64,000 nucleotides of DNA from the NCBI GenBank assembly GCA_902779565.1, contig CACZCD010000001.1:3929-67928 (forward strand), written 5' to 3'. Positions 1-64,000 of the stretch are shown here, piece after piece (positions within the stretch are counted from its first letter, which is position 1; each line of letters starts with the position of its first letter). The notes beneath the pieces are model-generated. The model ran no database searches and was not told where the DNA came from. It saw only the letters and a list, made by a program, of their open reading frames with translations. The DNA is from an uncultured bacterium. GTDB lineage: Bacteria; Verrucomicrobiota; Kiritimatiellia; RFP12; UBA1067. Both the position numbers and the translations under genes were made by a program.

Positions 1-838
1 CCAAGATGGCGGCCTTCACCTCATGCCCGATGGCGTGTCCCTGCGAGATGGTGAGGTCGCGCGCCACCTGCACATGAAGATCGGATTGCATCGAGCCGCC
101 ATAGCGGCGGATACGCACCTTGTGCACCCTACGCACGCCGGGCACGGCACAGGCGATACGCTCCACCTCCTTCGCCACCGCCCCGCAGTTGGCATCCGTC
201 AACGCCTGAAACGCCGGCTTCGCGATTTCGAACGCCACACGCAGGATGAACACGCCCACCAATATCGCGCCGGCGGCATCCAGCCACTTGAGCGACGGGA
301 AGAAATGGGCGACGGCGACGGCGATCGCAACGGGGATGGAGCTGATGGCGTCGGACCGGTGATGCCAGGCGTTCGCCTCTGTCGCCGGCGAATTGAACCG
401 CTTCGCCACGGCATGCGTCCAGCGGTAGAGCGCCTCCTTCGCCACGACCGAAAGGAGCGCCACAAAGAACGCCATCGCGTCCGGCACCGAACCGCCGCCC
501 TGCAACAGCGCGCAAAGCCCCTTCCAGCCGATCTCCAACGCGACGCCCGCCACCATCAGGGCGATGAAGCCTGTAACGACCGCTTCAATCTTGCCGTGTC
601 CGTAGGGATGGTCCTCGTCCGCCGGCGAGACCCAGAACTTCACGCCGAGAACGAGCGCCGCATCTGTGATGAGGTCGGAGAGCGAATGGATGGCATCCGC
701 CAGAAGCGCCTGCGACGCAAACGCCAAGCCACCGGCAAACTTCACGCCCGCGATCAGCAGGTTCACCGCCGCGCCGGCATACGTCACGCGGCGCACAGCG
801 GCGACCGAAGCCGCCCGGCTCTCCTCATCGTCGCTCAT
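1..838 (-). CDS. Cation diffusion facilitator (CDF) family metal efflux transporter; C-terminus cut by the window edge
   Basis: Absent from the ORF track because it runs off the window edge. The reverse complement from 838 reads MSDDEESRAASVAAVRRVTYAGAAVNLLIAGVKFAGGLAFASQALLADAIHSLSDLITD...DHPYGHGKIE...NAWHHRSDAISS, the typical CDF TM2/TM5 metal-site pattern. ATG at 838 overlaps the folP stop (ATGA). Confidence 0.85.
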   Translation of the reverse strand, partial: MSDDEESRAASVAAVRRVTYAGAAVNLLIAGVKFAGGLAFASQALLADAIHSLSDLITDAALVLGVKFWVSPADEDHPYGHGKIEAVVTGFIALMVAGVALEIGWKGLCALLQGGGSVPDAMAFFVALLSVVAKEALYRWTHAVAKRFNSPATEANAWHHRSDAISSIPVAIAVAVAHFFPSLKWLDAAGAILVGVFILRVAFEIAKPAFQALTDANCGAVAKEVERIACAVPGVRRVHKVRIRRYGGSMQSDLHVQVARDLTISQGHAIGHEVKAAIL

Positions 839-1587
839 GACAGGTTCCCGCTGTCGCCGTCCGCGCCGCGAATCGTCTCCATCACCTTGATCGCCTGAAC
901 GGTCTCGCGCACGTCATGCACGCGGACGACGGCAGCCCCGTTCAGCGCACACCACACGGCGATGCCGAGATTGCCGCCGAGGTTCTTGCCCGTCACCTTC
1001 TCGCCGGTAAGCTTCTTCACGATGCGCTTCCGGCTCGCCCCCACCAGCACGCGCCCCTTCTTCGCCAGATCGGGGATGGCTCGCAGCAGCGCAAGATCCT
1101 CCTCGCGCGTGGTGCCGAAGCCGATCATCGGATCGAAGTAGATGCGCGACCGAAGCGCCGGATCGTCCGCCACCTGATCCCAGCAACCGGCCGGCATCAC
1201 AAGCTCCATCTGCGGAAACTCCCGCAGAAGTGCCAGCATCGCCGGAATGGGTTCGGCATAGACGCAGTTGAGGATCGTCGCACCCAATCCGATGGACTGC
1301 CGCGCCGTCTCGGGATGATAAGTGTCGATGGAGATCGGGGGTTGAGGGCGGTGGCGGGCGGGAGTGGCGAAAAAGCCCTCAAGAACCGGTTCAAGACGAG
1401 ACCACTCCTGTTCCCACGTAAGCGGCGTTGCGCCGGGGCGCGTGGACTCCGCGCCGAAGTCGATGATCGCCGCGCCTTCCTCGATAAGATTGCGCGCACG
1501 GCGGACGGCTTCTTCGGGACGAAAATACTGGCCACCGTCCGAAAACGAATCGGGCGTGACGTTGACAATCCCCATGACCTGCGTCAT
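835..1587 (-). CDS. folP: Dihydropteroate synthase
   Basis: 250 aa. N-terminal MGIVNVTPDSFSDGG pterin-binding signature, with family-typical similarity along the full length. ATG at 1587 overlaps the upstream stop. Confidence 0.95.
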   Translation of the reverse strand: MTQVMGIVNVTPDSFSDGGQYFRPEEAVRRARNLIEEGAAIIDFGAESTRPGATPLTWEQEWSRLEPVLEGFFATPARHRPQPPISIDTYHPETARQSIGLGATILNCVYAEPIPAMLALLREFPQMELVMPAGCWDQVADDPALRSRIYFDPMIGFGTTREEDLALLRAIPDLAKKGRVLVGASRKRIVKKLTGEKVTGKNLGGNLGIAVWCALNGAAVVRVHDVRETVQAIKVMETIRGADGDSGNLS

Positions 1588-2831
1588 TTCTTCACCTTCT
1601 TCCGGATGGCCACGAACTGTCCGGGATCCTTCGCCCGCGCGACGATATGTTCCGCATAGGTCTCGCTGTAGCTCTTGCCGTCCACCATCTCGTCGCTACG
1701 CCCGTTGTAGCGCTTCAGCGCCGTCTGCCAATCATCGAATGTACCGGAGGGACGCTTTGACGCCGGCTGGCCGCTCGCGCCAAAACCCTTGCGCGTCAGG
1801 AACCGGATGGCCGCGCGGATATTCTGCTCCGCCGTTCCTTCATTTCGCTTCGAGGGTTTCGTGAGACCCAGCGAAGACTTCGCATCGCTCCAATCTCCCG
1901 GCACATTGACCTGCTGCGGATCCACATCCCACGCCGCCAACGAACGGGTGTCGCGCCCCCCCGTCTCCTCGATCATGTGCGACTTGACGAGCGCCGAGGT
2001 CAACGCGGGAATCTTCTTCCCCTGCGCAGGGGTCGCGCCGGCCCAGTCCGTGCGATTGCGGTTGAACTCGTCCACGCACCGCACGATGAGCGCATCATGC
2101 TCCTGATAGCGGTCATCCTCAAATCCCCGGAAGATCGGTACGCGCCGCACGCGCCATTCGGCGGCGCGATCCACGATGGCGCCCGGCGGCGTGGGCGCAG
2201 TCTCTGTCTCGCCCGTGCGATGTGCCGGTGGGGTCACGCGTCCCGCGTGACCGCCGGGCGGTGTCTTGCCGGTGGGCTGCCTTTTGCCGACGGGCGGCGC
2301 CTTTCCGGCGTTGGCCGCCATCCACCGCTTGTGGAAACGGCGGTAGAGGGCTTCGACCTTCTGAAGCGCGGGGCGCTCCTCCTTCTTCACGAACCGGTCG
2401 TCGAAGTAGAGATAGCCATACTTGTCGAATGCGAACCGGTTGTTCATCACATTGATCTCGAACGCGACGCCAGCCTTGGACATCGGCTCCTCCTCGATGC
2501 CCTGCGCCTTCAGCTTCGCCAAATAGACCGCACGGCGCTCCCCTGATTTCTGGATCACCTGCATCACCTCGGTGAACGCCTGTGCAATCTCCAACCATTC
2601 AGCCGGTGCAATCTGCAGCGAGGTCGCCGGCAACCCCTTCAACCCTTCCCCCATGGGCTGGAAGTTGACGGCCGCATTCATCAACGCGCCCAGGACATCC
2701 TGCGGCACGGACGGCGCCGGCGCACGTGCTGGTTTCGGGGCGGTGCCTTGCGGTGCCGCCTCAGCGCAGAACGTCAGGACGACCAAAGTGGTCGCCAGCC
2801 CAAAACAGAACTTGGAAAGATTGTTTGCCAT
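1584..2831 (-). CDS. Secreted protein with a possible C-terminal lysozyme-like/lytic-transglycosylase-like domain
   Basis: 415 aa with a hydrophobic signal-like N-terminus (FGLATTLVVLTFCAEA). The C-terminal part (SHMIEETGG...DPQQVNVPGDW...IRAAIRFL) loosely resembles SLT/lysozyme-like folds, so the function is tentative. Confidence 0.6.
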   Translation of the reverse strand: MANNLSKFCFGLATTLVVLTFCAEAAPQGTAPKPARAPAPSVPQDVLGALMNAAVNFQPMGEGLKGLPATSLQIAPAEWLEIAQAFTEVMQVIQKSGERRAVYLAKLKAQGIEEEPMSKAGVAFEINVMNNRFAFDKYGYLYFDDRFVKKEERPALQKVEALYRRFHKRWMAANAGKAPPVGKRQPTGKTPPGGHAGRVTPPAHRTGETETAPTPPGAIVDRAAEWRVRRVPIFRGFEDDRYQEHDALIVRCVDEFNRNRTDWAGATPAQGKKIPALTSALVKSHMIEETGGRDTRSLAAWDVDPQQVNVPGDWSDAKSSLGLTKPSKRNEGTAEQNIRAAIRFLTRKGFGASGQPASKRPSGTFDDWQTALKRYNGRSDEMVDGKSYSETYAEHIVARAKDPGQFVAIRKKVKK

Positions 2832-2840
2832 ACGCCGCTG

Positions 2841-2849
2841 ATTATATCA
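2841..2849 (-). promoter_or_regulatory. Extended -10 element TGATATAAT, 9 nt upstream of the ATG at 2831
   Basis: The minus strand reads TGATATAAT-CAGCGGCGT-ATG with no Shine-Dalgarno in between. It lies inside the 3' end of the upstream gene. Confidence 0.45.
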
Positions 2850-2858
2850 CATGTTCGG

Positions 2859-4589
2859 TCATTTCAACCGGCCGATGAACGAAATCCGGCCGGCGCCCGT
2901 TGGCTTCTCGTAGGCGAGCGGATAGTTGGCGAGCGCCGCCAGCGGCGAGGCGGCCGAGGTGAGGGAGGGCTGACCCGTTGCATCCTTCTGGAAAGCCTTC
3001 GCATATTCCGCCAGCACCAGATAGTCCGTCGCCATGCCGTTCTCAATCTTCTTCGTGCTGCGGAACATCGCGAACCCATCGCCGCCATCCACAAGTGTAA
3101 AGCCATTCCCGACAACACGATAGACGCCGTGCGGATCAAGCGGAACGAACTTCCCCTCCTTGCGGTCGTAAACCTGCACGTTCTTGACGCGATAGACGCC
3201 GTTCGACGGTCCAGCCACCCATGCACCCGTCGCATCCACCTGTATGGCGGACTTCACCGTCACGTCCACCGCATACTTGAGACCGGCGACCTGAAGAAAT
3301 CCGCCGAACTCCGCCTCGCCCCCAACCTGCGCACCGAACTCAAGCGCGTCGAGAATCTGCCGCCCGTTCGCCTCCACCACGCCGATGTCCCCGCCGAACG
3401 GCTGCACTGTGCGGAGCGCCTTGAGCGTCACGTCGCCCGCTGGGATGTCCGCGCGCACGTTGCCGCCGTTCATGAGCGCACAGTCGCACGCGAAACCATA
3501 CCGCTCGTTCGCGCACCACCACGCGGCATCCGCCGCGAAATCACCCGCCGAGCAATCTTCCTTGCGCGCCAGACGGTCCGTCGTGCCCGGCACATAGGCG
3601 CAGAGCGCGGTGGGGGCGACCGCCACGCGCTTCCCCAGCTGACGCGCCACCTTGTCGGCCAGCTCCTGTTCGAGACGGGCCACCGCCGGCTTCTTCTCGC
3701 CGCGCGGATACACCGTACCGGCGGCGACGCACCGTCCATCCTCAAACGTCAACGAGCCCAAGATGCCGAGGTAGCTGCCACTCTGCGTGAGCACCACCTC
3801 TTGCCCCACCGCGTTACGCACGCGCATGCCGGTATACTCGGAATGCGAATGGCCATCGATGAACGCAACCACGTTCGTGGTGTGCGCAATCACGTCCAAT
3901 GACCGATAACCCGCACAGTCGGGCGACACGCCCATGTGACCGAGCAGGATCGTGTAGTCCGCGTGCGCGGCAGCTTCGTCCACGGCCTGCTGCACGGCGG
4001 CATAGAGCGCGTCGCCACGCTCTCCCGCAATGAAATCGTACGCGCGCCAACTCCCCGAGGGATCGAGGAAGGTTGACGGTTTCGCCGAGACGAGCGTGGT
4101 GGGCGTGGTGACGCCGACGAACGCCACGCGCACCGTCCCCGCCGTCACCACCACATACGACGGCAGCACGCGCGTCCCCGGATCGTCAGGTGCCTTTCGG
4201 TGGATGAAGTTGCAGCAGGTGTAGCGGAACGTCGCTCGACGGACATTGTCAAACATCGTCTGCATGCCATAGTCGAACTCGTGGTTGCCGAGCGTCGCCA
4301 CGTCGTAGCCGGCGGCGTTCATGATGCCGATCACGCTGCGGCCCGAATCGTATCCGCCGAGGGCGGTGCCCTGCACATGGTCGCCCGCATCCACCAGGAT
4401 CACATGTTCACCAGCCGCCTCAAGGCGATCCTTTTCCGCCGCAATCGCCGAGAACGCGACAAGCCCGTCGTCAATGTGGGAATGTGTGTCGTTCGTGTGC
4501 AGCACCGTCACACGCGCGGCTACAGCCGTGCACGACACAAGCATCGCCGCCACGACGATCATTCCATTCATTTTTCTTTCTTTCATCAT
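2859..4589 (-). CDS. Secreted 5'-nucleotidase / UshA-family bifunctional metallophosphatase
   Basis: LHTNDTHSH, DAGDHVQGT and GNHEFDYG metallophosphatase motifs plus a C-terminal 5'-nucleotidase domain. I place the start at ATG 4589 (MMKERKMNG..., signal peptide, AAGGAG 6 nt upstream). The ORF-track start at 4745 would translate the tandem repeats. Confidence 0.9.
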   Translation of the reverse strand: MMKERKMNGMIVVAAMLVSCTAVAARVTVLHTNDTHSHIDDGLVAFSAIAAEKDRLEAAGEHVILVDAGDHVQGTALGGYDSGRSVIGIMNAAGYDVATLGNHEFDYGMQTMFDNVRRATFRYTCCNFIHRKAPDDPGTRVLPSYVVVTAGTVRVAFVGVTTPTTLVSAKPSTFLDPSGSWRAYDFIAGERGDALYAAVQQAVDEAAAHADYTILLGHMGVSPDCAGYRSLDVIAHTTNVVAFIDGHSHSEYTGMRVRNAVGQEVVLTQSGSYLGILGSLTFEDGRCVAAGTVYPRGEKKPAVARLEQELADKVARQLGKRVAVAPTALCAYVPGTTDRLARKEDCSAGDFAADAAWWCANERYGFACDCALMNGGNVRADIPAGDVTLKALRTVQPFGGDIGVVEANGRQILDALEFGAQVGGEAEFGGFLQVAGLKYAVDVTVKSAIQVDATGAWVAGPSNGVYRVKNVQVYDRKEGKFVPLDPHGVYRVVGNGFTLVDGGDGFAMFRSTKKIENGMATDYLVLAEYAKAFQKDATGQPSLTSAASPLAALANYPLAYEKPTGAGRISFIGRLK

Positions 4590-4605
4590 AGTCTCCTTGA
4601 CGGTC

Positions 4606-4640
4606 AGTTGGTAGTTGATAGTTGGTGGTTGATTTGTCTC
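4606..4640 (-). repeat. Heptamer tandem repeat forming the 5' leader of the nucleotidase gene (mRNA sense ACCAACU/AUCAACU x4)
   Basis: The plus strand reads AGTTGGT AGTTGAT AGTTGGT GGTTGAT TTGTCTC. This is near-identical in architecture to 25361-25400, upstream of the esterase gene. Confidence 0.8.
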
Positions 4641-4705
4641 ACGCAGAGGCGCAGAGGACGCAGAGAGAAATTTCGGAGTTGTGACTCCGCTCAAAAAATA
4701 ACATG

Positions 4706-4777
4706 GATTCCACCTTTCCACTTTTCCACCTTTCCACCATTCCACCTTTCCACTTTTCCACCTTTCAACCTTTCAAC
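4706..4777. repeat. Nine exact-length 8-bp tandem units NNTTCMAC (minus-strand sense GTKGAANN)
   Basis: gaTTCCAC ctTTCCAC ttTTCCAC ctTTCCAC caTTCCAC ctTTCCAC ttTTCCAC ctTTCAAC ctTTCAAC. The U32 stop codon (4765-4767) lies inside unit 8. Confidence 0.9.
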
Positions 4778-6045
4778 TTTTGGATGAGGAACACCTTGTC
4801 GCCCACGCGGCAGCGCGGGGCCGGGAACGTCACCCACGTCCCCTTCTCGGCCACCTCCGGTACTTCCTCGTCGCGCCGGAGCGAAGCGATGCGAAACTCC
4901 TGTACGCCCGTTGTGGGACCTTGGATCTGGACGAGATCACCCACTTTTACGGCGGCATCCTGAATCTTCACCTGCGCAATCTCCGCCTTCAGGAAATAGT
5001 CGATCACGATGCCGACGTGGCGTTTCACCTCCTGCGCGGACGAATTGGGCGTATCAGTGAACTGGTCCACTCCCGGACGCCCAAAGTAGAGGCCGCGCGA
5101 ATATTCGCGATGGAAGAAACGCCGCGTCCGCGCGACCAGACGCTCCGCCTGCTCGGGCGTATACGTGCCGGCCAACACAGCATCCACCGCTTCGCGGTAA
5201 GCGCTCACCACTGTCATCACATATTCGGCGTTGCGGGCGCGTCCCTCGATCTTGAACGACGCGATGCCCGCCGCCATCAGCTGATCGATGAACGGCAGCG
5301 AACAGAGGTCCTTCGCCGAGAGCACGGTGTGGGGCGTCACAAAGAACTCCGTCTCCGAATCATGCACGGGCTGCCCCTCGCCATCCGAATAGAGATCAAC
5401 GGCCTTTAGAAGAAACGTGCGCCGGCAGGGCTGGCGACACTCGCCGCGGTTCGCGCTGCAGCCGTAGGCGTCGTGGCTCATCATGCAGCGTCCGCTCTCC
5501 GCCACGCATTGCGCGCCATGCACGAAGCACTCCACCTCCAGGCCGCCTGCCGCCACGATGCGCTTCACCTCGTCAAGCGTGCATTCGCGCGCCAGCACCA
5601 CGCGCGAAGCGCCCTGCTCCTTCACGAAGCGCACCGCCGCCGAATTCGAGATGCTCATCTGCGTGGAGACGTGAAACCGCACGCCGTGTTTTCGGCACAG
5701 CGCCACCACGCCCCAGTCCGCAACGATGAACGCATCCACATACGGCTTCGCCGCCATGATCATCCGCTCTACTTTCTCCGTCTCATCCTCAAACAGGATC
5801 GCGTTGAGCGTGAGATAACGCTTCACCCGCCGCGGTGCCGCTTCGCACCGCCGCTGGATCTCCGGCAGGTCTTCCACCGTGAAGTTCACGCCCGCGCGCT
5901 GGCGCATGTTGAATTCGTCCAAGCCGAAATAGACGGCGTCCGCCCCCGCATCAATTGCCGCCTGAAGGCAGGTCATGTCACCGGCCGGCGCCAAGATCTC
6001 AGGCGCCTTCAGGCCGCAACCAACATCGCGCACATCCTGCTGCAT
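4765..6045 (-). CDS. Peptidase U32 family protein (collagenase-like / RlhA-TrhP-UbiU-type)
   Basis: LAPAGD...AIDAGADAVYFG...HVSTQMS...VLARE...CFVHGAQC...CSANRGECRQPC, the typical U32 pattern. Start placed at ATG 6045 (MQQDV), just after the prfA stop. Confidence 0.88.
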   Translation of the reverse strand: MQQDVRDVGCGLKAPEILAPAGDMTCLQAAIDAGADAVYFGLDEFNMRQRAGVNFTVEDLPEIQRRCEAAPRRVKRYLTLNAILFEDETEKVERMIMAAKPYVDAFIVADWGVVALCRKHGVRFHVSTQMSISNSAAVRFVKEQGASRVVLARECTLDEVKRIVAAGGLEVECFVHGAQCVAESGRCMMSHDAYGCSANRGECRQPCRRTFLLKAVDLYSDGEGQPVHDSETEFFVTPHTVLSAKDLCSLPFIDQLMAAGIASFKIEGRARNAEYVMTVVSAYREAVDAVLAGTYTPEQAERLVARTRRFFHREYSRGLYFGRPGVDQFTDTPNSSAQEVKRHVGIVIDYFLKAEIAQVKIQDAAVKVGDLVQIQGPTTGVQEFRIASLRRDEEVPEVAEKGTWVTFPAPRCRVGDKVFLIQKLKG

Positions 6046-6061
6046 GGTTCCCGCCTGCGCG

Positions 6062-7150
6062 TCAGATCTTTCCCAGACCGGCGGCGATGCGCTCCGAGAG
6101 ATCCTTGTCACGAAGCGCGGTGAGAACCGGATCAAGTTCTCCCTCGATGATGCGGTCGAGCGAATAGAGAGTGAGATCCACGCGATGATCGGTCAACCGG
6201 TTCTGCGGGAAGTTATAGGTACGGATGCGCTCGGAGCGGTCGCCCGAACCGCGCAGCGTCAGACGCGACGCGCCCAGCTTCGCCTCTTCCTCGCGCCGCT
6301 TGAAGTCGAGGATGCGCGCCTTGAGGGTGGCCAGACACTTCTCGCGGTTTCGGATCTGCGAGCGTTCATCCTGACACTGCGCCACGAGTCCCGTGGGAAG
6401 ATGCGTCATGCGGACGGCGGACTCCGTCTTGTTTACGTGCTGACCGCCCGCGCCGCCCGCACAGAAGAGGTCGATGCGCAGATCCTTCTCGGGAATCTCC
6501 AGCTCATCCTCCTCGTCCGCCTCCGGGAACACCACCACCGTCGCCGCGCTCGTGTGGATGCGTCCCTGCGCCTCCGTCTCAGGCACGCGCTGGACGCGGT
6601 GTCCGCCGCTCTCGAAACGGAAGAGCCCGTAGGCCCCCTCACCCTCAACGGTGAAGATGACCTCCTTGTAGCCATCAAGAGAAGTCTGGTTTTCGGACAT
6701 CACGCGGATGCGCCAGCCCCTCGCCTCGCAGTAGCGCGAATACATGCGGAACAGGTCGCCCGCGAACAGCGCGGCCTCCTCGCCGCCGGTGCCGGCGCGG
6801 ATCTCGAAGCAGGCGTTGCGCGCCTCGAGCGGATCGGGCGGCAGAAGTCCCGCCAGCACCTCACGCTCGGCATCCGGGATGCCCGACGAAAGCAACTCGA
6901 CCTCCTTCGTCGCCTCGGCCGCCAATTCGGGATCCAAAGAGGCGTCGGACAGCATCGCCTTGGCGCCGTCGATGTCGTCCAACAGCTTGAAGTAGCGCTT
7001 CGCCGCCGCTTCGAGCTTCTTGAGGGCCGTGTGTTCGCGCACCGTCTCGCGGTAGCGCTTCACGTCCGCAATAACGGAAGAATCGCCCATCGCGGCTTCC
7101 ACCGCAGAGAGGCGATCCAACACTTTTCCGATCTGGGCTTTCTCGATCAA
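6062..7150 (-). CDS. prfA: Peptide chain release factor 1
   Basis: GGQHVNKTESAVR (GGQ motif), RVPETEAQGRIHTS (RF1-type tripeptide region) and AGTGGEEAALFAGDLFRMY. The start codon appears to be TTG at 7150, overlapping the rpmE stop (TTGA). Confidence 0.95.
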   Translation of the reverse strand: MIEKAQIGKVLDRLSAVEAAMGDSSVIADVKRYRETVREHTALKKLEAAAKRYFKLLDDIDGAKAMLSDASLDPELAAEATKEVELLSSGIPDAEREVLAGLLPPDPLEARNACFEIRAGTGGEEAALFAGDLFRMYSRYCEARGWRIRVMSENQTSLDGYKEVIFTVEGEGAYGLFRFESGGHRVQRVPETEAQGRIHTSAATVVVFPEADEEDELEIPEKDLRIDLFCAGGAGGQHVNKTESAVRMTHLPTGLVAQCQDERSQIRNREKCLATLKARILDFKRREEEAKLGASRLTLRGSGDRSERIRTYNFPQNRLTDHRVDLTLYSLDRIIEGELDPVLTALRDKDLSERIAAGLGKI

Positions 7151-7359
7151 GCCTTTTTCTGGAATTTCGCGTAGCGCTTCTTGAACGAGTCAACGCGGCC
7201 TTCCGTGTCAACCATCGTCTTCTGCCCCGTGAAGTAGGGGTGGCACGCGGAGCAGGTGTTCACCTGCATCTCCTTCTTGGTGGAACGCGTCTTGATGACA
7301 TTGCCGCACGCGCACGTAATCGTCGCGTCTTCGTAGGTAGGATGGATTCCTTCTTTCAT
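7147..7359 (-). CDS. rpmE: 50S ribosomal protein L31 (Zn-ribbon type)
   Basis: MKEGIHPTYEDATITCACGN...CSACHPYFTGQ. ATG at 7359 with AGAAGAAAG upstream. Confidence 0.95.
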   Translation of the reverse strand: MKEGIHPTYEDATITCACGNVIKTRSTKKEMQVNTCSACHPYFTGQKTMVDTEGRVDSFKKRYAKFQKKA

Positions 7360-7391
7360 CTTTCTTCTCTGCCTTTCAAAAAAGTGTGCGT

Positions 7392-7420
7392 ATGATACCA
7401 TTTTGCCGCCCTCCGCGCAA
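7392..7420 (-). promoter_or_regulatory. Putative rpmE promoter: TTGCGC-N17-TATCAT with a TGG extended -10
   Basis: The minus strand reads TTGCGC ggagggcggcaaaaTGG TATCAT, 32 nt upstream of the ATG. The -35 ends 8 bp from the boundary of repeat array C. Confidence 0.5.
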
Positions 7421-7427
7421 GAGGGTG

Positions 7428-7652
7428 CGCGGGAAAGGCGCTTGTGCTTGTGTTTGTTGCCAGTCCGTGGCCGCGTCCGTTGTAGCCCGTTGCCTGTCCG
7501 TTAGGCGTCCGTATTAGCCCGTGTGAAGTCCGTAATCTGCCTGAAGCCTGTCCATGATATGTCCGTGGGTAGTCCGTGGTGTGTCCGTCTATGGGAGGGC
7601 GAGTGTCCTCGTGAAACGCCTCAAGTCCGTAATGCGTCCTTCTCGTATCCGT
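7428..7652. repeat. Array C: GTCCGT (complement of ACGGAC) hexamers at about an 11-bp period, plus a terminal block that is an inverted copy of 23224-23287
   Basis: Cores start at 7463, 7475, 7485, 7496, 7507, 7517, 7528, 7539, 7550, 7561, 7572, 7583, 7605, 7625, 7636 and 7647, with degenerate positions at 7594 and 7616. Segment 7428-7490 equals the reverse complement of 23224-23287 except for one T indel. Confidence 0.9.
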
Positions 7653-7660
7653 GTGAAGAA

Positions 7661-7697
7661 ATGCGAAAAGGCGGGCGGCCCGAAGACCGCCCGCCGC
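7661..7697 (-). terminator. Rho-independent terminator of the HU-like gene cluster
   Basis: The minus strand reads GGCGGGCGG-tcttcggg-CCGCCCGCC followed by TTTTCGCATTT, about 70 nt downstream of the stop at 7766. Confidence 0.7.
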
Positions 7698-7765
7698 CAC
7701 GGAGGGTGCGCGCGTCCACGAATGCAATCCGCTACGCAATCGCGCGCCTCCGTCTTTCTCCGCCC

Positions 7766-8833
7766 TTATATCGAGACGACAGTCACCGTCACCGGCGAAG
7801 AGGTGTGATCCGCACCGCCGCTGTGGCGCGTCACCGTGACCGAAACCTCGGAATTGTCCAGTACATCGTCGAGTCCGGTGGGCCACTCGGACTTCAAGTA
7901 CACATCGGTCATCTCGTGTACGCTTCCCCAGACCTCCGCACCGTCCTCGCGGGTGAATTTCACCGACAACTCTGAGCCGTCATACCCGAAGTTGCGCCCA
8001 GAGATCATGACTTCCTCTCCCTTGATGAGCTGCCCCGGTATGGCACCCGCAGCCGTAGAGACGATTGAGGTCACCACCGGTGTCAGATCCGGTCCGGGCG
8101 GGATCGCCGCCGCCTTGACCGTGACCTTGTGCAGAGCCGTGACGAGCGGAGCCGTGGGGTCGAGACCGTGCGAGACGAGCCGCACGTAGTATGTCCCCGC
8201 CGATACCGCCGAGGCGAGCGTGCAGATGATCCGCTGGCCGTCCTCGGTGGAGACCACCGTGATGTCTGCGACCTTGGTCAGTCCGTCCGCCGCAACGAGC
8301 GCAAGGGATTCGTCCTCGCCGTCCGGCACCGTGAGATCGATGCCCGCAATGCGGAACTCCTTCAGTCCGTCGATCAGGCGGTAGGTCTCGGACGCGAGAT
8401 CCATGACAGAACTGATCTTCACGTTGCCGTTCACCGCTTCCACCCCGAGGCTTGTCGGTGCTATGCCGGACACCGCATCGCGGATGTCCTGTGAGAGCGT
8501 CGCGCCGATGTAGAGCGTGTTGCGCGGGGCGCGGAACTCGTCGTCCTCGCTGTCGAACGCCCCGCCAATCATCGGATAGAGCGACACCGCGCCCATGTTG
8601 ATGCGTACGACATCGTCCGCGATCTTCTCGGCGGCAAACTCATAGAACGCGTTCAGGAAGTACTGCGCCGTAGCGCGGGTCATGAACGTGCCCCTGTCGA
8701 GCATCCGCTGGAGGATGTTGTCGTAGGCGAGCGAGCCAATCGGAACGGCCACGCCAAGATACGGAGCCTTCGCCGCCGTCGAAGTGCCGTTACGCACGAG
8801 ACGGTAGCCGACTTTCATTGTCTTCGTTGACAT
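7766..8833 (-). CDS. HU-like DNA-binding domain protein with C-terminal Ig-like (DUF4469-type) repeats
   Basis: 355 aa. The N-terminal about 100 aa (KVGYRLVRNG...YLGVAVPIGSLAYDNILQRM...VRINMGAVSLYPMIGGAF) follows the Bacteroidota-type HU/DUF4469 pattern. It is a paralog of the next gene. Confidence 0.7.
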   Translation of the reverse strand: MSTKTMKVGYRLVRNGTSTAAKAPYLGVAVPIGSLAYDNILQRMLDRGTFMTRATAQYFLNAFYEFAAEKIADDVVRINMGAVSLYPMIGGAFDSEDDEFRAPRNTLYIGATLSQDIRDAVSGIAPTSLGVEAVNGNVKISSVMDLASETYRLIDGLKEFRIAGIDLTVPDGEDESLALVAADGLTKVADITVVSTEDGQRIICTLASAVSAGTYYVRLVSHGLDPTAPLVTALHKVTVKAAAIPPGPDLTPVVTSIVSTAAGAIPGQLIKGEEVMISGRNFGYDGSELSVKFTREDGAEVWGSVHEMTDVYLKSEWPTGLDDVLDNSEVSVTVTRHSGGADHTSSPVTVTVVSI

Positions 8834-8850
8834 GATGTTTATCCTTTCTT

Positions 8851-9558
8851 TTATTCCGCCTTCACGACAATGTTCTTCACCTTTGCCGTTGCGGGCTTCA
8901 GCGATTCGCGCATCCCGTTGCGGCAGCTCACGACAAGCGTGTACGTGCCGGGTTCAGGCGGCTCCGCGAAGACGCAGTCGATGGTCTGGCTATCGCTCCG
9001 CTCCACTGTCGCCGTGGCGACGATGTCGCCCGTCTTGGCGTTGACGAGCCACACGCCCTCGTCCGGGTTGTCCGGCGAGATGCCGAGTTTCTGACCCTGA
9101 ATGAGCACGCGATTCGTGCCGGTGATCTCGGAAACGCGCTTCGTGACGGCGTCCATCACGGCGGCGACCGTACAGGTGAGACCGAGCGTGACGTTCTCCG
9201 GCAGCACCGCCGACATCGCACTCTTGAGCGGATCGAGCGTGCGTATCGTCGCGATGAGCTGGTGCCGTTCCGGATCGAACGCCTCATCCTCGCTCATGAA
9301 CGCGCCGCGTATCGCGAAGCCCGTGGTGAGCTGTCCGAGGTTAATGCGGTAGCCCGCAATCAGCTGAGTCATGATCTCCTCCGAGAGCGCGTCGAGGAAG
9401 TACTTCCACAGCGATGCGTCCTGCTTGGTGCGCTCCGCAAGACGCTCCGCGAGTTCATCGCGCCCGATCGTGCCGTTCGTCTGAACGTGGGCTGTATAGA
9501 CCACGCGATCCGTGATTGCGTCAGGAACACGCGTCAGGGAGAATACGATATTGTCCAT
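8851..9558 (-). CDS. HU-like DNA-binding domain / DUF4469 protein
   Basis: 235 aa. N-terminal HU-like module (VYTAHVQTNGTIGRDELAERLAERT...YRINLGQLTTGFAIRGAF). C-terminal DUF4469-like Ig module (LIQGQKLGISPDNPDEGVWLVNAKTGD...PGTYTLVV). Confidence 0.75.
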   Translation of the reverse strand: MDNIVFSLTRVPDAITDRVVYTAHVQTNGTIGRDELAERLAERTKQDASLWKYFLDALSEEIMTQLIAGYRINLGQLTTGFAIRGAFMSEDEAFDPERHQLIATIRTLDPLKSAMSAVLPENVTLGLTCTVAAVMDAVTKRVSEITGTNRVLIQGQKLGISPDNPDEGVWLVNAKTGDIVATATVERSDSQTIDCVFAEPPEPGTYTLVVSCRNGMRESLKPATAKVKNIVVKAE

Positions 9559-9571
9559 TGCATTCCCCCTT

Positions 9572-9763
9572 TCACTTGTTCACCTGAATGCCGAACGGCA
9601 CGCCAAGCCCCACAACCCCGATTGTGTGTGCGGAGTCCGCCGGAGTCGTGACGGCGGTGCATCCCGCAAGCGCCGCACCTGCGACGCCCGCAACGGCCGC
9701 AACTGCGGCCCGTACCGCCTCCTTCAGGAAGGCGATCAGCTTGTTCTTCAGCTTGCTTTTCAT
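9572..9763 (-). CDS. Small putative lipoprotein (63 aa)
   Basis: MKSKLKNKLIAFLKEAVRAAVAAVAGVAGAALAGC... with an LAGC lipobox-like site. Start placed at ATG 9763; the longer ORF-track start is unsupported. Confidence 0.5.
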   Translation of the reverse strand: MKSKLKNKLIAFLKEAVRAAVAAVAGVAGAALAGCTAVTTPADSAHTIGVVGLGVPFGIQVNK

Positions 9764-9876
9764 TGACTGTTTTCCTTTGTCTGCATTGAACGGCGGCGAG
9801 CGCATGGCCACGCGGACATGTACGTCCTCCGCCACCATGCATTGGCGTCGGGGATGCGTCCGGGTTCGGAAAATCT

Positions 9877-10374
9877 TCAGAAACCTTCCGCCGCCCACAA
9901 CGCCTTGAACCGCGAAATGAATCCCGGCAGAACATGACGCCGGAACGTCCACATGGCGATGCCGATCTCCGCCGCGACCTTCTTCCAGTTCAGCAGCTTC
10001 ATGTAAAGTTCGGCAATCCGGCGATCCTCCGGCGAAAGCCGAGCGACGGTGTGGCGCACCGCAAGGCGGTCACGCTCCCGGACACGCTGACGCGACGACA
10101 TGGCGTACATGTCCCGCACGGCCTCAACGGCAGGCTCTCCACACCGCATCTGCCACGGAATGAGGGACCGAAAATTGCGCCGCCCTTCGTTCTGCGCCTC
10201 GTTCAAAGCCAAGGAAAGCGCAGCCTTCCGACCGCGCTCCCCTTTATCCTTATTATAGTGCAACCTCCGCAGTATCATGTTCTCGACATCCGATTCGTCG
10301 AGTCCATACGGACGATGCTCACGCACATAGCGCCTCGACCAATGCCGAGCGAAGTCGATTGATTTCCGGTCCAT
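9877..10374 (-). CDS. Sigma-70 region-4-like HTH protein (small sigma/ECF-like regulator)
   Basis: 165 aa. LSPEDRRIAELYMKLLNWKKVAAEIGIAMWTFRRHV resembles a sigma70_r4-type HTH. I see no clear region 2. Confidence 0.6.
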   Translation of the reverse strand: MDRKSIDFARHWSRRYVREHRPYGLDESDVENMILRRLHYNKDKGERGRKAALSLALNEAQNEGRRNFRSLIPWQMRCGEPAVEAVRDMYAMSSRQRVRERDRLAVRHTVARLSPEDRRIAELYMKLLNWKKVAAEIGIAMWTFRRHVLPGFISRFKALWAAEGF

Positions 10375-10484
10375 GCCAATGTCCTTTTTCTGGTGGAGGT
10401 CCGGCCCATTCCAGACACTCCCAAGACATTGGCATCGACTTCGCCATCAGGTTCGGTTTCAACGAAAACAATTCAAAAAACTTA

Positions 10485-10631
10485 GCAGGGTGCGACACCC
10501 GGACATCGCACCCTGCAATCACCAAACTCCGCAAGGTGCGACACGGACACTTCGCACCCTGCGACTCTCTCTTGTTGCACCCTGCAACATCGCGCTATCG
10601 CACCTTGCCACTTTCGCCCGTCATACCCTGC
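10485..10631. promoter_or_regulatory. Iteron/operator cluster: two 32-bp palindromes (GCARGGTGCGA-N10-TCGCACCCTGC) plus three direct half-sites, right halves phased at 23 bp
   Basis: Right half-sites at 10506, 10552, 10575, 10598 and 10621. Inverted left halves at 10485 and 10531. The cluster lies 110-260 bp upstream of the sigma-like gene. Confidence 0.8.
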
Positions 10632-10803
10632 GACTCAAAAAACCTCTTTTAGGGCACCCAAACCACCGCCCCCGCATCATCGCGCCGCCCCTCCGCTCAT
10701 GCATTGAAGGCCCCTGTTCTCCACCGTTTTAACAAAGGAGGGCCGCCACCGACATTGGCCTGCCTTCCGAATTCATTGGTGCAATAGCTTGTTCATTCAT
10801 AGT

Positions 10804-11634
10804 TTACATCTTTGGCATCGTGTCCTTCATGCCAAGCGCAAGATACTTGGAGCGCGCATAGTCGTAGTACTTGAGATCGACTATGGAATTCTCTGGAATG
10901 CCGATCGAGGCAAGGTAGCGGTGACGTGCAGTGGTGTCCACGCCATCGGTGCAGCCGGGCACAACAAGGCAGCGAACCTCCATCTTCGCCTTCGCCGCGA
11001 CCAGCCGCTCAAGATTCTTCCTGACGATCTTGTTTGAAACTCCCGTGTACTTCATGTGCAACGTATCGTCCTCGGCCTTGTAGTCTGGGAGCCACAGGTC
11101 CGTGACGGGCAGCATCGCGTCAATCGCAGCGGGTGGCGCGTAGAGCGATGTGTCAAGGCATGTATGAAGTCCGGCGGCCTTGAATGCCTTGAACAGCTCC
11201 GCCGCCCATTCCCAGAAGAACAGCGGTTCGCCGCCGGAGAGCGTCACGCCACCGCCCGACTCGTCGTAGAACGCCTTGTCCTCAAGAGCCTTCGCGACGA
11301 TCTCGGGAATCGTCATCGGCTTGCCGTAGAGCTTGAGCGCCCGCGTCGGACACGTTGCCTCGTCCATCGTGCAATGCTCGTGGTGCTTGCACAGGTGCTG
11401 GAACCGCGCCCACTGCGCCTCAGACTTTATCGATTCGGGGTTGTGGCACCAGATGCACTTCAAGGGGCACCCCTTCACGAAGAAGGTCGTGCGGATGCCC
11501 GGCCCGTCCCAGATCGCCATCCGTTTAGTGTCGAGCATCAGCGGCGCCTTAACGGCACGCCCGGCTGCGGACAGCATTGGGCTTACGGCAAACGCTGTCG
11601 AAGATACGATGAAACTCTTGCGCGTTACAGTCAT
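10804..11634 (-). CDS. Glycyl-radical enzyme activating enzyme (radical SAM, PflA-like short type)
   Basis: DGPGIRTTFFVKGCPLKCIWCHNPES (CxxxCxxC) and GGVTLSGGEPL. An alternative start at M33 (MLDTKRM) is possible, since the first 30 aa look signal-like. Confidence 0.9.
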   Translation of the reverse strand: MTVTRKSFIVSSTAFAVSPMLSAAGRAVKAPLMLDTKRMAIWDGPGIRTTFFVKGCPLKCIWCHNPESIKSEAQWARFQHLCKHHEHCTMDEATCPTRALKLYGKPMTIPEIVAKALEDKAFYDESGGGVTLSGGEPLFFWEWAAELFKAFKAAGLHTCLDTSLYAPPAAIDAMLPVTDLWLPDYKAEDDTLHMKYTGVSNKIVRKNLERLVAAKAKMEVRCLVVPGCTDGVDTTARHRYLASIGIPENSIVDLKYYDYARSKYLALGMKDTMPKM

Positions 11635-11638
11635 TATG

Positions 11639-11686
11639 TCACCACTGCTTCATGATATTCTCGGCACGGCGGATGTAGGCATGCCC
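11639..11686 (-). pseudogene. Relic 3' end of a glycyl-radical enzyme gene (16 codons)
   Basis: The minus strand reads GHAYIRRAENIMKQW-stop, preceded by an in-frame TAA. The intact enzyme ends DAYIRRAENVMKGW-stop at 17821-17865. Confidence 0.75.
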
Positions 11687-11717
11687 TTATTGTGCCACAT
11701 TGGCGCATCAGCCACTT

Positions 11718-14700
11718 TCAAGGCAAATATGGACGAATGCAGACGAAATTGACGCCCAGGCGCTCACCCTTGGACGCGGCCTCGTCCGTGATCACGAGTT
11801 CCGTTTCGCCGCGCTCGGCCGCAAACACGACCTGATGCAGGTTGATCCGCCCGTATTTGCCCTTCTTCTTGCTGACCTTCGTGCTGCGGTCAACATATGA
11901 CCAGCTGAGTTCGGGAAGCAACCGCACACCGTCCTTGAAGATGGCCTTAAGCGGAATTTCGCGCGGGTTGGCCTTTCCGGCCTTCATGTCGTCCACATCA
12001 AACGTGGCGTACCTGAGAACGTATGTCCTCCCAGCGACAAGGCCGCAGACCGACTGCGTAAGGTTGTTCGCGGTTTCGCCGCGCTTGAACGAAGCGAAGG
12101 TGTCGCCGCATCCAGTTCTGCCCGCCAGATAACGGTTTTCGGCCCACTCGGCAAGCTTGGGGCATTCGTCAAGCGTCACGTCCCCATGCACCTTCCACGG
12201 CCCGAAAGCGTGCTCGAAATCGCCGTTCCGGAGATGGCCCGGGATGTAGCGCAGACCATACTGCTCCGCAATCGAATCGGTGCGTCCCTCTATGCAGTAG
12301 TGCCGCATCAGGCGGAACGACCAGCGCAGCGTATCGTCATCGGCATGATGGGCGCCCCAGTAACCGGCGGCGACGAGACCATCGCATCGCGGGTCGGTGG
12401 CGAGCGCGTGTATCTGCATCGCGAGATACGCGTTGTAATCGACCTCGGGATGGTGCGCGATCGAAAGCTGCAGAAGCCCCGTGAAGTTCCCACTGACCAC
12501 GCCCAGGCAGTCCTGGCAGAACGGATGCGTATCGCGATACAGCCCCACGCCGACAATCATGGATTCGATGGCCGCAAGCGCCTCAGCCTCCGTCTTTTTC
12601 GTGCGCATATAGCGCTCGTTGAGGAGAAGTCCGCGCCCATGGCCGGCATTCGCAATCGCCGCGAACATCTCGGACTCAATCGGCCGCCGCGTTGGCGACG
12701 CGATCACCCAGGTGCAGACCGTCCGCTCCGTGTCGCGTTCCGCGCAGAACTTCTCGATGGCGTCTATGAACTCCATGTTGGTCTTGTCGTTCTTCGGGCG
12801 GAGTCCCTGTTCGTCGAGCGTGATGCCGTCGCATGCGCGCTGGTTCAGCCCCGTCGATCTGCCGATGTTCCTGCTCATCCTCTCGGCCGTGCCGAGCGTC
12901 CTCACGTTCGCGAGCCACTGCCGCCCGAGGTCGTGCAACCGCCCGATGCTCTCCTTGGGCGCAGGCCCGCCGTTCATCGTCGTCACGCTTGGAACCACGT
13001 AGCGCCAGTAGAAGTCCCAATCGTAGCTCTCCTTGAGCGGCAGCTTGCGCGCGTAGGGGGCATAACAGATGATCATGGGGATCTCGCGCACCGCAATCCG
13101 CCCGGCGCCCTTGACGGCAAGCTGGTGCTCGCCTTGAGAAACAAGCCGCACCGTCTCCAGGGCGGGCGTGCCGTTCGTTATCACGCACTGCCCGTCAAGG
13201 CTTACCTCCGCGCTGTCAGCACCCGACACTCCGATGAACACCCATCCGTGTCTCCGCGTCTCGAACAGAAACTCTCCGGACGTCTCCTCCCCTGGCATTT
13301 TGGCGTCCAGCACCTCGGTCACGTAGTTGTTGAGTCGTTTGCGCCGCTCGGGATGCTTGATCTCCTGCACGGTCTCCACGCCGTACCGATACTTCTTCTC
13401 GTGTATTGCCGTTCCATCGCTGCGGCGCACCAGCGAAACCGTCATACAACCGGAATCGGCATTCTCCGGTAACGTGAAGAACATCTCGTCGCGCACAAGC
13501 GGTGCCCGCAGTTCGCCGCCCCATCCTTCGGAAGATATGAAGACGTCGCAAGTGCTCAGATCGGCGCCGCCCGGCAACTCCCCGAAAAAGCGAAACGAGA
13601 AACGCCGGTCGTCGCTTCTGATCCGCGCAAGCCGGCGGCTCCAAGGCACGAAGCGGGGCTTGCCGTCCACGGATTCGACGGTCCTGTCGGCATCCGAATG
13701 GGCAGTCCAGAATATGGCCGGCCTCAGATCGACATCGCCATCTGCGAGCGTAAACTTCACGTCCTCGAGCTTCACGTTGTCGGCGCAGTCGATGTAGAGG
13801 CCGAATGCCGGCAGGATTGAGGACCCGAAGCTGACCGCAGCATCAGGATACGCTCCCGGCAGCTTCGGCACGGGCTTTTCCATCGCCTCCTTGCTCTTCT
13901 CCTCCCCGGCACCATGGCATGTGATCTTCACGTTCCGCAACGTTACGTTCTTCGCGCGGCATCCGTCAACGCCGGTGATGGAGCTCGCCACAACGCCGTC
14001 CGCCTCGCCCGTCACGTTCTCGATCACGATGTCGCGCAGGATGTAGCTTTTGCCCGGCGACACTCCGGTTGAACGCCCGGTGCGCGTGCCGCCGCGCACG
14101 AATATCGGAACCTTCGCGCCATTCTCAAACGTTATACCGCTGTACCGCACCTGCTCCACCATTCCACCGTCCACGCACTCAACGGAGATGGCCGAGTTGG
14201 CAACGCCGAACGGCGCGCGCTTCGTCGCGCGCCAGAAATACCTGTTCTTCCCGCGATGTTTGGGATTCTTCGAAAGACAGTCGCGCCTCGCGGCCTCGCA
14301 GCGACAGTCTTCGAAGCGGATATTGCGCACCGTGCCGTGGCTGGCCGTGCCTATCTTGAACACGTTGCATTGCGAGCGCCCCACGCAGCGGCGGATCAGG
14401 ACGTTCTCCACGGTGTAGTCTGGGTCGTTGGATTTTATGCAGAACGCATCGTCGCCCGAATCGACATCGCAGTCCTCGATAAGCACGTTCTTCGCCTCGA
14501 TGTCGAACCCGTCGTTGAAGGAATCGGCATGGCTATCGACCTTCACGCGCCGCGCCACAACGTCCTCGCAGCGCTTGAACACGATTCCCCAGCAGGCCGC
14601 GTCGCGCAGGGTGAAATCCTCCAGACGCACCCCCTTGCAGTCCCCGAAGAACAGTCCGCGTGCGTTCAGGCCCTCGCGGCAACCCTTGACGTCCTTCGGG

Positions 14701-15062
14701 CGCTGCGGCCAGCTGAAGCCGTCGCCAAACACCGTCCCCGGCCCCGTGACCGCAACGTTCGTGGCGCAGAGCGCGAACACCACCGCGCTCCACGTCCCCT
14801 CGGAACACGGAAGTTCGGTTACGCGGTAGTCCTTGATGTTCGCAGACCCTTGCAGAACTGCGCCTTCGGCAAGATGCAGCTCCACATTGCTCTTGAGGTC
14901 AAGCTGTCCCACAAGATGCCGCCCGGCCGGCACAACCACCCGTCCACCGCCAGCCGCGTTCGCCGCATCGATCGCGGTCTGCCAGCGCGCGGTTTCGAAA
15001 CCATCTGCAAAAGCGGCCAGCTTGATTGCGCCGGCCGCCGCTACGCAAAATGCACGCAACAT
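11718..15062 (-). CDS. Secreted multidomain glycoside hydrolase: N-terminal GH28-like beta-helix, C-terminal CBM-like domain
   Basis: NDGFDIEAKNVLIEDCDVDSGDDAFCIKS (GH28-type catalytic Asp pattern). Signal peptide present. A C-terminal NGDFE... galactose-binding-like module. ATG at 15062 overlaps the upstream stop (TGATG); the ORF-track start at 15065 is GTG. Confidence 0.8.
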   Translation of the reverse strand: MLRAFCVAAAGAIKLAAFADGFETARWQTAIDAANAAGGGRVVVPAGRHLVGQLDLKSNVELHLAEGAVLQGSANIKDYRVTELPCSEGTWSAVVFALCATNVAVTGPGTVFGDGFSWPQRPKDVKGCREGLNARGLFFGDCKGVRLEDFTLRDAACWGIVFKRCEDVVARRVKVDSHADSFNDGFDIEAKNVLIEDCDVDSGDDAFCIKSNDPDYTVENVLIRRCVGRSQCNVFKIGTASHGTVRNIRFEDCRCEAARRDCLSKNPKHRGKNRYFWRATKRAPFGVANSAISVECVDGGMVEQVRYSGITFENGAKVPIFVRGGTRTGRSTGVSPGKSYILRDIVIENVTGEADGVVASSITGVDGCRAKNVTLRNVKITCHGAGEEKSKEAMEKPVPKLPGAYPDAAVSFGSSILPAFGLYIDCADNVKLEDVKFTLADGDVDLRPAIFWTAHSDADRTVESVDGKPRFVPWSRRLARIRSDDRRFSFRFFGELPGGADLSTCDVFISSEGWGGELRAPLVRDEMFFTLPENADSGCMTVSLVRRSDGTAIHEKKYRYGVETVQEIKHPERRKRLNNYVTEVLDAKMPGEETSGEFLFETRRHGWVFIGVSGADSAEVSLDGQCVITNGTPALETVRLVSQGEHQLAVKGAGRIAVREIPMIICYAPYARKLPLKESYDWDFYWRYVVPSVTTMNGGPAPKESIGRLHDLGRQWLANVRTLGTAERMSRNIGRSTGLNQRACDGITLDEQGLRPKNDKTNMEFIDAIEKFCAERDTERTVCTWVIASPTRRPIESEMFAAIANAGHGRGLLLNERYMRTKKTEAEALAAIESMIVGVGLYRDTHPFCQDCLGVVSGNFTGLLQLSIAHHPEVDYNAYLAMQIHALATDPRCDGLVAAGYWGAHHADDDTLRWSFRLMRHYCIEGRTDSIAEQYGLRYIPGHLRNGDFEHAFGPWKVHGDVTLDECPKLAEWAENRYLAGRTGCGDTFASFKRGETANNLTQSVCGLVAGRTYVLRYATFDVDDMKAGKANPREIPLKAIFKDGVRLLPELSWSYVDRSTKVSKKKGKYGRINLHQVVFAAERGETELVITDEAASKGERLGVNFVCIRPYLP

Positions 15063-16402
15063 CACTCAATGCTCCCCATGCAGACGAGACGCACACCGTG
15101 CGTCTCGCTTCTATACGTCGGAGAGCCGTTCCCACGCGAAGCAGACCTGCATAAAGAAGCCGCACTTCCGTAGTAACCTCCACGCACAACGCGCATAGAT
15201 GAAGTGCCACGCCGCGGAGACTGGCCATCGTCGGAGACGTTTGCCGCTCCGTTGAGGCTGGAGCAGTCGTCCACATAGTAGTCGTGGCACCATTCCCCCA
15301 AGTTGCCATGCATATCGTAGAGTCCCCAACTATTCTTGCCGTACGACCCGACAGCCGCAGTTGCGTTGTTGGTGGTGCAGAACCTGTCGGGAGCGTCCGT
15401 ACCGTTCACAAGCCCGCCGTTGTACTTGTACCGCCCTGGCAGATTGGAATCTTCTTCCGCATTAGAGTACGGAGTGCCGTCGCCCCATTTGCCTTCGCCG
15501 TTGCCGGCGCGGCAAGCGAATTCCCACTGCGCTTCCGTGGGCATGTCGAAGTCTATGCTTGTCCGCTTGCGAATCATTCCGAGAAATGAATTCTTATGTG
15601 GTGCTTGGGGCCAGTAGGTGGTCTTGTCTGGTTGCACCTGGCTGGTAGTCACCCACCCGGAACACCTGATCTCGGTATAGGCAACGCGATCTACCGGACG
15701 CATTGCTTTGTATGCCTCGTTCGTGTATATGCTGGGGCACTTCCCCATCACGTGATACCATTGCGTCTGGGTCACGGGGAATACGCCGATGTAGTAGTCG
15801 TTCGAGAGCGTCACGAGATGCGGAATTTCGTTTGCCGAGTTGCGCCCAGCCTCGTTGACGCTGCCCATGGTCCACTCCACGTTCTTCGCGTGGATGCGGC
15901 GCATGACCATCTTCGTGGTGCGGTAGTCGTCGTTGCCAAGAAGGCCGCCGGGAAGGAACTCCTCGGACGGATAGTACGCCTGCGTATTTGTCGATACGGT
16001 TGTGATATCCACCACCATGTAGTCCGGCGGCGCGTTCGTCTCCCAGGCCGTGAGAACGGCGCGGATGTTGTTCGCGGGAACCCTGTGTCCCGGCCACGAG
16101 AGGTCGGGCCGCCATTTGATGGAGTAGCGCGACTTGCCGCCAACGATACGGAACACGTCGCTGTCCTCGGTGAAGTTCTGGATGTGTTCGCCGCCGATCG
16201 ACACCCATCCGTTCGCGCCGTTCGTCTGCACGTCAAGCGTCACCACCGCCGGAGACTGCGTGAGTGAATACTCGATGGTTACCGTTCGCCTGACTTGCCG
16301 CACCGTCATGTCTGTGACCTCAGGAAGGTCCGCAATTCCGGAGACGGCGGCGCACGCCGTAATTGCCGCCGCGAATGCCATTTTCATCTTCTGTGCTTTC
16401 AT
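15062..16402 (-). CDS. Secreted SUMF1/FGE-sulfatase domain protein with an N-terminal Ig-like region
   Basis: WGLYDMHGNLGEWCHDYY...RVVRGGYYGSAASLCRSASR, the formylglycine-generating-enzyme fold signature. Signal peptide present. Confidence 0.85.
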   Translation of the reverse strand: MKAQKMKMAFAAAITACAAVSGIADLPEVTDMTVRQVRRTVTIEYSLTQSPAVVTLDVQTNGANGWVSIGGEHIQNFTEDSDVFRIVGGKSRYSIKWRPDLSWPGHRVPANNIRAVLTAWETNAPPDYMVVDITTVSTNTQAYYPSEEFLPGGLLGNDDYRTTKMVMRRIHAKNVEWTMGSVNEAGRNSANEIPHLVTLSNDYYIGVFPVTQTQWYHVMGKCPSIYTNEAYKAMRPVDRVAYTEIRCSGWVTTSQVQPDKTTYWPQAPHKNSFLGMIRKRTSIDFDMPTEAQWEFACRAGNGEGKWGDGTPYSNAEEDSNLPGRYKYNGGLVNGTDAPDRFCTTNNATAAVGSYGKNSWGLYDMHGNLGEWCHDYYVDDCSSLNGAANVSDDGQSPRRGTSSMRVVRGGYYGSAASLCRSASRGNGSPTYRSETHGVRLVCMGSIE

Positions 16403-16423
16403 TGTTTTTCCTCTTTGATTGGG

Positions 16424-16621
16424 TTACCTGATGCAGACCGAAATTCCACGGAAGAGCCCGTCGCTGTTAAAGTCGAATCCGGAGACCGCCGTTTCCGTGC
16501 AGTATCTGGTATCAAGCTCGAAACCGAACAAAGCCACGCCTGGCATCACCACGTCGTCTGACGCGGTGGAGGCCGCCATCAATGCCGCCGTTGCGGCAAG
16601 AACTGCAATCTTCTTCATCAT
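16424..16621 (-). CDS. Small secreted protein (65 aa)
   Basis: MMKKIAVLAATAALMAASTASDD... signal peptide. GGAGAGAG lies upstream. The ATG overlaps the upstream stop (ATGA). No homology that I recognise. Confidence 0.5.
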   Translation of the reverse strand: MMKKIAVLAATAALMAASTASDDVVMPGVALFGFELDTRYCTETAVSGFDFNSDGLFRGISVCIR

Positions 16622-17685
16622 GCTCTCTCCTTTTGTTTTAATGCTTCTGCGAAAAGATCTATACCCTTGAGGTTGAAGTCGAGGTTCGCCTGCGAACAGC
16701 AGTTGGCCCATGGGGCCATGAGAAAACCGAGGAGGTGTTCGCTCAATATGTGCTTGCGGCAGTACGGCACGAGCGCGCCGATGATGTCGTCGCCGCCGGT
16801 CTTCTGCCGTTTGCGCGCACCGGCGCCCGCCCAGTTCGTGCCGCACGGTATCTGGTCGAAGCCAGCCTTCTCAAGCGCATCGAACGCAGCAAGGCGGTGC
16901 GCGTGCCTGTTGATCTTCGGATCGAGCGACCATTGTCCGAGCTGTTCGTCGTAGTACCAGTTGGACTGCACCACGCTTCTCGGGCAGCGCGTGAAGAACT
17001 CCTCGTGCTCCCAGCCGAAATCACTCCACACCCAGGCGCGCGAGCCAAGCTCCTCCACGCAGCCGACGGTGTAGAGGAAATCGCGCCACCACATGTCGCC
17101 CTGGCGCATGACGAAGTAGTCGCGCCCAGGCGCAAAAAGCGCAGTCTCCTCGTCCCAGCCGAGGTGGAAGAAGCGAGGACGCGAGAAGATCTCCGAAACG
17201 TCACGGATGACGTCTTTGGCCACAATATACCATTCCGGCAGCGTCAACATCCTATGATAATCCTTAAGCCAGCCGTCGTGCGTAGCGGAGAAGTTCAGCT
17301 TCGGGATCGGCTCAAGGCCTGCGGTCCTTAGGCGCTCCACCTCCGCGCGAAGCTTCTCCGCCGACCAGCTGCCCTCAATCGCCAGCTCGGGATGGCTGGG
17401 ATAGATGAGACCCTCGCCGATATCAATCACGATCATGTTGAGATTGCGCTCAACCATCCTATCCGTCACGCGCCGCCAAAGTTCTTCCTTGCATCGAAGG
17501 TTCAGGTCTGGAGTCAGGCGTTTCGGCAGGGAATGCCAAAGATGGCGCGGCAGCCACTCGCCCCACATGTTGTGGCCAAGATGCATCAGCATGGCGCGGA
17601 TGGGTTCCTTCCCGCCTGCATAAGCACCGCCCGCCCCGCGCGTTCCGCGCGAGGCATCGGTGTTGCTATTGATGTCAGTTGCCAT
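16618..17685 (-). CDS. TIM-barrel glycoside-hydrolase-like protein (GH20-like motifs)
   Basis: 355 aa. IRAMLMHLGHNMW and FHLGWDEE resemble the GH20-type R-x-LD and H-x-G-x-DE regions, so the functional call is tentative. Confidence 0.6.
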   Translation of the reverse strand: MATDINSNTDASRGTRGAGGAYAGGKEPIRAMLMHLGHNMWGEWLPRHLWHSLPKRLTPDLNLRCKEELWRRVTDRMVERNLNMIVIDIGEGLIYPSHPELAIEGSWSAEKLRAEVERLRTAGLEPIPKLNFSATHDGWLKDYHRMLTLPEWYIVAKDVIRDVSEIFSRPRFFHLGWDEETALFAPGRDYFVMRQGDMWWRDFLYTVGCVEELGSRAWVWSDFGWEHEEFFTRCPRSVVQSNWYYDEQLGQWSLDPKINRHAHRLAAFDALEKAGFDQIPCGTNWAGAGARKRQKTGGDDIIGALVPYCRKHILSEHLLGFLMAPWANCCSQANLDFNLKGIDLFAEALKQKERA

Positions 17686-17820
17686 TTGCTTTATGCCGCT
17701 TGATCCTGATGCAACTCTGGTTGTTCCTTAATTGGCGCGTGTTATATCCCGACCGCATCCTATTTCGCAATCCCGATAGAAAGGTGAATCCGCCATCTCG
17801 CATAGGACAGTCATTGTGTG

Positions 17821-23786: not shown

Positions 23787-25346
23787 TCAGTCGCCGATGT
23801 GGAAGGCGCCGAGCGGGAGATTGACGTCGTTGTAGATCGAGCCGAACCACGGCGACGAATACAGGTAGCGGAGCTTCTTCGGCTCCTTCACGCCCGGTGC
23901 GGAGACGGCGATCCGGGGGCCGTCCAACGTGCCGTGGTACACGGGTTTCCCGTCGCGCTTCGAGGCGACGGCGTTCTGGATCTTCGCCGGCACGAACTTC
24001 CCGTCGGCACCCGCGATCTCGAAGCCGTTCGAAAGCGAACGGTCGGCGTTGTACACGTAGAGACCCTTCGCATGGTTGAACTCCATCACGAACTTGTCGC
24101 CTTCGATCTTCCAGCTCTTGAGCGTCGGCGACTCGTCCTCAATGTCCGTAAAGCCATAGTCACGCTTGAGGGCATGGAGCGCCAGGCGCTTGGCGACAAG
24201 TTCCTTCTCGTTCGGGTGGATATCGCGCAGATTGCCGAGGTCGTTGATGACGGCCATCGCCGCGTTCTTCTCCTCGGCGACGAACTTCGCCTGCGCCTGC
24301 TGGATGTACGGGATGATGTCGGTGCCCCACGGCGCGAGCTGCACGAAGTAGAGCTTGAGATCGGGATTCTCGAAGCACTTCGACCAGCCGTTGTACAGCG
24401 CGTGCATGATGGTATCGTAGCGCGCATAGTCCTTGGCGTTGCTGCAGCCCTGATACCAGATGAAACCGCGCATCGCGAACGGCGTCCACGGTGCCACCAT
24501 CTCGTTCCAGAGCGCCATCGGCTGATCACGGAACGTCTGACGCGAATAGCCAAGTTCCTTCATCCGCTCCGGCTTGAAGTTGGCGACCTCCGGCTGGTAG
24601 GCCGCCTCCTTTTCGCATCCCTTCGTCGCGGCAAAGCCCTCACGCGGCGTCCACGGTTCGGCGCGCGTGCCGCCCCAGTAGCTACCGACGATGCCCACGG
24701 GGATCTCCAAGGCCGCATAGAGCTCCAGCGCATAGTACACGCCCATCGCGGAGAAGCTCGGTGGTTTCGCGAGGTTCTCCGGCGTGAACGCCTTCCATGC
24801 GACCGGATAGTCGGCCTTCGCCTTCGGCGCCGCCGCAGCCTTATAGTTGGAGCAGTAGGCGAACCGTATGAACGGGCGGTGCGTCACCTGCGCCACCATC
24901 GCCCCCTGACGGTCGCGGAAGCGCGGGCTGCCGCCAACGAGCGGAAACTCCGTGTTGGACTGTCCACAGCAGTACCACACCTCGCCCACGAGAACATCCT
25001 TGACCTCCACGATGTCGTCGTCGGGGATGGAGGCGAAGAGCCCCCACAGGTTCGTCCACCGTGCATTCTCGTCGTTCCAGGCGCTCACCTTGAGCGTACG
25101 CCCTTCCTTCGAAGTCTCTAACGGCGCAAGATCCACACGCCATTTGCCGGTGGCGTCCGCCTTCGCCGTGCGCGTCTGCCCGGCGAATTCCACCGTCACC
25201 TCTTCGCCGGCATCCGCCCAGCCCCACACCGGCACGTTCATGCCACGCTGAAGCACCATGCCATCCGCAAACGGGGTGCCGAGCTTCAGTCCCGCCTGCG
25301 CCGCCAGCGCCGCCAACGCCGCCGATACAATCATGAGTTTTTTCAT
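23787..25346 (-). CDS. Secreted sialate O-acetylesterase (SASA/SGNH-type carbohydrate esterase)
   Basis: Signal peptide, the GQSN catalytic block (VWYCCGQSNTEF), and length and architecture typical of 9-O-acetylesterases. Confidence 0.85.
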   Translation of the reverse strand: MKKLMIVSAALAALAAQAGLKLGTPFADGMVLQRGMNVPVWGWADAGEEVTVEFAGQTRTAKADATGKWRVDLAPLETSKEGRTLKVSAWNDENARWTNLWGLFASIPDDDIVEVKDVLVGEVWYCCGQSNTEFPLVGGSPRFRDRQGAMVAQVTHRPFIRFAYCSNYKAAAAPKAKADYPVAWKAFTPENLAKPPSFSAMGVYYALELYAALEIPVGIVGSYWGGTRAEPWTPREGFAATKGCEKEAAYQPEVANFKPERMKELGYSRQTFRDQPMALWNEMVAPWTPFAMRGFIWYQGCSNAKDYARYDTIMHALYNGWSKCFENPDLKLYFVQLAPWGTDIIPYIQQAQAKFVAEEKNAAMAVINDLGNLRDIHPNEKELVAKRLALHALKRDYGFTDIEDESPTLKSWKIEGDKFVMEFNHAKGLYVYNADRSLSNGFEIAGADGKFVPAKIQNAVASKRDGKPVYHGTLDGPRIAVSAPGVKEPKKLRYLYSSPWFGSIYNDVNLPLGAFHIGD

Positions 25347-25360
25347 GTTAATCCTTTTTT

Positions 25361-25433
25361 AGTTGATAGTTGATAATTGATGATTGGTGGTCTAGTCTCA
25401 ACCTTTCCACTTTTCCACCTTCCCACTTTTAAC
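25361..25433. repeat. Composite intercistronic repeat: heptamer leader (AGTTGAT x4-5) plus octamer units (NNTTCMAC x5)
   Basis: The plus strand reads AGTTGAT AGTTGAT AATTGAT GATTGGT GGTCTA then GTCTCAAC CTTTCCAC TTTTCCAC CTTCCCAC TTTTAAC. It abuts the AI-2E stop at 25435 and the esterase RBS. Confidence 0.85.
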
Positions 25434-25434
25434 T

Positions 25435-26571
25435 TCAGATAACACCTTTGATGTACCGTTCCTTCACCGTGCGCCAAAGCACCAGGCAGAACGCCGAAAG
25501 CGGGATGGCGAGCAGGAGCCCCAGGAGCGACTTGAACACCGCGCTCCAGAACAGGAACGAGAAGATCACGCCCGCAAAGCCAAGTCCTGTGCGCTGGCCC
25601 TGGATGAGCGGCGTGATGGCATAGCCGTCCGCGATCTGGCCGGCCGCCCATACGCTCGACACACCGATGAGCCGCAACAGACTGCCACCATCGCCGAAGA
25701 AGGCGAGCAGGAGCGCAAGCGGAAGGCAGATTACAGTACCGAGGAGCGGCACAAGGTTGATCGCTCCCAGCGCAAAGCCGATCACGAAGCCGTAGGGCAG
25801 CCCCACGAGAACGAATCCGAGGCCGTAGAGCACGCCTTCCACAAGGCAGATGATCACCTGCCGCTGGAAAAAGGAGACGATGATGTCCGTGAACGTATCG
25901 ATCTGATCCGCCACAAACCCGCGCGTCTCCTCCTTCAGGAACGGCATCTGCCGCACACAGTCCTCGCCGCGCAGCGCCGGCTTCATCAGGAAGTACACGA
26001 AGAAGATCATCGTCACAACCCACCCGACAAGACCCATGAGGTACTTCACCACACTGAAGCTCACCTTCACCGCCTTTCCGCCGTACTGCGCGCCGAGCTG
26101 GGAGAGGATATCGTGCGAGAACTGCGCGGGATCCGTGAAGAACAGAAGCGCGGAGTCCGGCACGCCGAGCTTCACAAGCCCCGCATGAAGCCCCGGATGC
26201 TGGGCCTGGAACCATTCGCTCGCGCGCGTCACAATCGTTGGCGCAGCGGTGATGAAGGCCGAGAGCTGCTCGATCAGCATCGCGCCCGTGAGCCACAGCA
26301 CGAGACCCGCCGGCACAAGGACCGTGAGGGACATCGCCACCAGCGCCAGGGTCGGGTTGTGCAACCGCTTCAGGAACCATCCGTAGTACGGCTTGAAGAA
26401 CATCGAAAGGAGCAATCCCATGATGACCGGTGTCAGCGCGGGCGCCGTCAGGTTCAGGAGCTTCAACACAAACCAGCCAATACCGAGCGCAAAGGCGACC
26501 ACCAGCGCCACCGCCAGAGACGTGACGCCCGCCGCCGCCCATTTCTTCTGCCGATTGCTCAAGTCAATCAC
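25435..26571 (-). CDS. AI-2E family transporter (PerM/UPF0118)
   Basis: 378 aa multi-TM protein with the family-typical C-terminal block (GLPYGFVIGFALGAINLVPLLG...). The start appears to be GTG at 26571, overlapping the upstream stop. Confidence 0.85.
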   Translation of the reverse strand: MIDLSNRQKKWAAAGVTSLAVALVVAFALGIGWFVLKLLNLTAPALTPVIMGLLLSMFFKPYYGWFLKRLHNPTLALVAMSLTVLVPAGLVLWLTGAMLIEQLSAFITAAPTIVTRASEWFQAQHPGLHAGLVKLGVPDSALLFFTDPAQFSHDILSQLGAQYGGKAVKVSFSVVKYLMGLVGWVVTMIFFVYFLMKPALRGEDCVRQMPFLKEETRGFVADQIDTFTDIIVSFFQRQVIICLVEGVLYGLGFVLVGLPYGFVIGFALGAINLVPLLGTVICLPLALLLAFFGDGGSLLRLIGVSSVWAAGQIADGYAITPLIQGQRTGLGFAGVIFSFLFWSAVFKSLLGLLLAIPLSAFCLVLWRTVKERYIKGVI

Positions 26572-28046
26572 GATGCGCCTCCCTTCGTTTGCTCGCCGCC
26601 GCGGAAATCCAGAAGATGCCCCAGCAGCGAACGGATTCCACGATAGTAGAACGAAAAATCAAAAAGCGTCCGGGTGGAGGTCAGCCGCCGCCAAAGCGCC
26701 GCCGGCTGCAGGAACCCGCGATAGACCTCGCGGATCGCGCACTTGATCTCATCCTCCGTGACAAGCGGCGTCTTGGTGATCGCGCGCCGCATGTCATACT
26801 CGTCCCAGTCAAGCGTCGTGAGACCGTCCGCCGCCGCCAGCTCCTTGAAGAGCGGCGTGCCGGGATAGGGGATCGTGAGCGTACACTGGAGCGTCGAGGC
26901 CCAGCCTTTCGCCAACATCCGCCGCGCGAGGGCCACCGTGTTCGCGATCTCCGCCTTGCCTTCCCAGGCGTGCCCGAACATGAACGTAAGATGCACGTCC
27001 AGCCCCGCCTCGCTCGCCCACTGCGCGCCCTGCTCCACGTCCTCGACCTTGAGCGCTTTCACGAAGCGGTCGAGCGTGTACTGATTGGCGCTCTCCACGC
27101 CAAAGAGCACCAGACGGAAGCCCGCCTTGCGCATCAGCCGGTAGTCCTCGGACGTCAACCGCCCGAACCGCATGTTGCAGTCGATGCGGACCTTGCGGTT
27201 CAGCCCCCGCTTGATCATCTCGTCGCAGAAGATCTTCAGGAATCCGCCCACCGGAAAGGAGCCGGAGTCGTCCATGATCTCCTTCACGCCGTACGTCTTC
27301 ACGAGGTGTTCAATCTCGTTCACCACGTCGTAGGGGTCGCGCGTGCGGTAGGTCGGATAAAGCGTCGTCCAACTGCAGAAGGTGCACTTCGCGTGCCAGC
27401 AGTCGCGACCAGACATGATGTAGGTGCCGGGCGTGCGGCGGAAGTTTCCGTTCTTGGTCGCGTAGAGCTTCCACTTGCACAGGTCACGGTCGATCCACGG
27501 CGTCTTCTTGAGATCGTGGTTGAGCTGGAAGCGTCCCGTGTTCTGGACGTCGCCCTTCTCACCCCGGTACCAGATGCCGGGCTCATATTGGGAAGCCTCG
27601 CCCGCCGCCGCCAACAGGTTCATCAGGAGAAAATCCCAATCGCCGCCCGTGAGGATGAAATCGACGGGGCATTTCTCCATCGTCTCCTCCGGCATCGCCG
27701 TCACATGATCGCCGACGAGGATGTATTTGGACGTTGCGAGTTGCTGCTTCTGGTCGGCGATCCACTTCCAATGGCGCTTGACGACGGGCGTCTTCGTTTC
27801 AACAACAACATAATCTGGGGCAAACTCGCGAAGCCGACGGTCGAACTCATCGGGCATCAGCTCCTCCGCGATGCCATCAAGCCACAGGACATCATGTCCT
27901 GCGGCTTTGAGCATCGTTGCGGCCGTCCCCGGCACCACCGGAAAGATGTAGGTGGGCCGGGAGAACCACTGGAACTGCCGGTTCTGCGAAAGGAGCGGCA
28001 CGCCCTTCTCGCTCGGCAGCGGCGGATAGCAGATCGCGACTTTCAT
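26568..28046 (-). CDS. B12-binding-domain radical SAM protein
   Basis: N-terminal Rossmann-like cobalamin-binding region (KYILVGDHVTAMPEE) and radical SAM CWHAKCTFC (CxxxCxxC). Confidence 0.85.
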   Translation of the reverse strand: MKVAICYPPLPSEKGVPLLSQNRQFQWFSRPTYIFPVVPGTAATMLKAAGHDVLWLDGIAEELMPDEFDRRLREFAPDYVVVETKTPVVKRHWKWIADQKQQLATSKYILVGDHVTAMPEETMEKCPVDFILTGGDWDFLLMNLLAAAGEASQYEPGIWYRGEKGDVQNTGRFQLNHDLKKTPWIDRDLCKWKLYATKNGNFRRTPGTYIMSGRDCWHAKCTFCSWTTLYPTYRTRDPYDVVNEIEHLVKTYGVKEIMDDSGSFPVGGFLKIFCDEMIKRGLNRKVRIDCNMRFGRLTSEDYRLMRKAGFRLVLFGVESANQYTLDRFVKALKVEDVEQGAQWASEAGLDVHLTFMFGHAWEGKAEIANTVALARRMLAKGWASTLQCTLTIPYPGTPLFKELAAADGLTTLDWDEYDMRRAITKTPLVTEDEIKCAIREVYRGFLQPAALWRRLTSTRTLFDFSFYYRGIRSLLGHLLDFRGGEQTKGGAS

Positions 28047-28079
28047 GGGGACGCGGCGCGAACGCGCAACCCTCGCTAA

Positions 28080-29093
28080 TCACCACTTGTAGCCGATGCC
28101 GAGCATGTAGCGCAGGTCGGAGTGCTTCGTGCCCGCACCGACCTTGCTCTTGTAGTCCCATTCGATCTTGCCGAGCAGCTGCCAGTTGGCCCGGAACGCA
28201 TAGGTGAAGCCCACGTCGCTGTCGATGATGTAGTTATCTTCCCAATCGGAGAGCTCAGGGATATACTCAAAGTTGTGCGTGAAGTTGAAACCCGTAATCC
28301 AGTTCGGATCCCAGGCAAGGTGGTGGGCGTAGCGGAACGCCAAGTAGTCGTCATCCAGCGTGGATTTGTAGCGCTCCTTCACCCAGGTGAGACCGGCTTC
28401 CTGGTTGAAGCTCCATTTGCCGAAGTTCTCGAATGCACGCCCGTCAAGCCACTGGAGACCGAGACCGGCACCCACGCGATAGCGGTAGTCGAGGTTCATG
28501 ATGCGATCATACTCATACTTGCCGTTGATGTAGCTGTAGAACATCGAGGTCCAGAAGTGGTCCTCCTGCGCCTGGAGCTCAAAGCGGTTGGAGGTCTTCT
28601 GCTTGTCTTCCTTGCTGTCGCCGGACTGCGCAAAGTTGTAGGCGGCGGAACCGGTCAGACGATCCTTCTCCCAGCGGCGGGCAAGATCCGCAAACAGCGA
28701 CACGGCTTCGGAGACCGTATTCCCGCGCGCCGCGGTCGCCGAAAGGTTCACGCTGCCGTGCCAGGTCTCGGGCGTGGGGTTCACGCTCTTCACCTTGCCC
28801 ATGTCAAGGGCGTCGCCATCGAGCGTGAAGCCCTTCTCGTCGCGACCCACAACGCCGGTCTCCACATGCTTGTCGTTGAACTCGACGGGATTTGCCTTGT
28901 CGGTGGTCATCGACACCACGTTGTCCTGCTTGATTTTGATATCGCCCACGTCTTCAGACGCAAAATCAATCGTGCCGCCTTCAATGTGCTTGACGGTACC
29001 GACGAACTTGGCGCCAGACTTCATCACGATGACGTCGGCCGACGCGACCAGCCCCATGTACAGGGCAGCTACGCAAACGAGGATTTTCTTCAT
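28080..29093 (-). CDS. DUF481 (YdiY-like) outer-membrane beta-barrel protein
   Basis: Signal peptide. N-terminal DVIVMKSGAKFVGTVKHIEGGTIDF motif. Alternating beta-strand pattern ending LGIGYKW. Confidence 0.8.
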   Translation of the reverse strand: MKKILVCVAALYMGLVASADVIVMKSGAKFVGTVKHIEGGTIDFASEDVGDIKIKQDNVVSMTTDKANPVEFNDKHVETGVVGRDEKGFTLDGDALDMGKVKSVNPTPETWHGSVNLSATAARGNTVSEAVSLFADLARRWEKDRLTGSAAYNFAQSGDSKEDKQKTSNRFELQAQEDHFWTSMFYSYINGKYEYDRIMNLDYRYRVGAGLGLQWLDGRAFENFGKWSFNQEAGLTWVKERYKSTLDDDYLAFRYAHHLAWDPNWITGFNFTHNFEYIPELSDWEDNYIIDSDVGFTYAFRANWQLLGKIEWDYKSKVGAGTKHSDLRYMLGIGYKW

Positions 29094-29123
29094 TGTATTC
29101 TCCTTGGTTGAAAAAACGCACGT

Positions 29124-29132
29124 ATTGTATCA
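29124..29132 (-). promoter_or_regulatory. Extended -10 TGATACAAT upstream of the DUF481 gene
   Basis: The minus strand reads TGATACAAT followed by a 30-nt leader with AAGGAG, then ATG 29093. The TGA of the motif is the stop codon of the GT fragment. Confidence 0.5.
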
Positions 29133-29630
29133 TAAAGCCACAGCAAATGCCACATAGCCCGCATAAAGTTTTTGGGCATCAAAAGCCTCCGCCAAAGCCG
29201 CCACCCCCGCCCGTTTCCCAACGGCGGCGCGGACCGCCGTGCGCAGCGCCGCCGGATCGCCCGCCGTGTAGGTGACGCCCGCCGCGTGCCGCGTCAAAAG
29301 GTCGGCCGTCTCGCCATGCAGCGAACTCGCCACGGGGAGGCCCGCCGCCGCGTAGTCCGCGAGCTTGTACGGCACGCCCACGCAGGAATCGTCGAACATC
29401 GGCACGAGCCCCACATCCGCCTGCGCCAGCTGCGCACGGAGCGCCGTCTCGTCGAGATAGCCATGGAACCGGATGCGGTCACAACCCGCCGCCCGCCGTC
29501 GGAGAGCAGCCTCGTCGGGGCCCGCCCCCGCTAAATCGAGCGTCAGCTCCGTATCCCCCATCACGGCATCCACGGCCGTAGCCAGATCGTAGCTCAAGCT
29601 CATGTTCCCGATATAGACGATTCTTATCAT
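29130..29630 (-). CDS. Glycosyltransferase (GT-B, GT4-like) C-terminal half only; truncated gene or stand-alone domain
   Basis: 166 aa. It matches only the second Rossmann domain (LDLAGAGPDEAALRR...IRFHGYL...ADVGLVPM...KLADYAAAGLPV). No room for an N-terminal half, because the ABC ATPase ends at 29643. Confidence 0.55.
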   Translation of the reverse strand: MIRIVYIGNMSLSYDLATAVDAVMGDTELTLDLAGAGPDEAALRRRAAGCDRIRFHGYLDETALRAQLAQADVGLVPMFDDSCVGVPYKLADYAAAGLPVASSLHGETADLLTRHAAGVTYTAGDPAALRTAVRAAVGKRAGVAALAEAFDAQKLYAGYVAFAVAL

Positions 29631-29642
29631 CTGCGCCTTAAA

Positions 29643-30572
29643 TTATACCACCGTCGGCGAACGCGAAAGAAACGCCTCCTCAAGCGAGAGACCGGACGCC
29701 ACGGCCAGCACGTCCGTCTGGGCGAGCAGCGCTGGCAGGAGCCGCCGGTTCACCGCCGCCACGCCGCCGGCTTCATCGCCAAATGTGCAGACCAGGAGAC
29801 GTTCCGCCGCACGCCACTCGAATGATGCACCGGGCACGGCAGCGGAAAGCGCCGCGATGTTGCCCGGTTCATGGACCAGCGTGAACACGATGCGGTCCGT
29901 CGCGTGCGTGATGGAGGCGACGGAATCCATGCGCGTCACGCGTCCCTTTTCAATGAAGGCCACATGCGTGCAGAGCCGCTCGATGTCTTCCAGGTTGTGC
30001 GACGAGATGACGATCGTCTGCCGCCCCCGCTGCGACAGGATGAACCGGCGCAGACGATCCGCCTCCACGGGATCGAGACCGTTCAACGGCTCATCCAGCA
30101 GCACCACCTCCGGCCGCCCCACGAAGCACTGGGCGACCATCGCGCGCTTGCGCATTCCGTGGGAGAGCGTCCGCATCCGGGAGCGCGCGCGATCCGTGAG
30201 ATTGACAGCCGCCAGCGTCTCGCGCACGCTGCGCCGCGCGGCCGCCGCCGTCAGCCCCTGAAGACGTCCGAACCGGTAGAGCGCCCCCTCCGGCGTATCT
30301 TCCAGCGGAAGTTCCGAGTCCTGCGGCAGGATCGCCACGCGTCCGCCGTGCCGCGTGGCGTCGAACGGTCCGTTCCCAAGCAGATCGATCTCGCCTGCGT
30401 CCGGACGCAGGAATCCGGCGACCGTCATCATCCAGGTGGTCTTCCCCGCGCCGTTCGCGCCCACCATCCCCATCACCGCGCCGCGCGGCACGGAAAGCGA
30501 GAGACCGTCGAGCGCACGTTGGCGACCACGGCGCTTGACGAGATTGCGCGTGACGATAGCAAAGCCGATCAT
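29643..30572 (-). CDS. ABC transporter ATP-binding protein
   Basis: Walker A GANGAGKTT, signature LSHGMRKR, Walker B VVLLDEP. True start is ATG 30572 (MIGFAIV), overlapping the permease stop (ATGA). The 596-aa ORF-track version is a high-GC read-through. Confidence 0.92.
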   Translation of the reverse strand: MIGFAIVTRNLVKRRGRQRALDGLSLSVPRGAVMGMVGANGAGKTTWMMTVAGFLRPDAGEIDLLGNGPFDATRHGGRVAILPQDSELPLEDTPEGALYRFGRLQGLTAAAARRSVRETLAAVNLTDRARSRMRTLSHGMRKRAMVAQCFVGRPEVVLLDEPLNGLDPVEADRLRRFILSQRGRQTIVISSHNLEDIERLCTHVAFIEKGRVTRMDSVASITHATDRIVFTLVHEPGNIAALSAAVPGASFEWRAAERLLVCTFGDEAGGVAAVNRRLLPALLAQTDVLAVASGLSLEEAFLSRSPTVV

Positions 30573-31474
30573 ACGTCCCTCCGGCAGAAAAAGGCCGCGC
30601 CCGCCATGAGATACGTGAGCCCCAGGATCACGAGATGGAAACTTCCTGAAAGGAGCGGAACCGCCGAAAACCGCCAGAGCGACATCTCGGCACCCGCCGG
30701 CACGAGCATCCGCAGATGCGTGAGAACGCCCGGCCAGCCGTGGAAGGAATGCAGGAAATCCATAAGCGGCGGCAACGCCCCGAAAAGCCCGATCGCCACG
30801 ATACCGAGCGACGTAGCGCGCCCGGGCGACCGCGTGAGATGCGAAATGCCGAGCGCCAGCCCGAGCCACGCCAGCGAATAGATCCATGCGCGCAGCCCCC
30901 AGTTGAGCAACGGCAGGAAAAGCGAGGCCGCCGTGCCGGAAGGCAGGCGGCAGAACGCCACCACGGCGGCCCCCATCGCACTCACGACCAACGCCACTGC
31001 AATCATGAGCGCCTGCCCGAGATACTTCCCGACCGACCACTCCAGGCGTGTCTCGCGCACGAGCATGTACCGCACCGCACCCGAACGAAGATCCTCCGAG
31101 ACGCGCGTGCCCGCCACAAGTACCGTCAGCAGCGGCGCGCACAAAAACACGAACCACGCATAGATCAGTTCCACCGGATGCCGCCCCGAGATGTCGTCCA
31201 GCACAGGACTCTCCCCCACCACCGAGCGCACAATCCGGTTGAAGGGCTTCGACTTCCAGAGCGATGCCGAGACCACGCCCGTCTCGTCCGAATCCGGCAG
31301 CTGCAGCACCACCGCCAGCTCCTTCTCCATCCGGCCGAGCACGGAGATAGTACCGTTCATGCACAGCAGGGCGGCGCCGAGATACAGTACCAGCAACACG
31401 AGCGCACGGCGGCTGCGGATCGCCCCGCCCCACTCACCGAGCGCCGTCTGCCAGATATGCCACAGCGTGCGCAT
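30569..31474 (-). CDS. ABC-2-type transporter permease-like membrane protein
   Basis: 301 aa with about six hydrophobic segments. Translationally coupled to the ATPase. Confidence 0.7.
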   Translation of the reverse strand: MRTLWHIWQTALGEWGGAIRSRRALVLLVLYLGAALLCMNGTISVLGRMEKELAVVLQLPDSDETGVVSASLWKSKPFNRIVRSVVGESPVLDDISGRHPVELIYAWFVFLCAPLLTVLVAGTRVSEDLRSGAVRYMLVRETRLEWSVGKYLGQALMIAVALVVSAMGAAVVAFCRLPSGTAASLFLPLLNWGLRAWIYSLAWLGLALGISHLTRSPGRATSLGIVAIGLFGALPPLMDFLHSFHGWPGVLTHLRMLVPAGAEMSLWRFSAVPLLSGSFHLVILGLTYLMAGAAFFCRRDV

Positions 31475-32233
31475 TCACCGGTTCCTTCTGCGTGGAGCCG
31501 GGAAATTCTCCAGCTTCCCCTGCACGTCAATGAGCGGCTCGGCGACGCCGGGATCGATGAAGTCCACCATCTGCATCGAGGAAACCTGCTCGCGCATGTC
31601 AGGCGCGGCGCAGGCGCCAATCTTGTCGTAAGTCTCGGCCAGGATCGTGCTCGTTTCGCCCACCAACCGCAGCCCCAGCTCCGGCGTCATGCTGTCCCGC
31701 CCCTCCAGAAGCCCGGCCAGCGCCGCGACGCTGTCATAGAGACGCTCGTTCATCTCCTGCAGCGCGGCGTCGAACGCCTTCTCGCCCTCACCCGAAAGCT
31801 TCAGCTTCGACTTCCACTGCGCGCGCGCAAGATCCACGCGCGTCCGCCACAGGTCTTGCGCCTCCTCAATCCGCGCGCGCAGATCCTCCGGCGACAGGCG
31901 CGGCGGTACGGCGTTCGTCGAAGCGACGGCATTGGGTTTCTCCTTCGCAGTGGGCGGCGGCACGGGAGCATGCTTTGCGGCGACCTTGTTCGTGGCGGCG
32001 ATGGGCGGGAGCGGCGCCTTGGGCCGGTCCGGGCGCGGACGGCGCGACCGGCGGGCCGATTCGGGAATCTTCACCATCTGGGCAAAGGCATCAAACCCAC
32101 CGGGCTTGGCGGCGGTGTTCTGCTTCACGTCCCGCGCATGCGACCGGAACGAGCGCAATTCGTCCTGCGCCCCCCACGATCCGATGAGGTACCCGACGAG
32201 ACAGGCGAGCGGCAGCCACAAATAGACCTTCAT
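31475..32233 (-). CDS. Hypothetical membrane-anchored protein with a proline/alanine-rich linker
   Basis: 252 aa with an N-terminal TM helix (VYLWLPLACLVGYLIGSW). Its stop abuts the permease start. No recognisable family. Confidence 0.6.
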   Translation of the reverse strand: MKVYLWLPLACLVGYLIGSWGAQDELRSFRSHARDVKQNTAAKPGGFDAFAQMVKIPESARRSRRPRPDRPKAPLPPIAATNKVAAKHAPVPPPTAKEKPNAVASTNAVPPRLSPEDLRARIEEAQDLWRTRVDLARAQWKSKLKLSGEGEKAFDAALQEMNERLYDSVAALAGLLEGRDSMTPELGLRLVGETSTILAETYDKIGACAAPDMREQVSSMQMVDFIDPGVAEPLIDVQGKLENFPAPRRRNR

Positions 32234-32274
32234 GGGTGGAACCTCCGAGCTTGCAGGAAGAGGACGGCGGAACG

Positions 32275-33183
32275 TCAGCCGCAGCTGATCGTTGTCGTGA
32301 CCGCCTTGCGGTAGCCGGTCACGGCGATGGCGCCGGAGGGATAGATCTCCGCGAGCGCGTAGCTGTTCTCCTCTTCTCCGGCGTTCAGGACAAGGCCGCG
32401 AAGAGAATAGTACGTGATGCCCTTGATGATATCAATCAGCCCAGAGTGCTGATGGCCCGTGAACACCGCCTTCACCTTGCCGCTCTTCTCAATCACTTCT
32501 CGCACCGCCGCCGCGTTCTTGACGATGTGCTGGGGCTCGGCGGCAGAGCAGAGGCACTGATGGCAGAATATGACAACCCGTCCGGGCGCAGCGGCCAGTT
32601 CCTTCTGGAGCCAGGCAATCTCCTCCGGCGGCACATTGGCGTTGTTCCATGGATTGTTGCAGCTGTACGGTTTCATCGCCGAGTCGAAGCAGGCGTTCAT
32701 CACGATGAACGTCACGCCACCCCTCACGAAGGTGTAGTAACCGGTCTTGGACACCTTCCCGTCATTCGGCACGCGCGAGAAAAACTCTTCTGTCGTAAGG
32801 CAATCGAAGTCGTGGTTGCCGGCCACATGGTAGCGCGGCCCCTTGAAGCCGCTGAAAACCGTCTCGATCTTTTCGAGATAGCCGAGGGTCGCCGCCTTGG
32901 TCGGGCCCAGATCCTTGAAGTCCCCCAACTCGATCATGAAGTCCGGCCGCTCCCGGTTCATCACCGCCACGCATTCGGCAAGCTTCTTCGCCGACTCGCT
33001 GTAGGCGGCGTCACCAACCGGATAGGCGCGCTTCGCGTAAGGAATCTCCGCATAGTGGCAATCCGTTACCATGCCGAACCGCACCACGGGCTTCTCGCCC
33101 GGCTTCGGCAGCGAACAGCCGGCCAGCGTCACCGCCGAGAACATCCCGAACCCTTCAATGAAAAACCTGCGTGAACATTCCAT
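32275..33183 (-). CDS. Exported calcineurin-like metallophosphoesterase
   Basis: MECSRRFFIEGFG...LAGC (Tat/lipobox-like leader), then DCHY...GDFKD...GNHD...GHQH motifs. Start placed at ATG 33183. Confidence 0.82.
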   Translation of the reverse strand: MECSRRFFIEGFGMFSAVTLAGCSLPKPGEKPVVRFGMVTDCHYAEIPYAKRAYPVGDAAYSESAKKLAECVAVMNRERPDFMIELGDFKDLGPTKAATLGYLEKIETVFSGFKGPRYHVAGNHDFDCLTTEEFFSRVPNDGKVSKTGYYTFVRGGVTFIVMNACFDSAMKPYSCNNPWNNANVPPEEIAWLQKELAAAPGRVVIFCHQCLCSAAEPQHIVKNAAAVREVIEKSGKVKAVFTGHQHSGLIDIIKGITYYSLRGLVLNAGEEENSYALAEIYPSGAIAVTGYRKAVTTTISCG

Positions 33184-33228
33184 GGACTTCTTTCCTTTCT
33201 TTGTCTGGTATTCCTCCATTGCCCTATA

Positions 33229-33237
33229 TTATAACAT
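33229..33237 (-). promoter_or_regulatory. Extended -10 TGTTATAAT upstream of the metallophosphoesterase gene
   Basis: The minus strand reads TGTTATAAT about 45 nt upstream of ATG 33183. Confidence 0.45.
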
Positions 33238-33297
33238 ACGATCCGCTCTTCGGGAAACCCGACGAACGGATCGCAGATTGGCCAGTTTAAAACACCG

Positions 33298-33660
33298 CTA
33301 CCAGGAGCGGTAATAGACCGGCGGAGGCGGCGGGGGCGGCGGCGCCACCACAACCGGGGCCGGGGAATAGACCGGGGTGCTATAGACCGGCGTGCTATAG
33401 ACCGGTGTGCTATAAACCGGCGTGCTATAGACTGGCGCAGGCGCCACGACAACTGGCGGACGAACGATGCTGTTCACGATCGCCGCAGTGCCGAGAGCGG
33501 CTCCCGCAATGCCCCATCCGCAATGGTGGTGATGATGATGGTAGCCATGGCCACCATGGAACCTAGGACCGCCATGGAACCCACCATGGAACCCCGGACG
33601 GGCGAACATCACACCTGCCGTTGCCACGACTGCCAGCATTACTATCAGTTTCTTGTTCAT
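33298..33660 (-). CDS. Small secreted His-rich / Pro-rich repeat protein
   Basis: 120 aa. Signal peptide, GFHGGFHGGPRFHGGHGYHHHHHHC, a hydrophobic segment, (PVYST)x5, and a polyproline run. Confidence 0.7.
   Translation of the reverse strand: MNKKLIVMLAVVATAGVMFARPGFHGGFHGGPRFHGGHGYHHHHHHCGWGIAGAALGTAAIVNSIVRPPVVVAPAPVYSTPVYSTPVYSTPVYSTPVYSPAPVVVAPPPPPPPPVYYRSW
33362..33435. repeat. 15-bp tandem repeat (NGTGCTATAGACCGG, 4 full units plus 1 partial) encoding PVYST units
   Basis: Read directly inside the His-rich protein gene. The repeat is in frame (15 bp equals 5 codons). Confidence 0.9.
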
Positions 33661-33792
33661 GTTTTTCTCCTCTTTCTGTCGTTATCGACAATGGGTATGG
33701 CAGCCTCGCCAAAGAAATCTGACAACGTTTTCAAAAAAAATTTTGCGCCGCTTTCTCATAAGGAGGTGCTTAGCCTGAATCTTGCCGGCACA

Positions 33793-36700
33793 TTAGGGCT
33801 TTACGCGCACGGTTTCAGCGGTTGAGTGTGCCGTGAACTCGGGCGCGTACATGCATTGGATCGTCGCAAGCCCGCCGATAAACACGCCGCGCTGCTGCAC
33901 GCGATACGACGTCTCAAGAACGAACACGCCCTTGTTGAGACAGTCGATGTAGTAGTGCGTGGCCGTATCCTTCGTGGACTGATAATAACCCACGCCATCG
34001 CGCCAGCGGTACGACGACAGCACATCCTCCGGCTCCGCGCACGCAGGCCGCTCGTCAGAGAGATGCACGAACTCGTACGTGCGGTCGCTCGTGATCTCAA
34101 GCCGCGCCACGATCTCGTCGCCCGGCTCAAGCACGCCATCGATCGACGTGAGCCGTGTCCCATCCGCGCCCTTCACCTTCTTGTAGTACTTCTTCTCCAC
34201 CCGCAACTCCTTCGGCTCGTGCGCGCGTACCTTAAGGACATCCTCAAAGTACGTCCAGTGGACGCCGCCCCACGCAACGCCCTTCTCGCCCGCACCCGTA
34301 AACGTGATCTCGCCCATCTCGGGCCTGATCTGCGCCGCGGCGTAGCGGTGCGAATACATCCCCGTGCCCGCCTCGGCGTTCGCCACCGGCACCTTCTCGC
34401 CCGCCAGCGTGACCTCGGCCAGCTTGTCGCCCGCCAGCAGATCCGTCCCGCCGCCCAGAAGGAGCGCATAGATCGCGTCCACCGTCGCGGCGGTCGTCGT
34501 CCAATCCTGCGTCTGCTTCTGCTTCAGGAGCCACACGTTGCAGGCATCTGCGCTCTCCTCGTCGCGCGTCACCTCGCGGAACGCCTCAATGATCAGCGCC
34601 TGCGTCGAGACGGGCGCGGCGAACACGCTGCACGAGAAGAAGGACGACCTCTTCCAGTATAGGCCGAGTTCCTCTGAAAGGACGCCCCGCTCCTTGATCG
34701 ACGCCATGATCTTCCGCGCGAACTTTTCCTCGCCCATGCGCTTCAAGGCGATGGCCGCCAGCGCCTGCGAGCTGAGGCCGAAGTCCGTCCACTCCTCCTT
34801 GAGATGCTTGACGAAGAGCTTTGCCGGCTGCGCATCCTTCGCGGCGGCGACGCCCTTGAACGTATGGAGGTAGAGCCAGCGAATGTCGAAGCCATCCACA
34901 TGGAACTTGATGCCCAGTCTCTTCGCCTCCTTGAGCCGCTCCTTCACATCCTCAGAAACGAACGCGTCAAGTGCTTCCACCGCCTCCGCAAAGAAGTCGG
35001 GATACGTCCTCTGCGCCAGGAAGTTGAGCCGCGCGAACCCCGTCAGGATATAGAGCGAGATGCCGGGCGCGGACGGCCCGCCCGGGAACCACGGCCAGAG
35101 TCCGCCGCCACACCGCGCGAGTCGCAACTTCTCAAGGCACTTTTCCTGCTCACCCGCCAGACGGTCGGCGGCGAAGAGTTCACCAAGCCGCGCGCGGGCT
35201 GCGCTTTCGTGCGCCGCCTCACGGACCCACGGCGTCGCTTCAAGCGCAATCGCCTTGAGGTGTTCATCCGTCTCAAGCGGGCTCTTCAGCGTTTCGCCGC
35301 CCGCCGCCTTCCACGCGTCGAACGTGGCGCGGATGCGCGGATCGGCGTTTGCGATGTACTGTCCCAGCGCGTTCGCATAGTAGCGGCTGAACGTCTGCTC
35401 GCAGCATTCGTGCGGGAACTCCATCAGGTACGGAAGCGACAACACCGCGTACCACGCCGGACGCGACACGGCGCGCACCGTGAGATCCTGATGGCGGACC
35501 GTCTCAGACCCCTTGCTCGCCAGCAGGTTCTCGAACCGAAACGATTTCGTCGCCGCGCCACGCACGTTGAGCTGCACGGCCTCGCGCACCATCACGCGGC
35601 GCGCCAGCACCGGCAGCACGCCCTCTTCGCCGTCCGCGAACGCCGCGCCCTTCGCGCGCGCGACATATTTGAGATAGCCGCACCCATCCGGGATCCGCAA
35701 CGGGAACTCGAACGTCTTCGATTCGTGCGGAACCAGGTTGAAAGGTTGAAAGGTTGAAGCGTTGAAAGGTTGAAGCGTTGACGGGTTGGCATTTTCAGCA
35801 GAACTTTTCAACTCTTCAACCTTCAACTCTACAACTCCCTGCTGCGGCGCGTCCTCGGTGTTCGTCACCTTGACGGCAAAGAAGAAGTTGTCACCTTCGC
35901 GCACGAAACGCGGTGCGTTCGGTTCGCACATGAGCGGCTTCGTCGTCACGATCTCGTTGTTGCGGAAGATGTCGCCGCGAAGCGCGTTGTCATGCGCGAC
36001 CATCAGGAACTTCCAGCCCGTGAGCGCGTCCGGCACCGTGAACGAGAACGACACCTTCCCGTCCGCATCCGTCTCCAGGTTCGGGAAGAAGAACGCCGTC
36101 TCCTTCAGGTTCGTGCGCGGCGGCGCATCCGGTTCCTTCTCGGACTTCGCGGATGGTGCAGCACCACACACCGCCACCGTTTCTTCTTCCAAGACGCACC
36201 TTTCATTCATCACGCCCATCCCGGCCGCGGCGGACTTGCAGACCATGCCGCCCCGTCTTCGCAGTCTGCCATACTCGTACAGCGACCGCCACGAAGGCCA
36301 TCGGAAGTTGGAGAACCACGTGGACTTGCTTGGGAACCGACCGCCGAGATCCATCAGCTCCGTGGTCGTATTCTGGATTGCCGGACTTCCGAGCCAGCGC
36401 GTCCAGGGCGTAAAGTGACTTGAAAAACCGAGCGACACATCATGCCATTTGTACGCATCGAGCGAACGGTCGTACATGAAAGCGAGCACTTCCGCAGGGC
36501 CCGACACCTTGAACGTCCATATTTCCTTGTTGCCGGGATTGAGCTTGCTCGTCAGGTGCTCCGCCGTGATATCCAGATACTTGTTGTCCCACGGCACATT
36601 CACGCAGGTGCTGTCGCAATAGATGCGGTTCTCGCGCACGAAGGTGGTCTCAATCCTCACTTCGCCGCGATGCTCCTCCTGGATCGGCAGCTCGAAAAAC

Positions 36701-39663
36701 CAAGATGGGCTCTCCCCGCCGATCGTCTTTTCAAGAAGCGTCTTCCGGTTGTTCGTCACCTTCACGCGGCACCAGCCCGTCGCATAGCCCGAGCCCCAAT
36801 AGGCGCGGAGCGTCTCGCCGACCTTCACCATCCCCCTCTCCGAGCAGAAGTAGGTCGGCACGGCAATTCCAAGGCCTTTCGCGGACGGATCGAACACGAA
36901 GACTTCTGCGTAGTCCTTCACCGTCTTGCCGTTCGGATCCTTCGCTTCGAACATGAGACGATAGGCACCGACACCGAGCTTGATCTCGCCCGTCCACTTC
37001 TCCGGCTTGTCCGTGGAGATATCGAGCGACAGCACCTCTTCGCCCATCTTCCACGTCTTCCAGTCCCAAGGACCTTTCACGTTCCGGTCAGAGCCGTAGC
37101 GGCCCTCACCCGCCGGCTTGCGAACCGGCCTTTCGGGTGCGACGAGCCGATAGGCCTTCAGCGTGCCCTTGACCGGCAGCGGCGCACCTGCAAGCGAGTT
37201 GATCGTCACACGCGGCGCAACAGGCACGTCAGGCGTCTGCCATTTTTCGCCGGTCCACACGCTTGCGCGCCAGGCCACGGTTCCGATCTCGAACGACGAC
37301 TCCGCCGTGTGCTCCTCGCCCGTTTCGTCCGTCACCTCCGCCGTCACCGAAAACTCGAACGACGGATCGCCCGACAGGTCGGCTTTAGGAGAAGCGACGG
37401 GTGTGAACGTCACCTCGAAGACGCCGTTGCCGTCCGTCTTCGCCTCTCCCTTCCCGACAAAGTTTTCACCGTCATCGTCTGACGTGCCACCGAACCATCG
37501 CCACCAGCTGGGATAGCGCGTGGCGCGCTCCACCGACCATTTGACCTTCGCGTTCTGCACGGGAAGCCCCGAGTAGGTGAGCGCCTTGCCCGTCACCGTC
37601 ACCGGCACGCCCAGCGTCCCCTGCTCCGGCGCCGCCTCGAACGAGACGGTGAACTTCGGCCGCTTGTACTCCTCCACGTTCACGCGCTTCTGCGATTCGC
37701 CTGTCTTGCCATCCTTCAGGACGACGCGCGCCATCACCGTGTATTCACCGGTAAGCCGATCCGTCGGCGCCGTGAAAGTGTAGGTGAACGATCCCCACTT
37801 GTTCGTGCGGAGGCGTTTCGCGGCGACTTCCTTATCGTTCGGATCGCTGAATGTCACGAGTACCAGTTCATCCGGCAGCGTGTGGAAATCCTGCGTATGC
37901 GGATTCGCGTGGTAGGCGATGCCCTTCACCCGGATCTCCTGACCCGGACGGTAGATCGCACGGTCGGTGAAGAGATCCATGTATTCGTACTTCGGCGCTT
38001 CGTACGATTCGCTGCCCGATCCCTCGCTGCCGAGGGAAAGCACTTCGTCATTCTCCTTGATGACGCGAACGTTCCGCATCAGCGCGTTATAGTCGTCCTT
38101 CTTCGCCACGTCGGCGACAAAACGTCCATCCTTGTCCGTCACATACGTCTCGCGCAGCACCAGAACGCGTCCGCCTTGGGGCGGGTACCCCCAAAGCTCC
38201 ACCTTCGCGTCCGCGACCGTCTCACCGGACTCCGCACGATAGACCGTGCCGCCGAACGCGCCGTTGCCCGTCTCAAGGGCGAGCGCCAGCGATGTGACGG
38301 TGACATACTGCGCGAACAGCGGCTGCTTGTCCGAACCGAAGGCCTCGTTCCCGGCCGCGTAGAGGACATAGTGTCCAACCTTCAGATCCGACGGCGCCGT
38401 GAACTTGAACGTCTGCTCGGTGTAGTCCGGCTTCAGCGGAAGCACTTCCTTCCACTCCTTGACCGGGCGGCGCGACAGGTACTTGTTCTTCATCTCATCG
38501 CGAGCGCCCCCCCGTCCGGCCGAGCCCATCGAGGTGTCATTGACGAGGTCCTGGAACGAAACCGGCACAAGGCGGAAGTGGACTTCCGTGAGGTTCTTCG
38601 CGCGAACCTCAATCTCCGGCCAGGGTGCACACCAGTTGCGTTCAATCTTGCACGCCAGCTTCTTCCCCTCGATGGCGGCGACAATGTTGGCGCATTTCTT
38701 CCCCCCCGGCGAATCGGACCACTTCGCCTCGTATTCAGCGGCAAGATCATGCGCCGCGAGAAGATTGGTTTTACAGAGCTGCTCCGCCTTCAGTGCCGCC
38801 GCGTAGGCGACGGCTTCGGTTTTCCCCTCGTACCGCTTGATGAAATTATCCAGAAACGCCCCGAACACGGCTTCGCGCGCCTTCTCTGGCTGGTTGTCGA
38901 ACGAACGGATGTACTCGGCGGCGTCCAGCTCAGCCATCGCGAGCGCATCGGCGTTTCCGTCTCCTTGATGAAAATCAATCAGCCGTCGATAGAGCGCGAG
39001 ACCCTTTTCAAGCGTCTTGTCCGGAATCGTCTCGCCGTAAAAGCTGATGGCATCCCGCACGGCGAAATCGTAGAGTGTCGGCACATACGTTTTCGGATAG
39101 TCGCCACGATGGAAAATCTCCGTCCAGTCCGCGAGCATCATCCCCTTCAGCTCTTCGGCATAAGCGAACACCTTCGCGAACTGCATCTCGAGCGTGTCGG
39201 CGATCTTCTCGGGCGACCATGGCGGCATCTTGTCGGCGGCGGCGGCCTCGTCCAGCTTCGTCGGCGCGGCGCCGCCCCAGCGCCACCGGCGCGAGTTCTC
39301 CTGGTAGGTGTGGGCGAGGTGGAGCTGGAGGACGGCCTGAAGCGGCGCGGGCTGCGCATCAACCGACGCGGCAAAGGCCGGCAGCCAATTCTGCGGCAGT
39401 TCGTCTCGAAACTCCTTCATCGCCTGCTCGCGGACAAGAAAGGCCCGTGCGGCATCAGGCCAACGCGCGGCGGCGACGGCCTCGCGCGCAATCTCCTCCA
39501 CCTTGTTTGTGACGGTGCGCGGCAGTCCGTTTTCCTGCGCCTCCTCGACGGCCTTCCAGGCCTTGGCGAAATTGTACGCTCCCATGACAGCTCCCTTCAG
39601 GGTGACGGAGGCGGCAAGAATCGCCAGCGCCCATACGGTTCTTTTTCGGCTTATTAGACTCAT
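33793..39663 (-). CDS. Alpha-2-macroglobulin family protein (large bacterial A2M with a thioester motif)
   Basis: 1956 aa. MG-domain architecture, the thioester-type motif FPHECCEQT (CxEQ), and C-terminal A2M receptor-like region. Start placed at ATG 39663 (MSLISRKR..., signal peptide). Confidence 0.9.
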   Translation of the reverse strand: MSLISRKRTVWALAILAASVTLKGAVMGAYNFAKAWKAVEEAQENGLPRTVTNKVEEIAREAVAAARWPDAARAFLVREQAMKEFRDELPQNWLPAFAASVDAQPAPLQAVLQLHLAHTYQENSRRWRWGGAAPTKLDEAAAADKMPPWSPEKIADTLEMQFAKVFAYAEELKGMMLADWTEIFHRGDYPKTYVPTLYDFAVRDAISFYGETIPDKTLEKGLALYRRLIDFHQGDGNADALAMAELDAAEYIRSFDNQPEKAREAVFGAFLDNFIKRYEGKTEAVAYAAALKAEQLCKTNLLAAHDLAAEYEAKWSDSPGGKKCANIVAAIEGKKLACKIERNWCAPWPEIEVRAKNLTEVHFRLVPVSFQDLVNDTSMGSAGRGGARDEMKNKYLSRRPVKEWKEVLPLKPDYTEQTFKFTAPSDLKVGHYVLYAAGNEAFGSDKQPLFAQYVTVTSLALALETGNGAFGGTVYRAESGETVADAKVELWGYPPQGGRVLVLRETYVTDKDGRFVADVAKKDDYNALMRNVRVIKENDEVLSLGSEGSGSESYEAPKYEYMDLFTDRAIYRPGQEIRVKGIAYHANPHTQDFHTLPDELVLVTFSDPNDKEVAAKRLRTNKWGSFTYTFTAPTDRLTGEYTVMARVVLKDGKTGESQKRVNVEEYKRPKFTVSFEAAPEQGTLGVPVTVTGKALTYSGLPVQNAKVKWSVERATRYPSWWRWFGGTSDDDGENFVGKGEAKTDGNGVFEVTFTPVASPKADLSGDPSFEFSVTAEVTDETGEEHTAESSFEIGTVAWRASVWTGEKWQTPDVPVAPRVTINSLAGAPLPVKGTLKAYRLVAPERPVRKPAGEGRYGSDRNVKGPWDWKTWKMGEEVLSLDISTDKPEKWTGEIKLGVGAYRLMFEAKDPNGKTVKDYAEVFVFDPSAKGLGIAVPTYFCSERGMVKVGETLRAYWGSGYATGWCRVKVTNNRKTLLEKTIGGESPSWFFELPIQEEHRGEVRIETTFVRENRIYCDSTCVNVPWDNKYLDITAEHLTSKLNPGNKEIWTFKVSGPAEVLAFMYDRSLDAYKWHDVSLGFSSHFTPWTRWLGSPAIQNTTTELMDLGGRFPSKSTWFSNFRWPSWRSLYEYGRLRRRGGMVCKSAAAGMGVMNERCVLEEETVAVCGAAPSAKSEKEPDAPPRTNLKETAFFFPNLETDADGKVSFSFTVPDALTGWKFLMVAHDNALRGDIFRNNEIVTTKPLMCEPNAPRFVREGDNFFFAVKVTNTEDAPQQGVVELKVEELKSSAENANPSTLQPFNASTFQPFNLVPHESKTFEFPLRIPDGCGYLKYVARAKGAAFADGEEGVLPVLARRVMVREAVQLNVRGAATKSFRFENLLASKGSETVRHQDLTVRAVSRPAWYAVLSLPYLMEFPHECCEQTFSRYYANALGQYIANADPRIRATFDAWKAAGGETLKSPLETDEHLKAIALEATPWVREAAHESAARARLGELFAADRLAGEQEKCLEKLRLARCGGGLWPWFPGGPSAPGISLYILTGFARLNFLAQRTYPDFFAEAVEALDAFVSEDVKERLKEAKRLGIKFHVDGFDIRWLYLHTFKGVAAAKDAQPAKLFVKHLKEEWTDFGLSSQALAAIALKRMGEEKFARKIMASIKERGVLSEELGLYWKRSSFFSCSVFAAPVSTQALIIEAFREVTRDEESADACNVWLLKQKQTQDWTTTAATVDAIYALLLGGGTDLLAGDKLAEVTLAGEKVPVANAEAGTGMYSHRYAAAQIRPEMGEITFTGAGEKGVAWGGVHWTYFEDVLKVRAHEPKELRVEKKYYKKVKGADGTRLTSIDGVLEPGDEIVARLEITSDRTYEFVHLSDERPACAEPEDVLSSYRWRDGVGYYQSTKDTATHYYIDCLNKGVFVLETSYRVQQRGVFIGGLATIQCMYAPEFTAHSTAETVRVKP
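35737..35835. repeat. 99-bp imperfect-palindromic octamer-repeat element, in frame within the A2M gene
   Basis: The plus strand reads (GTTGAAAG/GTTGAAGC)x5 GTTGACGG GTTGGCAT-tttcagcagaac-TTTTCAAC TCTTCAAC CTTCAAC TCTACAAC. It encodes VVELKVEELKSSAENANPSTLQPFNASTFQPFN. Confidence 0.85.
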
Positions 39664-39670
39664 GCACGCT

Positions 39671-39699
39671 ATTATACAGAAATGCCGCCCGTCAGGCAA
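39671..39699 (-). promoter_or_regulatory. A2M promoter TTGCCT-N17-TATAAT; the -10 ends 7 nt from the ATG (leaderless geometry)
   Basis: The minus strand reads TTGCCT gacgggcggcatttctg TATAAT agcgtgc ATG, with no SD. Confidence 0.55.
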
Positions 39700-39759
39700 T
39701 GGCCTCCCACGCGCTATATGTTGACCTTATTCCCCGGCTGTCAACACTGTTGTGGGGTT

Positions 39760-41526
39760 CTATCTCTTCTTCATTGGAGACAACCGCTCAATGACGAGAC
39801 GCCCGGGTTTCATGCGGCTCTTCACGCCACGCTCGAAGTAGATGTGGTAGGAATCCGACTCGCCACGCTTGTCGGGCCTGCCGTTAACATGCTCCATCAC
39901 ATAGCGCATGCTGCCGGACTTCCCGGGCGGCGTGGAGTAGCGCGTTGAGCCGAAGCCCGGTCCCTTCGCGTTGCTGAGGCGAATGTTCCACCGGGTCGAA
40001 CCCTCCGGCTGGTCGCTCTCCAGATCGAACGTAACGCGGAACTCCGTGCCCGCCTTACCCGCGAACAGCCCTTCCGGCAGACGTATCACCCAGTCGCTGC
40101 TGCCGAACGGACCGTACCATCCGTCCTTGCCCGCTTTCGCGCGCCGCTTCCCTTCCGCCGCAAGCCTGCGCGGATAGATGCCAAACTCGGCGGCGGGATC
40201 GGCGGACTCCAGCACCACCGTCCCCCGCGTCCACTCCGGAACGGTCACCTCGTTCGAGAGGATCTTCCCCTTGCCGAACACACGGAACGGGTTCATGGGC
40301 GTAACCACGAACCTCACCGTATCCCCGACCGTCAGGAACGGCGCCTCGAAGAGCGTCTCCAGAACGGGCTGGCGCTCCTTCGGCGGCAGCCACCAGTCGC
40401 CCAGCATTTCGCGCCACGTGAACTGCTCCCACGCGCCATTCGCGCCCTTGCGCTCCGCCGCGATCACGTACTTGAACGCGGAAGGTCCGGCGGACGGGAT
40501 TGTAAGCGAAAAGCCCTGGAACGGCGAACCTTTCGCCTCCGCCTTCACCGTGGCACCCGCCTCAAACTCCGGGACGGGGCACTCCGCCTTCGCAACCTCG
40601 CGCCGCCACGGGGCGGTTTCGGCGACGAACGGGAGCGGCACGATCCACGGCTTGCCGGGCAGGATCTCGCTACCGTCTCGCACGTCCCAGCGGCGAACGT
40701 CGAGCCGGTCGGCGAAGACGTCCACGGTGATCACGCCGTACGACTGCCGGCGCGGTTCGGGATGGCCGATCGTGAACGAACCCCAGTTCTGGAGGCAACC
40801 GGAGCTGATCGCCGTGAACTTCCCCTGGCGGATGTGCAGGTCGTTGCGGACGGTACCGTGCGCGTGACCGCAGAAGTACACCACCTGCGGGAACTTGGAG
40901 AGGATCTCGGTGCGCCTCGGGTCGGGAACGCCCCACACGCCGCCGGCGGGGATGTGGTCCGTCACGAACACCGGCTTGCCCGGGTTGGCGGCGCAGGCGT
41001 CGGCGATGCGCTTTTCATACTCATCCCAGCCGATGAACCCTTTGCTTCCCACAAACTGCGGGAACACCACGAAGGTGTAGCCCTTGTGGACGACGGTATC
41101 GGTGTGGGAGTTGGGTGCCTTCAGGAGCACCCGCGTCTCCTCAAATGCCTCCGGCGCGTCCCGCACGGCCATCTCGCGCGCGTGACCTTTATAAGCAAAG
41201 GCGTCGTGCCAGGCATAGACGTAGATCTCGCCGGGCTTCTGCTCCGCGCCGGCGAACACCTCGTCGAACACCTGCCGGTAGGCCTGGTAGCCGGTTGGGT
41301 AGTGCCAGTCGGCGATGTCGCCCGTGTTGATCACGAGCTCGCATCCCTTCGAGCGGAAGAGCTGGAGCGCGAGCTTCACGCGTCCGCAGCTCTCGACCGT
41401 CTTGCCGACGTGCGTATCGGTCATCACGCCAAACCGGAACAGCGGCTTCTCATCCGCCGCCCAAAGCCGAACCCCAAGCGGCGCCAGCATCGCACCGCCG
41501 AGAAATGTGCGTCTCGTTGTTCTCAT
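39760..41526 (-). CDS. Exported metallophosphoesterase with a large C-terminal extension
   Basis: MRTTRRTFLGGAMLAPLG (Tat-like leader), then GVMTDTHVG...NTGDIAD...FCGHAHGT motifs. Start placed at ATG 41526. Confidence 0.82.
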   Translation of the reverse strand: MRTTRRTFLGGAMLAPLGVRLWAADEKPLFRFGVMTDTHVGKTVESCGRVKLALQLFRSKGCELVINTGDIADWHYPTGYQAYRQVFDEVFAGAEQKPGEIYVYAWHDAFAYKGHAREMAVRDAPEAFEETRVLLKAPNSHTDTVVHKGYTFVVFPQFVGSKGFIGWDEYEKRIADACAANPGKPVFVTDHIPAGGVWGVPDPRRTEILSKFPQVVYFCGHAHGTVRNDLHIRQGKFTAISSGCLQNWGSFTIGHPEPRRQSYGVITVDVFADRLDVRRWDVRDGSEILPGKPWIVPLPFVAETAPWRREVAKAECPVPEFEAGATVKAEAKGSPFQGFSLTIPSAGPSAFKYVIAAERKGANGAWEQFTWREMLGDWWLPPKERQPVLETLFEAPFLTVGDTVRFVVTPMNPFRVFGKGKILSNEVTVPEWTRGTVVLESADPAAEFGIYPRRLAAEGKRRAKAGKDGWYGPFGSSDWVIRLPEGLFAGKAGTEFRVTFDLESDQPEGSTRWNIRLSNAKGPGFGSTRYSTPPGKSGSMRYVMEHVNGRPDKRGESDSYHIYFERGVKSRMKPGRLVIERLSPMKKR

Positions 41527-41561
41527 TGTGTACGCATTCCTTTCTTTTGTTGTGGTCGCGA

Positions 41562-41589
41562 TTTTACCACATCCGCCCCGCCCGTTCAA
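41562..41589 (-). promoter_or_regulatory. Promoter TTGAAC-N17-TAAAAT with a TGG extended -10
   Basis: The minus strand reads TTGAAC gggcggggcggatgTGG TAAAAT, followed by a 35-nt leader with AAAGGAA, then ATG 41526. Confidence 0.6.
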
Positions 41590-41593
41590 CAGG

Positions 41594-42328
41594 TCAGGGC
41601 GTAGAAGGCGCGATGTAGCGGTAGCCGACGCCGTGGATGGTTTCGATGCAGTCGGCCGCGCGCCCCAGCTTCCGCCGGACTTTCATGACATACTGGTCAA
41701 CGGTACGGGTGTTTCCGCCAACGCCGCCGCCCCAGAACTCATTGAGGAGCGAGTCCCGCGAAATGACCTCGCCCGGATGTTCCGCGAGCCGCCGCAGCAC
41801 CTGTATCTCACGGAACGACAGCGCCTCTTCACGTCCCTTGGCATCCACAAGCGCGAAACGCTTCACATCCACCCGATACGGTCCAATCTTGAAATCCCCC
41901 GTCGCCGCCAGCGCACGGTCCGGCACGGGCGGCGGCACCGGTGAGACGGCGGCCGGCGCCGTGCCGCGCGTACGCCGGAACACCGCCCGGATCCGGGAGA
42001 CGAGCACGTTGCGGTCGAACGGCTTGGGCAGATAGTCGTCCGAACCGAGATTGAGACCCATCGCAACATCGGCCGGTGCACCTTTGGCCGAAAGGAAGAT
42101 GATCGGAAGCGCCGGATCGTTCTGGCGAATCTGCTTCAAGACCCTGTAGCCGTTCTTCTTCGGCATCATGATGTCGAGCAGCAGCATGTCGGGGCGGCAC
42201 TTCGCGTATTCCGCCAGCGCCTCCTCGCCGTTCGCCGCCAAGCGCACGGTATGCCCTTCCTCGGCCAGAAGGATCGACAGCGTGTTGCGGATGGACGGCG
42301 TGTCATCCGCCACAAGTATGTCAGCCAT
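41594..42328 (-). CDS. OmpR-family response regulator
   Basis: Receiver domain (ILVADD...LLLDIMMPKKNGY...SAKG) plus a C-terminal winged-helix (trans_reg_C). Confidence 0.92.
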   Translation of the reverse strand: MADILVADDTPSIRNTLSILLAEEGHTVRLAANGEEALAEYAKCRPDMLLLDIMMPKKNGYRVLKQIRQNDPALPIIFLSAKGAPADVAMGLNLGSDDYLPKPFDRNVLVSRIRAVFRRTRGTAPAAVSPVPPPVPDRALAATGDFKIGPYRVDVKRFALVDAKGREEALSFREIQVLRRLAEHPGEVISRDSLLNEFWGGGVGGNTRTVDQYVMKVRRKLGRAADCIETIHGVGYRYIAPSTP

Positions 42329-43511
42329 GATTCCCCTCCTCTCCGGACACTTCGCCGCCCGGCAGCGTCACCTTGAAAACACTTCCGCCGCCCGCGCGGT
42401 CCAGCGCCTCCACGGTACCGCCCATCCCGCGCACGAGGCCCGAGACGATCGCAAGCCCGAGACCCAACCCGCGCTGCGGCGCCGTCTCGTCCGTCCCTTG
42501 GTAAAAACGTTCAAAGAGCGCCTCCCGCGGCCCGGGCGGAAGTCCCGGCCCCCGATCCGCCACTTCCACCTCCACCTGCCCTTTCGCACCGGGACGGAAA
42601 GAGACCTCAATCGTCTCATCCCCGGCGTACTTGCAGGCGTTCTCCACAAGATTGATGACGATCTGCTCAACCTTGTCTCGGTCGGCGCAGGCCCTCACGG
42701 GCGATTCGCCCGAAACCGACAGCGCACAGTCGGGATAGCGGCGGCGCATGAGCCCGACCGCCGACGCCACCACCTCGCCGAGTTCAAAGGGCGCACGGGC
42801 GAAGGTGAGCTTTCCGTTGCGCAAACGCACCATCGTCAGAAGCTCATTGATCATGCGCGACATGCGCACCGATTCCCGTCGCACCGTCTCAAGCGCCTCC
42901 GCCTGATGGCGAGCCTCCTTGATGCCGCCTTCCGCCAGAGCGGAGGCGAGCGGCACGATACTCGCGAGCGGCGTGTTGAGTTCGTGCGACACCATGTCGA
43001 GGAAGGTCTCCTTGACCTCAAGGTCTTCACGCGCGCGCCGCGCAGTGCCGACCAGCCGCCAACTATTGGAAAACAGTATGATAAAGATGAGGATTATCAT
43101 GACCGCCCCGAGACCGAACAAATAAAACGTCAGGCGGTCCTGATACACGAAGCCACGCTCGTTGTAGCCGATCACAGAGCCGTCGCCCAACCGCGCCCAG
43201 CCGATGACCGTTCCATTAGTAGAGGGGATCCAGCCATACTTCGCGCGCGGGGAGGCATTCGTGCCGATCGGCGCCAGTCCCTTGTCCCATTGGTAGTCAG
43301 CCTTCCCATCCTTCTCGTAGGCCCTCACGCGCGTCAGTAGGCGGGACTTGAGATTCGATTCGTAATGCTCAAACTGCACCTCGCGCCGCGCCCGCCTCAT
43401 CTCGTCCGTCAACCCGCTCGTGCCGAACACGAGCAGGAGCAGCCCGGCGGCGGTGATGAGAACGGCCGAAAGACCGATGAACAGGAAATATGTGCGAATG
43501 TCACGATCCAT
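42321..43511 (-). CDS. Sensor histidine kinase
   Basis: Two TM segments, H-box MVSHELNTPLASI, and HATPase_c N/G boxes (NLVENACKY, DRGPGLP, GLGLGLAIV). It overlaps the response-regulator start by 8 nt. Confidence 0.92.
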   Translation of the reverse strand: MDRDIRTYFLFIGLSAVLITAAGLLLLVFGTSGLTDEMRRARREVQFEHYESNLKSRLLTRVRAYEKDGKADYQWDKGLAPIGTNASPRAKYGWIPSTNGTVIGWARLGDGSVIGYNERGFVYQDRLTFYLFGLGAVMIILIFIILFSNSWRLVGTARRAREDLEVKETFLDMVSHELNTPLASIVPLASALAEGGIKEARHQAEALETVRRESVRMSRMINELLTMVRLRNGKLTFARAPFELGEVVASAVGLMRRRYPDCALSVSGESPVRACADRDKVEQIVINLVENACKYAGDETIEVSFRPGAKGQVEVEVADRGPGLPPGPREALFERFYQGTDETAPQRGLGLGLAIVSGLVRGMGGTVEALDRAGGGSVFKVTLPGGEVSGEEGNHG

Positions 43512-43523
43512 GGCATCGCCCCA

Positions 43524-45440
43524 TCACAACGCGTCTGTCATGAATGTATGCGCCACCGTCCAAGGCGCGCTCTTGATCCGTTTCATGCGCATCAAAAGCG
43601 AAAGGCGGTGGCGTTCAAGCTCCGCATCGCCCCGTGCCGGCAGTTCGCCGAGACGGCGTCGGATCGCATCGCCCCATAGCCGCCGCAGAAAATCCTCAAG
43701 AATGCGCGCTGGGTCCAACTCGGAAAGCGATGCGCGCTCCCGCGACAGGAACACGCCCTCCAAAAGCGCACCATCCGCCGCGGAAAGCGTCCCGCGGAGT
43801 TCCGCCATCGCCTGCTCGTTCCCGCGCGTCTCCTGCACATAGGCGTGAACGAACCCGCACGTCAACGCATGCTGGAAAATCGTGTCGGGCGCATAGGATT
43901 CCAGCATCTCCGTCAGCTGCCCATCCGGTCCGTTTCCGAACAGAAACTCCATGAGTGCCATCTCTGTCCGAGGCGGCGGATTGTTCTCCGGAGCCGCAGC
44001 GTCTTCCGAGGGTTGAGAGTTGGGAGTTGAGGGTTGAGGGCTTGCCGCGCCGAAGCCTTCGGCGGAGGCGGGTTGCGTACTTCCTCTTCCCTCTTCCCTC
44101 TTCCCTCTTCCCTCTTCCCTCTTCCCTTTCTCTAGATCCTCCTCAAGGGCGGCGACCGGTATCTTCAGAAGTGTGGAAGCCTCCTGCAGCAAACTGGCGC
44201 GCATGACCGCGCTCGAACTGCACCTGACCAACGCCAAGACAGCGCGCGCCGCGCGGGAGATCGCATCGTAGGAGTCAGGTGTCTGCTCCATCGCGCGGGC
44301 GATGCGTACTTGAAAGGCGACCAGCGACTCAGCCGAATCAAGGCAGGCCTGAAACGCCGCCGGACCTTTCGTGCGAAGCAGAGAATCTGGGTCTTCGCCC
44401 GGCGGAAGACTTGCCACGCGCACCAACAATCCGGCGGCCAGCATCTCGCCGCCCGTGCGAATCGCCGCCTTCTGTCCAGCGGCATCGGCGTCAAAGACCA
44501 GCACGGCGGCATCGGCGACCTTCTTCAGGATCTGGACATGCTCCTTCGTGAAGGCCGTCCCCTGCGACGCGATCGCACGGGAGAATCCCGCCGCATGGCA
44601 GCGGATCACATCGATCTGCCCTTCGCAGACGATGGCCTCGCGAACGGGCTTGGCGTTGGCGATCTTCCCCGCCGCAAGATCGAACGCATAGAGAACATCC
44701 GACTTCCGGAAGATGAGCGTCTCGGGCGAATTGACGTACTTGCCGCCGCGCATCTTCGTCTTATCCGTCTCAAGCGTCCGTCCCGAGAACGCGATCACGC
44801 GTCCAGACCGGTCACGGATCGAGAACATGACGCGTCCGGCGAACGGCGAGTACCAGCGTCCGCCCGGATACTTCGGCGGACGCAGCACGCCGGCCGCCTC
44901 AAGCTCTTCGGTGGTGAAATGATGCTTCTCCGCCCATTTGAGCATCGCCTCGGCCTGCTGCGGCGCGTAGCCGATCTGGAACTGCTCCGCGATCTCGTCC
45001 GGGATGTCGCGCGACGCGAGATAGTTGCGCGCACGCGCCGCCTCAGCGGCCGTCTTGAGGCAACGCCGGTAGAACGCCGCCAACTCGGCGTGGAGCACAA
45101 GTTGGCGCTTGCGCGCGGCCGCTTGCGGATCGCTATTCGTCTCCTCGATGGTGATGTTCGCCGCCGCCGCCAGCTTCTTCGCCGCCTCCACGAAGCCCAG
45201 CCCCTCGTACTTCATCACGAACTTGATCACGTCGCCGGACTCGCCGCAACCGAAGCAGTGGTAGAATCCCTTCGCCGGCTGGATGTTGAAACTCGGCGTC
45301 TTTTCATGATGAAACGGGCAGCAGGCCTTGTACGACCCACCTGCCCGTTTCACTTGGATCCCGTAGCTGGCGATCAAATCTGCAAGGTCCGTACGGGCCT
45401 TGATCTCTTCGATCGTCTGCTCCGAAATGCCGAAGGCCAT
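43524..45440 (-). CDS. dnaG: DNA primase
   Basis: Zn ribbon CPFHHEKTPSFNIQPAKGFYHCFGCGESGD, a Toprim domain (EGQIDV...VFDADAAG), and a C-terminal helicase-interaction region. Confidence 0.95.
   Translation of the reverse strand: MAFGISEQTIEEIKARTDLADLIASYGIQVKRAGGSYKACCPFHHEKTPSFNIQPAKGFYHCFGCGESGDVIKFVMKYEGLGFVEAAKKLAAAANITIEETNSDPQAAARKRQLVLHAELAAFYRRCLKTAAEAARARNYLASRDIPDEIAEQFQIGYAPQQAEAMLKWAEKHHFTTEELEAAGVLRPPKYPGGRWYSPFAGRVMFSIRDRSGRVIAFSGRTLETDKTKMRGGKYVNSPETLIFRKSDVLYAFDLAAGKIANAKPVREAIVCEGQIDVIRCHAAGFSRAIASQGTAFTKEHVQILKKVADAAVLVFDADAAGQKAAIRTGGEMLAAGLLVRVASLPPGEDPDSLLRTKGPAAFQACLDSAESLVAFQVRIARAMEQTPDSYDAISRAARAVLALVRCSSSAVMRASLLQEASTLLKIPVAALEEDLEKGKREEGRGKREEGRGSTQPASAEGFGAASPQPSTPNSQPSEDAAAPENNPPPRTEMALMEFLFGNGPDGQLTEMLESYAPDTIFQHALTCGFVHAYVQETRGNEQAMAELRGTLSAADGALLEGVFLSRERASLSELDPARILEDFLRRLWGDAIRRRLGELPARGDAELERHRLSLLMRMKRIKSAPWTVAHTFMTDAL
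44012..44126. repeat. Heptamer tandem repeats in the dnaG linker: (GTTGRGR)x4, palindrome GCCGAAG-C-CTTCGGC, (TCTTCCC)x5
   Basis: Read directly. It encodes EKGKREEGRGKREEGRGSTQPASAEGFGAASPQPSTPNSQPSE in the primase frame. Confidence 0.9.
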
Positions 45441-45458
45441 CGCTGACCTCTCTCGGCC

Positions 45459-49796
<4,338 letters not shown>

Positions 49797-49818
49797 TGTT
49801 CCGTTCTCCTTGCGAAAA

Positions 49819-53751
<3,933 letters not shown>

Positions 53752-53852
53752 GGTTCTTACCTTTCTTCTTTCAACTGGAAATTCGCGAAATCACGCGCAA
53801 ATGAAGTCCGGTAAGCGGCCGGTTTGTTAACTGTTAAGGCGTGAAGCGGCGT

Positions 53853-53881
53853 AAGATATCAAATCCGCGTCTAAAAAGCAA
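53853..53881 (-). promoter_or_regulatory. Candidate rpoBC promoter TTGCTT-N17-TATCTT
   Basis: The minus strand reads TTGCTT tttagacgcggatttga TATCTT, in the AT-richer 215-bp gap between dtd and rpoB. Confidence 0.3.
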
Positions 53882-53966
53882 GCACTAAAAAATTAATTAC
53901 CGAAAAACGGGAAACCGCTTCATTTTCGGCAGAATGTTTTCCGATTGGGCAAACGGAGGGGTGGAT

Positions 53967-54410
53967 TTAGGTCAGAAGCTCTACCGAAAACGGTCCGTCG
54001 TTGAGGAGGCGCACCTTCATCTCCGCGCCGAAACGACCAGTGCCGACGCGCGACGCGCCGAGCTTCGCGCGGAGATCCGCCACCACGCGTTCATACAGCG
54101 GTTCCGCGAGTTCCGGACGCGCCGCGTTCGAAAATCCCGGGCGCCGCCCGTGGGACGTATCGGCATAGAGCGTGAACTGCGACACCACGATCACGCTACC
54201 GCCCACGTCGAGAAGCGAGCGGTTCGTCTTCCCGGCCTCATCCTCGAAGATGCGCAACGTGCAGAGGCGCTCGGCCATTTCGTCCGCCGCCTTCTCCGTA
54301 TCCGTGTGAGTCACGCCAAGCAGCACAAGATAGCCCTGCCCGATCTCCGCGACCCGTTCGCCCGCAATCTCGACCGACGCCTCGGTCACGCGTTGGACCC
54401 ATGCCTTCAT
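53967..54410 (-). CDS. dtd: D-aminoacyl-tRNA deacylase
   Basis: MKAWVQRVTEASVEI...GYLVLLGV...VSQFTLYADT..GRRPGF...NDGPF. Start placed at ATG 54410. Confidence 0.93.
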   Translation of the reverse strand: MKAWVQRVTEASVEIAGERVAEIGQGYLVLLGVTHTDTEKAADEMAERLCTLRIFEDEAGKTNRSLLDVGGSVIVVSQFTLYADTSHGRRPGFSNAARPELAEPLYERVVADLRAKLGASRVGTGRFGAEMKVRLLNDGPFSVELLT

Positions 54411-54432
54411 GCCGTCTGCCCTCCGTGTCACC

Positions 54433-54663
54433 TTACCGGCGGATGTCGCGGCTGACCCCGTTCGTCGCCACGTTCAGCAAGATGTCCAGCTTGGAATCCA
54501 TACCCTCAAGGCGGCTGTTCAACCCAGCCACGTCATGGTCGATCTTTTCCTGCAGCATGCTGTTCGTCACCGCATCCGGCTGCGCGGTGAGCCGCATGCC
54601 GATGTACAGTCCGCCAATGAACACAACGGTCAGCACGAGTGCCGTGATCAATGCTATCTTCAT
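54433..54663 (-). CDS. Small single-pass membrane protein
   Basis: 76 aa with an N-terminal TM helix (IALITALVLTVVFIGGLYIG). The ATG overlaps the upstream stop (ATGA). Confidence 0.55.
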   Translation of the reverse strand: MKIALITALVLTVVFIGGLYIGMRLTAQPDAVTNSMLQEKIDHDVAGLNSRLEGMDSKLDILLNVATNGVSRDIRR

Positions 54664-55118
54664 TTCGTTTCCTCCTTTTCAAGGGATTCCAAAAGACGGG
54701 TGCAACCCAAAATGACATCGGCATACGTCTCCTCGAAATTGCCGGTGTACCACGGATCGGCGACATCGCGATCAAGCCCCGCATACGTCAGAAGCTTGCG
54801 CAACTTCGAGCGGTCATCCGGGAAAACGAGTCGCCGGAGATCGGCCATATTGTAGCCATCCATGCCGACGATGAGATCGTATTCGGATGCCTTCGCCGCC
54901 GAAAGGAGCCACGCCGCGCGGGGTGTATAGGGGATGCCGTGGTGATCCAGCTCCCGCCGCGTGCCGCGATGGATGTCATGGCCAAGCTCGTCCGTGTGCA
55001 ACGCCGCCGATTCCACAACAACGTCATGCCGCCCCGCCTTCTCCAGCAGATCCTTCATCACAAACTCCGCCATCGGACTTCGGCAAATGTTGCCATGACA
55101 AACAAAGAGCAGCTTCAT
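54660..55118 (-). CDS. Low-molecular-weight protein tyrosine phosphatase
   Basis: MKLLFVCHGNICRSPMAE (CX5R(S) P-loop) and a DPW/Y region (VADPWY). Start placed at ATG 55118. Confidence 0.9.
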   Translation of the reverse strand: MKLLFVCHGNICRSPMAEFVMKDLLEKAGRHDVVVESAALHTDELGHDIHRGTRRELDHHGIPYTPRAAWLLSAAKASEYDLIVGMDGYNMADLRRLVFPDDRSKLRKLLTYAGLDRDVADPWYTGNFEETYADVILGCTRLLESLEKEETK

Positions 55119-55216
55119 CCTACGCTTCTTCTTTGTTGCCTTTCGGCAGACTCTTTGCATGGTTTTCAGCATCTCTGTGCATAACTACCCGCTCTTTTGG
55201 GGGTTTTGGCGTTCAA

Positions 55217-55237
55217 TTATCCACACACTTATCCACA
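55217..55237 (+). promoter_or_regulatory. Two perfect consensus DnaA boxes (TTATCCACA) separated by 3 bp
   Basis: TTATCCACA at 55217-55225 and 55229-55237. A one-mismatch box lies in the opposite orientation at 55176-55184 (TGTGCATAA). Confidence 0.7.
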
Positions 55238-55261
55238 ATCCTGTCAATATCGGTTCATAAC

Positions 55262-56023
55262 TTACGCCCAGACCATCGCCGCCGTGGACAAAACAAGACC
55301 ATCTGCCGGACGTCGGATGAGGTGGAGCGTGCGCCCTTCCGCGCGAAAACATTCCGATACGAGCAGGTCACCGGCTTTCGCCGCCGCGCGGAACACAACA
55401 TCCATCTCCGCAGGGCCTGTCCCCAGAGTTGAAGGGTCTGTCCCCACAGGCATCGTTTCAAGCATCCATTCGACATAGTGGACGTTGTTGACATGGTCGT
55501 TGAAATCAAGGTCGCTCTGGCGCACGCGAATCTCAACGCGGGACGTCACATCGGGAAGCTGCGTGAACTTGCCGCCGATGTCATCGAAGAGAATGTCCGG
55601 TGTATCGGCGGGGACGAGATCGGCAAAGGTTTCAGGAAGCTTGGCGATCTTCTGCGCCTTCATATCGACATACAGCCATTCGGAGTGCGCCTGCAACACT
55701 TCCGTCCCAGCCCCATCCGCGCCCTGGAAGCAGCGCGTGGCGATGAGCCGCCCCTTCATGCCGCTGGGCCAGGTGCGCAAGGTGATCTTCTCGCCCCACG
55801 GCACATAGCGCGTCACTTTCAGGTGCAGACGCGACAACATCCATGTGAGACCCTCTTCCTGCAGCTTGCGGATGCCCCAGCCGAGTTTCTCTGCGTTCAA
55901 GCCGGCAATCTCCTGCAGGAAATTGCACAGCGTCGGAAGCGAAACGTGGTTCGTCACGCCCGATTCGTAAGATCGCACGGCGAAAGTTTCGTCTAAATAG
56001 AATTTCGGCTCATAAAATCTCAT
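55262..56023 (-). CDS. Acyl-ACP thioesterase
   Basis: 253 aa with the double hot-dog FatA/B-like pattern (FAVRSYE...LCNFLQEIAGLNAEKLGWG...WMLSRLHLKV...DLDFNDHVNNVHY). Confidence 0.88.
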   Translation of the reverse strand: MRFYEPKFYLDETFAVRSYESGVTNHVSLPTLCNFLQEIAGLNAEKLGWGIRKLQEEGLTWMLSRLHLKVTRYVPWGEKITLRTWPSGMKGRLIATRCFQGADGAGTEVLQAHSEWLYVDMKAQKIAKLPETFADLVPADTPDILFDDIGGKFTQLPDVTSRVEIRVRQSDLDFNDHVNNVHYVEWMLETMPVGTDPSTLGTGPAEMDVVFRAAAKAGDLLVSECFRAEGRTLHLIRRPADGLVLSTAAMVWA

Positions 56024-56030
56024 GCCGCAA

Positions 56031-56039
56031 ATTATACCA
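56031..56039 (-). promoter_or_regulatory. Extended -10 TGGTATAAT, 7 nt from the thioesterase ATG (leaderless geometry)
   Basis: The minus strand reads TGGTATAAT ttgcggc ATG, with no SD. Confidence 0.55.
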
Positions 56040-56111
56040 CAAGTCTTCGCAATCTAACGCGCCGATCTTCGGCATCGCCTCCAACCCCCTGAAGAATGTA
56101 TCGGCGGAGCC

Positions 56112-57890
56112 TCACCGGTTCGGCAACTCATAAAATCGAGTCTGGATCGGTGCAAGCTCGATCAGAATGTTGCGCTGCGGGAACCCATTGCCAAGATCGA
56201 GCGAACAAGAAACCGTTTCACGCGACGAATTCACCGCCACCAAATGAACTTTGTCTTCATGTCGCCACGCGCGCACGCCCACTGCTTTGGGGAGCTTTGC
56301 CGCTCCCGGGAGCACCACATCTTCATCAAGCATGACAGGTATCATATCGGCAATTTCACGGGCCACTTTCAGCACTTCGCCGAGTACGCGATCCTTGTCC
56401 GCCGGCTTCAGGAATGAAAGCAGGCTATGCATAGAATACCACGTAAGACCATTTGCCCCTCCTGCTATCGCCTGCCAAGCCATGTTGCGCATCTCGTTTT
56501 CTGTTGGCATGCGCCGCACATGGTTACCGCGCGCACGCTCATCTGCGACACCCCGGTACCAAGTCCAATCAAAGGATTGTAGCGTCATTATAAGCGGCTT
56601 CGAGGCGAAGATTCCGCTGTTCAGCTGACGCGTGTAGTCAAGAACCTGCCCTATCTCCGCACCGCCGCCTATCGGATAGGGATCGGCGCAGATCACATCT
56701 TGGCAATCCAGAAACATCCTGGCGTAGTAAATCCTGTCGAAACAGGAACGCGTGGGGTGGTCAGGGTCGTGCAAACGTGCGAGCCGTTCATGTTTGCGCA
56801 TCTTGTCTGCATTCCCAAAAGCGTGGGGTTCATCGTAGAGATACCACATCAACACACAGGGACGCCCCTTTAACTCCTGTAGTTTCATCACAAGTCCGCC
56901 ATCATCGTGTGGGAGCCTTGCTATGGCCATTTTACCGCACTTCTCAATCCAATCCAGCAATTTGCCATCTACACCGTTCATCACAAATGAATTGTAACTG
57001 CACTCTTCAAGCATTCTGCGTACATCCGGACCCAGTTTCAAATCGGCTCCCCACAAGGTCGTTGCCAAAGGCCAGAACTTCTTTCCGCGTACAACAAACT
57101 TTCCGTCCGGCCCGCACCAGACCTCTGGATGCGTCAAGCCGTTGGTCCTGGCAAACTTCATCGTGGCCGACCATAGCTCACCCGTTCCGTCCGACCGTAA
57201 AAGCACGAATCTGAAATCGTTAGTCCCCATTGCCATGTCGCAGACCGGCACTTTCGCCAAAGCGGAATGTTCCACTCCGGAAAACTCCATCCGTATGCGT
57301 CTGGCATGTCCGTCAGCTCCGGGATATTCCATCTCAGCGCGACAGCCCAAAGTCGAGAATCCACTGTTGAATGACATCGTGAATGTGACATCACCATCCC
57401 ACGCTTCGTCCCGGTAAGCGGAGTTTACAACATAATCAACTGGCGAGGGATCAAACGGCTCTACCTTCGCATCGGCCAACCAAACCTTGCCAACCGCCTT
57501 TTTCTCGGTATATTGCTCAAAGTAGGCGTACACGGCATTTGTTGGTATGGTCACGCTCGTATCGGCAAGTTCGTACCAGTCCGCGCTGCCCTTTTTCCCA
57601 CGGACAGAAAAACCACCGTGACACGTCTCCGTTCTGCACACCTTTCCGTGCGCATCATAAATCCAGAAACCGATGCGGGCCTCGCTCTCCCTTCCGTCCT
57701 TAAGCCGCAGATTATCCTGCTTGAAGCGGCACGACACCCTGTACCGCTTGCCCGGCACAAGATCAACCTTTGTCTTGAAAGAGAACGGGGCTTCATGGAG
57801 GCCGTTCTTGGATTCATTAACGGCATTCGCAAATCCGCACAGTCCTGCTGAACAGATCGCTGCAACAATTACCAACTTATGGATTTTCAT
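56112..57890 (-). CDS. Secreted protein, putative clan GH-A-like glycoside hydrolase with an N-terminal CBM-like domain
   Basis: Signal peptide MKIHKLVIVAAICSAGLCGFANA. A WYLYDEP motif resembles the NEP acid/base strand of TIM-barrel hydrolases. Visibly lower GC than the flanks. Function tentative. Confidence 0.6.
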   Translation of the reverse strand: MKIHKLVIVAAICSAGLCGFANAVNESKNGLHEAPFSFKTKVDLVPGKRYRVSCRFKQDNLRLKDGRESEARIGFWIYDAHGKVCRTETCHGGFSVRGKKGSADWYELADTSVTIPTNAVYAYFEQYTEKKAVGKVWLADAKVEPFDPSPVDYVVNSAYRDEAWDGDVTFTMSFNSGFSTLGCRAEMEYPGADGHARRIRMEFSGVEHSALAKVPVCDMAMGTNDFRFVLLRSDGTGELWSATMKFARTNGLTHPEVWCGPDGKFVVRGKKFWPLATTLWGADLKLGPDVRRMLEECSYNSFVMNGVDGKLLDWIEKCGKMAIARLPHDDGGLVMKLQELKGRPCVLMWYLYDEPHAFGNADKMRKHERLARLHDPDHPTRSCFDRIYYARMFLDCQDVICADPYPIGGGAEIGQVLDYTRQLNSGIFASKPLIMTLQSFDWTWYRGVADERARGNHVRRMPTENEMRNMAWQAIAGGANGLTWYSMHSLLSFLKPADKDRVLGEVLKVAREIADMIPVMLDEDVVLPGAAKLPKAVGVRAWRHEDKVHLVAVNSSRETVSCSLDLGNGFPQRNILIELAPIQTRFYELPNR

Positions 57891-57999
57891 TTCCCCTCCC
57901 CCTTCTTCGCCGCCGGCTGCGCCAAGGCAAGACAAACTGTGGCAAAGAAAATTCCTTTCACGTTGTTCCTCCCTGTCGCGCGTACCCGCGCCATTGACA

Positions 58000-60135
58000 C
58001 TACTTAACGATGAAGAACCGATCGTAGAAAATGCGGTTCGGGCCTTGTGCGCCCTTTACGAACGCCGGGCCGGTGAACTTCGCTGAGACCCAGAACTCGC
58101 GCTCCTCCACACGCGGCTCGAACGACGGGATCCAAGGATTGAACTTCCCGTCGCCTATGTACGAGCGCGCCGACGCCACGAGACCCACCTTGCCGATCTT
58201 CACGAGATGGAACTTGCCGTCCGACGGGATCTGCTCCTTCTTGAGCGACATCCAACTGCTCTTGCGCGTCCATCCGTCATGCACGCTGGCCTTGAACGGC
58301 ATTCCGCACTTCGCGGCCGGGTCGTACGCGGAATGGCCGATGGCGGAATCCGGGTCGGGGGCATCCACTAGGCCGTGCTTGATCCGCGTCACGCTCCATT
58401 CGATCACGTCCCGCCCTTCCAGCTCCTTCGGCGTGGGCGGCGGGAAGCTTGCCGCGAACGCCCTCATCCGCTCGCCCTCCCTGCGTGCGGCCTCCATGCG
58501 CGGAGCGCGGTCCTTCGGCCAGAAGCCCCAGGCGTCAACAACGTTCGTGGCGCAGACGGCGATGCGCTCCGCCGCCGCACGCACGTCAAGCCCCGACGCC
58601 GACGCCACGCGCCATTCGTCCACAAGCGCCCTGTCGAACACGAGCCTTTCGTGGCGCACGTGCGCGAGCTGGGCCGGGCTGCCCTTGGCGGCGGCGATGC
58701 GCTCAGCCTCATCGAGCATGGGTGCCGCCGTCGCGAAGAACTCCCCGTCGAGGTAACCTCGCTGAACGTACATCGCGAGATGGCCGGACGTGATCGAGCG
58801 TATGAACGCCGGATCAATCTCCGCGCACTTCGCCTTCTGCCGCCGCTCGAGGTAGTCGCGGTACTTCCCGATCGCCCCCGCCGCCGCGCCATAGTGGGCG
58901 CCCATGAACTCCGCCGCCAGCCGCCTCGCGTCCTGGTCGGGGTTGTCGGCGAGCTTGAAGAAGAGCCACACGTCCATCAGCGCGAACGACCTGCTGAGCG
59001 GTTCCTCGCCCTCCAGAAAATATCCGTGCACGTGCATGTCGCGGCAGAAGCGCATTTCAGCGCCGATGTCGTCGCATGGCTTTACCGCCGGGAACATCGG
59101 CCCGGAATATCCGCGCCAGTATCCCCACACGTACTTCTGCTCCACGTGGTCGTCCCATCCCCTGAACACGCGCCCGTTGTCGGTGTCCGCCGTGAGCGGC
59201 TGGAACAGGAAGCTGCGGCAGTAGCGGATCGCGAGGTTGCGGGCGGCCCGCAGCGCGTTCGTCGGCGGCAGCTCGGTGTAGGAGTAGGCGAACGTGCGCA
59301 CCGTCACGTCGGGGAACTCGCGCCCCACCTCCTCCGCCACGGCGCTCGCGAACTCGATGTTCGGCCCGGACCACGATCCCGCCGCCTCCTTTGACCGCAG
59401 GCACGCCGCGCAGCGGCACCTGAATCCGTTGCCGCCGTCGTCCTGGCTCAGCTCGTATGTCGTAGGCCACGAATAGCGCGGGGATTTCGCGCGCTCTTCG
59501 CGGTCGCGCCTGATGTTCGCCTTCATCTGCTCCGCCACGCCGTGGCGCACCGCTGGGTCGGAAAGGCAGAACCACGGATATTCGGCGCTCCCCTGGAAAT
59601 TCGTGAGCCCCTTCGCGTACACGCCGAACGTGTGGCAGTCCTTCGGTGCTCCGCTCTGCTCGGTGTCCCCCACGCCCGCGCGCGCGGTCCCCTTGTTGCG
59701 GAAAAACCACGTGGACGGCACCTTGTCGGCGCCGCCGAGGTACGGGAACCGGCTCAGTATCGCGGGCCGCCCCTCGAACTCCATCTCCGGCAGCGTCCAT
59801 CCAGAGAGGTCTGGCTTCCTCTCGGTGTCGGGCGCGTACCAGCGGCATCCGATGCGCTCGAGGAAGGAATAGACGCCATACGCCACGCCAAGCCCGTCGC
59901 GCCCTGTCACGGTGAGGTCACCACTCTTCGCCTTCACCCGCCACGCCTGCGTCGGCATCGCGGGATCGATCGCAAACCGTACCTTCACCGGCCGGTCGCC
60001 CAGCACCGCCAGCAGATCCTTCGCCGCCGTGCGCGCGGCAGGGTCGTCCAACGGTACCACAATCTCCGCCGCCATTACCGGAAGTGTCACGCTTGTCGCG
60101 ACCGCCACACCGATTGCAAATATTTGACCTCTCAT
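58000..60135 (-). CDS. DUF4838 domain protein (GH20-like/alpha-glucuronidase-like fold, secreted)
   Basis: Signal peptide. The N-terminal GRDGLGVAYGVYSFLERIGCRWYAPD pattern is typical of DUF4838. Start placed at ATG 60135. Confidence 0.75.
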   Translation of the reverse strand: MRGQIFAIGVAVATSVTLPVMAAEIVVPLDDPAARTAAKDLLAVLGDRPVKVRFAIDPAMPTQAWRVKAKSGDLTVTGRDGLGVAYGVYSFLERIGCRWYAPDTERKPDLSGWTLPEMEFEGRPAILSRFPYLGGADKVPSTWFFRNKGTARAGVGDTEQSGAPKDCHTFGVYAKGLTNFQGSAEYPWFCLSDPAVRHGVAEQMKANIRRDREERAKSPRYSWPTTYELSQDDGGNGFRCRCAACLRSKEAAGSWSGPNIEFASAVAEEVGREFPDVTVRTFAYSYTELPPTNALRAARNLAIRYCRSFLFQPLTADTDNGRVFRGWDDHVEQKYVWGYWRGYSGPMFPAVKPCDDIGAEMRFCRDMHVHGYFLEGEEPLSRSFALMDVWLFFKLADNPDQDARRLAAEFMGAHYGAAAGAIGKYRDYLERRQKAKCAEIDPAFIRSITSGHLAMYVQRGYLDGEFFATAAPMLDEAERIAAAKGSPAQLAHVRHERLVFDRALVDEWRVASASGLDVRAAAERIAVCATNVVDAWGFWPKDRAPRMEAARREGERMRAFAASFPPPTPKELEGRDVIEWSVTRIKHGLVDAPDPDSAIGHSAYDPAAKCGMPFKASVHDGWTRKSSWMSLKKEQIPSDGKFHLVKIGKVGLVASARSYIGDGKFNPWIPSFEPRVEEREFWVSAKFTGPAFVKGAQGPNRIFYDRFFIVK

Positions 60136-60274
60136 GCTGTTTCTCCATTCAACCATGATCTGAACGTCCTCATCGTAATTGTTTCACTTTTTAGGTTCTT
60201 CTCATTCTGTCCGAACTGATGACAGTCAAAATCTGATTCTGTCATTTTCTGGACATCGTTCTTTACGTCTGGGA

Positions 60275-60283
60275 ATTGTAGCA
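60275..60283 (-). promoter_or_regulatory. Extended -10 TGCTACAAT upstream of the DUF4838 gene
   Basis: The minus strand reads TGCTACAAT in the AT-richer 200-bp gap. The leader would be about 130 nt. Confidence 0.4.
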
Positions 60284-60358
60284 TATCACGACAGGAGCCG
60301 CAATACAGGCGGCGGATTTTCAGTATCGAGGAGAGGCGGCGCCGACAATTTGTTGCCT

Positions 60359-61603
60359 TCAATCCGTTCGCAGAAGTCCTCCAGCGGAGAAGAGAAAACG
60401 CAGGAGCGAGGCGGCGCCAAACCACAAAAGTAGCGTGGGAAGATCGGTAATGCCACCCCAGCGCGCGGCGCCGTACAGCGCCAACGGATAGACGAGATGG
60501 AGCGGCACCAACCAGATGAGAAAACCAAAACGTCCCGCCGACACTTCGGCGTTTGTGTAGAACACCTGACAGGTTGTCAGCGCCGTGATCACGACGAGCC
60601 ACGGCATGTAAGACGCGTAGGCGGCATAGTCCGATCCGTGCGGCATGAGCGAGAGGAACGTCAACCCAAAGAACTGATAGGCGAGCGCCATCAACGCCGC
60701 CGCGACAAGCGTGACCGCCGCACATTTGAGGACGAACGGGCGGGTTGAGTCCTTGCGCTGCGCCGCCGTGGCCGTGTAAGGGAACATCACCAGCAGCAGC
60801 GGAAACGTGAGGTAGTAGAGAAAATCGGAGAACCGCGAAACCATATAGTAGCCGGCCGAGTCAAGTGTCGAAAGCTGCGTGCGCAGAAGAGACTGTTCCA
60901 CGAGCGACGCCGCCATGGGAATTCCCTGATAGACGACGATGGCAAGAAACGCCAACGAGATGCGACGGATCGCCGCGCGATCCCAGTACGGTTCCGCCGG
61001 CACCGAAAGGTCCTTTCGCAGCGCCAGCACGCTGCCCGCGATGCGGAAGGCGGGAAGTGCGGCCTGACCCGCAAAATAACCCGCCAGCGCGCGAATCGGC
61101 ATCGCGCAAAACATCACCAGAAAGCGCAGCACCGAACCGGCAACCTCAACCGCCGCCAACGCACGGAACCGCTTGAGCGACTGTAGCGCATCCGTATAGA
61201 CGGGCGCAACGCATCCGAGAAACGCCGCCGCCACGACAAGGAATCCGACAGACGCATCCGAAACGCGCATCGCCGAAAGAAAATGCGGCACCGCCACCGC
61301 CGCGACGGACAGCACCAGAACCAGGATCGCCGCCACCGCGACAAACACACCTTTCAAGAGCGACTTTACCTTCCCGCGTGCGCCGACCGTCGACAGGCAC
61401 GCGGACTCCTTCATCACCGTCATCGCGAACGCAAACATCGGAAGCGACAGAAAAGTGGCGAATAAAGTGACCGGTAGCACCGCGCCGATATCCTCTGGCG
61501 AAACATAGCGCGGCACGAACCACATCCCGGCGGCGACATTGACGAAGTCGCCCACACGCAAGGCGACGAACAGAAGAAGCGCGTTTTTCGCGAAGCCGTC
61601 CAT
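60359..61603 (-). CDS. MOP-superfamily (Wzx/MurJ-like) polysaccharide/lipid flippase-like membrane protein
   Basis: Polytopic membrane protein of more than 400 aa. I prefer ATG 61603 (MDGFAKNA), because the longer start at 61681 would bury the metF promoter. Confidence 0.65.
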   Translation of the reverse strand: MDGFAKNALLLFVALRVGDFVNVAAGMWFVPRYVSPEDIGAVLPVTLFATFLSLPMFAFAMTVMKESACLSTVGARGKVKSLLKGVFVAVAAILVLVLSVAAVAVPHFLSAMRVSDASVGFLVVAAAFLGCVAPVYTDALQSLKRFRALAAVEVAGSVLRFLVMFCAMPIRALAGYFAGQAALPAFRIAGSVLALRKDLSVPAEPYWDRAAIRRISLAFLAIVVYQGIPMAASLVEQSLLRTQLSTLDSAGYYMVSRFSDFLYYLTFPLLLVMFPYTATAAQRKDSTRPFVLKCAAVTLVAAALMALAYQFFGLTFLSLMPHGSDYAAYASYMPWLVVITALTTCQVFYTNAEVSAGRFGFLIWLVPLHLVYPLALYGAARWGGITDLPTLLLWFGAASLLRFLFSAGGLLRTD

Positions 61604-61649
61604 ACGGCGGCGTATTGTACCAAATTCCGCTATGCGTGGCATGGGAGTT

Positions 61650-61658
61650 TTGCTATAA
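61650..61658 (+). promoter_or_regulatory. Extended -10 TGCTATAAT upstream of metF
   Basis: TGCTATAAT is followed by a 46-nt leader with GGGAGAAG, then ATG 61705. Confidence 0.5.
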
Positions 61659-61704
61659 TCGCCCGCCATACGAATTTCCATCGTTTGAAATGGGAGAAGA
61701 CGAC

Positions 61705-62568
61705 ATGAAAATCAAGGACATTCTCGCTCAGGAACGGCCTTCCGTTTCTTTCGAAGTGTTTCCGCCCCGGAAGGATGCACCGTTCGAACCGGTGAAGGAC
61801 GCCGTGGCGCAGCTGGCCCAGGAACGGCCGTCATTCATGTCCGTCACCTACGGCGCCTCGGGGAACGCCCAGGCGAACACGGCGGCGATCGCCTCCTTCG
61901 TGCAGGCGTGCGGCGTGCCGGCACTCGCGCACCTCACGTGCCTGACCGCGACGCGCGAAAGCATCGAAAGCGAAGCGGACGCGCTGCGCCGCGCCGGCAT
62001 CGAGAACGTGCTGTGTCTGCGCGGCGATCTGCCGAAGGATGCATCCGAACCGCCGCCCGGCAACTTCTCGCACGCGGTGGATCTTGTGCGTGCGCTCCAC
62101 GGATCCGGATTCTGCCTCGGCGGCGCCTGCTATCCGGAGTGCCATCCCGACTGCCCCCACATGGAGGATGACATCCGCCATCTGCGCGAGAAGGTCGAGG
62201 CCGGTCTCGACTTCGTCACCACGCAGATGTTCTTCGACAACAACATCTTCTACCGCTATCTCGCGAAACTCCGCGACCACGGCGTGACCGTGCCCGTGAT
62301 CGCCGGCATCATGCCCGTCACGAACGGCAAGCAGATCGCGCGCATCTGCCGGCTTTCGGGCACCTACCTCCCCAGCCGCTTCAAGGCAATCGTGGATCGC
62401 TACGGCGACCATCCCGCCGCCATGCTCGATGCGGGCGTCGCCTACGCCACCGAGCAGATCATCGACCTCTTTGCGAACGGCATCAATGCCGTACACATCT
62501 ACACGATGAACAAGCCCGAAGTCGCCACTCGCATCATGTCCAACCTCCACAATATCATTGGCCATTGA
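61705..62568 (+). CDS. metF: Methylenetetrahydrofolate reductase
   Basis: SFEVFPPRKD...MSVTYGASG...HLTC...NVLCLRGD...TQMFFD. Start placed at ATG 61705. Confidence 0.93.
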   Translation: MKIKDILAQERPSVSFEVFPPRKDAPFEPVKDAVAQLAQERPSFMSVTYGASGNAQANTAAIASFVQACGVPALAHLTCLTATRESIESEADALRRAGIENVLCLRGDLPKDASEPPPGNFSHAVDLVRALHGSGFCLGGACYPECHPDCPHMEDDIRHLREKVEAGLDFVTTQMFFDNNIFYRYLAKLRDHGVTVPVIAGIMPVTNGKQIARICRLSGTYLPSRFKAIVDRYGDHPAAMLDAGVAYATEQIIDLFANGINAVHIYTMNKPEVATRIMSNLHNIIGH

Positions 62569-63146
62569 TGGTAGATCTCCAAGAGATCGCGCGGTACATG
62601 CGCATGGGGCGCACCGTCCCTGACGGCGCGCTTGCGGCGCGTGTCGCCGAGCTCCGCGACGAAGCGCTCACGATCATACGGCCGGCGCACATCGGGCGGC
62701 GGTTCCCGATCCAAGATGGGAACATCGTCTCCGGCTCGGTCCGGCTCGCCGTCGCCGGAACATTGGCGAAACATCTCGTGGGCTGCCGCTCCGCCTATCT
62801 GGCGTGCGGCACGCTCGGCGCAGGGTTCGACGCCTTTCAACGCCGCGTCTCCGCGACCTCGGGTGCAGATGCGCTGATCGTGCAGGCCATCGGCGCGGCG
62901 CTCATCGAAAAGTTGATGGATGATGTTGAAGCGGAAATCCGCCGCGAACTGCAGCCGAACGAAACGCTCGTTTCGCGATACTCCCCCGGCTACGGTGACT
63001 TTCCGCTCACCGCCCAGCGCGAACTGCTCTCGCTTCTCGACGCTCCGCGCAAGGTGGGCGTGTCGCTCACCGACACCCTTCTTATGGTTCCCTCGAAATC
63101 CGTCAGCGCAATCATCGGCGTCAAAGAGGAGATCCCCACCACATGA
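62568..63146 (+). CDS. Methionine synthase activation (AdoMet-binding) domain protein, encoded as a separate ORF
   Basis: RYSPGYGDFPLTAQRELLSLLDAPRKVGVSLTDTLLMVPSKSVSAIIG matches the Met_synt_B12-type domain. ATG at 62568 overlaps the metF stop. Confidence 0.85.
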   Translation: MVDLQEIARYMRMGRTVPDGALAARVAELRDEALTIIRPAHIGRRFPIQDGNIVSGSVRLAVAGTLAKHLVGCRSAYLACGTLGAGFDAFQRRVSATSGADALIVQAIGAALIEKLMDDVEAEIRRELQPNETLVSRYSPGYGDFPLTAQRELLSLLDAPRKVGVSLTDTLLMVPSKSVSAIIGVKEEIPTT

Positions 63147-64000
63147 AAGACATCCTCAACAAGACCCCACTCCTGTTTCTTGACGGCGGCATGGGAACGC
63201 AGCTTCAGGCCAAAGGGCTTCAGCCGGGCGAAATCCCCGAACTGTGGAACGTCACACGTCCGCAGGATGTCCGCGCGGTGCACGAGGCGTACTTCACCGC
63301 CGGGGCGGATGTCGTGTACGCCAACACGTTCGGCGCCAACGCCGCCAAGTATCACGGTGACGCCCCGCTCGCAGATGTCCTCACGGCCGCGATCGGCATC
63401 GCGCGCGAGGCGGCGGATAATGTTGGCGGGCGGCGCTTTGTCGCGCTCGACGTCGGGCCGACCGGACGGCTGCTCAAACCCGCGGGCGATTTCGAATTCG
63501 ATGCCGCCTACGATGCGTTTGCGGAACAGGTCTCCATCGGCGCGAAAGCCGGAGCTGACCTGATCGTGATCGAAACGATGGGCGACACCTACGAACTCAA
63601 GGCCGCCGTCCTCGCCGCAAAGGAGAACGCGTCGCTGCCAATTCTCGCCACCGTCGCACTCGGCGATGACGGCAAACTGCTCACGGGCGGAAACGTGGAG
63701 TGTGTAGCGGCGCTTTTAGAAGGTCTGCGCGTGGACGCCCTCGGTTTCAACTGTGGGCTCGGTCCCGACCGAATGCTTCCCTACGTGAAACGGCTCGCGA
63801 CATCGACGACACTTCACATCGCCGTCAAGCCGAACGCGGGCATGCCGAAAGTGATCGACGGTCGTACCGTATTCACCGTGGGACCGGAAGAATTCGCACA
63901 GGATATCGCCACACTCGTGGAGGCGGGGGCCTCGATTGTCGGTGGATGCTGTGGAACAACTCCCGCCCACATCGTTGCCCTCCAAAGCCTAGCCACCAAC
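63143..64000 (+). CDS. metH: Methionine synthase, N-terminal homocysteine S-methyltransferase domain (continues beyond the window)
   Basis: Absent from the ORF track because there is no stop in the window. From ATG 63143 it reads MKDILNKTPLLFLDGGMGTQLQAKGL...VHEAYFTAGADVVYANTFGAN...GCCGTTP. Overlaps the previous stop (ATGA). Confidence 0.88.
   Translation, partial: MKDILNKTPLLFLDGGMGTQLQAKGLQPGEIPELWNVTRPQDVRAVHEAYFTAGADVVYANTFGANAAKYHGDAPLADVLTAAIGIAREAADNVGGRRFVALDVGPTGRLLKPAGDFEFDAAYDAFAEQVSIGAKAGADLIVIETMGDTYELKAAVLAAKENASLPILATVALGDDGKLLTGGNVECVAALLEGLRVDALGFNCGLGPDRMLPYVKRLATSTTLHIAVKPNAGMPKVIDGRTVFTVGPEEFAQDIATLVEAGASIVGGCCGTTPAHIVALQSLATN

What the first reader, a model, noticed from the sequence alone, without database searches (positions are those of the whole stretch)
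25361..25433. Second copy of the octamer-plus-heptad intercistronic element, before the sialate O-acetylesterase gene
Immediately after the AI-2E transporter stop (25435) the mRNA strand reads GTTAAAA GTGGGAAG GTGGAAAA GTGGAAAG GTTGAGAC. It then reads …ACCACCAAUC AUCAAUU AUCAACU AUCAACU followed by AAAAAAGGA and the ATG. Aligned on the plus strand, AGTTGATAGTTGATAATTGATGATTGGTGGTCTAGTCTCA matches AGTTGGTAGTTGATAGTTGGTGGTTGATTTGTCTCA at 4606-4641 apart from one extra heptad. Both copies precede genes for exported hydrolases and both start at the stop codon of the preceding gene. That is hard to ascribe to chance.
Basis: seen in the sequence. Interest (0 to 1): 0.5.

Follow-up and report, generated by a model that had tools for sequence, protein, structure and literature searches.

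The report
Polar tandem-repeat spacer between two genes
The 88-base gap between a transporter gene and a sialate esterase gene in this Kiritimatiellae genome holds two back-to-back arrays of short repeats (an 8-mer without C, then a 7-mer without G); this is a local example of a widespread, already described but functionally unexplained kind of bacterial intergenic repeat, not a new folded RNA element.

Summary
On the mRNA (minus) strand the AI-2E transporter stop codon runs into five C-free octamers (25434-25395). After a CTAG joint come four G-free heptamers plus ACTAAAAAA (25391-25355), then the Shine-Dalgarno AAGGA and the esterase ATG.

A sister composite lies at 4592-4781, and related ones lie inside two coding sequences. 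Five relatives carry the element at the same junction. Four of them, at about 90-93% DNA identity, differ by whole repeat units; the 97%-identical one has identical counts. Two other lineages have only an 18-19-nt spacer, so the element is lineage-specific and dispensable.

It does not fold significantly, has no Rfam match, and its two arrays are no more complementary than unrelated arrays. The link to exported enzymes is coincidental.

Across about 115 loci from many phyla, strand-pure 6-10-nt arrays follow one rule: the C-free array sits after the stop codon and the G-free array before the start codon (37 G-then-C pairs against 1). This polarity was published in 2015 for Xanthomonas and Nostoc heptamers, and TAACTGA repeats are a close parallel.

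Best reading: slippage-generated simple-sequence repeats that serve as an unstructured spacer without start codons. Function is inferred, not shown. It is a new member of a known kind; interest is moderate to low.

The parts
25435..25437 (-). TGA stop codon of the AI-2E transporter gene (25435-26571). It lies inside the first, degenerate repeat unit (TGAAGTTA / AGTTAAAA).
25395..25434 (-). C-free octamer array on the mRNA strand: AGTTAAAA GTGGGAAG GTGGAAAA GTGGAAAG GTTGAGAC (five units, outer two degenerate). It is part of a 42-nt run without C in the mRNA sense (25396-25437).
   Evidence: Unit number varies from 4 to 6 among orthologues.
25392..25395 (-). CTAG joint between the two strand-pure tracts. 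This is the only place where G and C meet; orthologues have GAC-NAG-NCC here.
25355..25391 (-). G-free tract on the mRNA strand: heptamers ACCACCA ATCATCA ATTATCA ACTATCA, then ACTAAAAAA.
   Evidence: There are 2 to about 9 heptamers in orthologues.
25344..25356 (-). Shine-Dalgarno-like AAGGA (25356-25352), spacer TTAAC, and the ATG (25346-25344) of the SASA esterase gene (23787-25346). The AAAGGA box is shared with relatives that lack the repeats.
25373..25401 (-). Sigma-70-like site TTGAGA-17 nt-AATTAT (9 of 12 matches) inside the element. It is not conserved in orthologues and is listed only as a candidate.
4707..4781 (-). Sister copy, C-free octamer array: GTTGAAAG x2 then GTGGAAAR-type x7. 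It overlaps the last codons and the TGA (4765-4767) of the Peptidase U32 gene.
   Evidence: At this junction relatives have about 3 units (L116) or 10 units (L118/L119).
4638..4706 (-). Sister copy, non-repetitive spacer with a small hairpin CGGAGT-CACA-ACTCCG (4674-4689) and a CTCTGCG-type 8-9-mer x2.9 (4641-4665).
4592..4637 (-). Sister copy, GAGAC joint and G-free heptamers (AAATCAACCACCAACTATCAACTACCAACT), then GACCGTC AAGGAG ACT before the ATG (4589-4587) of the 5'-nucleotidase gene.
35735..35837 (.). Related composite inside a coding sequence (A2M/MG2-like ORF 33793-39699, minus). The plus strand reads GGTTGAAA x6, a loop, then TTCAACYC x4. The arms are complementary and the insert is in frame.
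   Evidence: (z -3.7)
44008..44127 (.). Related composite inside the DnaG-like ORF (43524-45440, minus): GAGGGTT x4.7 then CCTCTTC x6.4 on the plus strand. It is translated as a low-complexity linker.

Best explanation
What it is. The spacer is a pair of abutting simple-sequence-repeat arrays. A C-free 8-mer array starts in the stop codon of the upstream gene. A G-free 7-mer array ends at the Shine-Dalgarno box of the downstream gene. It is a Kiritimatiellae member of the known class of polar, strand-pure 6-9-nt intergenic repeats (cyanobacterial STRR, GGGNATC of Xanthomonas and Nostoc, TAACTGA of Beggiatoaceae, Cyanobacteria and Bacteroidetes).

Shown. (1) It sits at the same junction in five relatives, and four of them differ from the window by whole 8-nt or 7-nt units, which is the signature of replication slippage. 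(2) Two related lineages lack it and keep an 18-19-nt spacer with the same AAAGGA box, so it was inserted or expanded between stop codon and ribosome-binding site (or lost there) and is dispensable. (3) It has no significant fold, and its two arrays are not complementary. (4) Arrays of this kind obey a general rule: C-free after the stop codon, G-free before the start codon, on the sense strand.

Inferred. The two genes are co-transcribed and the element is part of the mRNA. Each tract uses only three letters, so neither can fold on its own. The G-free tract can contain no ATG, GTG or TTG and no Shine-Dalgarno mimic. It therefore provides an open, single-stranded landing (standby, S1-type) region in front of the esterase ribosome-binding site. 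The C-free tract is a tolerated trailer that may have started as slipped copies of the stop-codon/Shine-Dalgarno region. Copy number may tune expression of the downstream gene but does not switch it.
For: Anatomy. Flanking genes.

Orthologues. L122-L125 (window DNA identity about 90-93% over the aligned blocks) carry stop-AGTTAAAAA-(GTGGAAAR)x3-5-GTTGAGAC-NAG-NCCACCA-(ACTATCA-type)x2-9-ACTAACAAAAAGGAYTGAYATG, and the indels are whole units. L127 (97% identical) has the same unit counts and one substitution. L116/L117 and L118/L119 have TAA-ATAG/GAG-AAAGGATTCATTGATATG with no repeats.

The U32 junction behaves the same way: about 3, 10 and 9 octamers in L116, L118 and the window.

No structure. 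Folding z-scores are +0.23 (mRNA strand) and -0.12 (plus strand). In a duplex-energy test the cognate arm ranks 28th of 37 (orthologues 24-29, sister 16). Rfam finds nothing.

General rule (own gene calls). After stop: 46 G-type against 9 C-type, 21 against 2, and 9 against 1. Before start: 38 C-type against 8 G-type, 12 against 4, and 8 against 2. Adjacent pairs are G-then-C 37 times against 1. G-arrays lie a median 32 nt from the 5'-side gene and 138 nt from the 3'-side gene, whatever the gene orientation.

In relatives, CAACT-type heptamers run up to the start codon with no Shine-Dalgarno box (L125 response regulator, L120 acyl-carrier-protein-like gene, L116 radical SAM). Of 17 G-free arrays that end 12 nt or less from a start codon, 15 leave no Shine-Dalgarno-like 4-mer.

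Literature. The same polarity and the same length variation between close relatives were reported for GGGAATC/GGGGAYT (PMC4692102). TAACTGA repeats lie directly upstream of start codons, relatives have shorter repeat-free spacers, and S1/Csp/CsrA binding was proposed (PMC4679880). A Nostoc (TTCAAAA)3 repeat upstream of recF was suspected of enhancing translation (bioRxiv 10.1101/2022.06.06.494920).

Own knowledge, not tested here: C/A-rich elements upstream of ribosome-binding sites act as translational enhancers in enterobacteria (the gltI target of GcvB), and the G-free TMV omega leader enhances translation in E. coli.
Against: There are no expression data, so co-transcription, leader function and any tuning effect are all inferred. 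The leader rationale explains only half of the rule; I have no supported reason why trailers should be C-free. The same G-then-C order occurs in all three coding-sequence composites. That hints at a generating mechanism rather than selection on untranslated regions. Relatives manage with an 18-19-nt spacer, so any benefit is small. The 97%-identical relative has identical copy numbers, so slippage is not fast. The gene calls behind the statistics come from a crude self-trained ORF scorer. The loci were ascertained through one octamer pattern.
Confidence: 0.55

Rival explanations
1. Rho-entry (rut-like) insulator. Any transcript that reads toward a gene, in sense at its 5' end or antisense at its 3' end, first crosses a G-free, YC-containing, unstructured tract where Rho can load. 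Transcription goes on only if a ribosome initiates at once. The C-free half is simply the other strand's tract.
For: The rule is symmetric on both strands and independent of gene orientation, so one DNA-level rule would cover both contexts. The G-free tracts (AUCAACU, CUUUCCAC) fit published rut features: poor in G, C>G, rich in YC, unstructured (PMC9499579).
Against: The G-free tract here is only 37 nt on the mRNA strand and 42 nt on the other strand, shorter than typical rut sites (about 60-80 nt; own knowledge). It lies inside a probable operon, where termination would be polar on the esterase gene. Cyanobacteria, which lack Rho (own knowledge), show the same polarity (L002, L038; Nostoc in PMC4692102).
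Confidence: 0.12
2. Array of binding sites for a sequence-specific RNA- or DNA-binding protein (CsrA-, Csp-, S1- or regulator-type). The protein would control translation or stability of the downstream cistron, so repeat-bearing genes would form a regulon.
For: The motifs are regularly spaced, and GGA occurs in every GTGGAAAG unit. CAACT-type heptamers recur before several unrelated genes in this clade. The same proposal was made for TAACTGA (PMC4679880) and for Nostoc heptamers.
Against: Unit sequences differ widely between junctions in the same clade (GTGGAAAG, GTTGAAAG, TGAGGGA, GGCAGAGA, AGAGGAT, GTGGTTA; ACTATCA, ACCAACT, CTAACGA, CGACTAA). They turn over completely at one orthologous junction (DUF481 to radical SAM). 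What is conserved is the three-letter composition, not a motif. GTTGAAAG variants lack GGA.
Confidence: 0.12
3. Imperfect long hairpin between the two arrays (GGUGG with CCACC, GUUGA with UCAAC). It would act as attenuator, RNA processing or stability element, terminator, or a device that brings stop and start codons together for translational coupling.
For: About one third of composites elsewhere are true inverted repeats (cognate rank 4 or better in 12 of 37), including the one in the A2M gene (z -3.7). Orthologues L123 and L125 fold somewhat better (z -2.6 and -1.4).
Against: The window copy has z +0.23 and -0.12. Its arms pair less well than random array pairs (rank 28 of 37), as do those of L122, L124 and L125. 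There is no stem followed by a U-tract. Unit-number changes in the two arrays are not coordinated (L123: 4 octamers and about 2 heptamers; L124: 4 and about 9).
Confidence: 0.06
4. Product of a dedicated DNA process rather than in-place slippage. One form is a foldback/MITE-like mobile element. Another is a scar of break repair in which C-free repeats were added to both 3' ends and the ends joined, a geometry like a telomere fusion.
For: The G-then-C order is strict (37 to 1), holds when the arms are not complementary, and holds inside coding sequences. G-array-plus-CTATCAA composites appear as in-frame insertions (radical SAM gene of L124/L125; the A2M and DnaG genes). Both arrays, read away from the flanking genes, are C-free. 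Filled and empty alleles exist. The two window copies share the GAGAC joint.
Against: There is no target-site duplication and no terminal inverted repeat. The specific joint was found only at the orthologous junction. No enzyme candidate is encoded nearby. The independent positional rules alone predict about 26 to 1 for pairs (derived). Unit-step variation fits slippage.
Confidence: 0.08
5. Internal promoter for the esterase gene: the TTGAGA of the last octamer as -35 and AATTAT in a variant heptamer as -10.
For: The consensus scan finds TTGAGA-17-AATTAT (9/12) on the mRNA strand against 0.2 expected. TTGAGAC is conserved in 4 of 5 orthologues; L125 has TTGGGAC.
Against: The -10-like hexamer exists only in the window and L127; the other orthologues have ACTATCA there, and the spacing to TTGAGA varies with heptamer number. 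The sister copy has no such site. Relatives without the element have no room for a promoter in 18-19 nt.
Confidence: 0.04
6. Phase-variable contingency locus: rapid gain and loss of units switches expression of a surface or secreted enzyme.
For: It is a tandem repeat next to genes for exported enzymes, and unit number differs among relatives.
Against: The arrays lie between stop codon and ribosome-binding site, not in an ORF or between promoter hexamers, so unit changes cannot shift a reading frame or promoter spacing. The 97%-identical relative has identical counts. There is no association with exported proteins. Rehm et al. reached the same conclusion for GGGAATC.
Confidence: 0.03

Closest known systems
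GGGAATC / GGGGA(C/T)T heptamer repeats of Xanthomonas and Nostoc (Rehm et al. 2015, PLoS One, PMC4692102)
   Same: Tandem 7-nt, G-rich, strand-pure units in intergenic regions. [quoted passage not shown] Some overlap the stop codon. Length and sequence vary between close relatives at the same junction. There is no link to gene function or to mobile elements, and the function is unknown.
   Different: The unit here is an 8-mer, GTGGAAAG, with GG rather than GGG tracts, so the four-G3-tract quadruplex rationale does not apply. Here the G-array is joined to a second, non-complementary G-free heptamer array. The host is Kiritimatiellae (PVC group).
TAACTGA direct repeats of Beggiatoaceae, Cyanobacteria and some Bacteroidetes (MacGregor 2015, Front Microbiol, PMC4679880)
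   Same: Heptamer direct repeats in forward orientation a few nucleotides upstream of start codons, often replacing the Shine-Dalgarno box. A reversed set occurs right after a stop codon. Some sets lie in ORFs. Relatives have shorter, repeat-free spacers. The downstream gene functions are unrelated. Units in this clade (CTAACGA, CGACTAA, CAACTAA, ACTATCA) resemble TAACTGA.
   Different: The heptamers of the finding are strictly G-free, whereas TAACTGA contains a G. Here they end before a retained Shine-Dalgarno box and are coupled to an upstream octamer array.
Cyanobacterial STRR (short tandemly repeated repetitive) heptamers (Mazel et al. 1990; own knowledge)
   Same: Intergenic tandem heptamers in many copies per genome, with unresolved function.
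   Different: Different units (CCCCAGT, TTGGTCA, CAACAGT) and a different phylum.
C/A-rich translational enhancer elements upstream of ribosome-binding sites (gltI and other GcvB targets) and the G-free TMV omega leader (own knowledge)
   Same: A G-poor, C/A-rich, unstructured tract directly upstream of the ribosome-binding site. This is what the heptamer tract may work like.
   Different: Those are not tandem arrays generated by slippage. No enhancer activity was tested here.
Rho utilization (rut) sites (features as in PMC9499579)
   Same: G-poor, C>G, YC-containing and unstructured.
   Different: The tract is much shorter than typical rut sites, lies inside an operon, and was not tested. The same repeats occur in Rho-less cyanobacteria.
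REP/BIME and MITE-type intergenic repeats
   Same: Short intergenic repeats after stop codons, often in inverted pairs.
   Different: There is no palindromic unit, no GTAG/CGTC tag, no terminal inverted repeats, no target-site duplication and no dispersed identical copies.

Membership tests
Polar strand-pure 6-9-nt intergenic simple-sequence repeats (STRR / GGGNATC / TAACTGA class) | Head-to-tail copies (3 or more) of a 6-9-nt unit | tested here: met
   TRF reports period 8 x3.4 and period 7 x3.1-3.4. Read by eye there are 5 octamers and 4 heptamers.
Polar strand-pure 6-9-nt intergenic simple-sequence repeats (STRR / GGGNATC / TAACTGA class) | [quoted passage not shown] | tested here: met
   The octamers start in the stop codon and the heptamer tract ends 8 nt before the ATG-proximal Shine-Dalgarno box. 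The general rule is reproduced and published in PMC4692102.
Polar strand-pure 6-9-nt intergenic simple-sequence repeats (STRR / GGGNATC / TAACTGA class) | Unit number and sequence vary between close relatives at the same junction, and repeat-free relatives exist | tested here: met
Polar strand-pure 6-9-nt intergenic simple-sequence repeats (STRR / GGGNATC / TAACTGA class) | Many sets per genome | tested here: inconclusive
   Only a 64-kb window is available: 2 intergenic and 2 coding composites. There are several more in about 90 kb of relatives. The whole genome is not available.
Quadruplex-forming repeats sensu Rehm et al. | Four or more consecutive G3+ tracts | tested here: not met
   Only GG tracts and a single GGG.
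Structured cis-regulatory RNA / Rfam family | Match to a covariance model, or a fold better than shuffles with covariation | tested here: not met
   No gathering-threshold hit in the window, and only noise at E up to 10. Folding z +0.23 and -0.12. Arms are not complementary.
Intrinsic terminator | G+C-rich stem-loop followed by a U tract | tested here: not met
   None in 25250-25550. Only a weak candidate in the sister spacer at 4674-4689.
Rho utilization site | C>G, G-poor, YC-rich, unstructured tract | tested here: met
   There is no G in 37 nt of the mRNA strand and it contains UC/CC dinucleotides. Features are as described in PMC9499579.
Rho utilization site | Length sufficient for the hexamer (about 60-80 nt) and Rho-dependent 3' ends downstream | not testable with these tools
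   The tract is 37 nt. There are no transcript data.
MITE / foldback transposable element | Terminal inverted repeats, target-site duplication, and dispersed near-identical copies | tested here: not met
   Arms are not complementary. There is no duplication at filled against empty sites. The joint occurs only at the orthologous locus.
Phase-variable contingency locus | Repeat placed so that unit changes shift a reading frame or promoter spacing, with length heterogeneity within populations | tested here: not met
   It lies between stop codon and Shine-Dalgarno box. The 97% relative has identical counts. Within-population heterogeneity was not testable.
Upstream small ORF / leader peptide with ATGA coupling | Conserved ORF through the element ending at the downstream start codon | tested here: not met
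   That frame is open only in the window and L127, and closed at -14 in L122-L125.

The most novel reading that the evidence does not exclude
The strict G-then-C order of strand-pure repeat arrays could be the footprint of one conserved process, not of separate selection on leaders and trailers. The order is 37 to 1. It holds on both strands, with non-complementary arms, across at least eight phyla, and inside coding sequences. One candidate process is a bipartite three-letter module that controls what happens to any RNA leaving and entering genes (Rho, ribosome or nuclease access). The other is a DNA-level mechanism in which C-free repeats are synthesised onto both 3' ends of a break or gap and then joined. 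The finding would then be a typical product of an undescribed bacterial repeat-generating or gene-boundary system.
Probability: 0.12. Interest if true: 0.75.

Novelty: new member of a known kind. Interest (0 to 1): 0.35.

Why it matters
For this locus the practical message is negative: it should not be annotated as a riboswitch, sRNA, terminator or mobile element. The apparent link to exported hydrolases is not real.

More broadly, the locus gives a clean natural series at one gene junction: an empty site, a short form, a long form and different units. That series could be used to test experimentally what polar heptamer/octamer repeats do. The question has been open since STRR sequences were described in 1990 and was left open by both 2015 surveys.

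The analysis also extends the published polarity rule from Xanthomonas and Nostoc to Kiritimatiellae, Acidobacteriota, Bacteroidota, Cloacimonadota and other groups. It shows that the partner array is usually not complementary, which argues against hairpin or quadruplex explanations as the general one.

Tried and rejected
- Structured RNA. MFE against shuffles on both strands for both copies gave z between -0.1 and +1.5. Rfam gave nothing at the gathering threshold or at E up to 10. Rejected.
- Hairpin between the arrays. The cognate against non-cognate duplex test placed the finding 28th of 37. Rejected for this copy, although true for about one third of composites elsewhere.
- Intrinsic terminator. 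None found.
- Promoter. One 9/12 site, not conserved.
- Leader peptide / ATGA coupling. The ORF is not conserved.
- Association with secreted proteins. No enrichment.
- Dispersed element. A profile from six orthologues (nhmmer) and a junction-pattern scan of the JGI metagenome collection found only orthologues.
- Is GTGGAAAR a specially favoured unit? The genome-contig scan gave more than 115 loci against about 9 expected from base frequencies (my estimate), but no control scan was possible there. In viral contigs the pattern gave 10 loci against 6, 7 and 5 for permuted or mixed units. There is therefore no evidence that this unit is special; tandem octamers in general exceed random expectation.
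- CsrA-type GGA array. GTTGAAAG variants lack GGA and units differ between junctions. Not favoured.
- Quadruplex. There are no G3 tracts.
- Literature searches for the exact repeat strings found nothing. General searches were unproductive until.
- Attempt to separate selection from mechanism using composites far from genes. Only one such pair existed. Uninformative.
Full report
**1. What is in the sequence**

The window has 61% G+C and nearly all of its genes lie on the minus strand. The finding lies in the 88-nt gap between two minus-strand genes. The upstream gene is 25435-26571 (Pfam AI-2E_transport, E 5.6e-30). The downstream gene is 23787-25346 (Pfam SASA, sialate O-acetylesterase family, E 5.5e-09).

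Tandem Repeats Finder reports both arrays.

The most compact description is compositional. From the stop codon the mRNA has 42 nt without a single C. Then comes CTAG. Then come 37 nt without a single G, up to the Shine-Dalgarno AAGGA.

The sister locus has the same layout on a larger scale. It lies between a Peptidase U32 gene (4765-6135) and a 5'-nucleotidase/metallophosphatase gene (2859-4589). Nine octamers overlap the last codons and the stop codon (4707-4781). A 69-nt non-repetitive spacer with a small hairpin follows. Then come GAGAC, G-free heptamers (4606-4637) and an AAGGAG box.

**2. Organism and orthologous loci**

Homologues of the esterase are labelled Kiritimatiellae MAGs. I fetched contigs encoding close homologues, and one further relative came from a junction-pattern scan of the metagenome collection. 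Window DNA identity to these contigs is about 90-93% over the aligned blocks, and 97% for L127.

At the same transporter-to-esterase junction the element is present in L122, L123, L124, L125 and L127 with the same architecture. In L122-L125 the unit numbers differ: 4 to 6 octamers and about 2 to 9 heptamers. The alignment gaps are whole units. L127 has the same counts as the window and one substitution.

L116/L117 and L118/L119 (esterase 92% and 89% identical) have no repeats at all. Their spacer is 18-19 nt, TAA-ATAG-AAAGGATTCATTGATATG, with the same AAAGGA box.

At the U32 junction, L116 has about three degenerate octamers in a 22-nt spacer. L118/L119 have ten GTTGAAAR units running up to the start codon and no heptamers. 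The window has nine octamers, a spacer and heptamers.

The element is therefore orthologous within a subclade. It changes by unit steps, the pattern expected from replication slippage. It is dispensable. It is not fast-changing over very short distances.

**3. It is not a folded RNA, terminator, conserved promoter, small ORF or mobile element**

- Folding: z-scores are +0.23 and -0.12 for the finding, and +0.23 and +1.52 for the sister.
- Rfam: no gathering-level hit in the whole window, and only noise at E up to 10.
- Arm pairing: I compared the duplex energy of each composite's own two arrays with that of arrays taken from other composites. The finding ranks 28th of 37, its orthologues rank 24-29, and the sister ranks 16. 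About a third of composites elsewhere are real inverted repeats.
- Terminator: no terminator-like site in the element.
- Promoter: there is a TTGAGA-17-AATTAT site, but the -10-like hexamer and the spacing are not kept in orthologues.
- Small ORF: a frame that is open through the element and ends at ATGA is closed in L122-L125.
- Dispersal: a profile built from six orthologues hits only orthologues strongly and the sister only piecewise (E 0.04-0.4). The joint GAAAGGTTGAGACNNGNCCACCAA occurs in the JGI metagenome collection only at the orthologous junction.
- No target-site duplication is visible.

**4. It is one instance of a general, polar class**

Relatives carry similar composites at other junctions. 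Each has a different C-free unit after the stop codon (TGAGGGA, GGCAGAGA, AGAGGAT, GTGGTTA). Each has CAACT-type G-free heptamers (ACCAACT, CTAACGA, CGACTAA, CAACTAA) before the start codon. These precede cytoplasmic proteins too, such as a pseudouridine synthase, a response regulator and an acyl-carrier-protein-like gene.

At the DUF481-to-radical-SAM junction, four relatives have four unrelated sequences, three of them of the same repeat type (L116, L118, L125). The window itself has a plain G+C-rich stem there instead.

Composites also sit in frame inside coding sequences. In the window these are the A2M-like gene at 35735-35837, where L116 has other units at the same codons, and the DnaG-like gene at 44008-44127. 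In L124/L125 it is the radical SAM gene.

They come from Acidobacteriota, Bacteroidota, Cloacimonadota, PVC bacteria, Cyanobacteria, Firmicutes, Actinobacteriota, Proteobacteria, Leptospira and others.

On these loci I used a crude self-trained gene caller:
- The G-rich array lies next to the gene on its 5' side (median 32 nt) rather than the gene on its 3' side (138 nt), whatever the gene's orientation.
- For all strand-pure arrays of period 6-10 within 100 nt of a gene end, those after stop codons are C-free on the sense strand (46 against 9, 21 against 2, 9 against 1). Those before start codons are G-free (38 against 8, 12 against 4, 8 against 2).
- Adjacent arrays of opposite type are ordered G-then-C in 37 cases against 1. 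Most composites fill the whole intergenic gap.
- Of 17 G-free arrays that end 12 nt or less from a start codon, 15 leave no Shine-Dalgarno-like 4-mer.
- Signal-peptide-like N-termini are not enriched downstream (20% against 27%, p = 0.37).

"Starts at the stop codon" is a property of the class.

**5. What is known**

Searches for the exact repeat strings found no paper.

Two 2015 papers describe the class. Rehm et al. (PMC4692102) reported GGGAATC and GGGGAYT heptamer arrays in Xanthomonas and Nostoc. [quoted passage not shown] Their length varies between close relatives, they are not tied to gene function or mobile elements, and their function is unknown. Quadruplex formation was proposed. 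MacGregor (PMC4679880) reported TAACTGA heptamers directly upstream of start codons in Beggiatoaceae, Cyanobacteria and Bacteroidetes. These often replace the ribosome-binding site, relatives have shorter repeat-free spacers, and S1, Csp or CsrA binding was proposed.

A Nostoc study suspected a (TTCAAAA)3 repeat upstream of recF of enhancing translation. STRR heptamers of cyanobacteria are the historical precedent (own knowledge).

The finding is thus a new member: new units, a new phylum, and an octamer-plus-heptamer pair. It fails the quadruplex criterion because it has no G3 tracts.

**6. How it most likely works**

Shown: origin and evolution by unit-step changes, dispensability, lack of structure, and the positional rule.

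Inferred: the two genes are co-transcribed, since relatives have an 18-19-nt spacer, and the element is an untranslated spacer in the mRNA. Each tract uses three letters and cannot fold on its own. The G-free tract cannot contain a start codon or a Shine-Dalgarno mimic. It keeps the region in front of the ribosome-binding site open, as C/A-rich enhancers and the TMV omega leader do (own knowledge). In relatives such tracts even replace the Shine-Dalgarno box. The C-free tract may have begun as slipped copies of the stop-codon/Shine-Dalgarno region; the L116 U32 junction reads GTAAGGTT AAAGGGTT GAAGGTTAG ATG.

I put 0.55 on this package. The identity and origin parts are much firmer than the functional part.

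Rivals:
- A Rho-entry insulator. It fits the strand symmetry and rut features. However, the tract is short, it lies inside an operon, and Rho-less cyanobacteria show the same polarity.
- A protein-binding array. Units are too variable between junctions.
- A hairpin. Rejected for this copy.
- A dedicated DNA process or mobile element. There are no hallmarks, but this best explains non-complementary arms and the coding-sequence cases.
- A promoter, and phase variation. Both are weak.

**7. Caveats**

The gene calls are heuristic. The loci were ascertained with one octamer pattern. No control pattern could be run on the genome collection. In the viral collection GTGGAAAR is not more frequent than permuted units (10 against 6, 7 and 5), so I make no claim that this octamer is special. 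I cannot explain why trailers are C-free.

**8. Verdict**

Novelty: new member of a known kind. Interest: 0.35. The open question worth pursuing is the strict G-then-C polarity of the class.

Noticed in passing
window 35735-35837 (inside ORF 33793-39699, minus): A G-array/C-array composite (GGTTGAAA x6 ... TTCAACYC x4 on the plus strand) lies in frame inside a 1968-aa A2M/MG2-like gene. It is translated as ...ELKVEELKSSAENANPSTLQPFNASTFQPFNL... and forms a strong hairpin (z -3.7). Relative L116 has different units (CCAATCCT x4) at the same codons, so this is a hypervariable protein loop made of 8-nt repeats.
   Followed up: partly
window 44008-44127 (inside ORF 43524-45440, minus): GAGGGTT x4.7 followed by CCTCTTC x6.4 lies within a DnaG-primase-like gene. 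It encodes a low-complexity linker (KREEGRGKREEGRG ... PQPSTPNSQPS).
   Followed up: partly
L124 100-175 and L125 1605-1680, against window 27743/27746: The radical SAM/B12-binding gene of two relatives carries an in-frame 57-nt insertion made of AGCGGACAGAGGAT x2-3 plus CTATCAA x4. This is the same G-then-C composite, and it is absent from the window.
   Followed up: partly
window 7433-23284: A 15.9-kb block is absent from relatives L118/L119/L124, where yqeY and rpmE are neighbours. Its cargo is two HU-like proteins, a glycyl-radical enzyme with its activase, GH28, an FGE-sulfatase-domain protein, Fic and an AraC regulator. No integrase or transposase was seen.
   Followed up: partly
window 22615-22700, 23015-23260 (ACGGAC) and 7456-7588 (GTCCGT): About 40 copies of the hexamer ACGGAC are spaced 11 nt apart (one helical turn). 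They are in inverted orientation at the two ends of the 15.9-kb block. A GTCCGT run also follows yqeY in L125 (6185-6260). They could be protein-binding arrays; their function is unknown.
   Followed up: partly
window 22851-22910: A 60-nt G-free tract on the plus strand contains a 16-nt repeat (TCCTCCAATCMCCMAM), in the convergent gap between the AraC gene and yqeY.
   Followed up: no
window 10500-10640 (minus sense): Three similar hairpins of the type GCAGGGTGCGA...TCGCACCCTGC lie in the 430-nt gap between genes 9877-10374 and 10804-11634. There is no Rfam match at the gathering threshold.
   Followed up: no
window about 33300-33660 (minus): A small gene encodes a signal peptide followed by His-rich, (VYSTP)x5 and poly-Pro repeats. 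The 15-nt tandem repeat at 33367-33437 encodes the VYSTP units.
   Followed up: no
L116 7299-7361; L118 7277-7335; L125 1215-1305; window 28047-28079: The DUF481-to-radical-SAM junction has four unrelated spacer sequences in four relatives. Three are inverted heptamer arrays (for example GTGGTTA/CGACTAA and CAGATGA/ACTGTCA). The window has a plain G+C-rich stem instead.
   Followed up: partly
L006, L015, L025, L049, L064, L070, L090, L105: Eight contigs labelled 'Alistipes onderdonkii H07668-L1_cleanbin_000053' have 63-69% G+C and many GTGGAAAR arrays. They are probably mis-binned contigs from another organism.
   Followed up: no

What the first reader, a model, noticed from the sequence alone, without database searches (positions are those of the whole stretch)
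35737..35835. 99-bp octamer-repeat palindromic element inserted in frame in the alpha-2-macroglobulin gene
The plus strand reads GTTGAAAG GTTGAAAG GTTGAAGC GTTGAAAG GTTGAAGC GTTGACGG GTTGGCAT - tttcagcagaac - TTTTCAAC TCTTCAAC CTTCAAC TCTACAAC. The left arm is built of GTTGA units and the right arm of the complementary TCAAC units. The total is 99 bp, or exactly 33 codons. It is translated as VVELKVEELKSSAENANPSTLQPFNASTFQPFN in a loop between beta-rich MG-domain segments. The same octamer family (GTKGAAAG) forms the intergenic arrays at 4706-4777 and 25395-25433. A repeat family that is intergenic elsewhere but sits in frame and without stops inside a large ORF recalls the Rickettsia palindromic elements, which are known to insert in frame into protein-coding genes.
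Basis: partly seen in the sequence, partly recalled or inferred. Interest (0 to 1): 0.65.

Follow-up and report, generated by a model that had tools for sequence, protein, structure and literature searches.

The report
Slippage-prone repeat hairpin in macroglobulin loop
The 99-base run of eight-letter repeats inside a rumen bacterium's protease-trap (alpha-2-macroglobulin) gene is real. It is most likely a fast-evolving repeat hairpin that grew in place in a tolerant surface loop, not a jumping element. It belongs to a lineage-wide habit of filling unconstrained DNA with 7-9-base repeats.

Summary
Window 35737-35835 holds seven GTTGAARG-type octamers, a 12-nt spacer and four complementary TCAAC units. 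It lies in frame in a 1956-aa alpha-2-macroglobulin (A2M) gene of a rumen Kiritimatiellae bacterium.

The "RPE-like 33-codon insertion" reading is only partly supported.
- Both ends of the tract encode conserved beta-strand residues (VVELKVEEL and QPFNL).
- Only about 18-20 residues form a low-confidence loop.
- Outgroup orthologs have a loop of similar size (stretch of 67 vs 71 aa).

Among about 150 orthologs this loop is the gene's most variable spot.
- It is 3-45 residues long.
- Unrelated alleles occur within clusters of >=90% identity.
- Many alleles are hairpins of 7-9-nt tandem repeats built from different units.
- Unit-number changes occur: in-frame changes for 9-nt units, and -8/+8 nt frameshifts that split the gene in two relatives.

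The DnaG linker in this window (44008-44127) shows the same pattern. GTTGAARG arrays are common in intergenic DNA of this clade (22 arrays in 0.71 Mb) and absent from 1.35 Mb of outgroup loci.

Best explanation: slippage and template switching in unconstrained sequence, resembling the cyanobacterial STRR repeats. Adaptive phase variation or true mobility is not shown.

The parts
33793..39663 (-). Alpha-2-macroglobulin gene. The ATG at 39663 gives 1956 aa; the open frame extends to a TTG at 39699. It has a signal peptide and a thioester motif CCEQ at aa 1420-1423 (window 35395-35406).
   Evidence: ORF list and translation. Pfam MG2 564-656, A2M 1189-1280, bMG10 1820-1942. 120 orthologs from 100% to 36% identity. 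Motif coordinates.
35737..35835 (-). The 99-nt tract as flagged. It is two complementary arms of 7-8-nt units around a short spacer and translates in frame as aa 1277-1309.
35805..35835 (-). The 5' arm in coding sense, (GTTGWAGA)-type units of irregular length 8/7/8/8. It encodes the conserved beta-strand VVELKVEEL(K). It is open only in the frame used; the other two frames contain stops.
   Evidence: Conserved in the ortholog alignment. AF2 strand 92-103 with pLDDT about 93. Frame analysis.
35749..35808 (-). Hypervariable loop KSSAENANPSTLQPFNASTF (aa 1286-1305), consisting of the spacer plus most of the 3' octamer array (CTTCAACC/CTTTCAAC). The model has low confidence here.
   Evidence: pLDDT below 50 for model residues 106-117. 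Loop length is 3-45 aa among orthologs. 48 of 90 mismatches against a 91%-identical ortholog, versus about 6 of 90 background.
35716..35748 (-). Return beta-strand QPFNLVPHESK. The first codons (35737-35748) are the last octamer units and coincide with the conserved Q-P/S-F motif.
   Evidence: Alignment. AF2 residues 121-130 have pLDDT about 90. Coordinates.
44008..44127 (-). A second in-frame repeat hairpin module in the window. (GGGAAGA)n, a GC-rich core hairpin and (CCCTCAA)n lie in the DnaG primase linker, translated EKGKREEGRGKREEGRGSTQPASAEGFGAASPQPSTPNSQPSE.
4606..4777 (-). Intergenic spacer made of repeat arrays, read on the minus strand: (GTTGAAAG)2(GTGGAAAG)n starting in the last codons of a peptidase U32 gene, a small hairpin, (CCTCTGCG)3, (ATCAACY)4, then RBS and ATG of a 5'-nucleotidase gene.
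25360..25433 (-). A second intergenic spacer with the same layout: (GTGGAAAG)~4, then (ATCAAYT)~4, then AAAAAAGGATTAAC-ATG of a secreted esterase gene.

Best explanation
The tract is the current state of a fast-evolving palindromic short-tandem-repeat module. It occupies the tip of a beta-hairpin in the MG7-like (PF00207) domain of a secreted or periplasmic A2M in a rumen Kiritimatiellae bacterium.

Shown:
- The two ends of the tract encode conserved strand residues.
- The middle is an unconstrained loop with low model confidence.
- The loop is the most divergent segment of the gene between close orthologs, and it exists as many unrelated alleles.
- Many alleles are hairpins whose two arms are complementary arrays of 7-9-nt units, with different units in different lineages.
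- Unit number changes between close relatives.
- The same kind of module fills the DnaG linker and intergenic spacers in this clade.

Inferred mechanism:
- Slipped-strand mispairing expands or contracts an arm.
- Intrastrand template switching between the complementary arms (quasi-palindrome correction, an established mutational pathway) keeps the arms complementary.
- Growth may have been seeded on the partly complementary conserved codons GAAGAGTTG (E-E-L) and CAACCTTTC (Q-P-F) at the loop base.
- Homologous recombination then moves loop alleles between related backbones.

Selection only filters the outcome. The stop-free C/T-rich orientation (CTTTCAAC)n is the long regular arm. The purine-rich arm is short and irregular, which keeps TGA out of frame.

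Consequences: a hypervariable S/T/P/Q/F/N-rich loop tip. Because the unit is 8 nt, a change of one or two units truncates A2M before its thioester domain.
For: 1. The ends are conserved and the loop is size-variable but not a net insertion. The stretch FFFAVK..IPDGCGY is 54-97 aa in Kiritimatiellae, 67 aa in outgroups and 71 aa here.
2. AF2 places strands at 92-103 and 117-128 and gives pLDDT below 50 for 106-117. The fold matches the C3/C5/bacterial A2M MG region.
3. WIN against a 91%-identical ortholog has 48 of 90 mismatches in the loop window versus about 6 of 90 background. A 79% ortholog with the same allele type is no more diverged there than elsewhere, 21 of 90.
4. Repeat hairpins with different units score z of -4.2 to -9.2 in 6 alleles. 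Short alleles have z near 0.
5. Clusters at >=90% identity contain 3-4 unrelated loop alleles. They also contain in-frame copy-number variants of 9-nt arrays.
6. The octamer ACTCCTCC is x3 in L117 and x5 in L118 against x4 in intact L089. This splits the gene into two otherwise intact ORFs. P0267 is frameshifted in another repeat module near aa 981.
7. The DnaG linker is repeat-encoded and hypervariable in orthologs at >=76% identity but ordinary in distant ones.
8. Arrays with periods of 7/8/9 nt occur at 5.6/5.2/4.5 per 100 kb in Kiritimatiellae loci against 1.9/0.3/0.8 in outgroup loci. The GTTGAARG(G) family has 22 arrays against 0.
9. The antisense strand folds as well or better in 8 of 11 alleles, and G-U pairs show no sense-strand bias (32 vs 42). 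This fits a DNA-level process, not a selected mRNA structure.
10. The E-E-L and Q-x-F codons are 7/9 complementary in 8 of 32 sequences listed, including a repeat-free allele, L001.
11. (GTTGAAAG)n has TGA in all three frames while (CTTTCAAC)n is open in all three. Simulated changes of +/-8 or 16 nt give stops at aa 1352-1392, before CCEQ at 1420.
Against: - No copy-number variation is seen for this particular allele. The three DNA copies (WIN, L081, L082) and about 8 proteins with the WIN-type loop have the same number of units.
- The same few unit families recur across species, including GTTGAARGG, CGCAGAGAG, GCATTCA and AATCAAAC. Purely random slippage would not predict this. It hints at function, sequence-specific generation or spread.
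- The seed complementarity is only 4-6 of 9 in many alleles.
- Template switching itself is inferred, not observed.
- The 140 nt around the element are identical between WIN and L082, although the flanks differ by 8.6%. This requires recombination or constraint on top of slippage.
- Frameshifted alleles come from metagenome assemblies, one at about 4.6x coverage. Similar frameshifts appear in essential DnaG, so some may be artefacts.
Confidence: 0.6

Rival explanations
1. RPE/MITE-like mobile element. A palindromic non-autonomous element of the GTTGAARG family transposed in frame into the A2M gene, and the protein tolerates the extra peptide.
For: - The unit family is dispersed and clade-specific: 22 arrays in 0.71 Mb against 0 in 1.35 Mb.
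- GC drops over the tract.
- In relative L119 a genuine dispersed palindrome (TTGGTAGGGGCG...GCCCCTACCAA) sits in frame in this same loop and in a second loop of the same gene. Further copies lie in L111.
- In L101, inverted (GTTGAAAG)11 and (CTTTTCAAC)~13 arrays flank a 23S-rRNA-IVS-protein gene, like the ends of a cassette.
- Loop types are non-monophyletic on the gene tree.
Against: - Both ends of the tract encode conserved residues, so there are no element boundaries.
- No target-site duplication is visible in the flanks.
- No second copy of the arm-spacer-arm unit exists in the window or in 0.7 Mb of relatives. Only unit-level k-mers match.
- The intergenic arrays in the window lack the complementary arm.
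- Outgroups have a loop of similar size.
- The L120 allele has diverged in step with the rest of the gene, as expected for vertical descent.
Confidence: 0.13
2. Adaptive contingency locus with diversifying selection. The octamer array is maintained because slippage switches A2M on and off, and because loop alleles are exchanged to vary a functional surface.
For: - The unit is not a multiple of 3 and lies inside an ORF.
- Alleles with -1 and +1 unit split an otherwise intact gene in two relatives.
- Several unrelated alleles occur within clusters at >=90% identity.
- A 140-nt identical tract sits in a background that differs by 8.6%, which suggests allele transfer.
- The bait region is the other divergence hot spot in the same gene.
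Against: - The same repeat-driven variability and the same kind of frameshifts occur in the linker of essential, cytoplasmic DnaG and in intergenic DNA.
- Only 2-3 off-frame alleles were seen among about 150 sequences, all from assemblies.
- The WIN allele has only 5-7 imperfect units and shows no length variants.
- The loop is not the bait region. It lies inside the PF00207 domain about 100 aa downstream of the presumptive bait.
Confidence: 0.15
3. Selected nucleic-acid hairpin. The stem-loop in the mRNA (an RNase III site, ribosome pause or stability element) or in DNA is the functional entity, and the peptide is a by-product.
For: - The arms stay complementary although their units differ among alleles.
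- Fold z-scores reach -9.
- Literature suggests the analogous cyanobacterial STRR hairpins may stabilise transcripts (PMC2670836).
Against: - Many lineages carry short, hairpin-free alleles with z near 0.
- The antisense strand folds as well or better, and G-U pairs show no sense-strand bias.
- There are no terminator-like or promoter-like sites and no Rfam match.
- The DnaG module is not more stable than shuffles (z of -1.3).
Confidence: 0.08

Closest known systems
STRR (short tandemly repeated repetitive) sequences of heterocyst-forming cyanobacteria
   Same: Both are tandem arrays of very short units (7 nt in STRR, 7-9 nt here). Both are dispersed at many loci, mostly intergenic, and able to form hairpins, and no function is established for either. 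STRRs also occur inside a functional gene, in a variable helix of RNase P RNA. Sources: PMC2670836, and the title of Vioque 1997 as cited in PMC2858038.
   Different: The phylum (Kiritimatiellae, rumen) and the unit sequences differ. Here the arrays sit in frame in protein-coding loops and linkers, often as two complementary arms. Here they also show allele turnover and frameshift variants.
Rickettsia palindromic elements (RPE)
   Same: Both are palindromic repeat-family sequences lying in frame within ORFs at structurally tolerant sites. Both are also found in intergenic DNA (PMC10969869).
   Different: RPEs are discrete elements of about 150 bp with family consensus sequences and conserved encoded peptides. 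They add a segment absent from orthologs. Here only an 8-nt unit is shared between loci, the ends of the tract are conserved host codons, and orthologs have a loop at the same place.
Simple-sequence contingency loci (phase-variable genes of Haemophilus, Neisseria, Campylobacter)
   Same: Both have intragenic tandem repeats whose unit is not a multiple of three. Unit gain or loss shifts the frame, and this is seen in two relatives.
   Different: Here the units are long (8 nt), there are few imperfect copies, and a complementary second arm is present. The affected proteins include an essential cytoplasmic one. No evidence of reversible switching or of selection for it was found.
Quasi-palindrome template-switch mutagenesis (established mutational mechanism; from my own knowledge)
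   Same: It explains how two imperfectly complementary arms are corrected towards each other, so that they co-evolve without selection for pairing.
   Different: It is known from single-site mutations in model bacteria. It has not been described as a generator of multi-unit repeat hairpins in protein loops.
REP/BIME-type modular intergenic repeats
   Same: The intergenic composites in relatives are modular mosaics found in either orientation between genes: [CGCAGAGAG]n-[GCATTCA]n-conserved core-[CTTCAACCY]n.
   Different: The modules here are tandem micro-repeats rather than single palindromic units. No RAYT-type transposase was seen in the window.

Membership tests
Rickettsia palindromic element-like in-frame mobile element | Discrete element (~100-150 bp) with a consensus shared by multiple full-length copies | tested here: not met
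   Only unit-level matches were found elsewhere in the window and in 0.71 Mb of related loci. No second arm-spacer-arm copy exists.
Rickettsia palindromic element-like in-frame mobile element | Palindromic, hairpin-forming sequence | tested here: met
   Inverted repeat of 22 nt at 91% complementarity. Fold z of -2.6 to -4.2.
Rickettsia palindromic element-like in-frame mobile element | The insertion adds a peptide segment absent from orthologs | tested here: not met
   Outgroup stretch is 67 aa against 71 aa here. Both ends of the tract encode conserved strands. The excess is about 16 aa over the shortest alleles only.
MITE | Terminal inverted repeats flanked by a target-site duplication | tested here: not met
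   The flanks GGAACCAG | ... | TCCCTGCT share no direct repeat. The 'terminal repeats' are host codons.
STRR-like dispersed short tandem repeats | Tandem arrays of ~7-nt units at many dispersed, mostly intergenic loci | tested here: met
   108 arrays with 6-10-nt units in 621 kb. Densities are 3-17 times those of outgroup loci. The GTTGAARG(G) family has 22 arrays against 0.
STRR-like dispersed short tandem repeats | Membership proper: cyanobacterial heptamer families (such as CCCCAGT; unit sequences from my own knowledge) | tested here: not met
   The units here are GTTGAARG, GTGGAAAG, ATCAACY, GGGAAGA and others, in a Kiritimatiellae genome. The resemblance is analogy only.
Simple-sequence contingency locus | Intragenic repeat with a unit that is not a multiple of 3 | tested here: met
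   8-nt units in frame in the ORF.
Simple-sequence contingency locus | Unit-number polymorphism between close relatives that switches the frame | tested here: inconclusive
   It is seen for another allele at the same loop (x3, x4, x5 units) and at a second module (P0267). It is not seen for the WIN allele. Similar frameshifts in essential DnaG raise the possibility of artefacts.
Simple-sequence contingency locus | Reversible, high-frequency switching with phenotypic consequence | not testable with these tools
   This needs read-level population data or culture work.
A2M bait region | Variable protease-sensitive stretch immediately N-terminal to the PF00207/MG7 domain | tested here: not met
   PF00207 spans aa 1189-1280 and the tract begins at aa 1277, so it lies inside the domain's beta-sandwich. 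The presumptive bait is at about aa 1125-1182.
Diversity-generating retroelement variable region | A template repeat copy nearby, plus a reverse transcriptase | tested here: not met
   No second copy of the region exists in the 64-kb window. Variation is by unit number and whole-allele replacement, not by A-site substitutions. No reverse transcriptase was found among the 11 window proteins scanned with Pfam, but that scan was not exhaustive.

The most novel reading that the evidence does not exclude
Rumen Kiritimatiellae may possess a lineage-specific system that generates or spreads a small set of 7-9-nt tandem-repeat families. This could be sequence-specific slippage, a dedicated enzyme or a mobile cassette. 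The GTTGAARG family would be one such set, and it also flanks a 23S-IVS-protein gene. The system would remodel protein loops and linkers genome-wide. It would produce cassette-like hypervariable loops exchanged by recombination. In A2M it would also produce an octamer-based on/off switch upstream of the thioester domain.
Probability: 0.2. Interest if true: 0.8.

Novelty: new variant of a known kind. Interest (0 to 1): 0.55.

Why it matters
If the picture holds, mutational processes at short repeats can rewrite surface loops and interdomain linkers of conserved proteins, including A2M and even DnaG primase. The timescale would be that of strain divergence, and the setting an uncultured, abundant rumen lineage.

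There are three practical consequences:
- These loops will be mis-aligned, mis-called or split by gene callers. Two A2M genes and two DnaG genes are already split in public assemblies.
- The arrays are ready-made strain markers.
- The system offers a natural test of how much random low-complexity peptide a beta-hairpin tip tolerates.

It also extends the STRR phenomenon, unexplained since 1990, to a second phylum and into coding sequence. That gives a new angle on what generates such repeats.

Tried and rejected
- **Rfam and tRNA.** Rfam at gathering thresholds and tRNA/tmRNA scans of the whole window found nothing.
- **Promoters and terminators.** The scan around the tract found nothing, so an intragenic terminator or promoter was rejected.
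- **PDB by sequence.** The search gave only weak eukaryotic A2M hits in the MG2 region and did not help place the loop. Foldseek on the AF2 model was used instead.
- **Bait region.** Rejected from the Pfam coordinates.
- **DGR variable region.** Rejected because there is no template copy and the variation is of the wrong kind.
- **Selected mRNA hairpin.** The sense versus antisense folding comparison showed no sense-strand advantage.
- **Seeding on E-E-L/Q-P-F codons.** Only partly borne out: 7/9 complementarity in some alleles, 4-6/9 in others.
- **IVS-protein genes next to repeat arrays.** A tblastn search of all held loci for further copies found only the single L101 case.
- **Literature.** A search for Kiritimatiellae repeats found nothing relevant. 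My first STRR search was badly framed and returned noise. The Vioque 1997 paper is not held in the library.
- **Frameshifted alleles as proof of phase variation.** Downgraded after the same kind of frameshift was found in DnaG.
Full report
**1. What is there**

It holds seven octamers of the GTTGAARG type (35737-92), a 12-nt spacer (35793-35804) and four units built on the complementary TCAAC core (35805-35).

- The repeat finder reports six in-register copies at 8-nt spacing and an inverted repeat of 22 nt at 91% complementarity. TRF finds both arrays.
- GC falls to 0.48-0.50 against 0.62-0.77 around it.
- The tract is in frame on the minus strand in ORF 33793-39699 and is translated VVELKVEELKSSAENANPSTLQPFNASTFQPFN.
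- The gene, with a likely ATG at 39663, encodes 1956 aa with a signal peptide. It is a bacterial alpha-2-macroglobulin (A2M): Pfam MG2 564-656, A2M 1189-1280, bMG10 1820-1942, and a CCEQ thioester at aa 1420-1423.
- The mRNA-sense strand folds into an imperfect hairpin. The z-score is -2.6 for 131 nt and -4.2 for the 111-nt core.

**2. Source**

Identical or near-identical proteins come from cattle-rumen metagenome scaffolds. The closest named relatives are rumen "RUG" genomes and Kiritimatiellae MAGs. Neighbouring genes are ordinary chromosomal ones: rpoB, rpoC, dnaG, a histidine kinase, peptidase U32 and a 5'-nucleotidase.

**3. Is it a 33-codon insertion?**

I aligned 120 orthologs (100% down to 36% identity) and examined the stretch FFFAVKVTN...IPDGCGY. 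It is 71 aa here, 54-97 aa in Kiritimatiellae orthologs and 67 aa in the three outgroup proteins. The N-terminal nine residues of the "element", VVELKVEEL, align with a conserved strand (GEVELRVEEL and similar). The last units encode Q-P-F of a conserved Q-P/S-F-x-L-x-P-H-E motif.

An AlphaFold2 model of aa 1183-1399, built with 23 sequences, gave a mean pLDDT of 68 and a well-modelled core. It puts QQGVVELKVEEL in a strand (pLDDT about 93). The return strand from about residue 121 has pLDDT about 90. Only residues 106-117 fall below 50. The model matches the MG7/MG8 region of C3, C5, CVF and of Salmonella and E. coli A2M.

The tract therefore spans strand, loop tip and strand of a beta-hairpin inside the PF00207 domain. 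It lies about 100 aa after the presumptive bait region (aa ~1125-1182) and about 115 aa before the thioester. It is not the bait region and not a clean insertion. The loop between E-E-L and Q-P-F is 20 residues here and 3-45 in relatives.

**4. The loop is the gene's hot spot**

- Against a 91%-identical ortholog (L121), the 90-nt window holding the loop has 48 mismatches versus a background of about 6. Only the bait region (28-32) and the signal peptide approach this.
- Against a 79% ortholog that carries the same loop type (L120), the loop is no more diverged than the rest of the gene (21 of 90).
- Within clusters at >=90% identity, several unrelated loop sequences coexist. For example, the cluster of P0003 contains the WIN-type loop in five members, the P0003 type and a third type.
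- On a rough NJ tree the loop types are scattered.
- WIN and L082 differ by 8.6% over about 2 kb yet are identical over the 140 nt that include the tract. By my own calculation from those counts, the chance of this is about 3e-6.

Loop alleles therefore turn over much faster than the gene, and they move between backbones or persist as polymorphisms.

**5. What the alleles look like as DNA**

Of about 35 distinct loop DNAs, six fold far better than dinucleotide shuffles (z of -4.2 to -9.2). Each is a pair of complementary arrays of short units, and the units differ between alleles:
- GTTGAAGA / CTTTCAAC (WIN, L091)
- GAGTGGG / ACTCCTCC (L084, L089)
- GTCCTGAAA / GACTTTCAA (L094)
- GAGACGG / CGTCTCA (L096)
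- GTTCAAA / ACTTTAA (L103; weaker, z of -2.3)

Short alleles have no hairpin (z near 0). In every case the coding-strand 5' arm is purine-rich and the 3' arm pyrimidine-rich. The antisense strand folds as well or better in 8 of 11 alleles, and G-U pairs are not enriched on the sense strand (32 vs 42). There is no terminator-like or promoter-like site and no Rfam match. I read this as a DNA-level process, not a selected mRNA structure.

**6. Evidence for slippage**

- The 9-nt arrays show in-frame unit-number variants among proteins at >=90% identity, for example EPLASLEPLAPLEGLAP versus EPLASLEPLEGLAP, and three lengths of the (S/T-rich)n array.
- For 8-nt units, two independent assemblies have the A2M gene split into two otherwise intact ORFs exactly here. 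The octamer ACTCCTCC is present 3 times in L117, 5 times in L118 and 4 times in intact L089.
- P0267, on a 54-kb contig, is frameshifted in another repeat module near aa 981.
- Simulated changes of +/-8 or +/-16 nt in the WIN array stop translation at aa 1352-1392, before the thioester.

Caveats apply. The WIN allele itself shows no length variants in 3 DNA copies and about 8 proteins. L118 has about 4.6x coverage. Two DnaG products in public assemblies are frameshifted in their repeat linker as well. Some of these frameshifts may therefore be artefacts or dead variants, and adaptive phase variation is not established.

**7. It is not peculiar to A2M**

Other A2M loops in orthologs carry repeat-like in-frame segments, at about aa 297, 877-888, 981-986 and 1791. 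Examples are (AATCAAAC)n read as NQTIKQS and (CACGAAC)n read as HEPRTTN.

In this window the DnaG primase linker (44008-44127) is a second module: (GGGAAGA)n, a GC-rich core hairpin and (CCCTCAA)n. Its orthologs at >=76% identity have repeat-encoded, hypervariable linkers of 59-102 aa. More distant ones have ordinary linkers of 50-112 aa.

Because DnaG is essential and cytoplasmic, selection for surface variation cannot be the common cause. Relaxed constraint combined with a repeat-prone mutational regime can.

**8. The clade-wide repeat landscape**

TRF finds 108 arrays of 6-10-nt units in 621 kb of Kiritimatiellae loci. Densities for periods 7, 8 and 9 are 5.6, 5.2 and 4.5 per 100 kb against 1.9, 0.3 and 0.8 in 1.35 Mb of outgroup loci. 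The Kiritimatiellae sample is centred on A2M, so it is somewhat biased.

The GTTGAARG(G) family occurs as 22 arrays on at least 12 contigs and never in the outgroup loci.

In the window, two intergenic spacers (4606-4777 and 25360-25433) consist almost wholly of such arrays. Read on the minus strand, (GTTGAAAG/GTGGAAAG)n begins in or just after the upstream gene's last codons. (ATCAACY)n then lies just before the RBS and ATG of the next gene.

In relatives a conserved composite precedes several secreted-protein genes and the A2M gene itself. Its layout is [CGCAGAGAG]n-[GCATTCA]n-core-[CTTCAACCY]n, and the array sometimes abuts the start codon. These arrays lack a complementary arm.

The recurrence of a few unit families across species is not explained by random slippage. 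It is the main unexplained point.

**9. Mobile elements do exist at this loop in relatives**

In L119 a palindrome with the ends TTGGTAGGGGCG...GCCCCTACCAA lies in frame both in this loop and in the loop near aa 981. Related copies occur in L111. That element does behave like an RPE.

In L101, inverted (GTTGAAAG)11 and (CTTTTCAAC)~13 arrays flank a PF05635 23S-rRNA-IVS-protein gene between two genes.

These observations keep a mobile component alive for the clade. They do not make the window's tract a discrete element. No second arm-spacer-arm copy exists in the window or in the sampled loci, and there is no target-site duplication.

**10. Mechanism proposed**

Shown:
- a tolerant hairpin tip;
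- complementary repeat arms whose units differ by lineage;
- unit-number changes;
- allele replacement within close relatives.

Inferred:
- slipped-strand mispairing within an arm;
- intrastrand template switching between arms (quasi-palindrome correction), which keeps them complementary;
- possible nucleation on the conserved codons GAAGAGTTG (E-E-L) and CAACCTTTC (Q-P-F), which are 7/9 complementary even in a repeat-free allele but only 4-6/9 in many others;
- homologous recombination spreading alleles.

Reading-frame selection shapes the result. (GTTGAAAG)n carries TGA in all frames while (CTTTCAAC)n is open in all frames. So the long regular array is the C/T-rich one, and the purine-rich arm is short with an 8/7/8/8 rhythm that keeps TGA out of frame.

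**11. Comparison with known systems**

The closest analogue is the cyanobacterial STRR: short (7-nt) tandem repeats, dispersed, hairpin-forming and of unknown function (PMC2670836). STRRs are also present inside the RNase P RNA gene (title of Vioque 1997, cited in PMC2858038). This tract is not a member, because the phylum and units differ.

RPEs share the in-frame, palindromic and tolerated character (PMC10969869). The tract fails the RPE tests for discreteness and for net insertion.

Contingency loci share the frame-shifting unit, but reversibility and adaptiveness are untested.

I found no description of such repeats in Kiritimatiellae in the paper library searched.

**12. Verdict**

This is a real feature with a reasonable but imprecise first interpretation. 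It is best filed as a new variant of known kinds: STRR-like dispersed micro-repeats together with slippage-prone intragenic repeats. It is interesting mainly for the clade-wide pattern and for the in-frame hairpin architecture.

Noticed in passing
window 44008-44127 (within dnaG, 43524-45440, minus strand): A second in-frame repeat hairpin module lies in the DnaG primase linker: (GGGAAGA)n, a GC-rich core hairpin, then (CCCTCAA)n. Orthologs at >=76% identity have repeat-encoded hypervariable linkers. Two public DnaG products (P0176, P0165) are frameshifted inside the array.
   Followed up: yes
window 4606-4777 and 25360-25433: Two intergenic spacers are made almost entirely of short arrays with the same layout. 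(GTTGAAAG/GTGGAAAG)n starts at or within the upstream stop codon, and (ATCAACY)n lies just upstream of the RBS and ATG. The first spacer also holds (CCTCTGCG)3 and a small hairpin. They may be G-poor leader elements.
   Followed up: partly
L096 1-230, 3820-3990, 4700-5030; L002 300-700; L003 1-260; L004 9600-9960: A conserved modular composite precedes secreted-protein genes and the A2M gene in relatives: [CGCAGAGAG]n-[GCATTCA]n-CCGCCACGCTCCGCCACTTTTCCCTTTACCCTTTCAACTTTAAACTC-[CTTCAACCY]n. The window's 4585-4800 holds the same modules in the opposite orientation.
   Followed up: partly
window 22615-22700, 23027-23252 (+) and 7463-7630 (-): The hexamer ACGGAC is phased every 11 nt in three arrays of 7, about 16 and 9 copies. 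The window has 80 hits against 44.7 +/- 6.7 expected. The two plus-strand arrays bracket about 330 nt of ORF-free DNA that contains a palindrome, GATGTTCA...TGAACATC. This looks like a phased binding-site array.
   Followed up: no
L101 3889-4517: Inverted arrays (GTTGAAAG)11 and (CTTTTCAAC-like)~13 flank a 138-aa PF05635 23S-rRNA-intervening-sequence protein gene (E = 7e-33) between two genes. The layout resembles a cassette with repeat-array ends or an IVS-like stem.
   Followed up: partly
L119 ~14063-14134 and ~12969-13081; L111 ~15964, ~9499, ~9147: A dispersed GC-rich palindrome (TTGGTAGGGGCGTCTC...GCCCCTACCAA) is inserted in frame in two different loops of one A2M gene, with further copies in another contig. 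This is a genuine RPE-like case in a relative.
   Followed up: partly
L082 ~2200-2420 vs window 35700-35860: The 140 nt spanning the element are identical between two genomes whose flanking A2M sequence differs by 8.6%. This suggests a short recombination tract or a strong constraint.
   Followed up: partly
window 33298-33660 (-): A small secreted His-rich protein carries (STPVY)x5, encoded by a 15-nt tandem repeat (33367-33437), plus a poly-Pro tail. It has no Pfam match.
   Followed up: no
window 20244-23361 and 56417-58000: Two stretches of 1.5-3 kb have no convincing ORF by GC3, no Rfam match and no tRNA.
   Followed up: no

What the first reader, a model, noticed from the sequence alone, without database searches (positions are those of the whole stretch)
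44012..44126. Heptamer tandem repeats encoded in the DnaG linker
The sequence reads GTTGAGA GTTGGGA GTTGAGG GTTGAGG, then the palindrome GCCGAAG-C-CTTCGGC, then TCTTCCC x5 with partial units at both ends. A 7-bp unit only preserves the reading frame in multiples of three units. Here the run reads through as KGKREEGRGKREEGRG…SPQPSTPNSQPS, between the Toprim core and the C-terminal helicase-binding domain. Slippage by one or two units would frameshift an essential gene. The tract is therefore either constrained in copy number or a potential contingency or phase-variation site, which would be surprising for a primase. The GTTGRGG units are related to the octamer family seen elsewhere in the window.
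Basis: partly seen in the sequence, partly recalled or inferred. Interest (0 to 1): 0.5.

Follow-up and report, generated by a model that had tools for sequence, protein, structure and literature searches.

The report
Hypervariable heptamer-repeat linker inside DnaG primase
The flexible tether between the two working parts of this gut bacterium's DNA primase is encoded by two slippage-prone 7-base repeat arrays that differ between strains, but there is no solid evidence that they switch this essential gene on and off.

Summary

Copy number is not fixed. In relatives with at least 75% protein identity, the variable part of the linker is 25-66 residues long and 7-residue periodic. Unit types and counts differ (5 to about 20 units). 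Length differences are not multiples of 21 nt. Strains with 99.7-100% identical flanks carry unrelated arrays. A sister clade keeps a stable, non-repetitive 56-residue linker.

About 40 of 44 alleles are in frame (P about 2e-15 against neutrality). Four contigs are out of frame. Two of them are exactly what a k=55 assembly collapse would produce, one is ambiguous, and one is unexplained.

The tract belongs to a lineage-wide family of 7-8-nt arrays. This includes an alpha-2-macroglobulin gene that is out of frame by one unit in two relatives. The family resembles the G-rich heptamer repeats of Xanthomonas and Nostoc.

Best reading: an ordinary simple-sequence repeat (SSR) sitting in a length-tolerant linker. 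A true phase switch of dnaG remains unproven and unlikely.

The parts
43524..45440 (-). dnaG ORF, 638 aa: Zn-ribbon, primase core/Toprim, repeat-encoded linker, helicase-binding domain
   Evidence: ORF list. Pfam PF01807, PF08275 and PF13155. TIGR01391 412.5 bits over residues 5-422. PDB primase cores such as 2au3_A at E 6e-57.
44083..44127 (-). Array A: (GGGAAGA) x6.4 on the coding strand. Encodes GKREEGRGKREEGRG. It has six G3 tracts and fits the quadruplex motif G3N4.
   Evidence: TRF, 100% matches, score 90. Stop-free in all three frames. ViennaRNA with the G-quadruplex option gives -8.9 kcal/mol for the array alone, against 0 without it.
44048..44064 (.). Central palindrome CGCCGAAG-C-CTTCGGCG. 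Encodes part of ...SAEGFGA...
   Evidence: no other close copy in the window. Kept in alleles L023-L029, L031 and L058. Absent in L022, L030 and L047. Half-deleted in L046.
44008..44040 (-). Array B: CCTCAAC-like x4.7 on the coding strand (GTTGAGG on the + strand). Encodes PQPSTPNSQPS. Its G-rich strand is the opposite strand, so A and B form a convergent pair.
   Evidence: TRF, 84% matches. Stop-free on the coding strand only.
44013..44111 (-). Codons for the disordered tether (residues 444-476)
   Evidence: AlphaFold2 on alignment A1: pLDDT below 50 and no secondary structure over 444-476. It is flanked by confident helix 429-445 and helices 491-633.
43527..43970 (-). C-terminal helicase-binding domain (residues about 491-638)
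35735..35837 (-). Sister module E3: octamer arrays (GAGTTGAA / CTTCAACC) in frame inside the 1968-aa alpha-2-macroglobulin ORF
   Evidence: Relatives L060 and L061 carry (ACTCCTCC)3 and (ACTCCTCC)5 at the same site, and both are out of frame.
4606..4777 (-). Sister module E1 between co-directional genes. On the gene strand it reads (AAGGTGGA)n from the upstream stop codon, then a hairpin, then (ATCAACYACCAACT)n, then RBS and ATG.
25360..25430 (-). Sister module E2 between co-directional genes. It reads (GTGGAAA-like)n directly after the upstream stop, then (ATCAAYT)n directly before RBS and ATG.

Best explanation
The tract is a compound simple-sequence repeat (SSR). It consists of a G-rich heptamer array, a short palindrome, and a second heptamer array whose G-rich strand is the opposite one. 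It encodes, in frame, the intrinsically disordered tether between the catalytic core and the helicase-binding domain of DnaG in one clade of gut and rumen Kiritimatiellia.

Every unit used is free of stop codons in all three frames of the coding strand. An array of n units is therefore simply read as a 7-residue periodic low-complexity peptide, such as GKREEGR or PQPSTLN.

The tether tolerates a wide range of lengths and sequences. Replication slippage (gain or loss of units), mutation and homogenisation of units, deletions between short repeats, and recombination between strains all generate many alleles. Selection removes only those that put the helicase-binding domain out of frame.

Shown here: the anatomy, the disorder, the domain identities, the polymorphism, the excess of in-frame alleles, and the presence of the same kind of array at other loci.

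Inferred: slippage as the mechanism, selective neutrality of linker length, and recombination as the source of unrelated alleles on identical backgrounds.
For: 1. Anatomy and coding.

2. Disordered tether between folded domains.

3. Hypervariability is confined to the repeat-bearing clade. Relatives at 75% identity or more have a 7-residue periodicity of 0.24-0.57 and variable parts of 25-66 aa. About 25 representatives of the sister clade share a conserved, non-periodic 56-aa linker. Orthologues at 72% identity or less have non-repetitive DNA there.

4. The DNA alleles differ by whole units and by unit type:
- (GGGAAGA)5 in L024 and L025, 6 in the window, and 7 full copies (TRF 9.7) in L058.
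- (GGGGAAY)5-6 in L022 and L030, and about 20 in L047.
- Array B is lost in L046.

5. L030 and L047 have flanks 99.7-100% identical to the window but a different linker.

6. The frame is under selection: about 40 of 44 alleles are in frame, binomial P 2.3e-15 against one third.

7. The same window allele occurs in several assemblies (P0001 on 3 contigs, plus P0002, P0003, L066 and L068). L024 and L025 are identical in two samples. The tract is therefore not wildly unstable.

8. The same class of 7-8-nt arrays occurs at three other sites in the window. The A2M site arose in place from homologous loop sequence.

9. Published precedent exists: G-rich heptamer SSRs with convergent pairs, length variation between close relatives, and a preference for sites between aligned ORFs (PMC4692102).
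Against: Out-of-frame contigs do exist:
- L022 is out of frame by 1 nt. It is a megahit k141 contig with arrays too short for k-mer collapse.
- L047 is out of frame by 2.
- L026 and L027 are also out of frame.
If real, slippage does break the gene at appreciable frequency.

Completely different linkers on identical backgrounds are more than simple slippage explains. They could point to diversifying selection or to ectopic conversion between arrays.

All four modules in the window have the same order relative to transcription: the purine- or G-rich array first, then the CAAC-type array. A purely neutral process does not predict this.

No read-level data were available.
Confidence: 0.7

Rival explanations
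1. A true contingency (phase-variable) locus. Gain or loss of heptamer units reversibly switches DnaG between a full-length form and a split form (primase core plus a separately made or absent helicase-binding domain). This would create subpopulations with altered or arrested replication.
For: - The unit length is not a multiple of 3, and unit number is polymorphic.
- Four contigs are out of frame by whole units, and the downstream domain ORF is intact in all of them.
- L022 is not explained by k-mer collapse.
- A second gene (A2M) in relatives is out of frame by plus or minus one octamer unit, and L061 is not explained by collapse.
- In split contigs, gene callers find a 145-aa ORF starting at MALMEF.
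Against: - L026 and L027 are exactly the k=55 shortest-path products of any longer array. L047 has a 48-nt internal repeat, so its unit count is uncertain.
- About 40 of 44 alleles are in frame.
- The ATG of the 145-aa ORF is not conserved (TETALMEF in many relatives). It has only a weak GGA/GAG motif upstream and no promoter-like site.
- Stand-alone CTD ORFs mostly come from contigs that start inside the array, or from scaffolds with N gaps and probable chimeric joins.
- From established knowledge of E. coli DnaG, the C-terminal domain is needed in cis to recruit primase to DnaB. An OFF state should therefore be lethal rather than adaptive.
Confidence: 0.07
2. A functional nucleic-acid structure in the mRNA or DNA: either a G-quadruplex in array A, or the long imperfect hairpin formed when A pairs with B. 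It would tune DnaG translation, for example by pausing ribosomes between domains or keeping primase levels low, or it would affect replication or transcription locally. The repeats would then be maintained for that reason.
For: - Array A has six G3 tracts on the coding strand, and a G4 is predicted for the array alone.
- The whole tract folds as one hairpin at -53.2 kcal/mol, z = -2.2. The A2M module gives z = -2.8.
- All alleles read at the DNA level keep four or more G3-4 tracts in array A.
- The published G-rich heptamers form G4s in vitro and prefer four units (PMC4692102).
- The G-rich strand has the sequence of the lagging-strand template, judging from GC skew.
Against: - Complementarity between A and B is not kept across alleles. 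GGGGAAY or GGAACAG arrays are paired with CTCAAC or AACTCRA arrays. L046 has no array B, and L022 and L030 have no palindrome.
- The intergenic sister modules fold no better than shuffles (z +0.3 and +0.4).
- The sister clade does without any repeats.
- z = -2.2 is modest.
- No experiment was possible.
Confidence: 0.13
3. A mobile palindromic element (MITE- or REP-like, comparable to Rickettsia palindromic elements) that inserted in frame into the dnaG linker and at other sites.
For: - A modular array-palindrome-array architecture is seen at four sites, two of them inside ORFs.
- Contigs L063 and L065 join CAAC-type arrays from other loci to the dnaG linker.
Against: - Units differ from site to site, and the palindrome has no other close copy in the window.
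- Orthologues without repeats have linkers of similar length (171-261 nt between anchors), so there is no net insertion.
- At the A2M site, the ends of the array region are homologous to the non-repetitive loop of an orthologue (VSLSIDEL...PAQPFSLAPHE), which indicates in-place origin.
- L063 and L065 are N-gapped scaffolds, so the joins are probably chimeric.
Confidence: 0.04
4. The repeat tract in the window is itself an assembly artefact.
For: These arrays clearly disturb assemblies. Contigs end inside them (L059, L066, L068), and unit counts can collapse.
Against: - The window's longest exact period-7 run is 45 nt. That is shorter than the usual final k-mers and than the reads.
- The identical protein allele is on 3 contigs from two sources, plus two near-identical cluster representatives.
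- L066 and L068 carry the same sequence downstream of their start points.
- The ORF is intact.
Confidence: 0.02

Closest known systems
G-rich quadruplex-forming heptamer SSRs: GGGAATC in Xanthomonas and GGGGA(C/T)T in Nostoc (Rehm et al. 2015, PMC4692102)
   Same: - The heptamer unit has a G3-4 tract.
- Arrays run from 2 to more than 20 units.
- Length and sequence vary widely between close relatives.
- Arrays often occur as convergent pairs, with the G-rich array on opposite strands, and can form stem-loops.
[quoted passage not shown] The window's modules E1 and E2 do exactly this.
- No link to a particular gene class.
   Different: - A different phylum (Kiritimatiellota) and different units (GGGAAGA, GGGGAAY). 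8-nt units also occur.
- The partner array is a CAAC-type unit, not the exact reverse complement.
- This copy lies on the coding strand inside an essential ORF, a position the paper reports as under-represented.
- G4 formation was only predicted here, not measured.
TAACTGA heptamer direct repeats of Beggiatoaceae, cyanobacteria and Bacteroidetes (MacGregor 2015, PMC4679880)
   Same: - Heptamer arrays sit within a few nucleotides upstream of start codons, sometimes overlapping the upstream stop. The (ATCAACT)n arrays of E1 and E2 do the same.
- Occasional in-ORF copies lie outside functional domains and are read as 7-residue repeats.
- The paper discusses the idea that such arrays could split a protein into two.
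   Different: - The forward TAACTGA unit carries stops in all frames, so it cannot be read through. The units here are stop-free on the coding strand.
- The sequence is different.
- No evidence was obtained here for a binding factor.
Classical SSR contingency loci of host-adapted bacteria, such as Haemophilus influenzae and Neisseria (PMC2651432; PMC7157529)
   Same: A tandem repeat whose unit is not a multiple of three lies inside an ORF. Unit-number polymorphism can change the reading frame.
   Different: - Those loci sit near the 5' end of dispensable surface, LPS or restriction-modification genes, and both ON and OFF states are documented.
- Here the gene is essential and the tract is an interdomain linker.
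- In-frame alleles dominate, and the OFF alleles are mostly attributable to assembly.
Rickettsia palindromic elements (in-frame insertions in ORFs; recalled from my own knowledge, not checked here)
   Same: A palindromic repeat module is tolerated in frame within protein-coding genes, in surface-exposed or linker regions.
   Different: RPEs are conserved 100-150-bp mobile sequences that add length. Here there is no conserved element sequence, no net insertion, and the arrays arose in place.
DnaG interdomain linker of model bacteria (structures 2au3, 1dd9, 2r6a, 4ehs)
   Same: The same three-module primase, with a flexible connection between the RNA-polymerase domain and the helicase-binding domain.
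   Different: The linker here is long (about 45-90 residues including conserved ends), repeat-encoded and strain-variable. In the sister clade it is a conserved 56-residue sequence.

Membership tests
Bacterial DnaG primase | N-terminal CHC2 zinc-ribbon | tested here: met
   PF01807, E 6.3e-37, residues 6-101. PDB 1d0q_A, E 3e-27.
Bacterial DnaG primase | RNA-polymerase core with Toprim fold, scoring above the equivalog cutoff | tested here: met
   TIGR01391 412.5 bits against a cutoff of 283.6. PF08275 and PF13155. 2au3_A, E 6e-57.
Bacterial DnaG primase | C-terminal helicase-binding domain (DnaB-N-like helical fold) | tested here: met
SSR contingency / phase-variable locus | Tandem repeat with a unit not divisible by 3, in an ORF or promoter | tested here: met
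   Perfect period-7 array of 6.4 copies inside the ORF.
SSR contingency / phase-variable locus | Unit-number polymorphism among closely related strains | tested here: met
   5, 6, at least 8, and about 20 units on backgrounds 95-100% identical in the flanks.
SSR contingency / phase-variable locus | Both in-frame (ON) and out-of-frame (OFF) alleles reliably present in populations | tested here: inconclusive
   There are 4 out-of-frame contigs. L026 and L027 are reproduced by k=55 collapse. L047 is ambiguous and L022 is unexplained. About 40 of 44 alleles are in frame. No read-level data.
SSR contingency / phase-variable locus | The OFF state is viable (dispensable or conditionally useful gene) | tested here: not met
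   The gene is the DnaG equivalog, and its helicase-binding domain is downstream of the tract. Essentiality itself rests on established knowledge, not on a test here. The strong excess of in-frame alleles agrees with it.
SSR contingency / phase-variable locus | Reversible switching at high rate | not testable with these tools
   This needs clonal lineages or spanning reads.
G-rich quadruplex-forming heptamer SSRs (Xanthomonas/Nostoc type) | Heptamer unit with a G3-4 tract, and 4 or more tracts per array | tested here: met
   (GGGAAGA)6 in the window. All DNA alleles have 4 or more G3-4 tracts.
G-rich quadruplex-forming heptamer SSRs (Xanthomonas/Nostoc type) | The array folds into a G-quadruplex | tested here: inconclusive
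   ViennaRNA with G4 energies gives -8.9 kcal/mol for the array alone. In context, the A:B hairpin (-53.2) wins. A biophysical test was not possible.
G-rich quadruplex-forming heptamer SSRs (Xanthomonas/Nostoc type) | Convergent pairs of arrays with the G-rich strand on opposite strands | tested here: met
   Array A is G-rich on the minus strand and array B is G-rich (GTTGAGG) on the plus strand, 42 nt apart. The arrangement is the same in E1-E3.
G-rich quadruplex-forming heptamer SSRs (Xanthomonas/Nostoc type) | Many copies dispersed over the genome, mostly between co-directional ORFs | tested here: inconclusive
   Only 64 kb were seen. There are 4 modules: 2 intergenic between co-directional genes and 2 inside ORFs. 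Further arrays occur in related loci. A whole-genome census was not possible.
Mobile palindromic element (MITE/REP/RPE-like) | The same element sequence at multiple loci | tested here: not met
   Units differ between the four modules. The palindrome has no other close copy in the window.
Mobile palindromic element (MITE/REP/RPE-like) | Net insertion relative to orthologues that lack it | tested here: not met
   Repeat-free orthologues have linkers of 171-261 nt against 207 nt here. The ends of the A2M array are homologous to the orthologous loop.

The most novel reading that the evidence does not exclude
The dnaG linker is a genuinely hypermutable switch or diversity hotspot. Heptamer slippage, perhaps promoted by G-quadruplex formation on the lagging-strand template, together with conversion between the many similar arrays in the genome, produces subpopulations in which primase is uncoupled from its helicase-binding domain. 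The cell would tolerate this, or rescue it through reinitiation at MALMEF or G4-induced ribosomal frameshifting. This would amount to bet-hedging at the level of chromosome replication. L022, the unrelated linkers on identical backgrounds, and the recurrent out-of-frame A2M alleles are the observations that keep this reading open.
Probability: 0.06. Interest if true: 0.75.

Novelty: new member of a known kind. Interest (0 to 1): 0.35.

Why it matters
This extends the poorly understood class of bacterial heptamer and octamer SSRs, known from Xanthomonas, cyanobacteria and Beggiatoaceae, to gut and rumen Kiritimatiellia.

It also gives a clean natural experiment. The same essential protein has a stable linker in one clade and a repeat-driven, strain-specific linker in the sister clade. 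This shows how much length and sequence freedom the DnaG tether has.

Practically, these arrays break contigs, collapse unit counts and create false frameshifts and chimeras in short-read metagenome assemblies. Split dnaG or A2M genes in such MAGs should not be taken at face value.

The linker could serve as a strain-typing marker for this lineage.

Tried and rejected
- Rfam gathering search of the whole window gave 0 hits. The tRNA scan gave 0. No sigma-70-like promoter or terminator lies on the coding strand around the tract. There is therefore no known RNA or internal transcription signal.
- A conserved RNA structure was rejected. z is only -2.2, the sister intergenic modules score +0.3 and +0.4, and arm complementarity is not kept between alleles.
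- Sequence-only searches for the C-terminal domain failed (Pfam, PDB profile). A fold search was needed.
- I looked up the exact protein downstream of E2 to test intergenic array polymorphism. It returned only the same strain, 2760 of 2760 nt identical, so it was uninformative.
- I tried to count split alleles through stand-alone CTD ORFs. The count is confounded: contigs start inside array A (L066, L068), and others are N-gapped scaffolds joined through CAAC-type arrays of other loci (L063, L065). The apparent deletions in the downstream histidine kinase are scaffold gaps.
- I first read L026 and L027 as direct proof of +2-unit frameshifts. I withdrew this after the de Bruijn simulation.
- The mobile-element reading was rejected.
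- Literature searches for SSRs in dnaG or in Kiritimatiellae found nothing relevant.
Full report
**What is in the sequence**

The window carries, at 44008-44127, two period-7 tandem arrays separated by a short palindrome.
- TRF reports 44008-44040 (4.7 copies, 84% matches) and 44083-44127 (6.4 copies, 100%).
- Direct reading confirms GTTGAGA/GTTGGGA/GTTGAGG/GTTGAGG at 44012-44039 and CGCCGAAG-C-CTTCGGCG at 44048-44064.
- The tract lies inside ORF 43524..45440 on the minus strand. On that strand it reads (GGGAAGA)6.4, the palindrome, then four CCTCAAC-like units. It is translated as EKGKREEGRGKREEGRGSTQPASAEGFGAASPQPSTPNSQPS.
- Periodic runs of the cores involved are absent from 50 Markov shuffles of the window, against 6 observed.

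**The gene and the position of the tract**

The ORF is DnaG. TIGR01391 scores 412.5 bits (cutoff 283.6) over residues 5-422, and the Zn-ribbon, DNAG_N and Toprim Pfam domains are found. Solved primase cores match at E down to 6e-57.

In the full-length model, residues 444-476 have pLDDT below 50 and no secondary structure. They sit between confident helices 429-445 and 491-633.

**Relatives**

The organism is an uncultured gut or rumen Kiritimatiellia.

In the protein alignment, the segments ALEEDLEKG and SEDAAAPENNPPP are conserved, and what lies between them is not.
- All relatives at 75% identity or more (about 40 cluster representatives) have a 7-residue periodic variable part of 25-66 residues, with periodicity 0.24-0.57. 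Examples are GKREEGR, GTGNREQ, NSKLETR and PKPETRN.
- The next clade, at 66-68% identity with about 25 representatives, shares one conserved non-periodic 56-residue linker (periodicity 0.13 or less).
- Orthologues at 72% identity or less have no tandem repeat in the DNA of the linker.
The hypervariability therefore goes with the repeats.

**DNA alleles**

Lengths are measured between the same two anchors.

| Allele | Array A | Palindrome | Array B | Length (nt) | Frame |
|---|---|---|---|---|---|
| Window | (GGGAAGA)6+GGAAG | present | 4 units | 207 | in |
| L024 = L025 (two samples) | (GGGAAGA)5+GGGAAG | present | long CGCAAC/AACTCRR array | 234 | in |
| L023 = L028 | (GGGGAAY)3 then (GGGAAGA)5-6 | present | 7.7 units | 243 | in |
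| L029 | (GGGGAAY)2-3 then (GGGAAGA)4 | present | CGCAAC/AACTCRR array | 255 | in |
| L031 | (GGGGAAY)3 then (GGGAAGA)2-3 | present | CGCAAC/AACTCRR-type array | 234 | in |
| L046 | interrupted array A | half | none | 177 | in |
| L030 | (GGGGAAY)6 | none | 8 units | 189 | in |
| L058 (77% protein identity) | (GGGAAGA)7 full copies (TRF 9.7) | present | 1-2 units | not measured (anchors differ) | in |

- The in-frame lengths do not differ by multiples of 21.
- The window and L024 differ in array A by one unit plus the loss of one G, a net +6 nt.
- L030 and L047 have flanks 99.7-100% identical to the window over 626 and 486 nt. They share only the last ~24 nt of array B with it. That points to recombination or very fast turnover, not gradual drift.
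- The window allele recurs unchanged in several assemblies.

**Out-of-frame contigs**

| Contig | Change | Offset |
|---|---|---|
| L026 | window allele +2 units | 2 |
| L027 | L024 allele +2 units | 2 |
| L047 | L030 allele with about 20 units | 2 |
| L022 | (GGGGAAY)5, no palindrome, (YCTCAAC)7 | 1 |

In all four, the helicase-binding domain ORF is intact. Gene callers report a truncated primase plus a 145-aa ORF starting at MALMEF.

- I tested whether assembly could produce these. In a k=55 de Bruijn graph (55 is the usual largest SPAdes k), any true array that is 2 or more units longer than the window or L024 allele yields a shortest-path contig with exactly +2 units. The exact runs are then 59 and 56 nt, which are the values in L026 and L027. 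These two contigs prove only that the array is longer in those samples.
- L047 has a 48-nt internal repeat at a distance of 35 nt, so its count is uncertain.
- L022 (megahit k141) has no period-7 repeat longer than 20 nt. Its only longer repeat has period 21, which cannot change the frame. It remains unexplained.
- Stand-alone CTD ORFs in the database are largely contigs that begin inside array A, or N-gapped scaffolds joined through similar arrays of other loci.
- Counting everything, about 40 of 44 alleles are in frame (binomial P 2.3e-15 against one third). The representatives are related, so this is only indicative.

**A family, not a one-off**

The window has three more modules of the same build.
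- E1 (4606-4777) and E2 (25360-25430) fill the space between co-directional genes. On the gene strand, a purine- or G-rich array starts at the upstream stop codon, and an (ATCAACT)-type array ends at the ribosome-binding site of the next gene.
- E3 (35735-35837) lies in frame in a 1968-aa alpha-2-macroglobulin ORF.
  - An orthologue at 74% identity has a non-repetitive loop of the same length with homologous ends, so the arrays arose in place.
  - Two related MAG contigs carry (ACTCCTCC)3 and (ACTCCTCC)5 at that site. They are out of frame by 1 and 2; four units would be in frame. The five-unit contig is not explained by collapse at the SPAdes k values.
- Arrays of period 7-8 are the commonest class among the loci held.
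- All four modules point the same way relative to transcription, and the minus strand is the leading strand by GC skew.

**Mechanism**

All heptamers used are stop-free in the three coding-strand frames, while array B has stops on the other strand. This is the condition for being read through.

Array A fits the G3N4 quadruplex motif, and a G4 is predicted for it alone. In context, the model prefers a long imperfect A:B hairpin (-53.2 kcal/mol, z -2.2). The A:B complementarity is not preserved between alleles, and the intergenic modules fold no better than shuffles. I therefore treat structure as a possible promoter of slippage rather than a conserved function.

The best-supported account is an SSR that has colonised a length-tolerant linker. 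It evolves by slippage, unit turnover, small deletions and recombination, with selection acting only on the frame.

**Comparison with what is known**

- The closest described systems are the G-rich heptamer SSRs of Xanthomonas (GGGAATC) and Nostoc (GGGGA(C/T)T). [quoted passage not shown]
- The TAACTGA arrays of Beggiatoaceae sit just upstream of start codons and occasionally within ORFs, outside functional domains (PMC4679880).
- Classical contingency loci (PMC2651432) share the frame arithmetic but not the gene class or the documented ON/OFF states.
- I found no report of such repeats in dnaG or in Kiritimatiellae.

**Verdict**

Polymorphism is present. Copy-number constraint and the 21-bp rule do not hold. 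A phase switch is unproven.
- This is a new member of a known kind of bacterial SSR, in an unusual place.
- Interest is moderate. The main open point is whether the L022-type frameshifts are real, which only spanning reads can settle.

Noticed in passing
window 35735-35837; L060 4380-4500; L061 4380-4500: The alpha-2-macroglobulin gene carries an in-frame octamer-array module in the window. In two related MAG contigs, the same site has (ACTCCTCC)3 and (ACTCCTCC)5, and the gene is called as two ORFs that are out of frame by 1 and 2. Four units would restore the frame. This is a more plausible candidate for real SSR phase variation than dnaG.
   Followed up: partly
window 4606-4777 and 25360-25430: Two intergenic modules exactly fill the gap between co-directional genes. 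A (GGTGGAAA)-type array begins at or overlaps the upstream stop codon. An (ATCAACT)-type array ends a few nucleotides before the RBS of a signal-peptide protein gene. This resembles the published TAACTGA and GGGAATC arrays. Function is unknown.
   Followed up: partly
window 23040-23260 and 7456-7640: ACGGAC, and on the other strand GTCCGT, is repeated about every 11 nt (one helical turn) more than 12 times. It lies in two large gene-poor gaps (22584-23294 and 6135-7766) and looks like a phased binding-site array. There are no Rfam or tRNA hits there.
   Followed up: no
window 4641-4690: Inside module E1 there are three ACGCAGAGG units followed by a perfect hairpin, CGGAGT-tgtg-ACTCCG.
   Followed up: no
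window 33367-33437 and 33319-33344: A 15-nt tandem repeat (ATAGACCGGCGTGCT x4.7, 89% matches) and a (CGG)8.7 run lie just downstream of the A2M gene, within a small 120-aa ORF.
   Followed up: no
window 22850-22920: A C/A-rich run of CCTCCAATCMMC-like units lies next to a palindrome (tgttcatgg...ctgaacatcg), at the start of the 22584-23294 non-coding gap.
   Followed up: no
L059 1700-1754; L063 1200-1310; L065 640-760; L066 and L068 starts: Short-read contigs of this lineage end inside these arrays, or are joined through them to unrelated loci. L063 and L065 are N-gapped scaffolds. Split or truncated genes at such arrays in MAGs are often assembly products.
   Followed up: yes
window 45459-49796 and 41594-43511: dnaG sits 18 nt downstream of rpoC and 12 nt upstream of a histidine kinase and response regulator pair, all on the same strand. 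This is not the rpsU-dnaG-rpoD arrangement of model bacteria.
   Followed up: no
L061 2999-3034: A further octamer array (AATCAAAC x4.4) lies inside the A2M ORF of a related contig, at a different site from E3.
   Followed up: no
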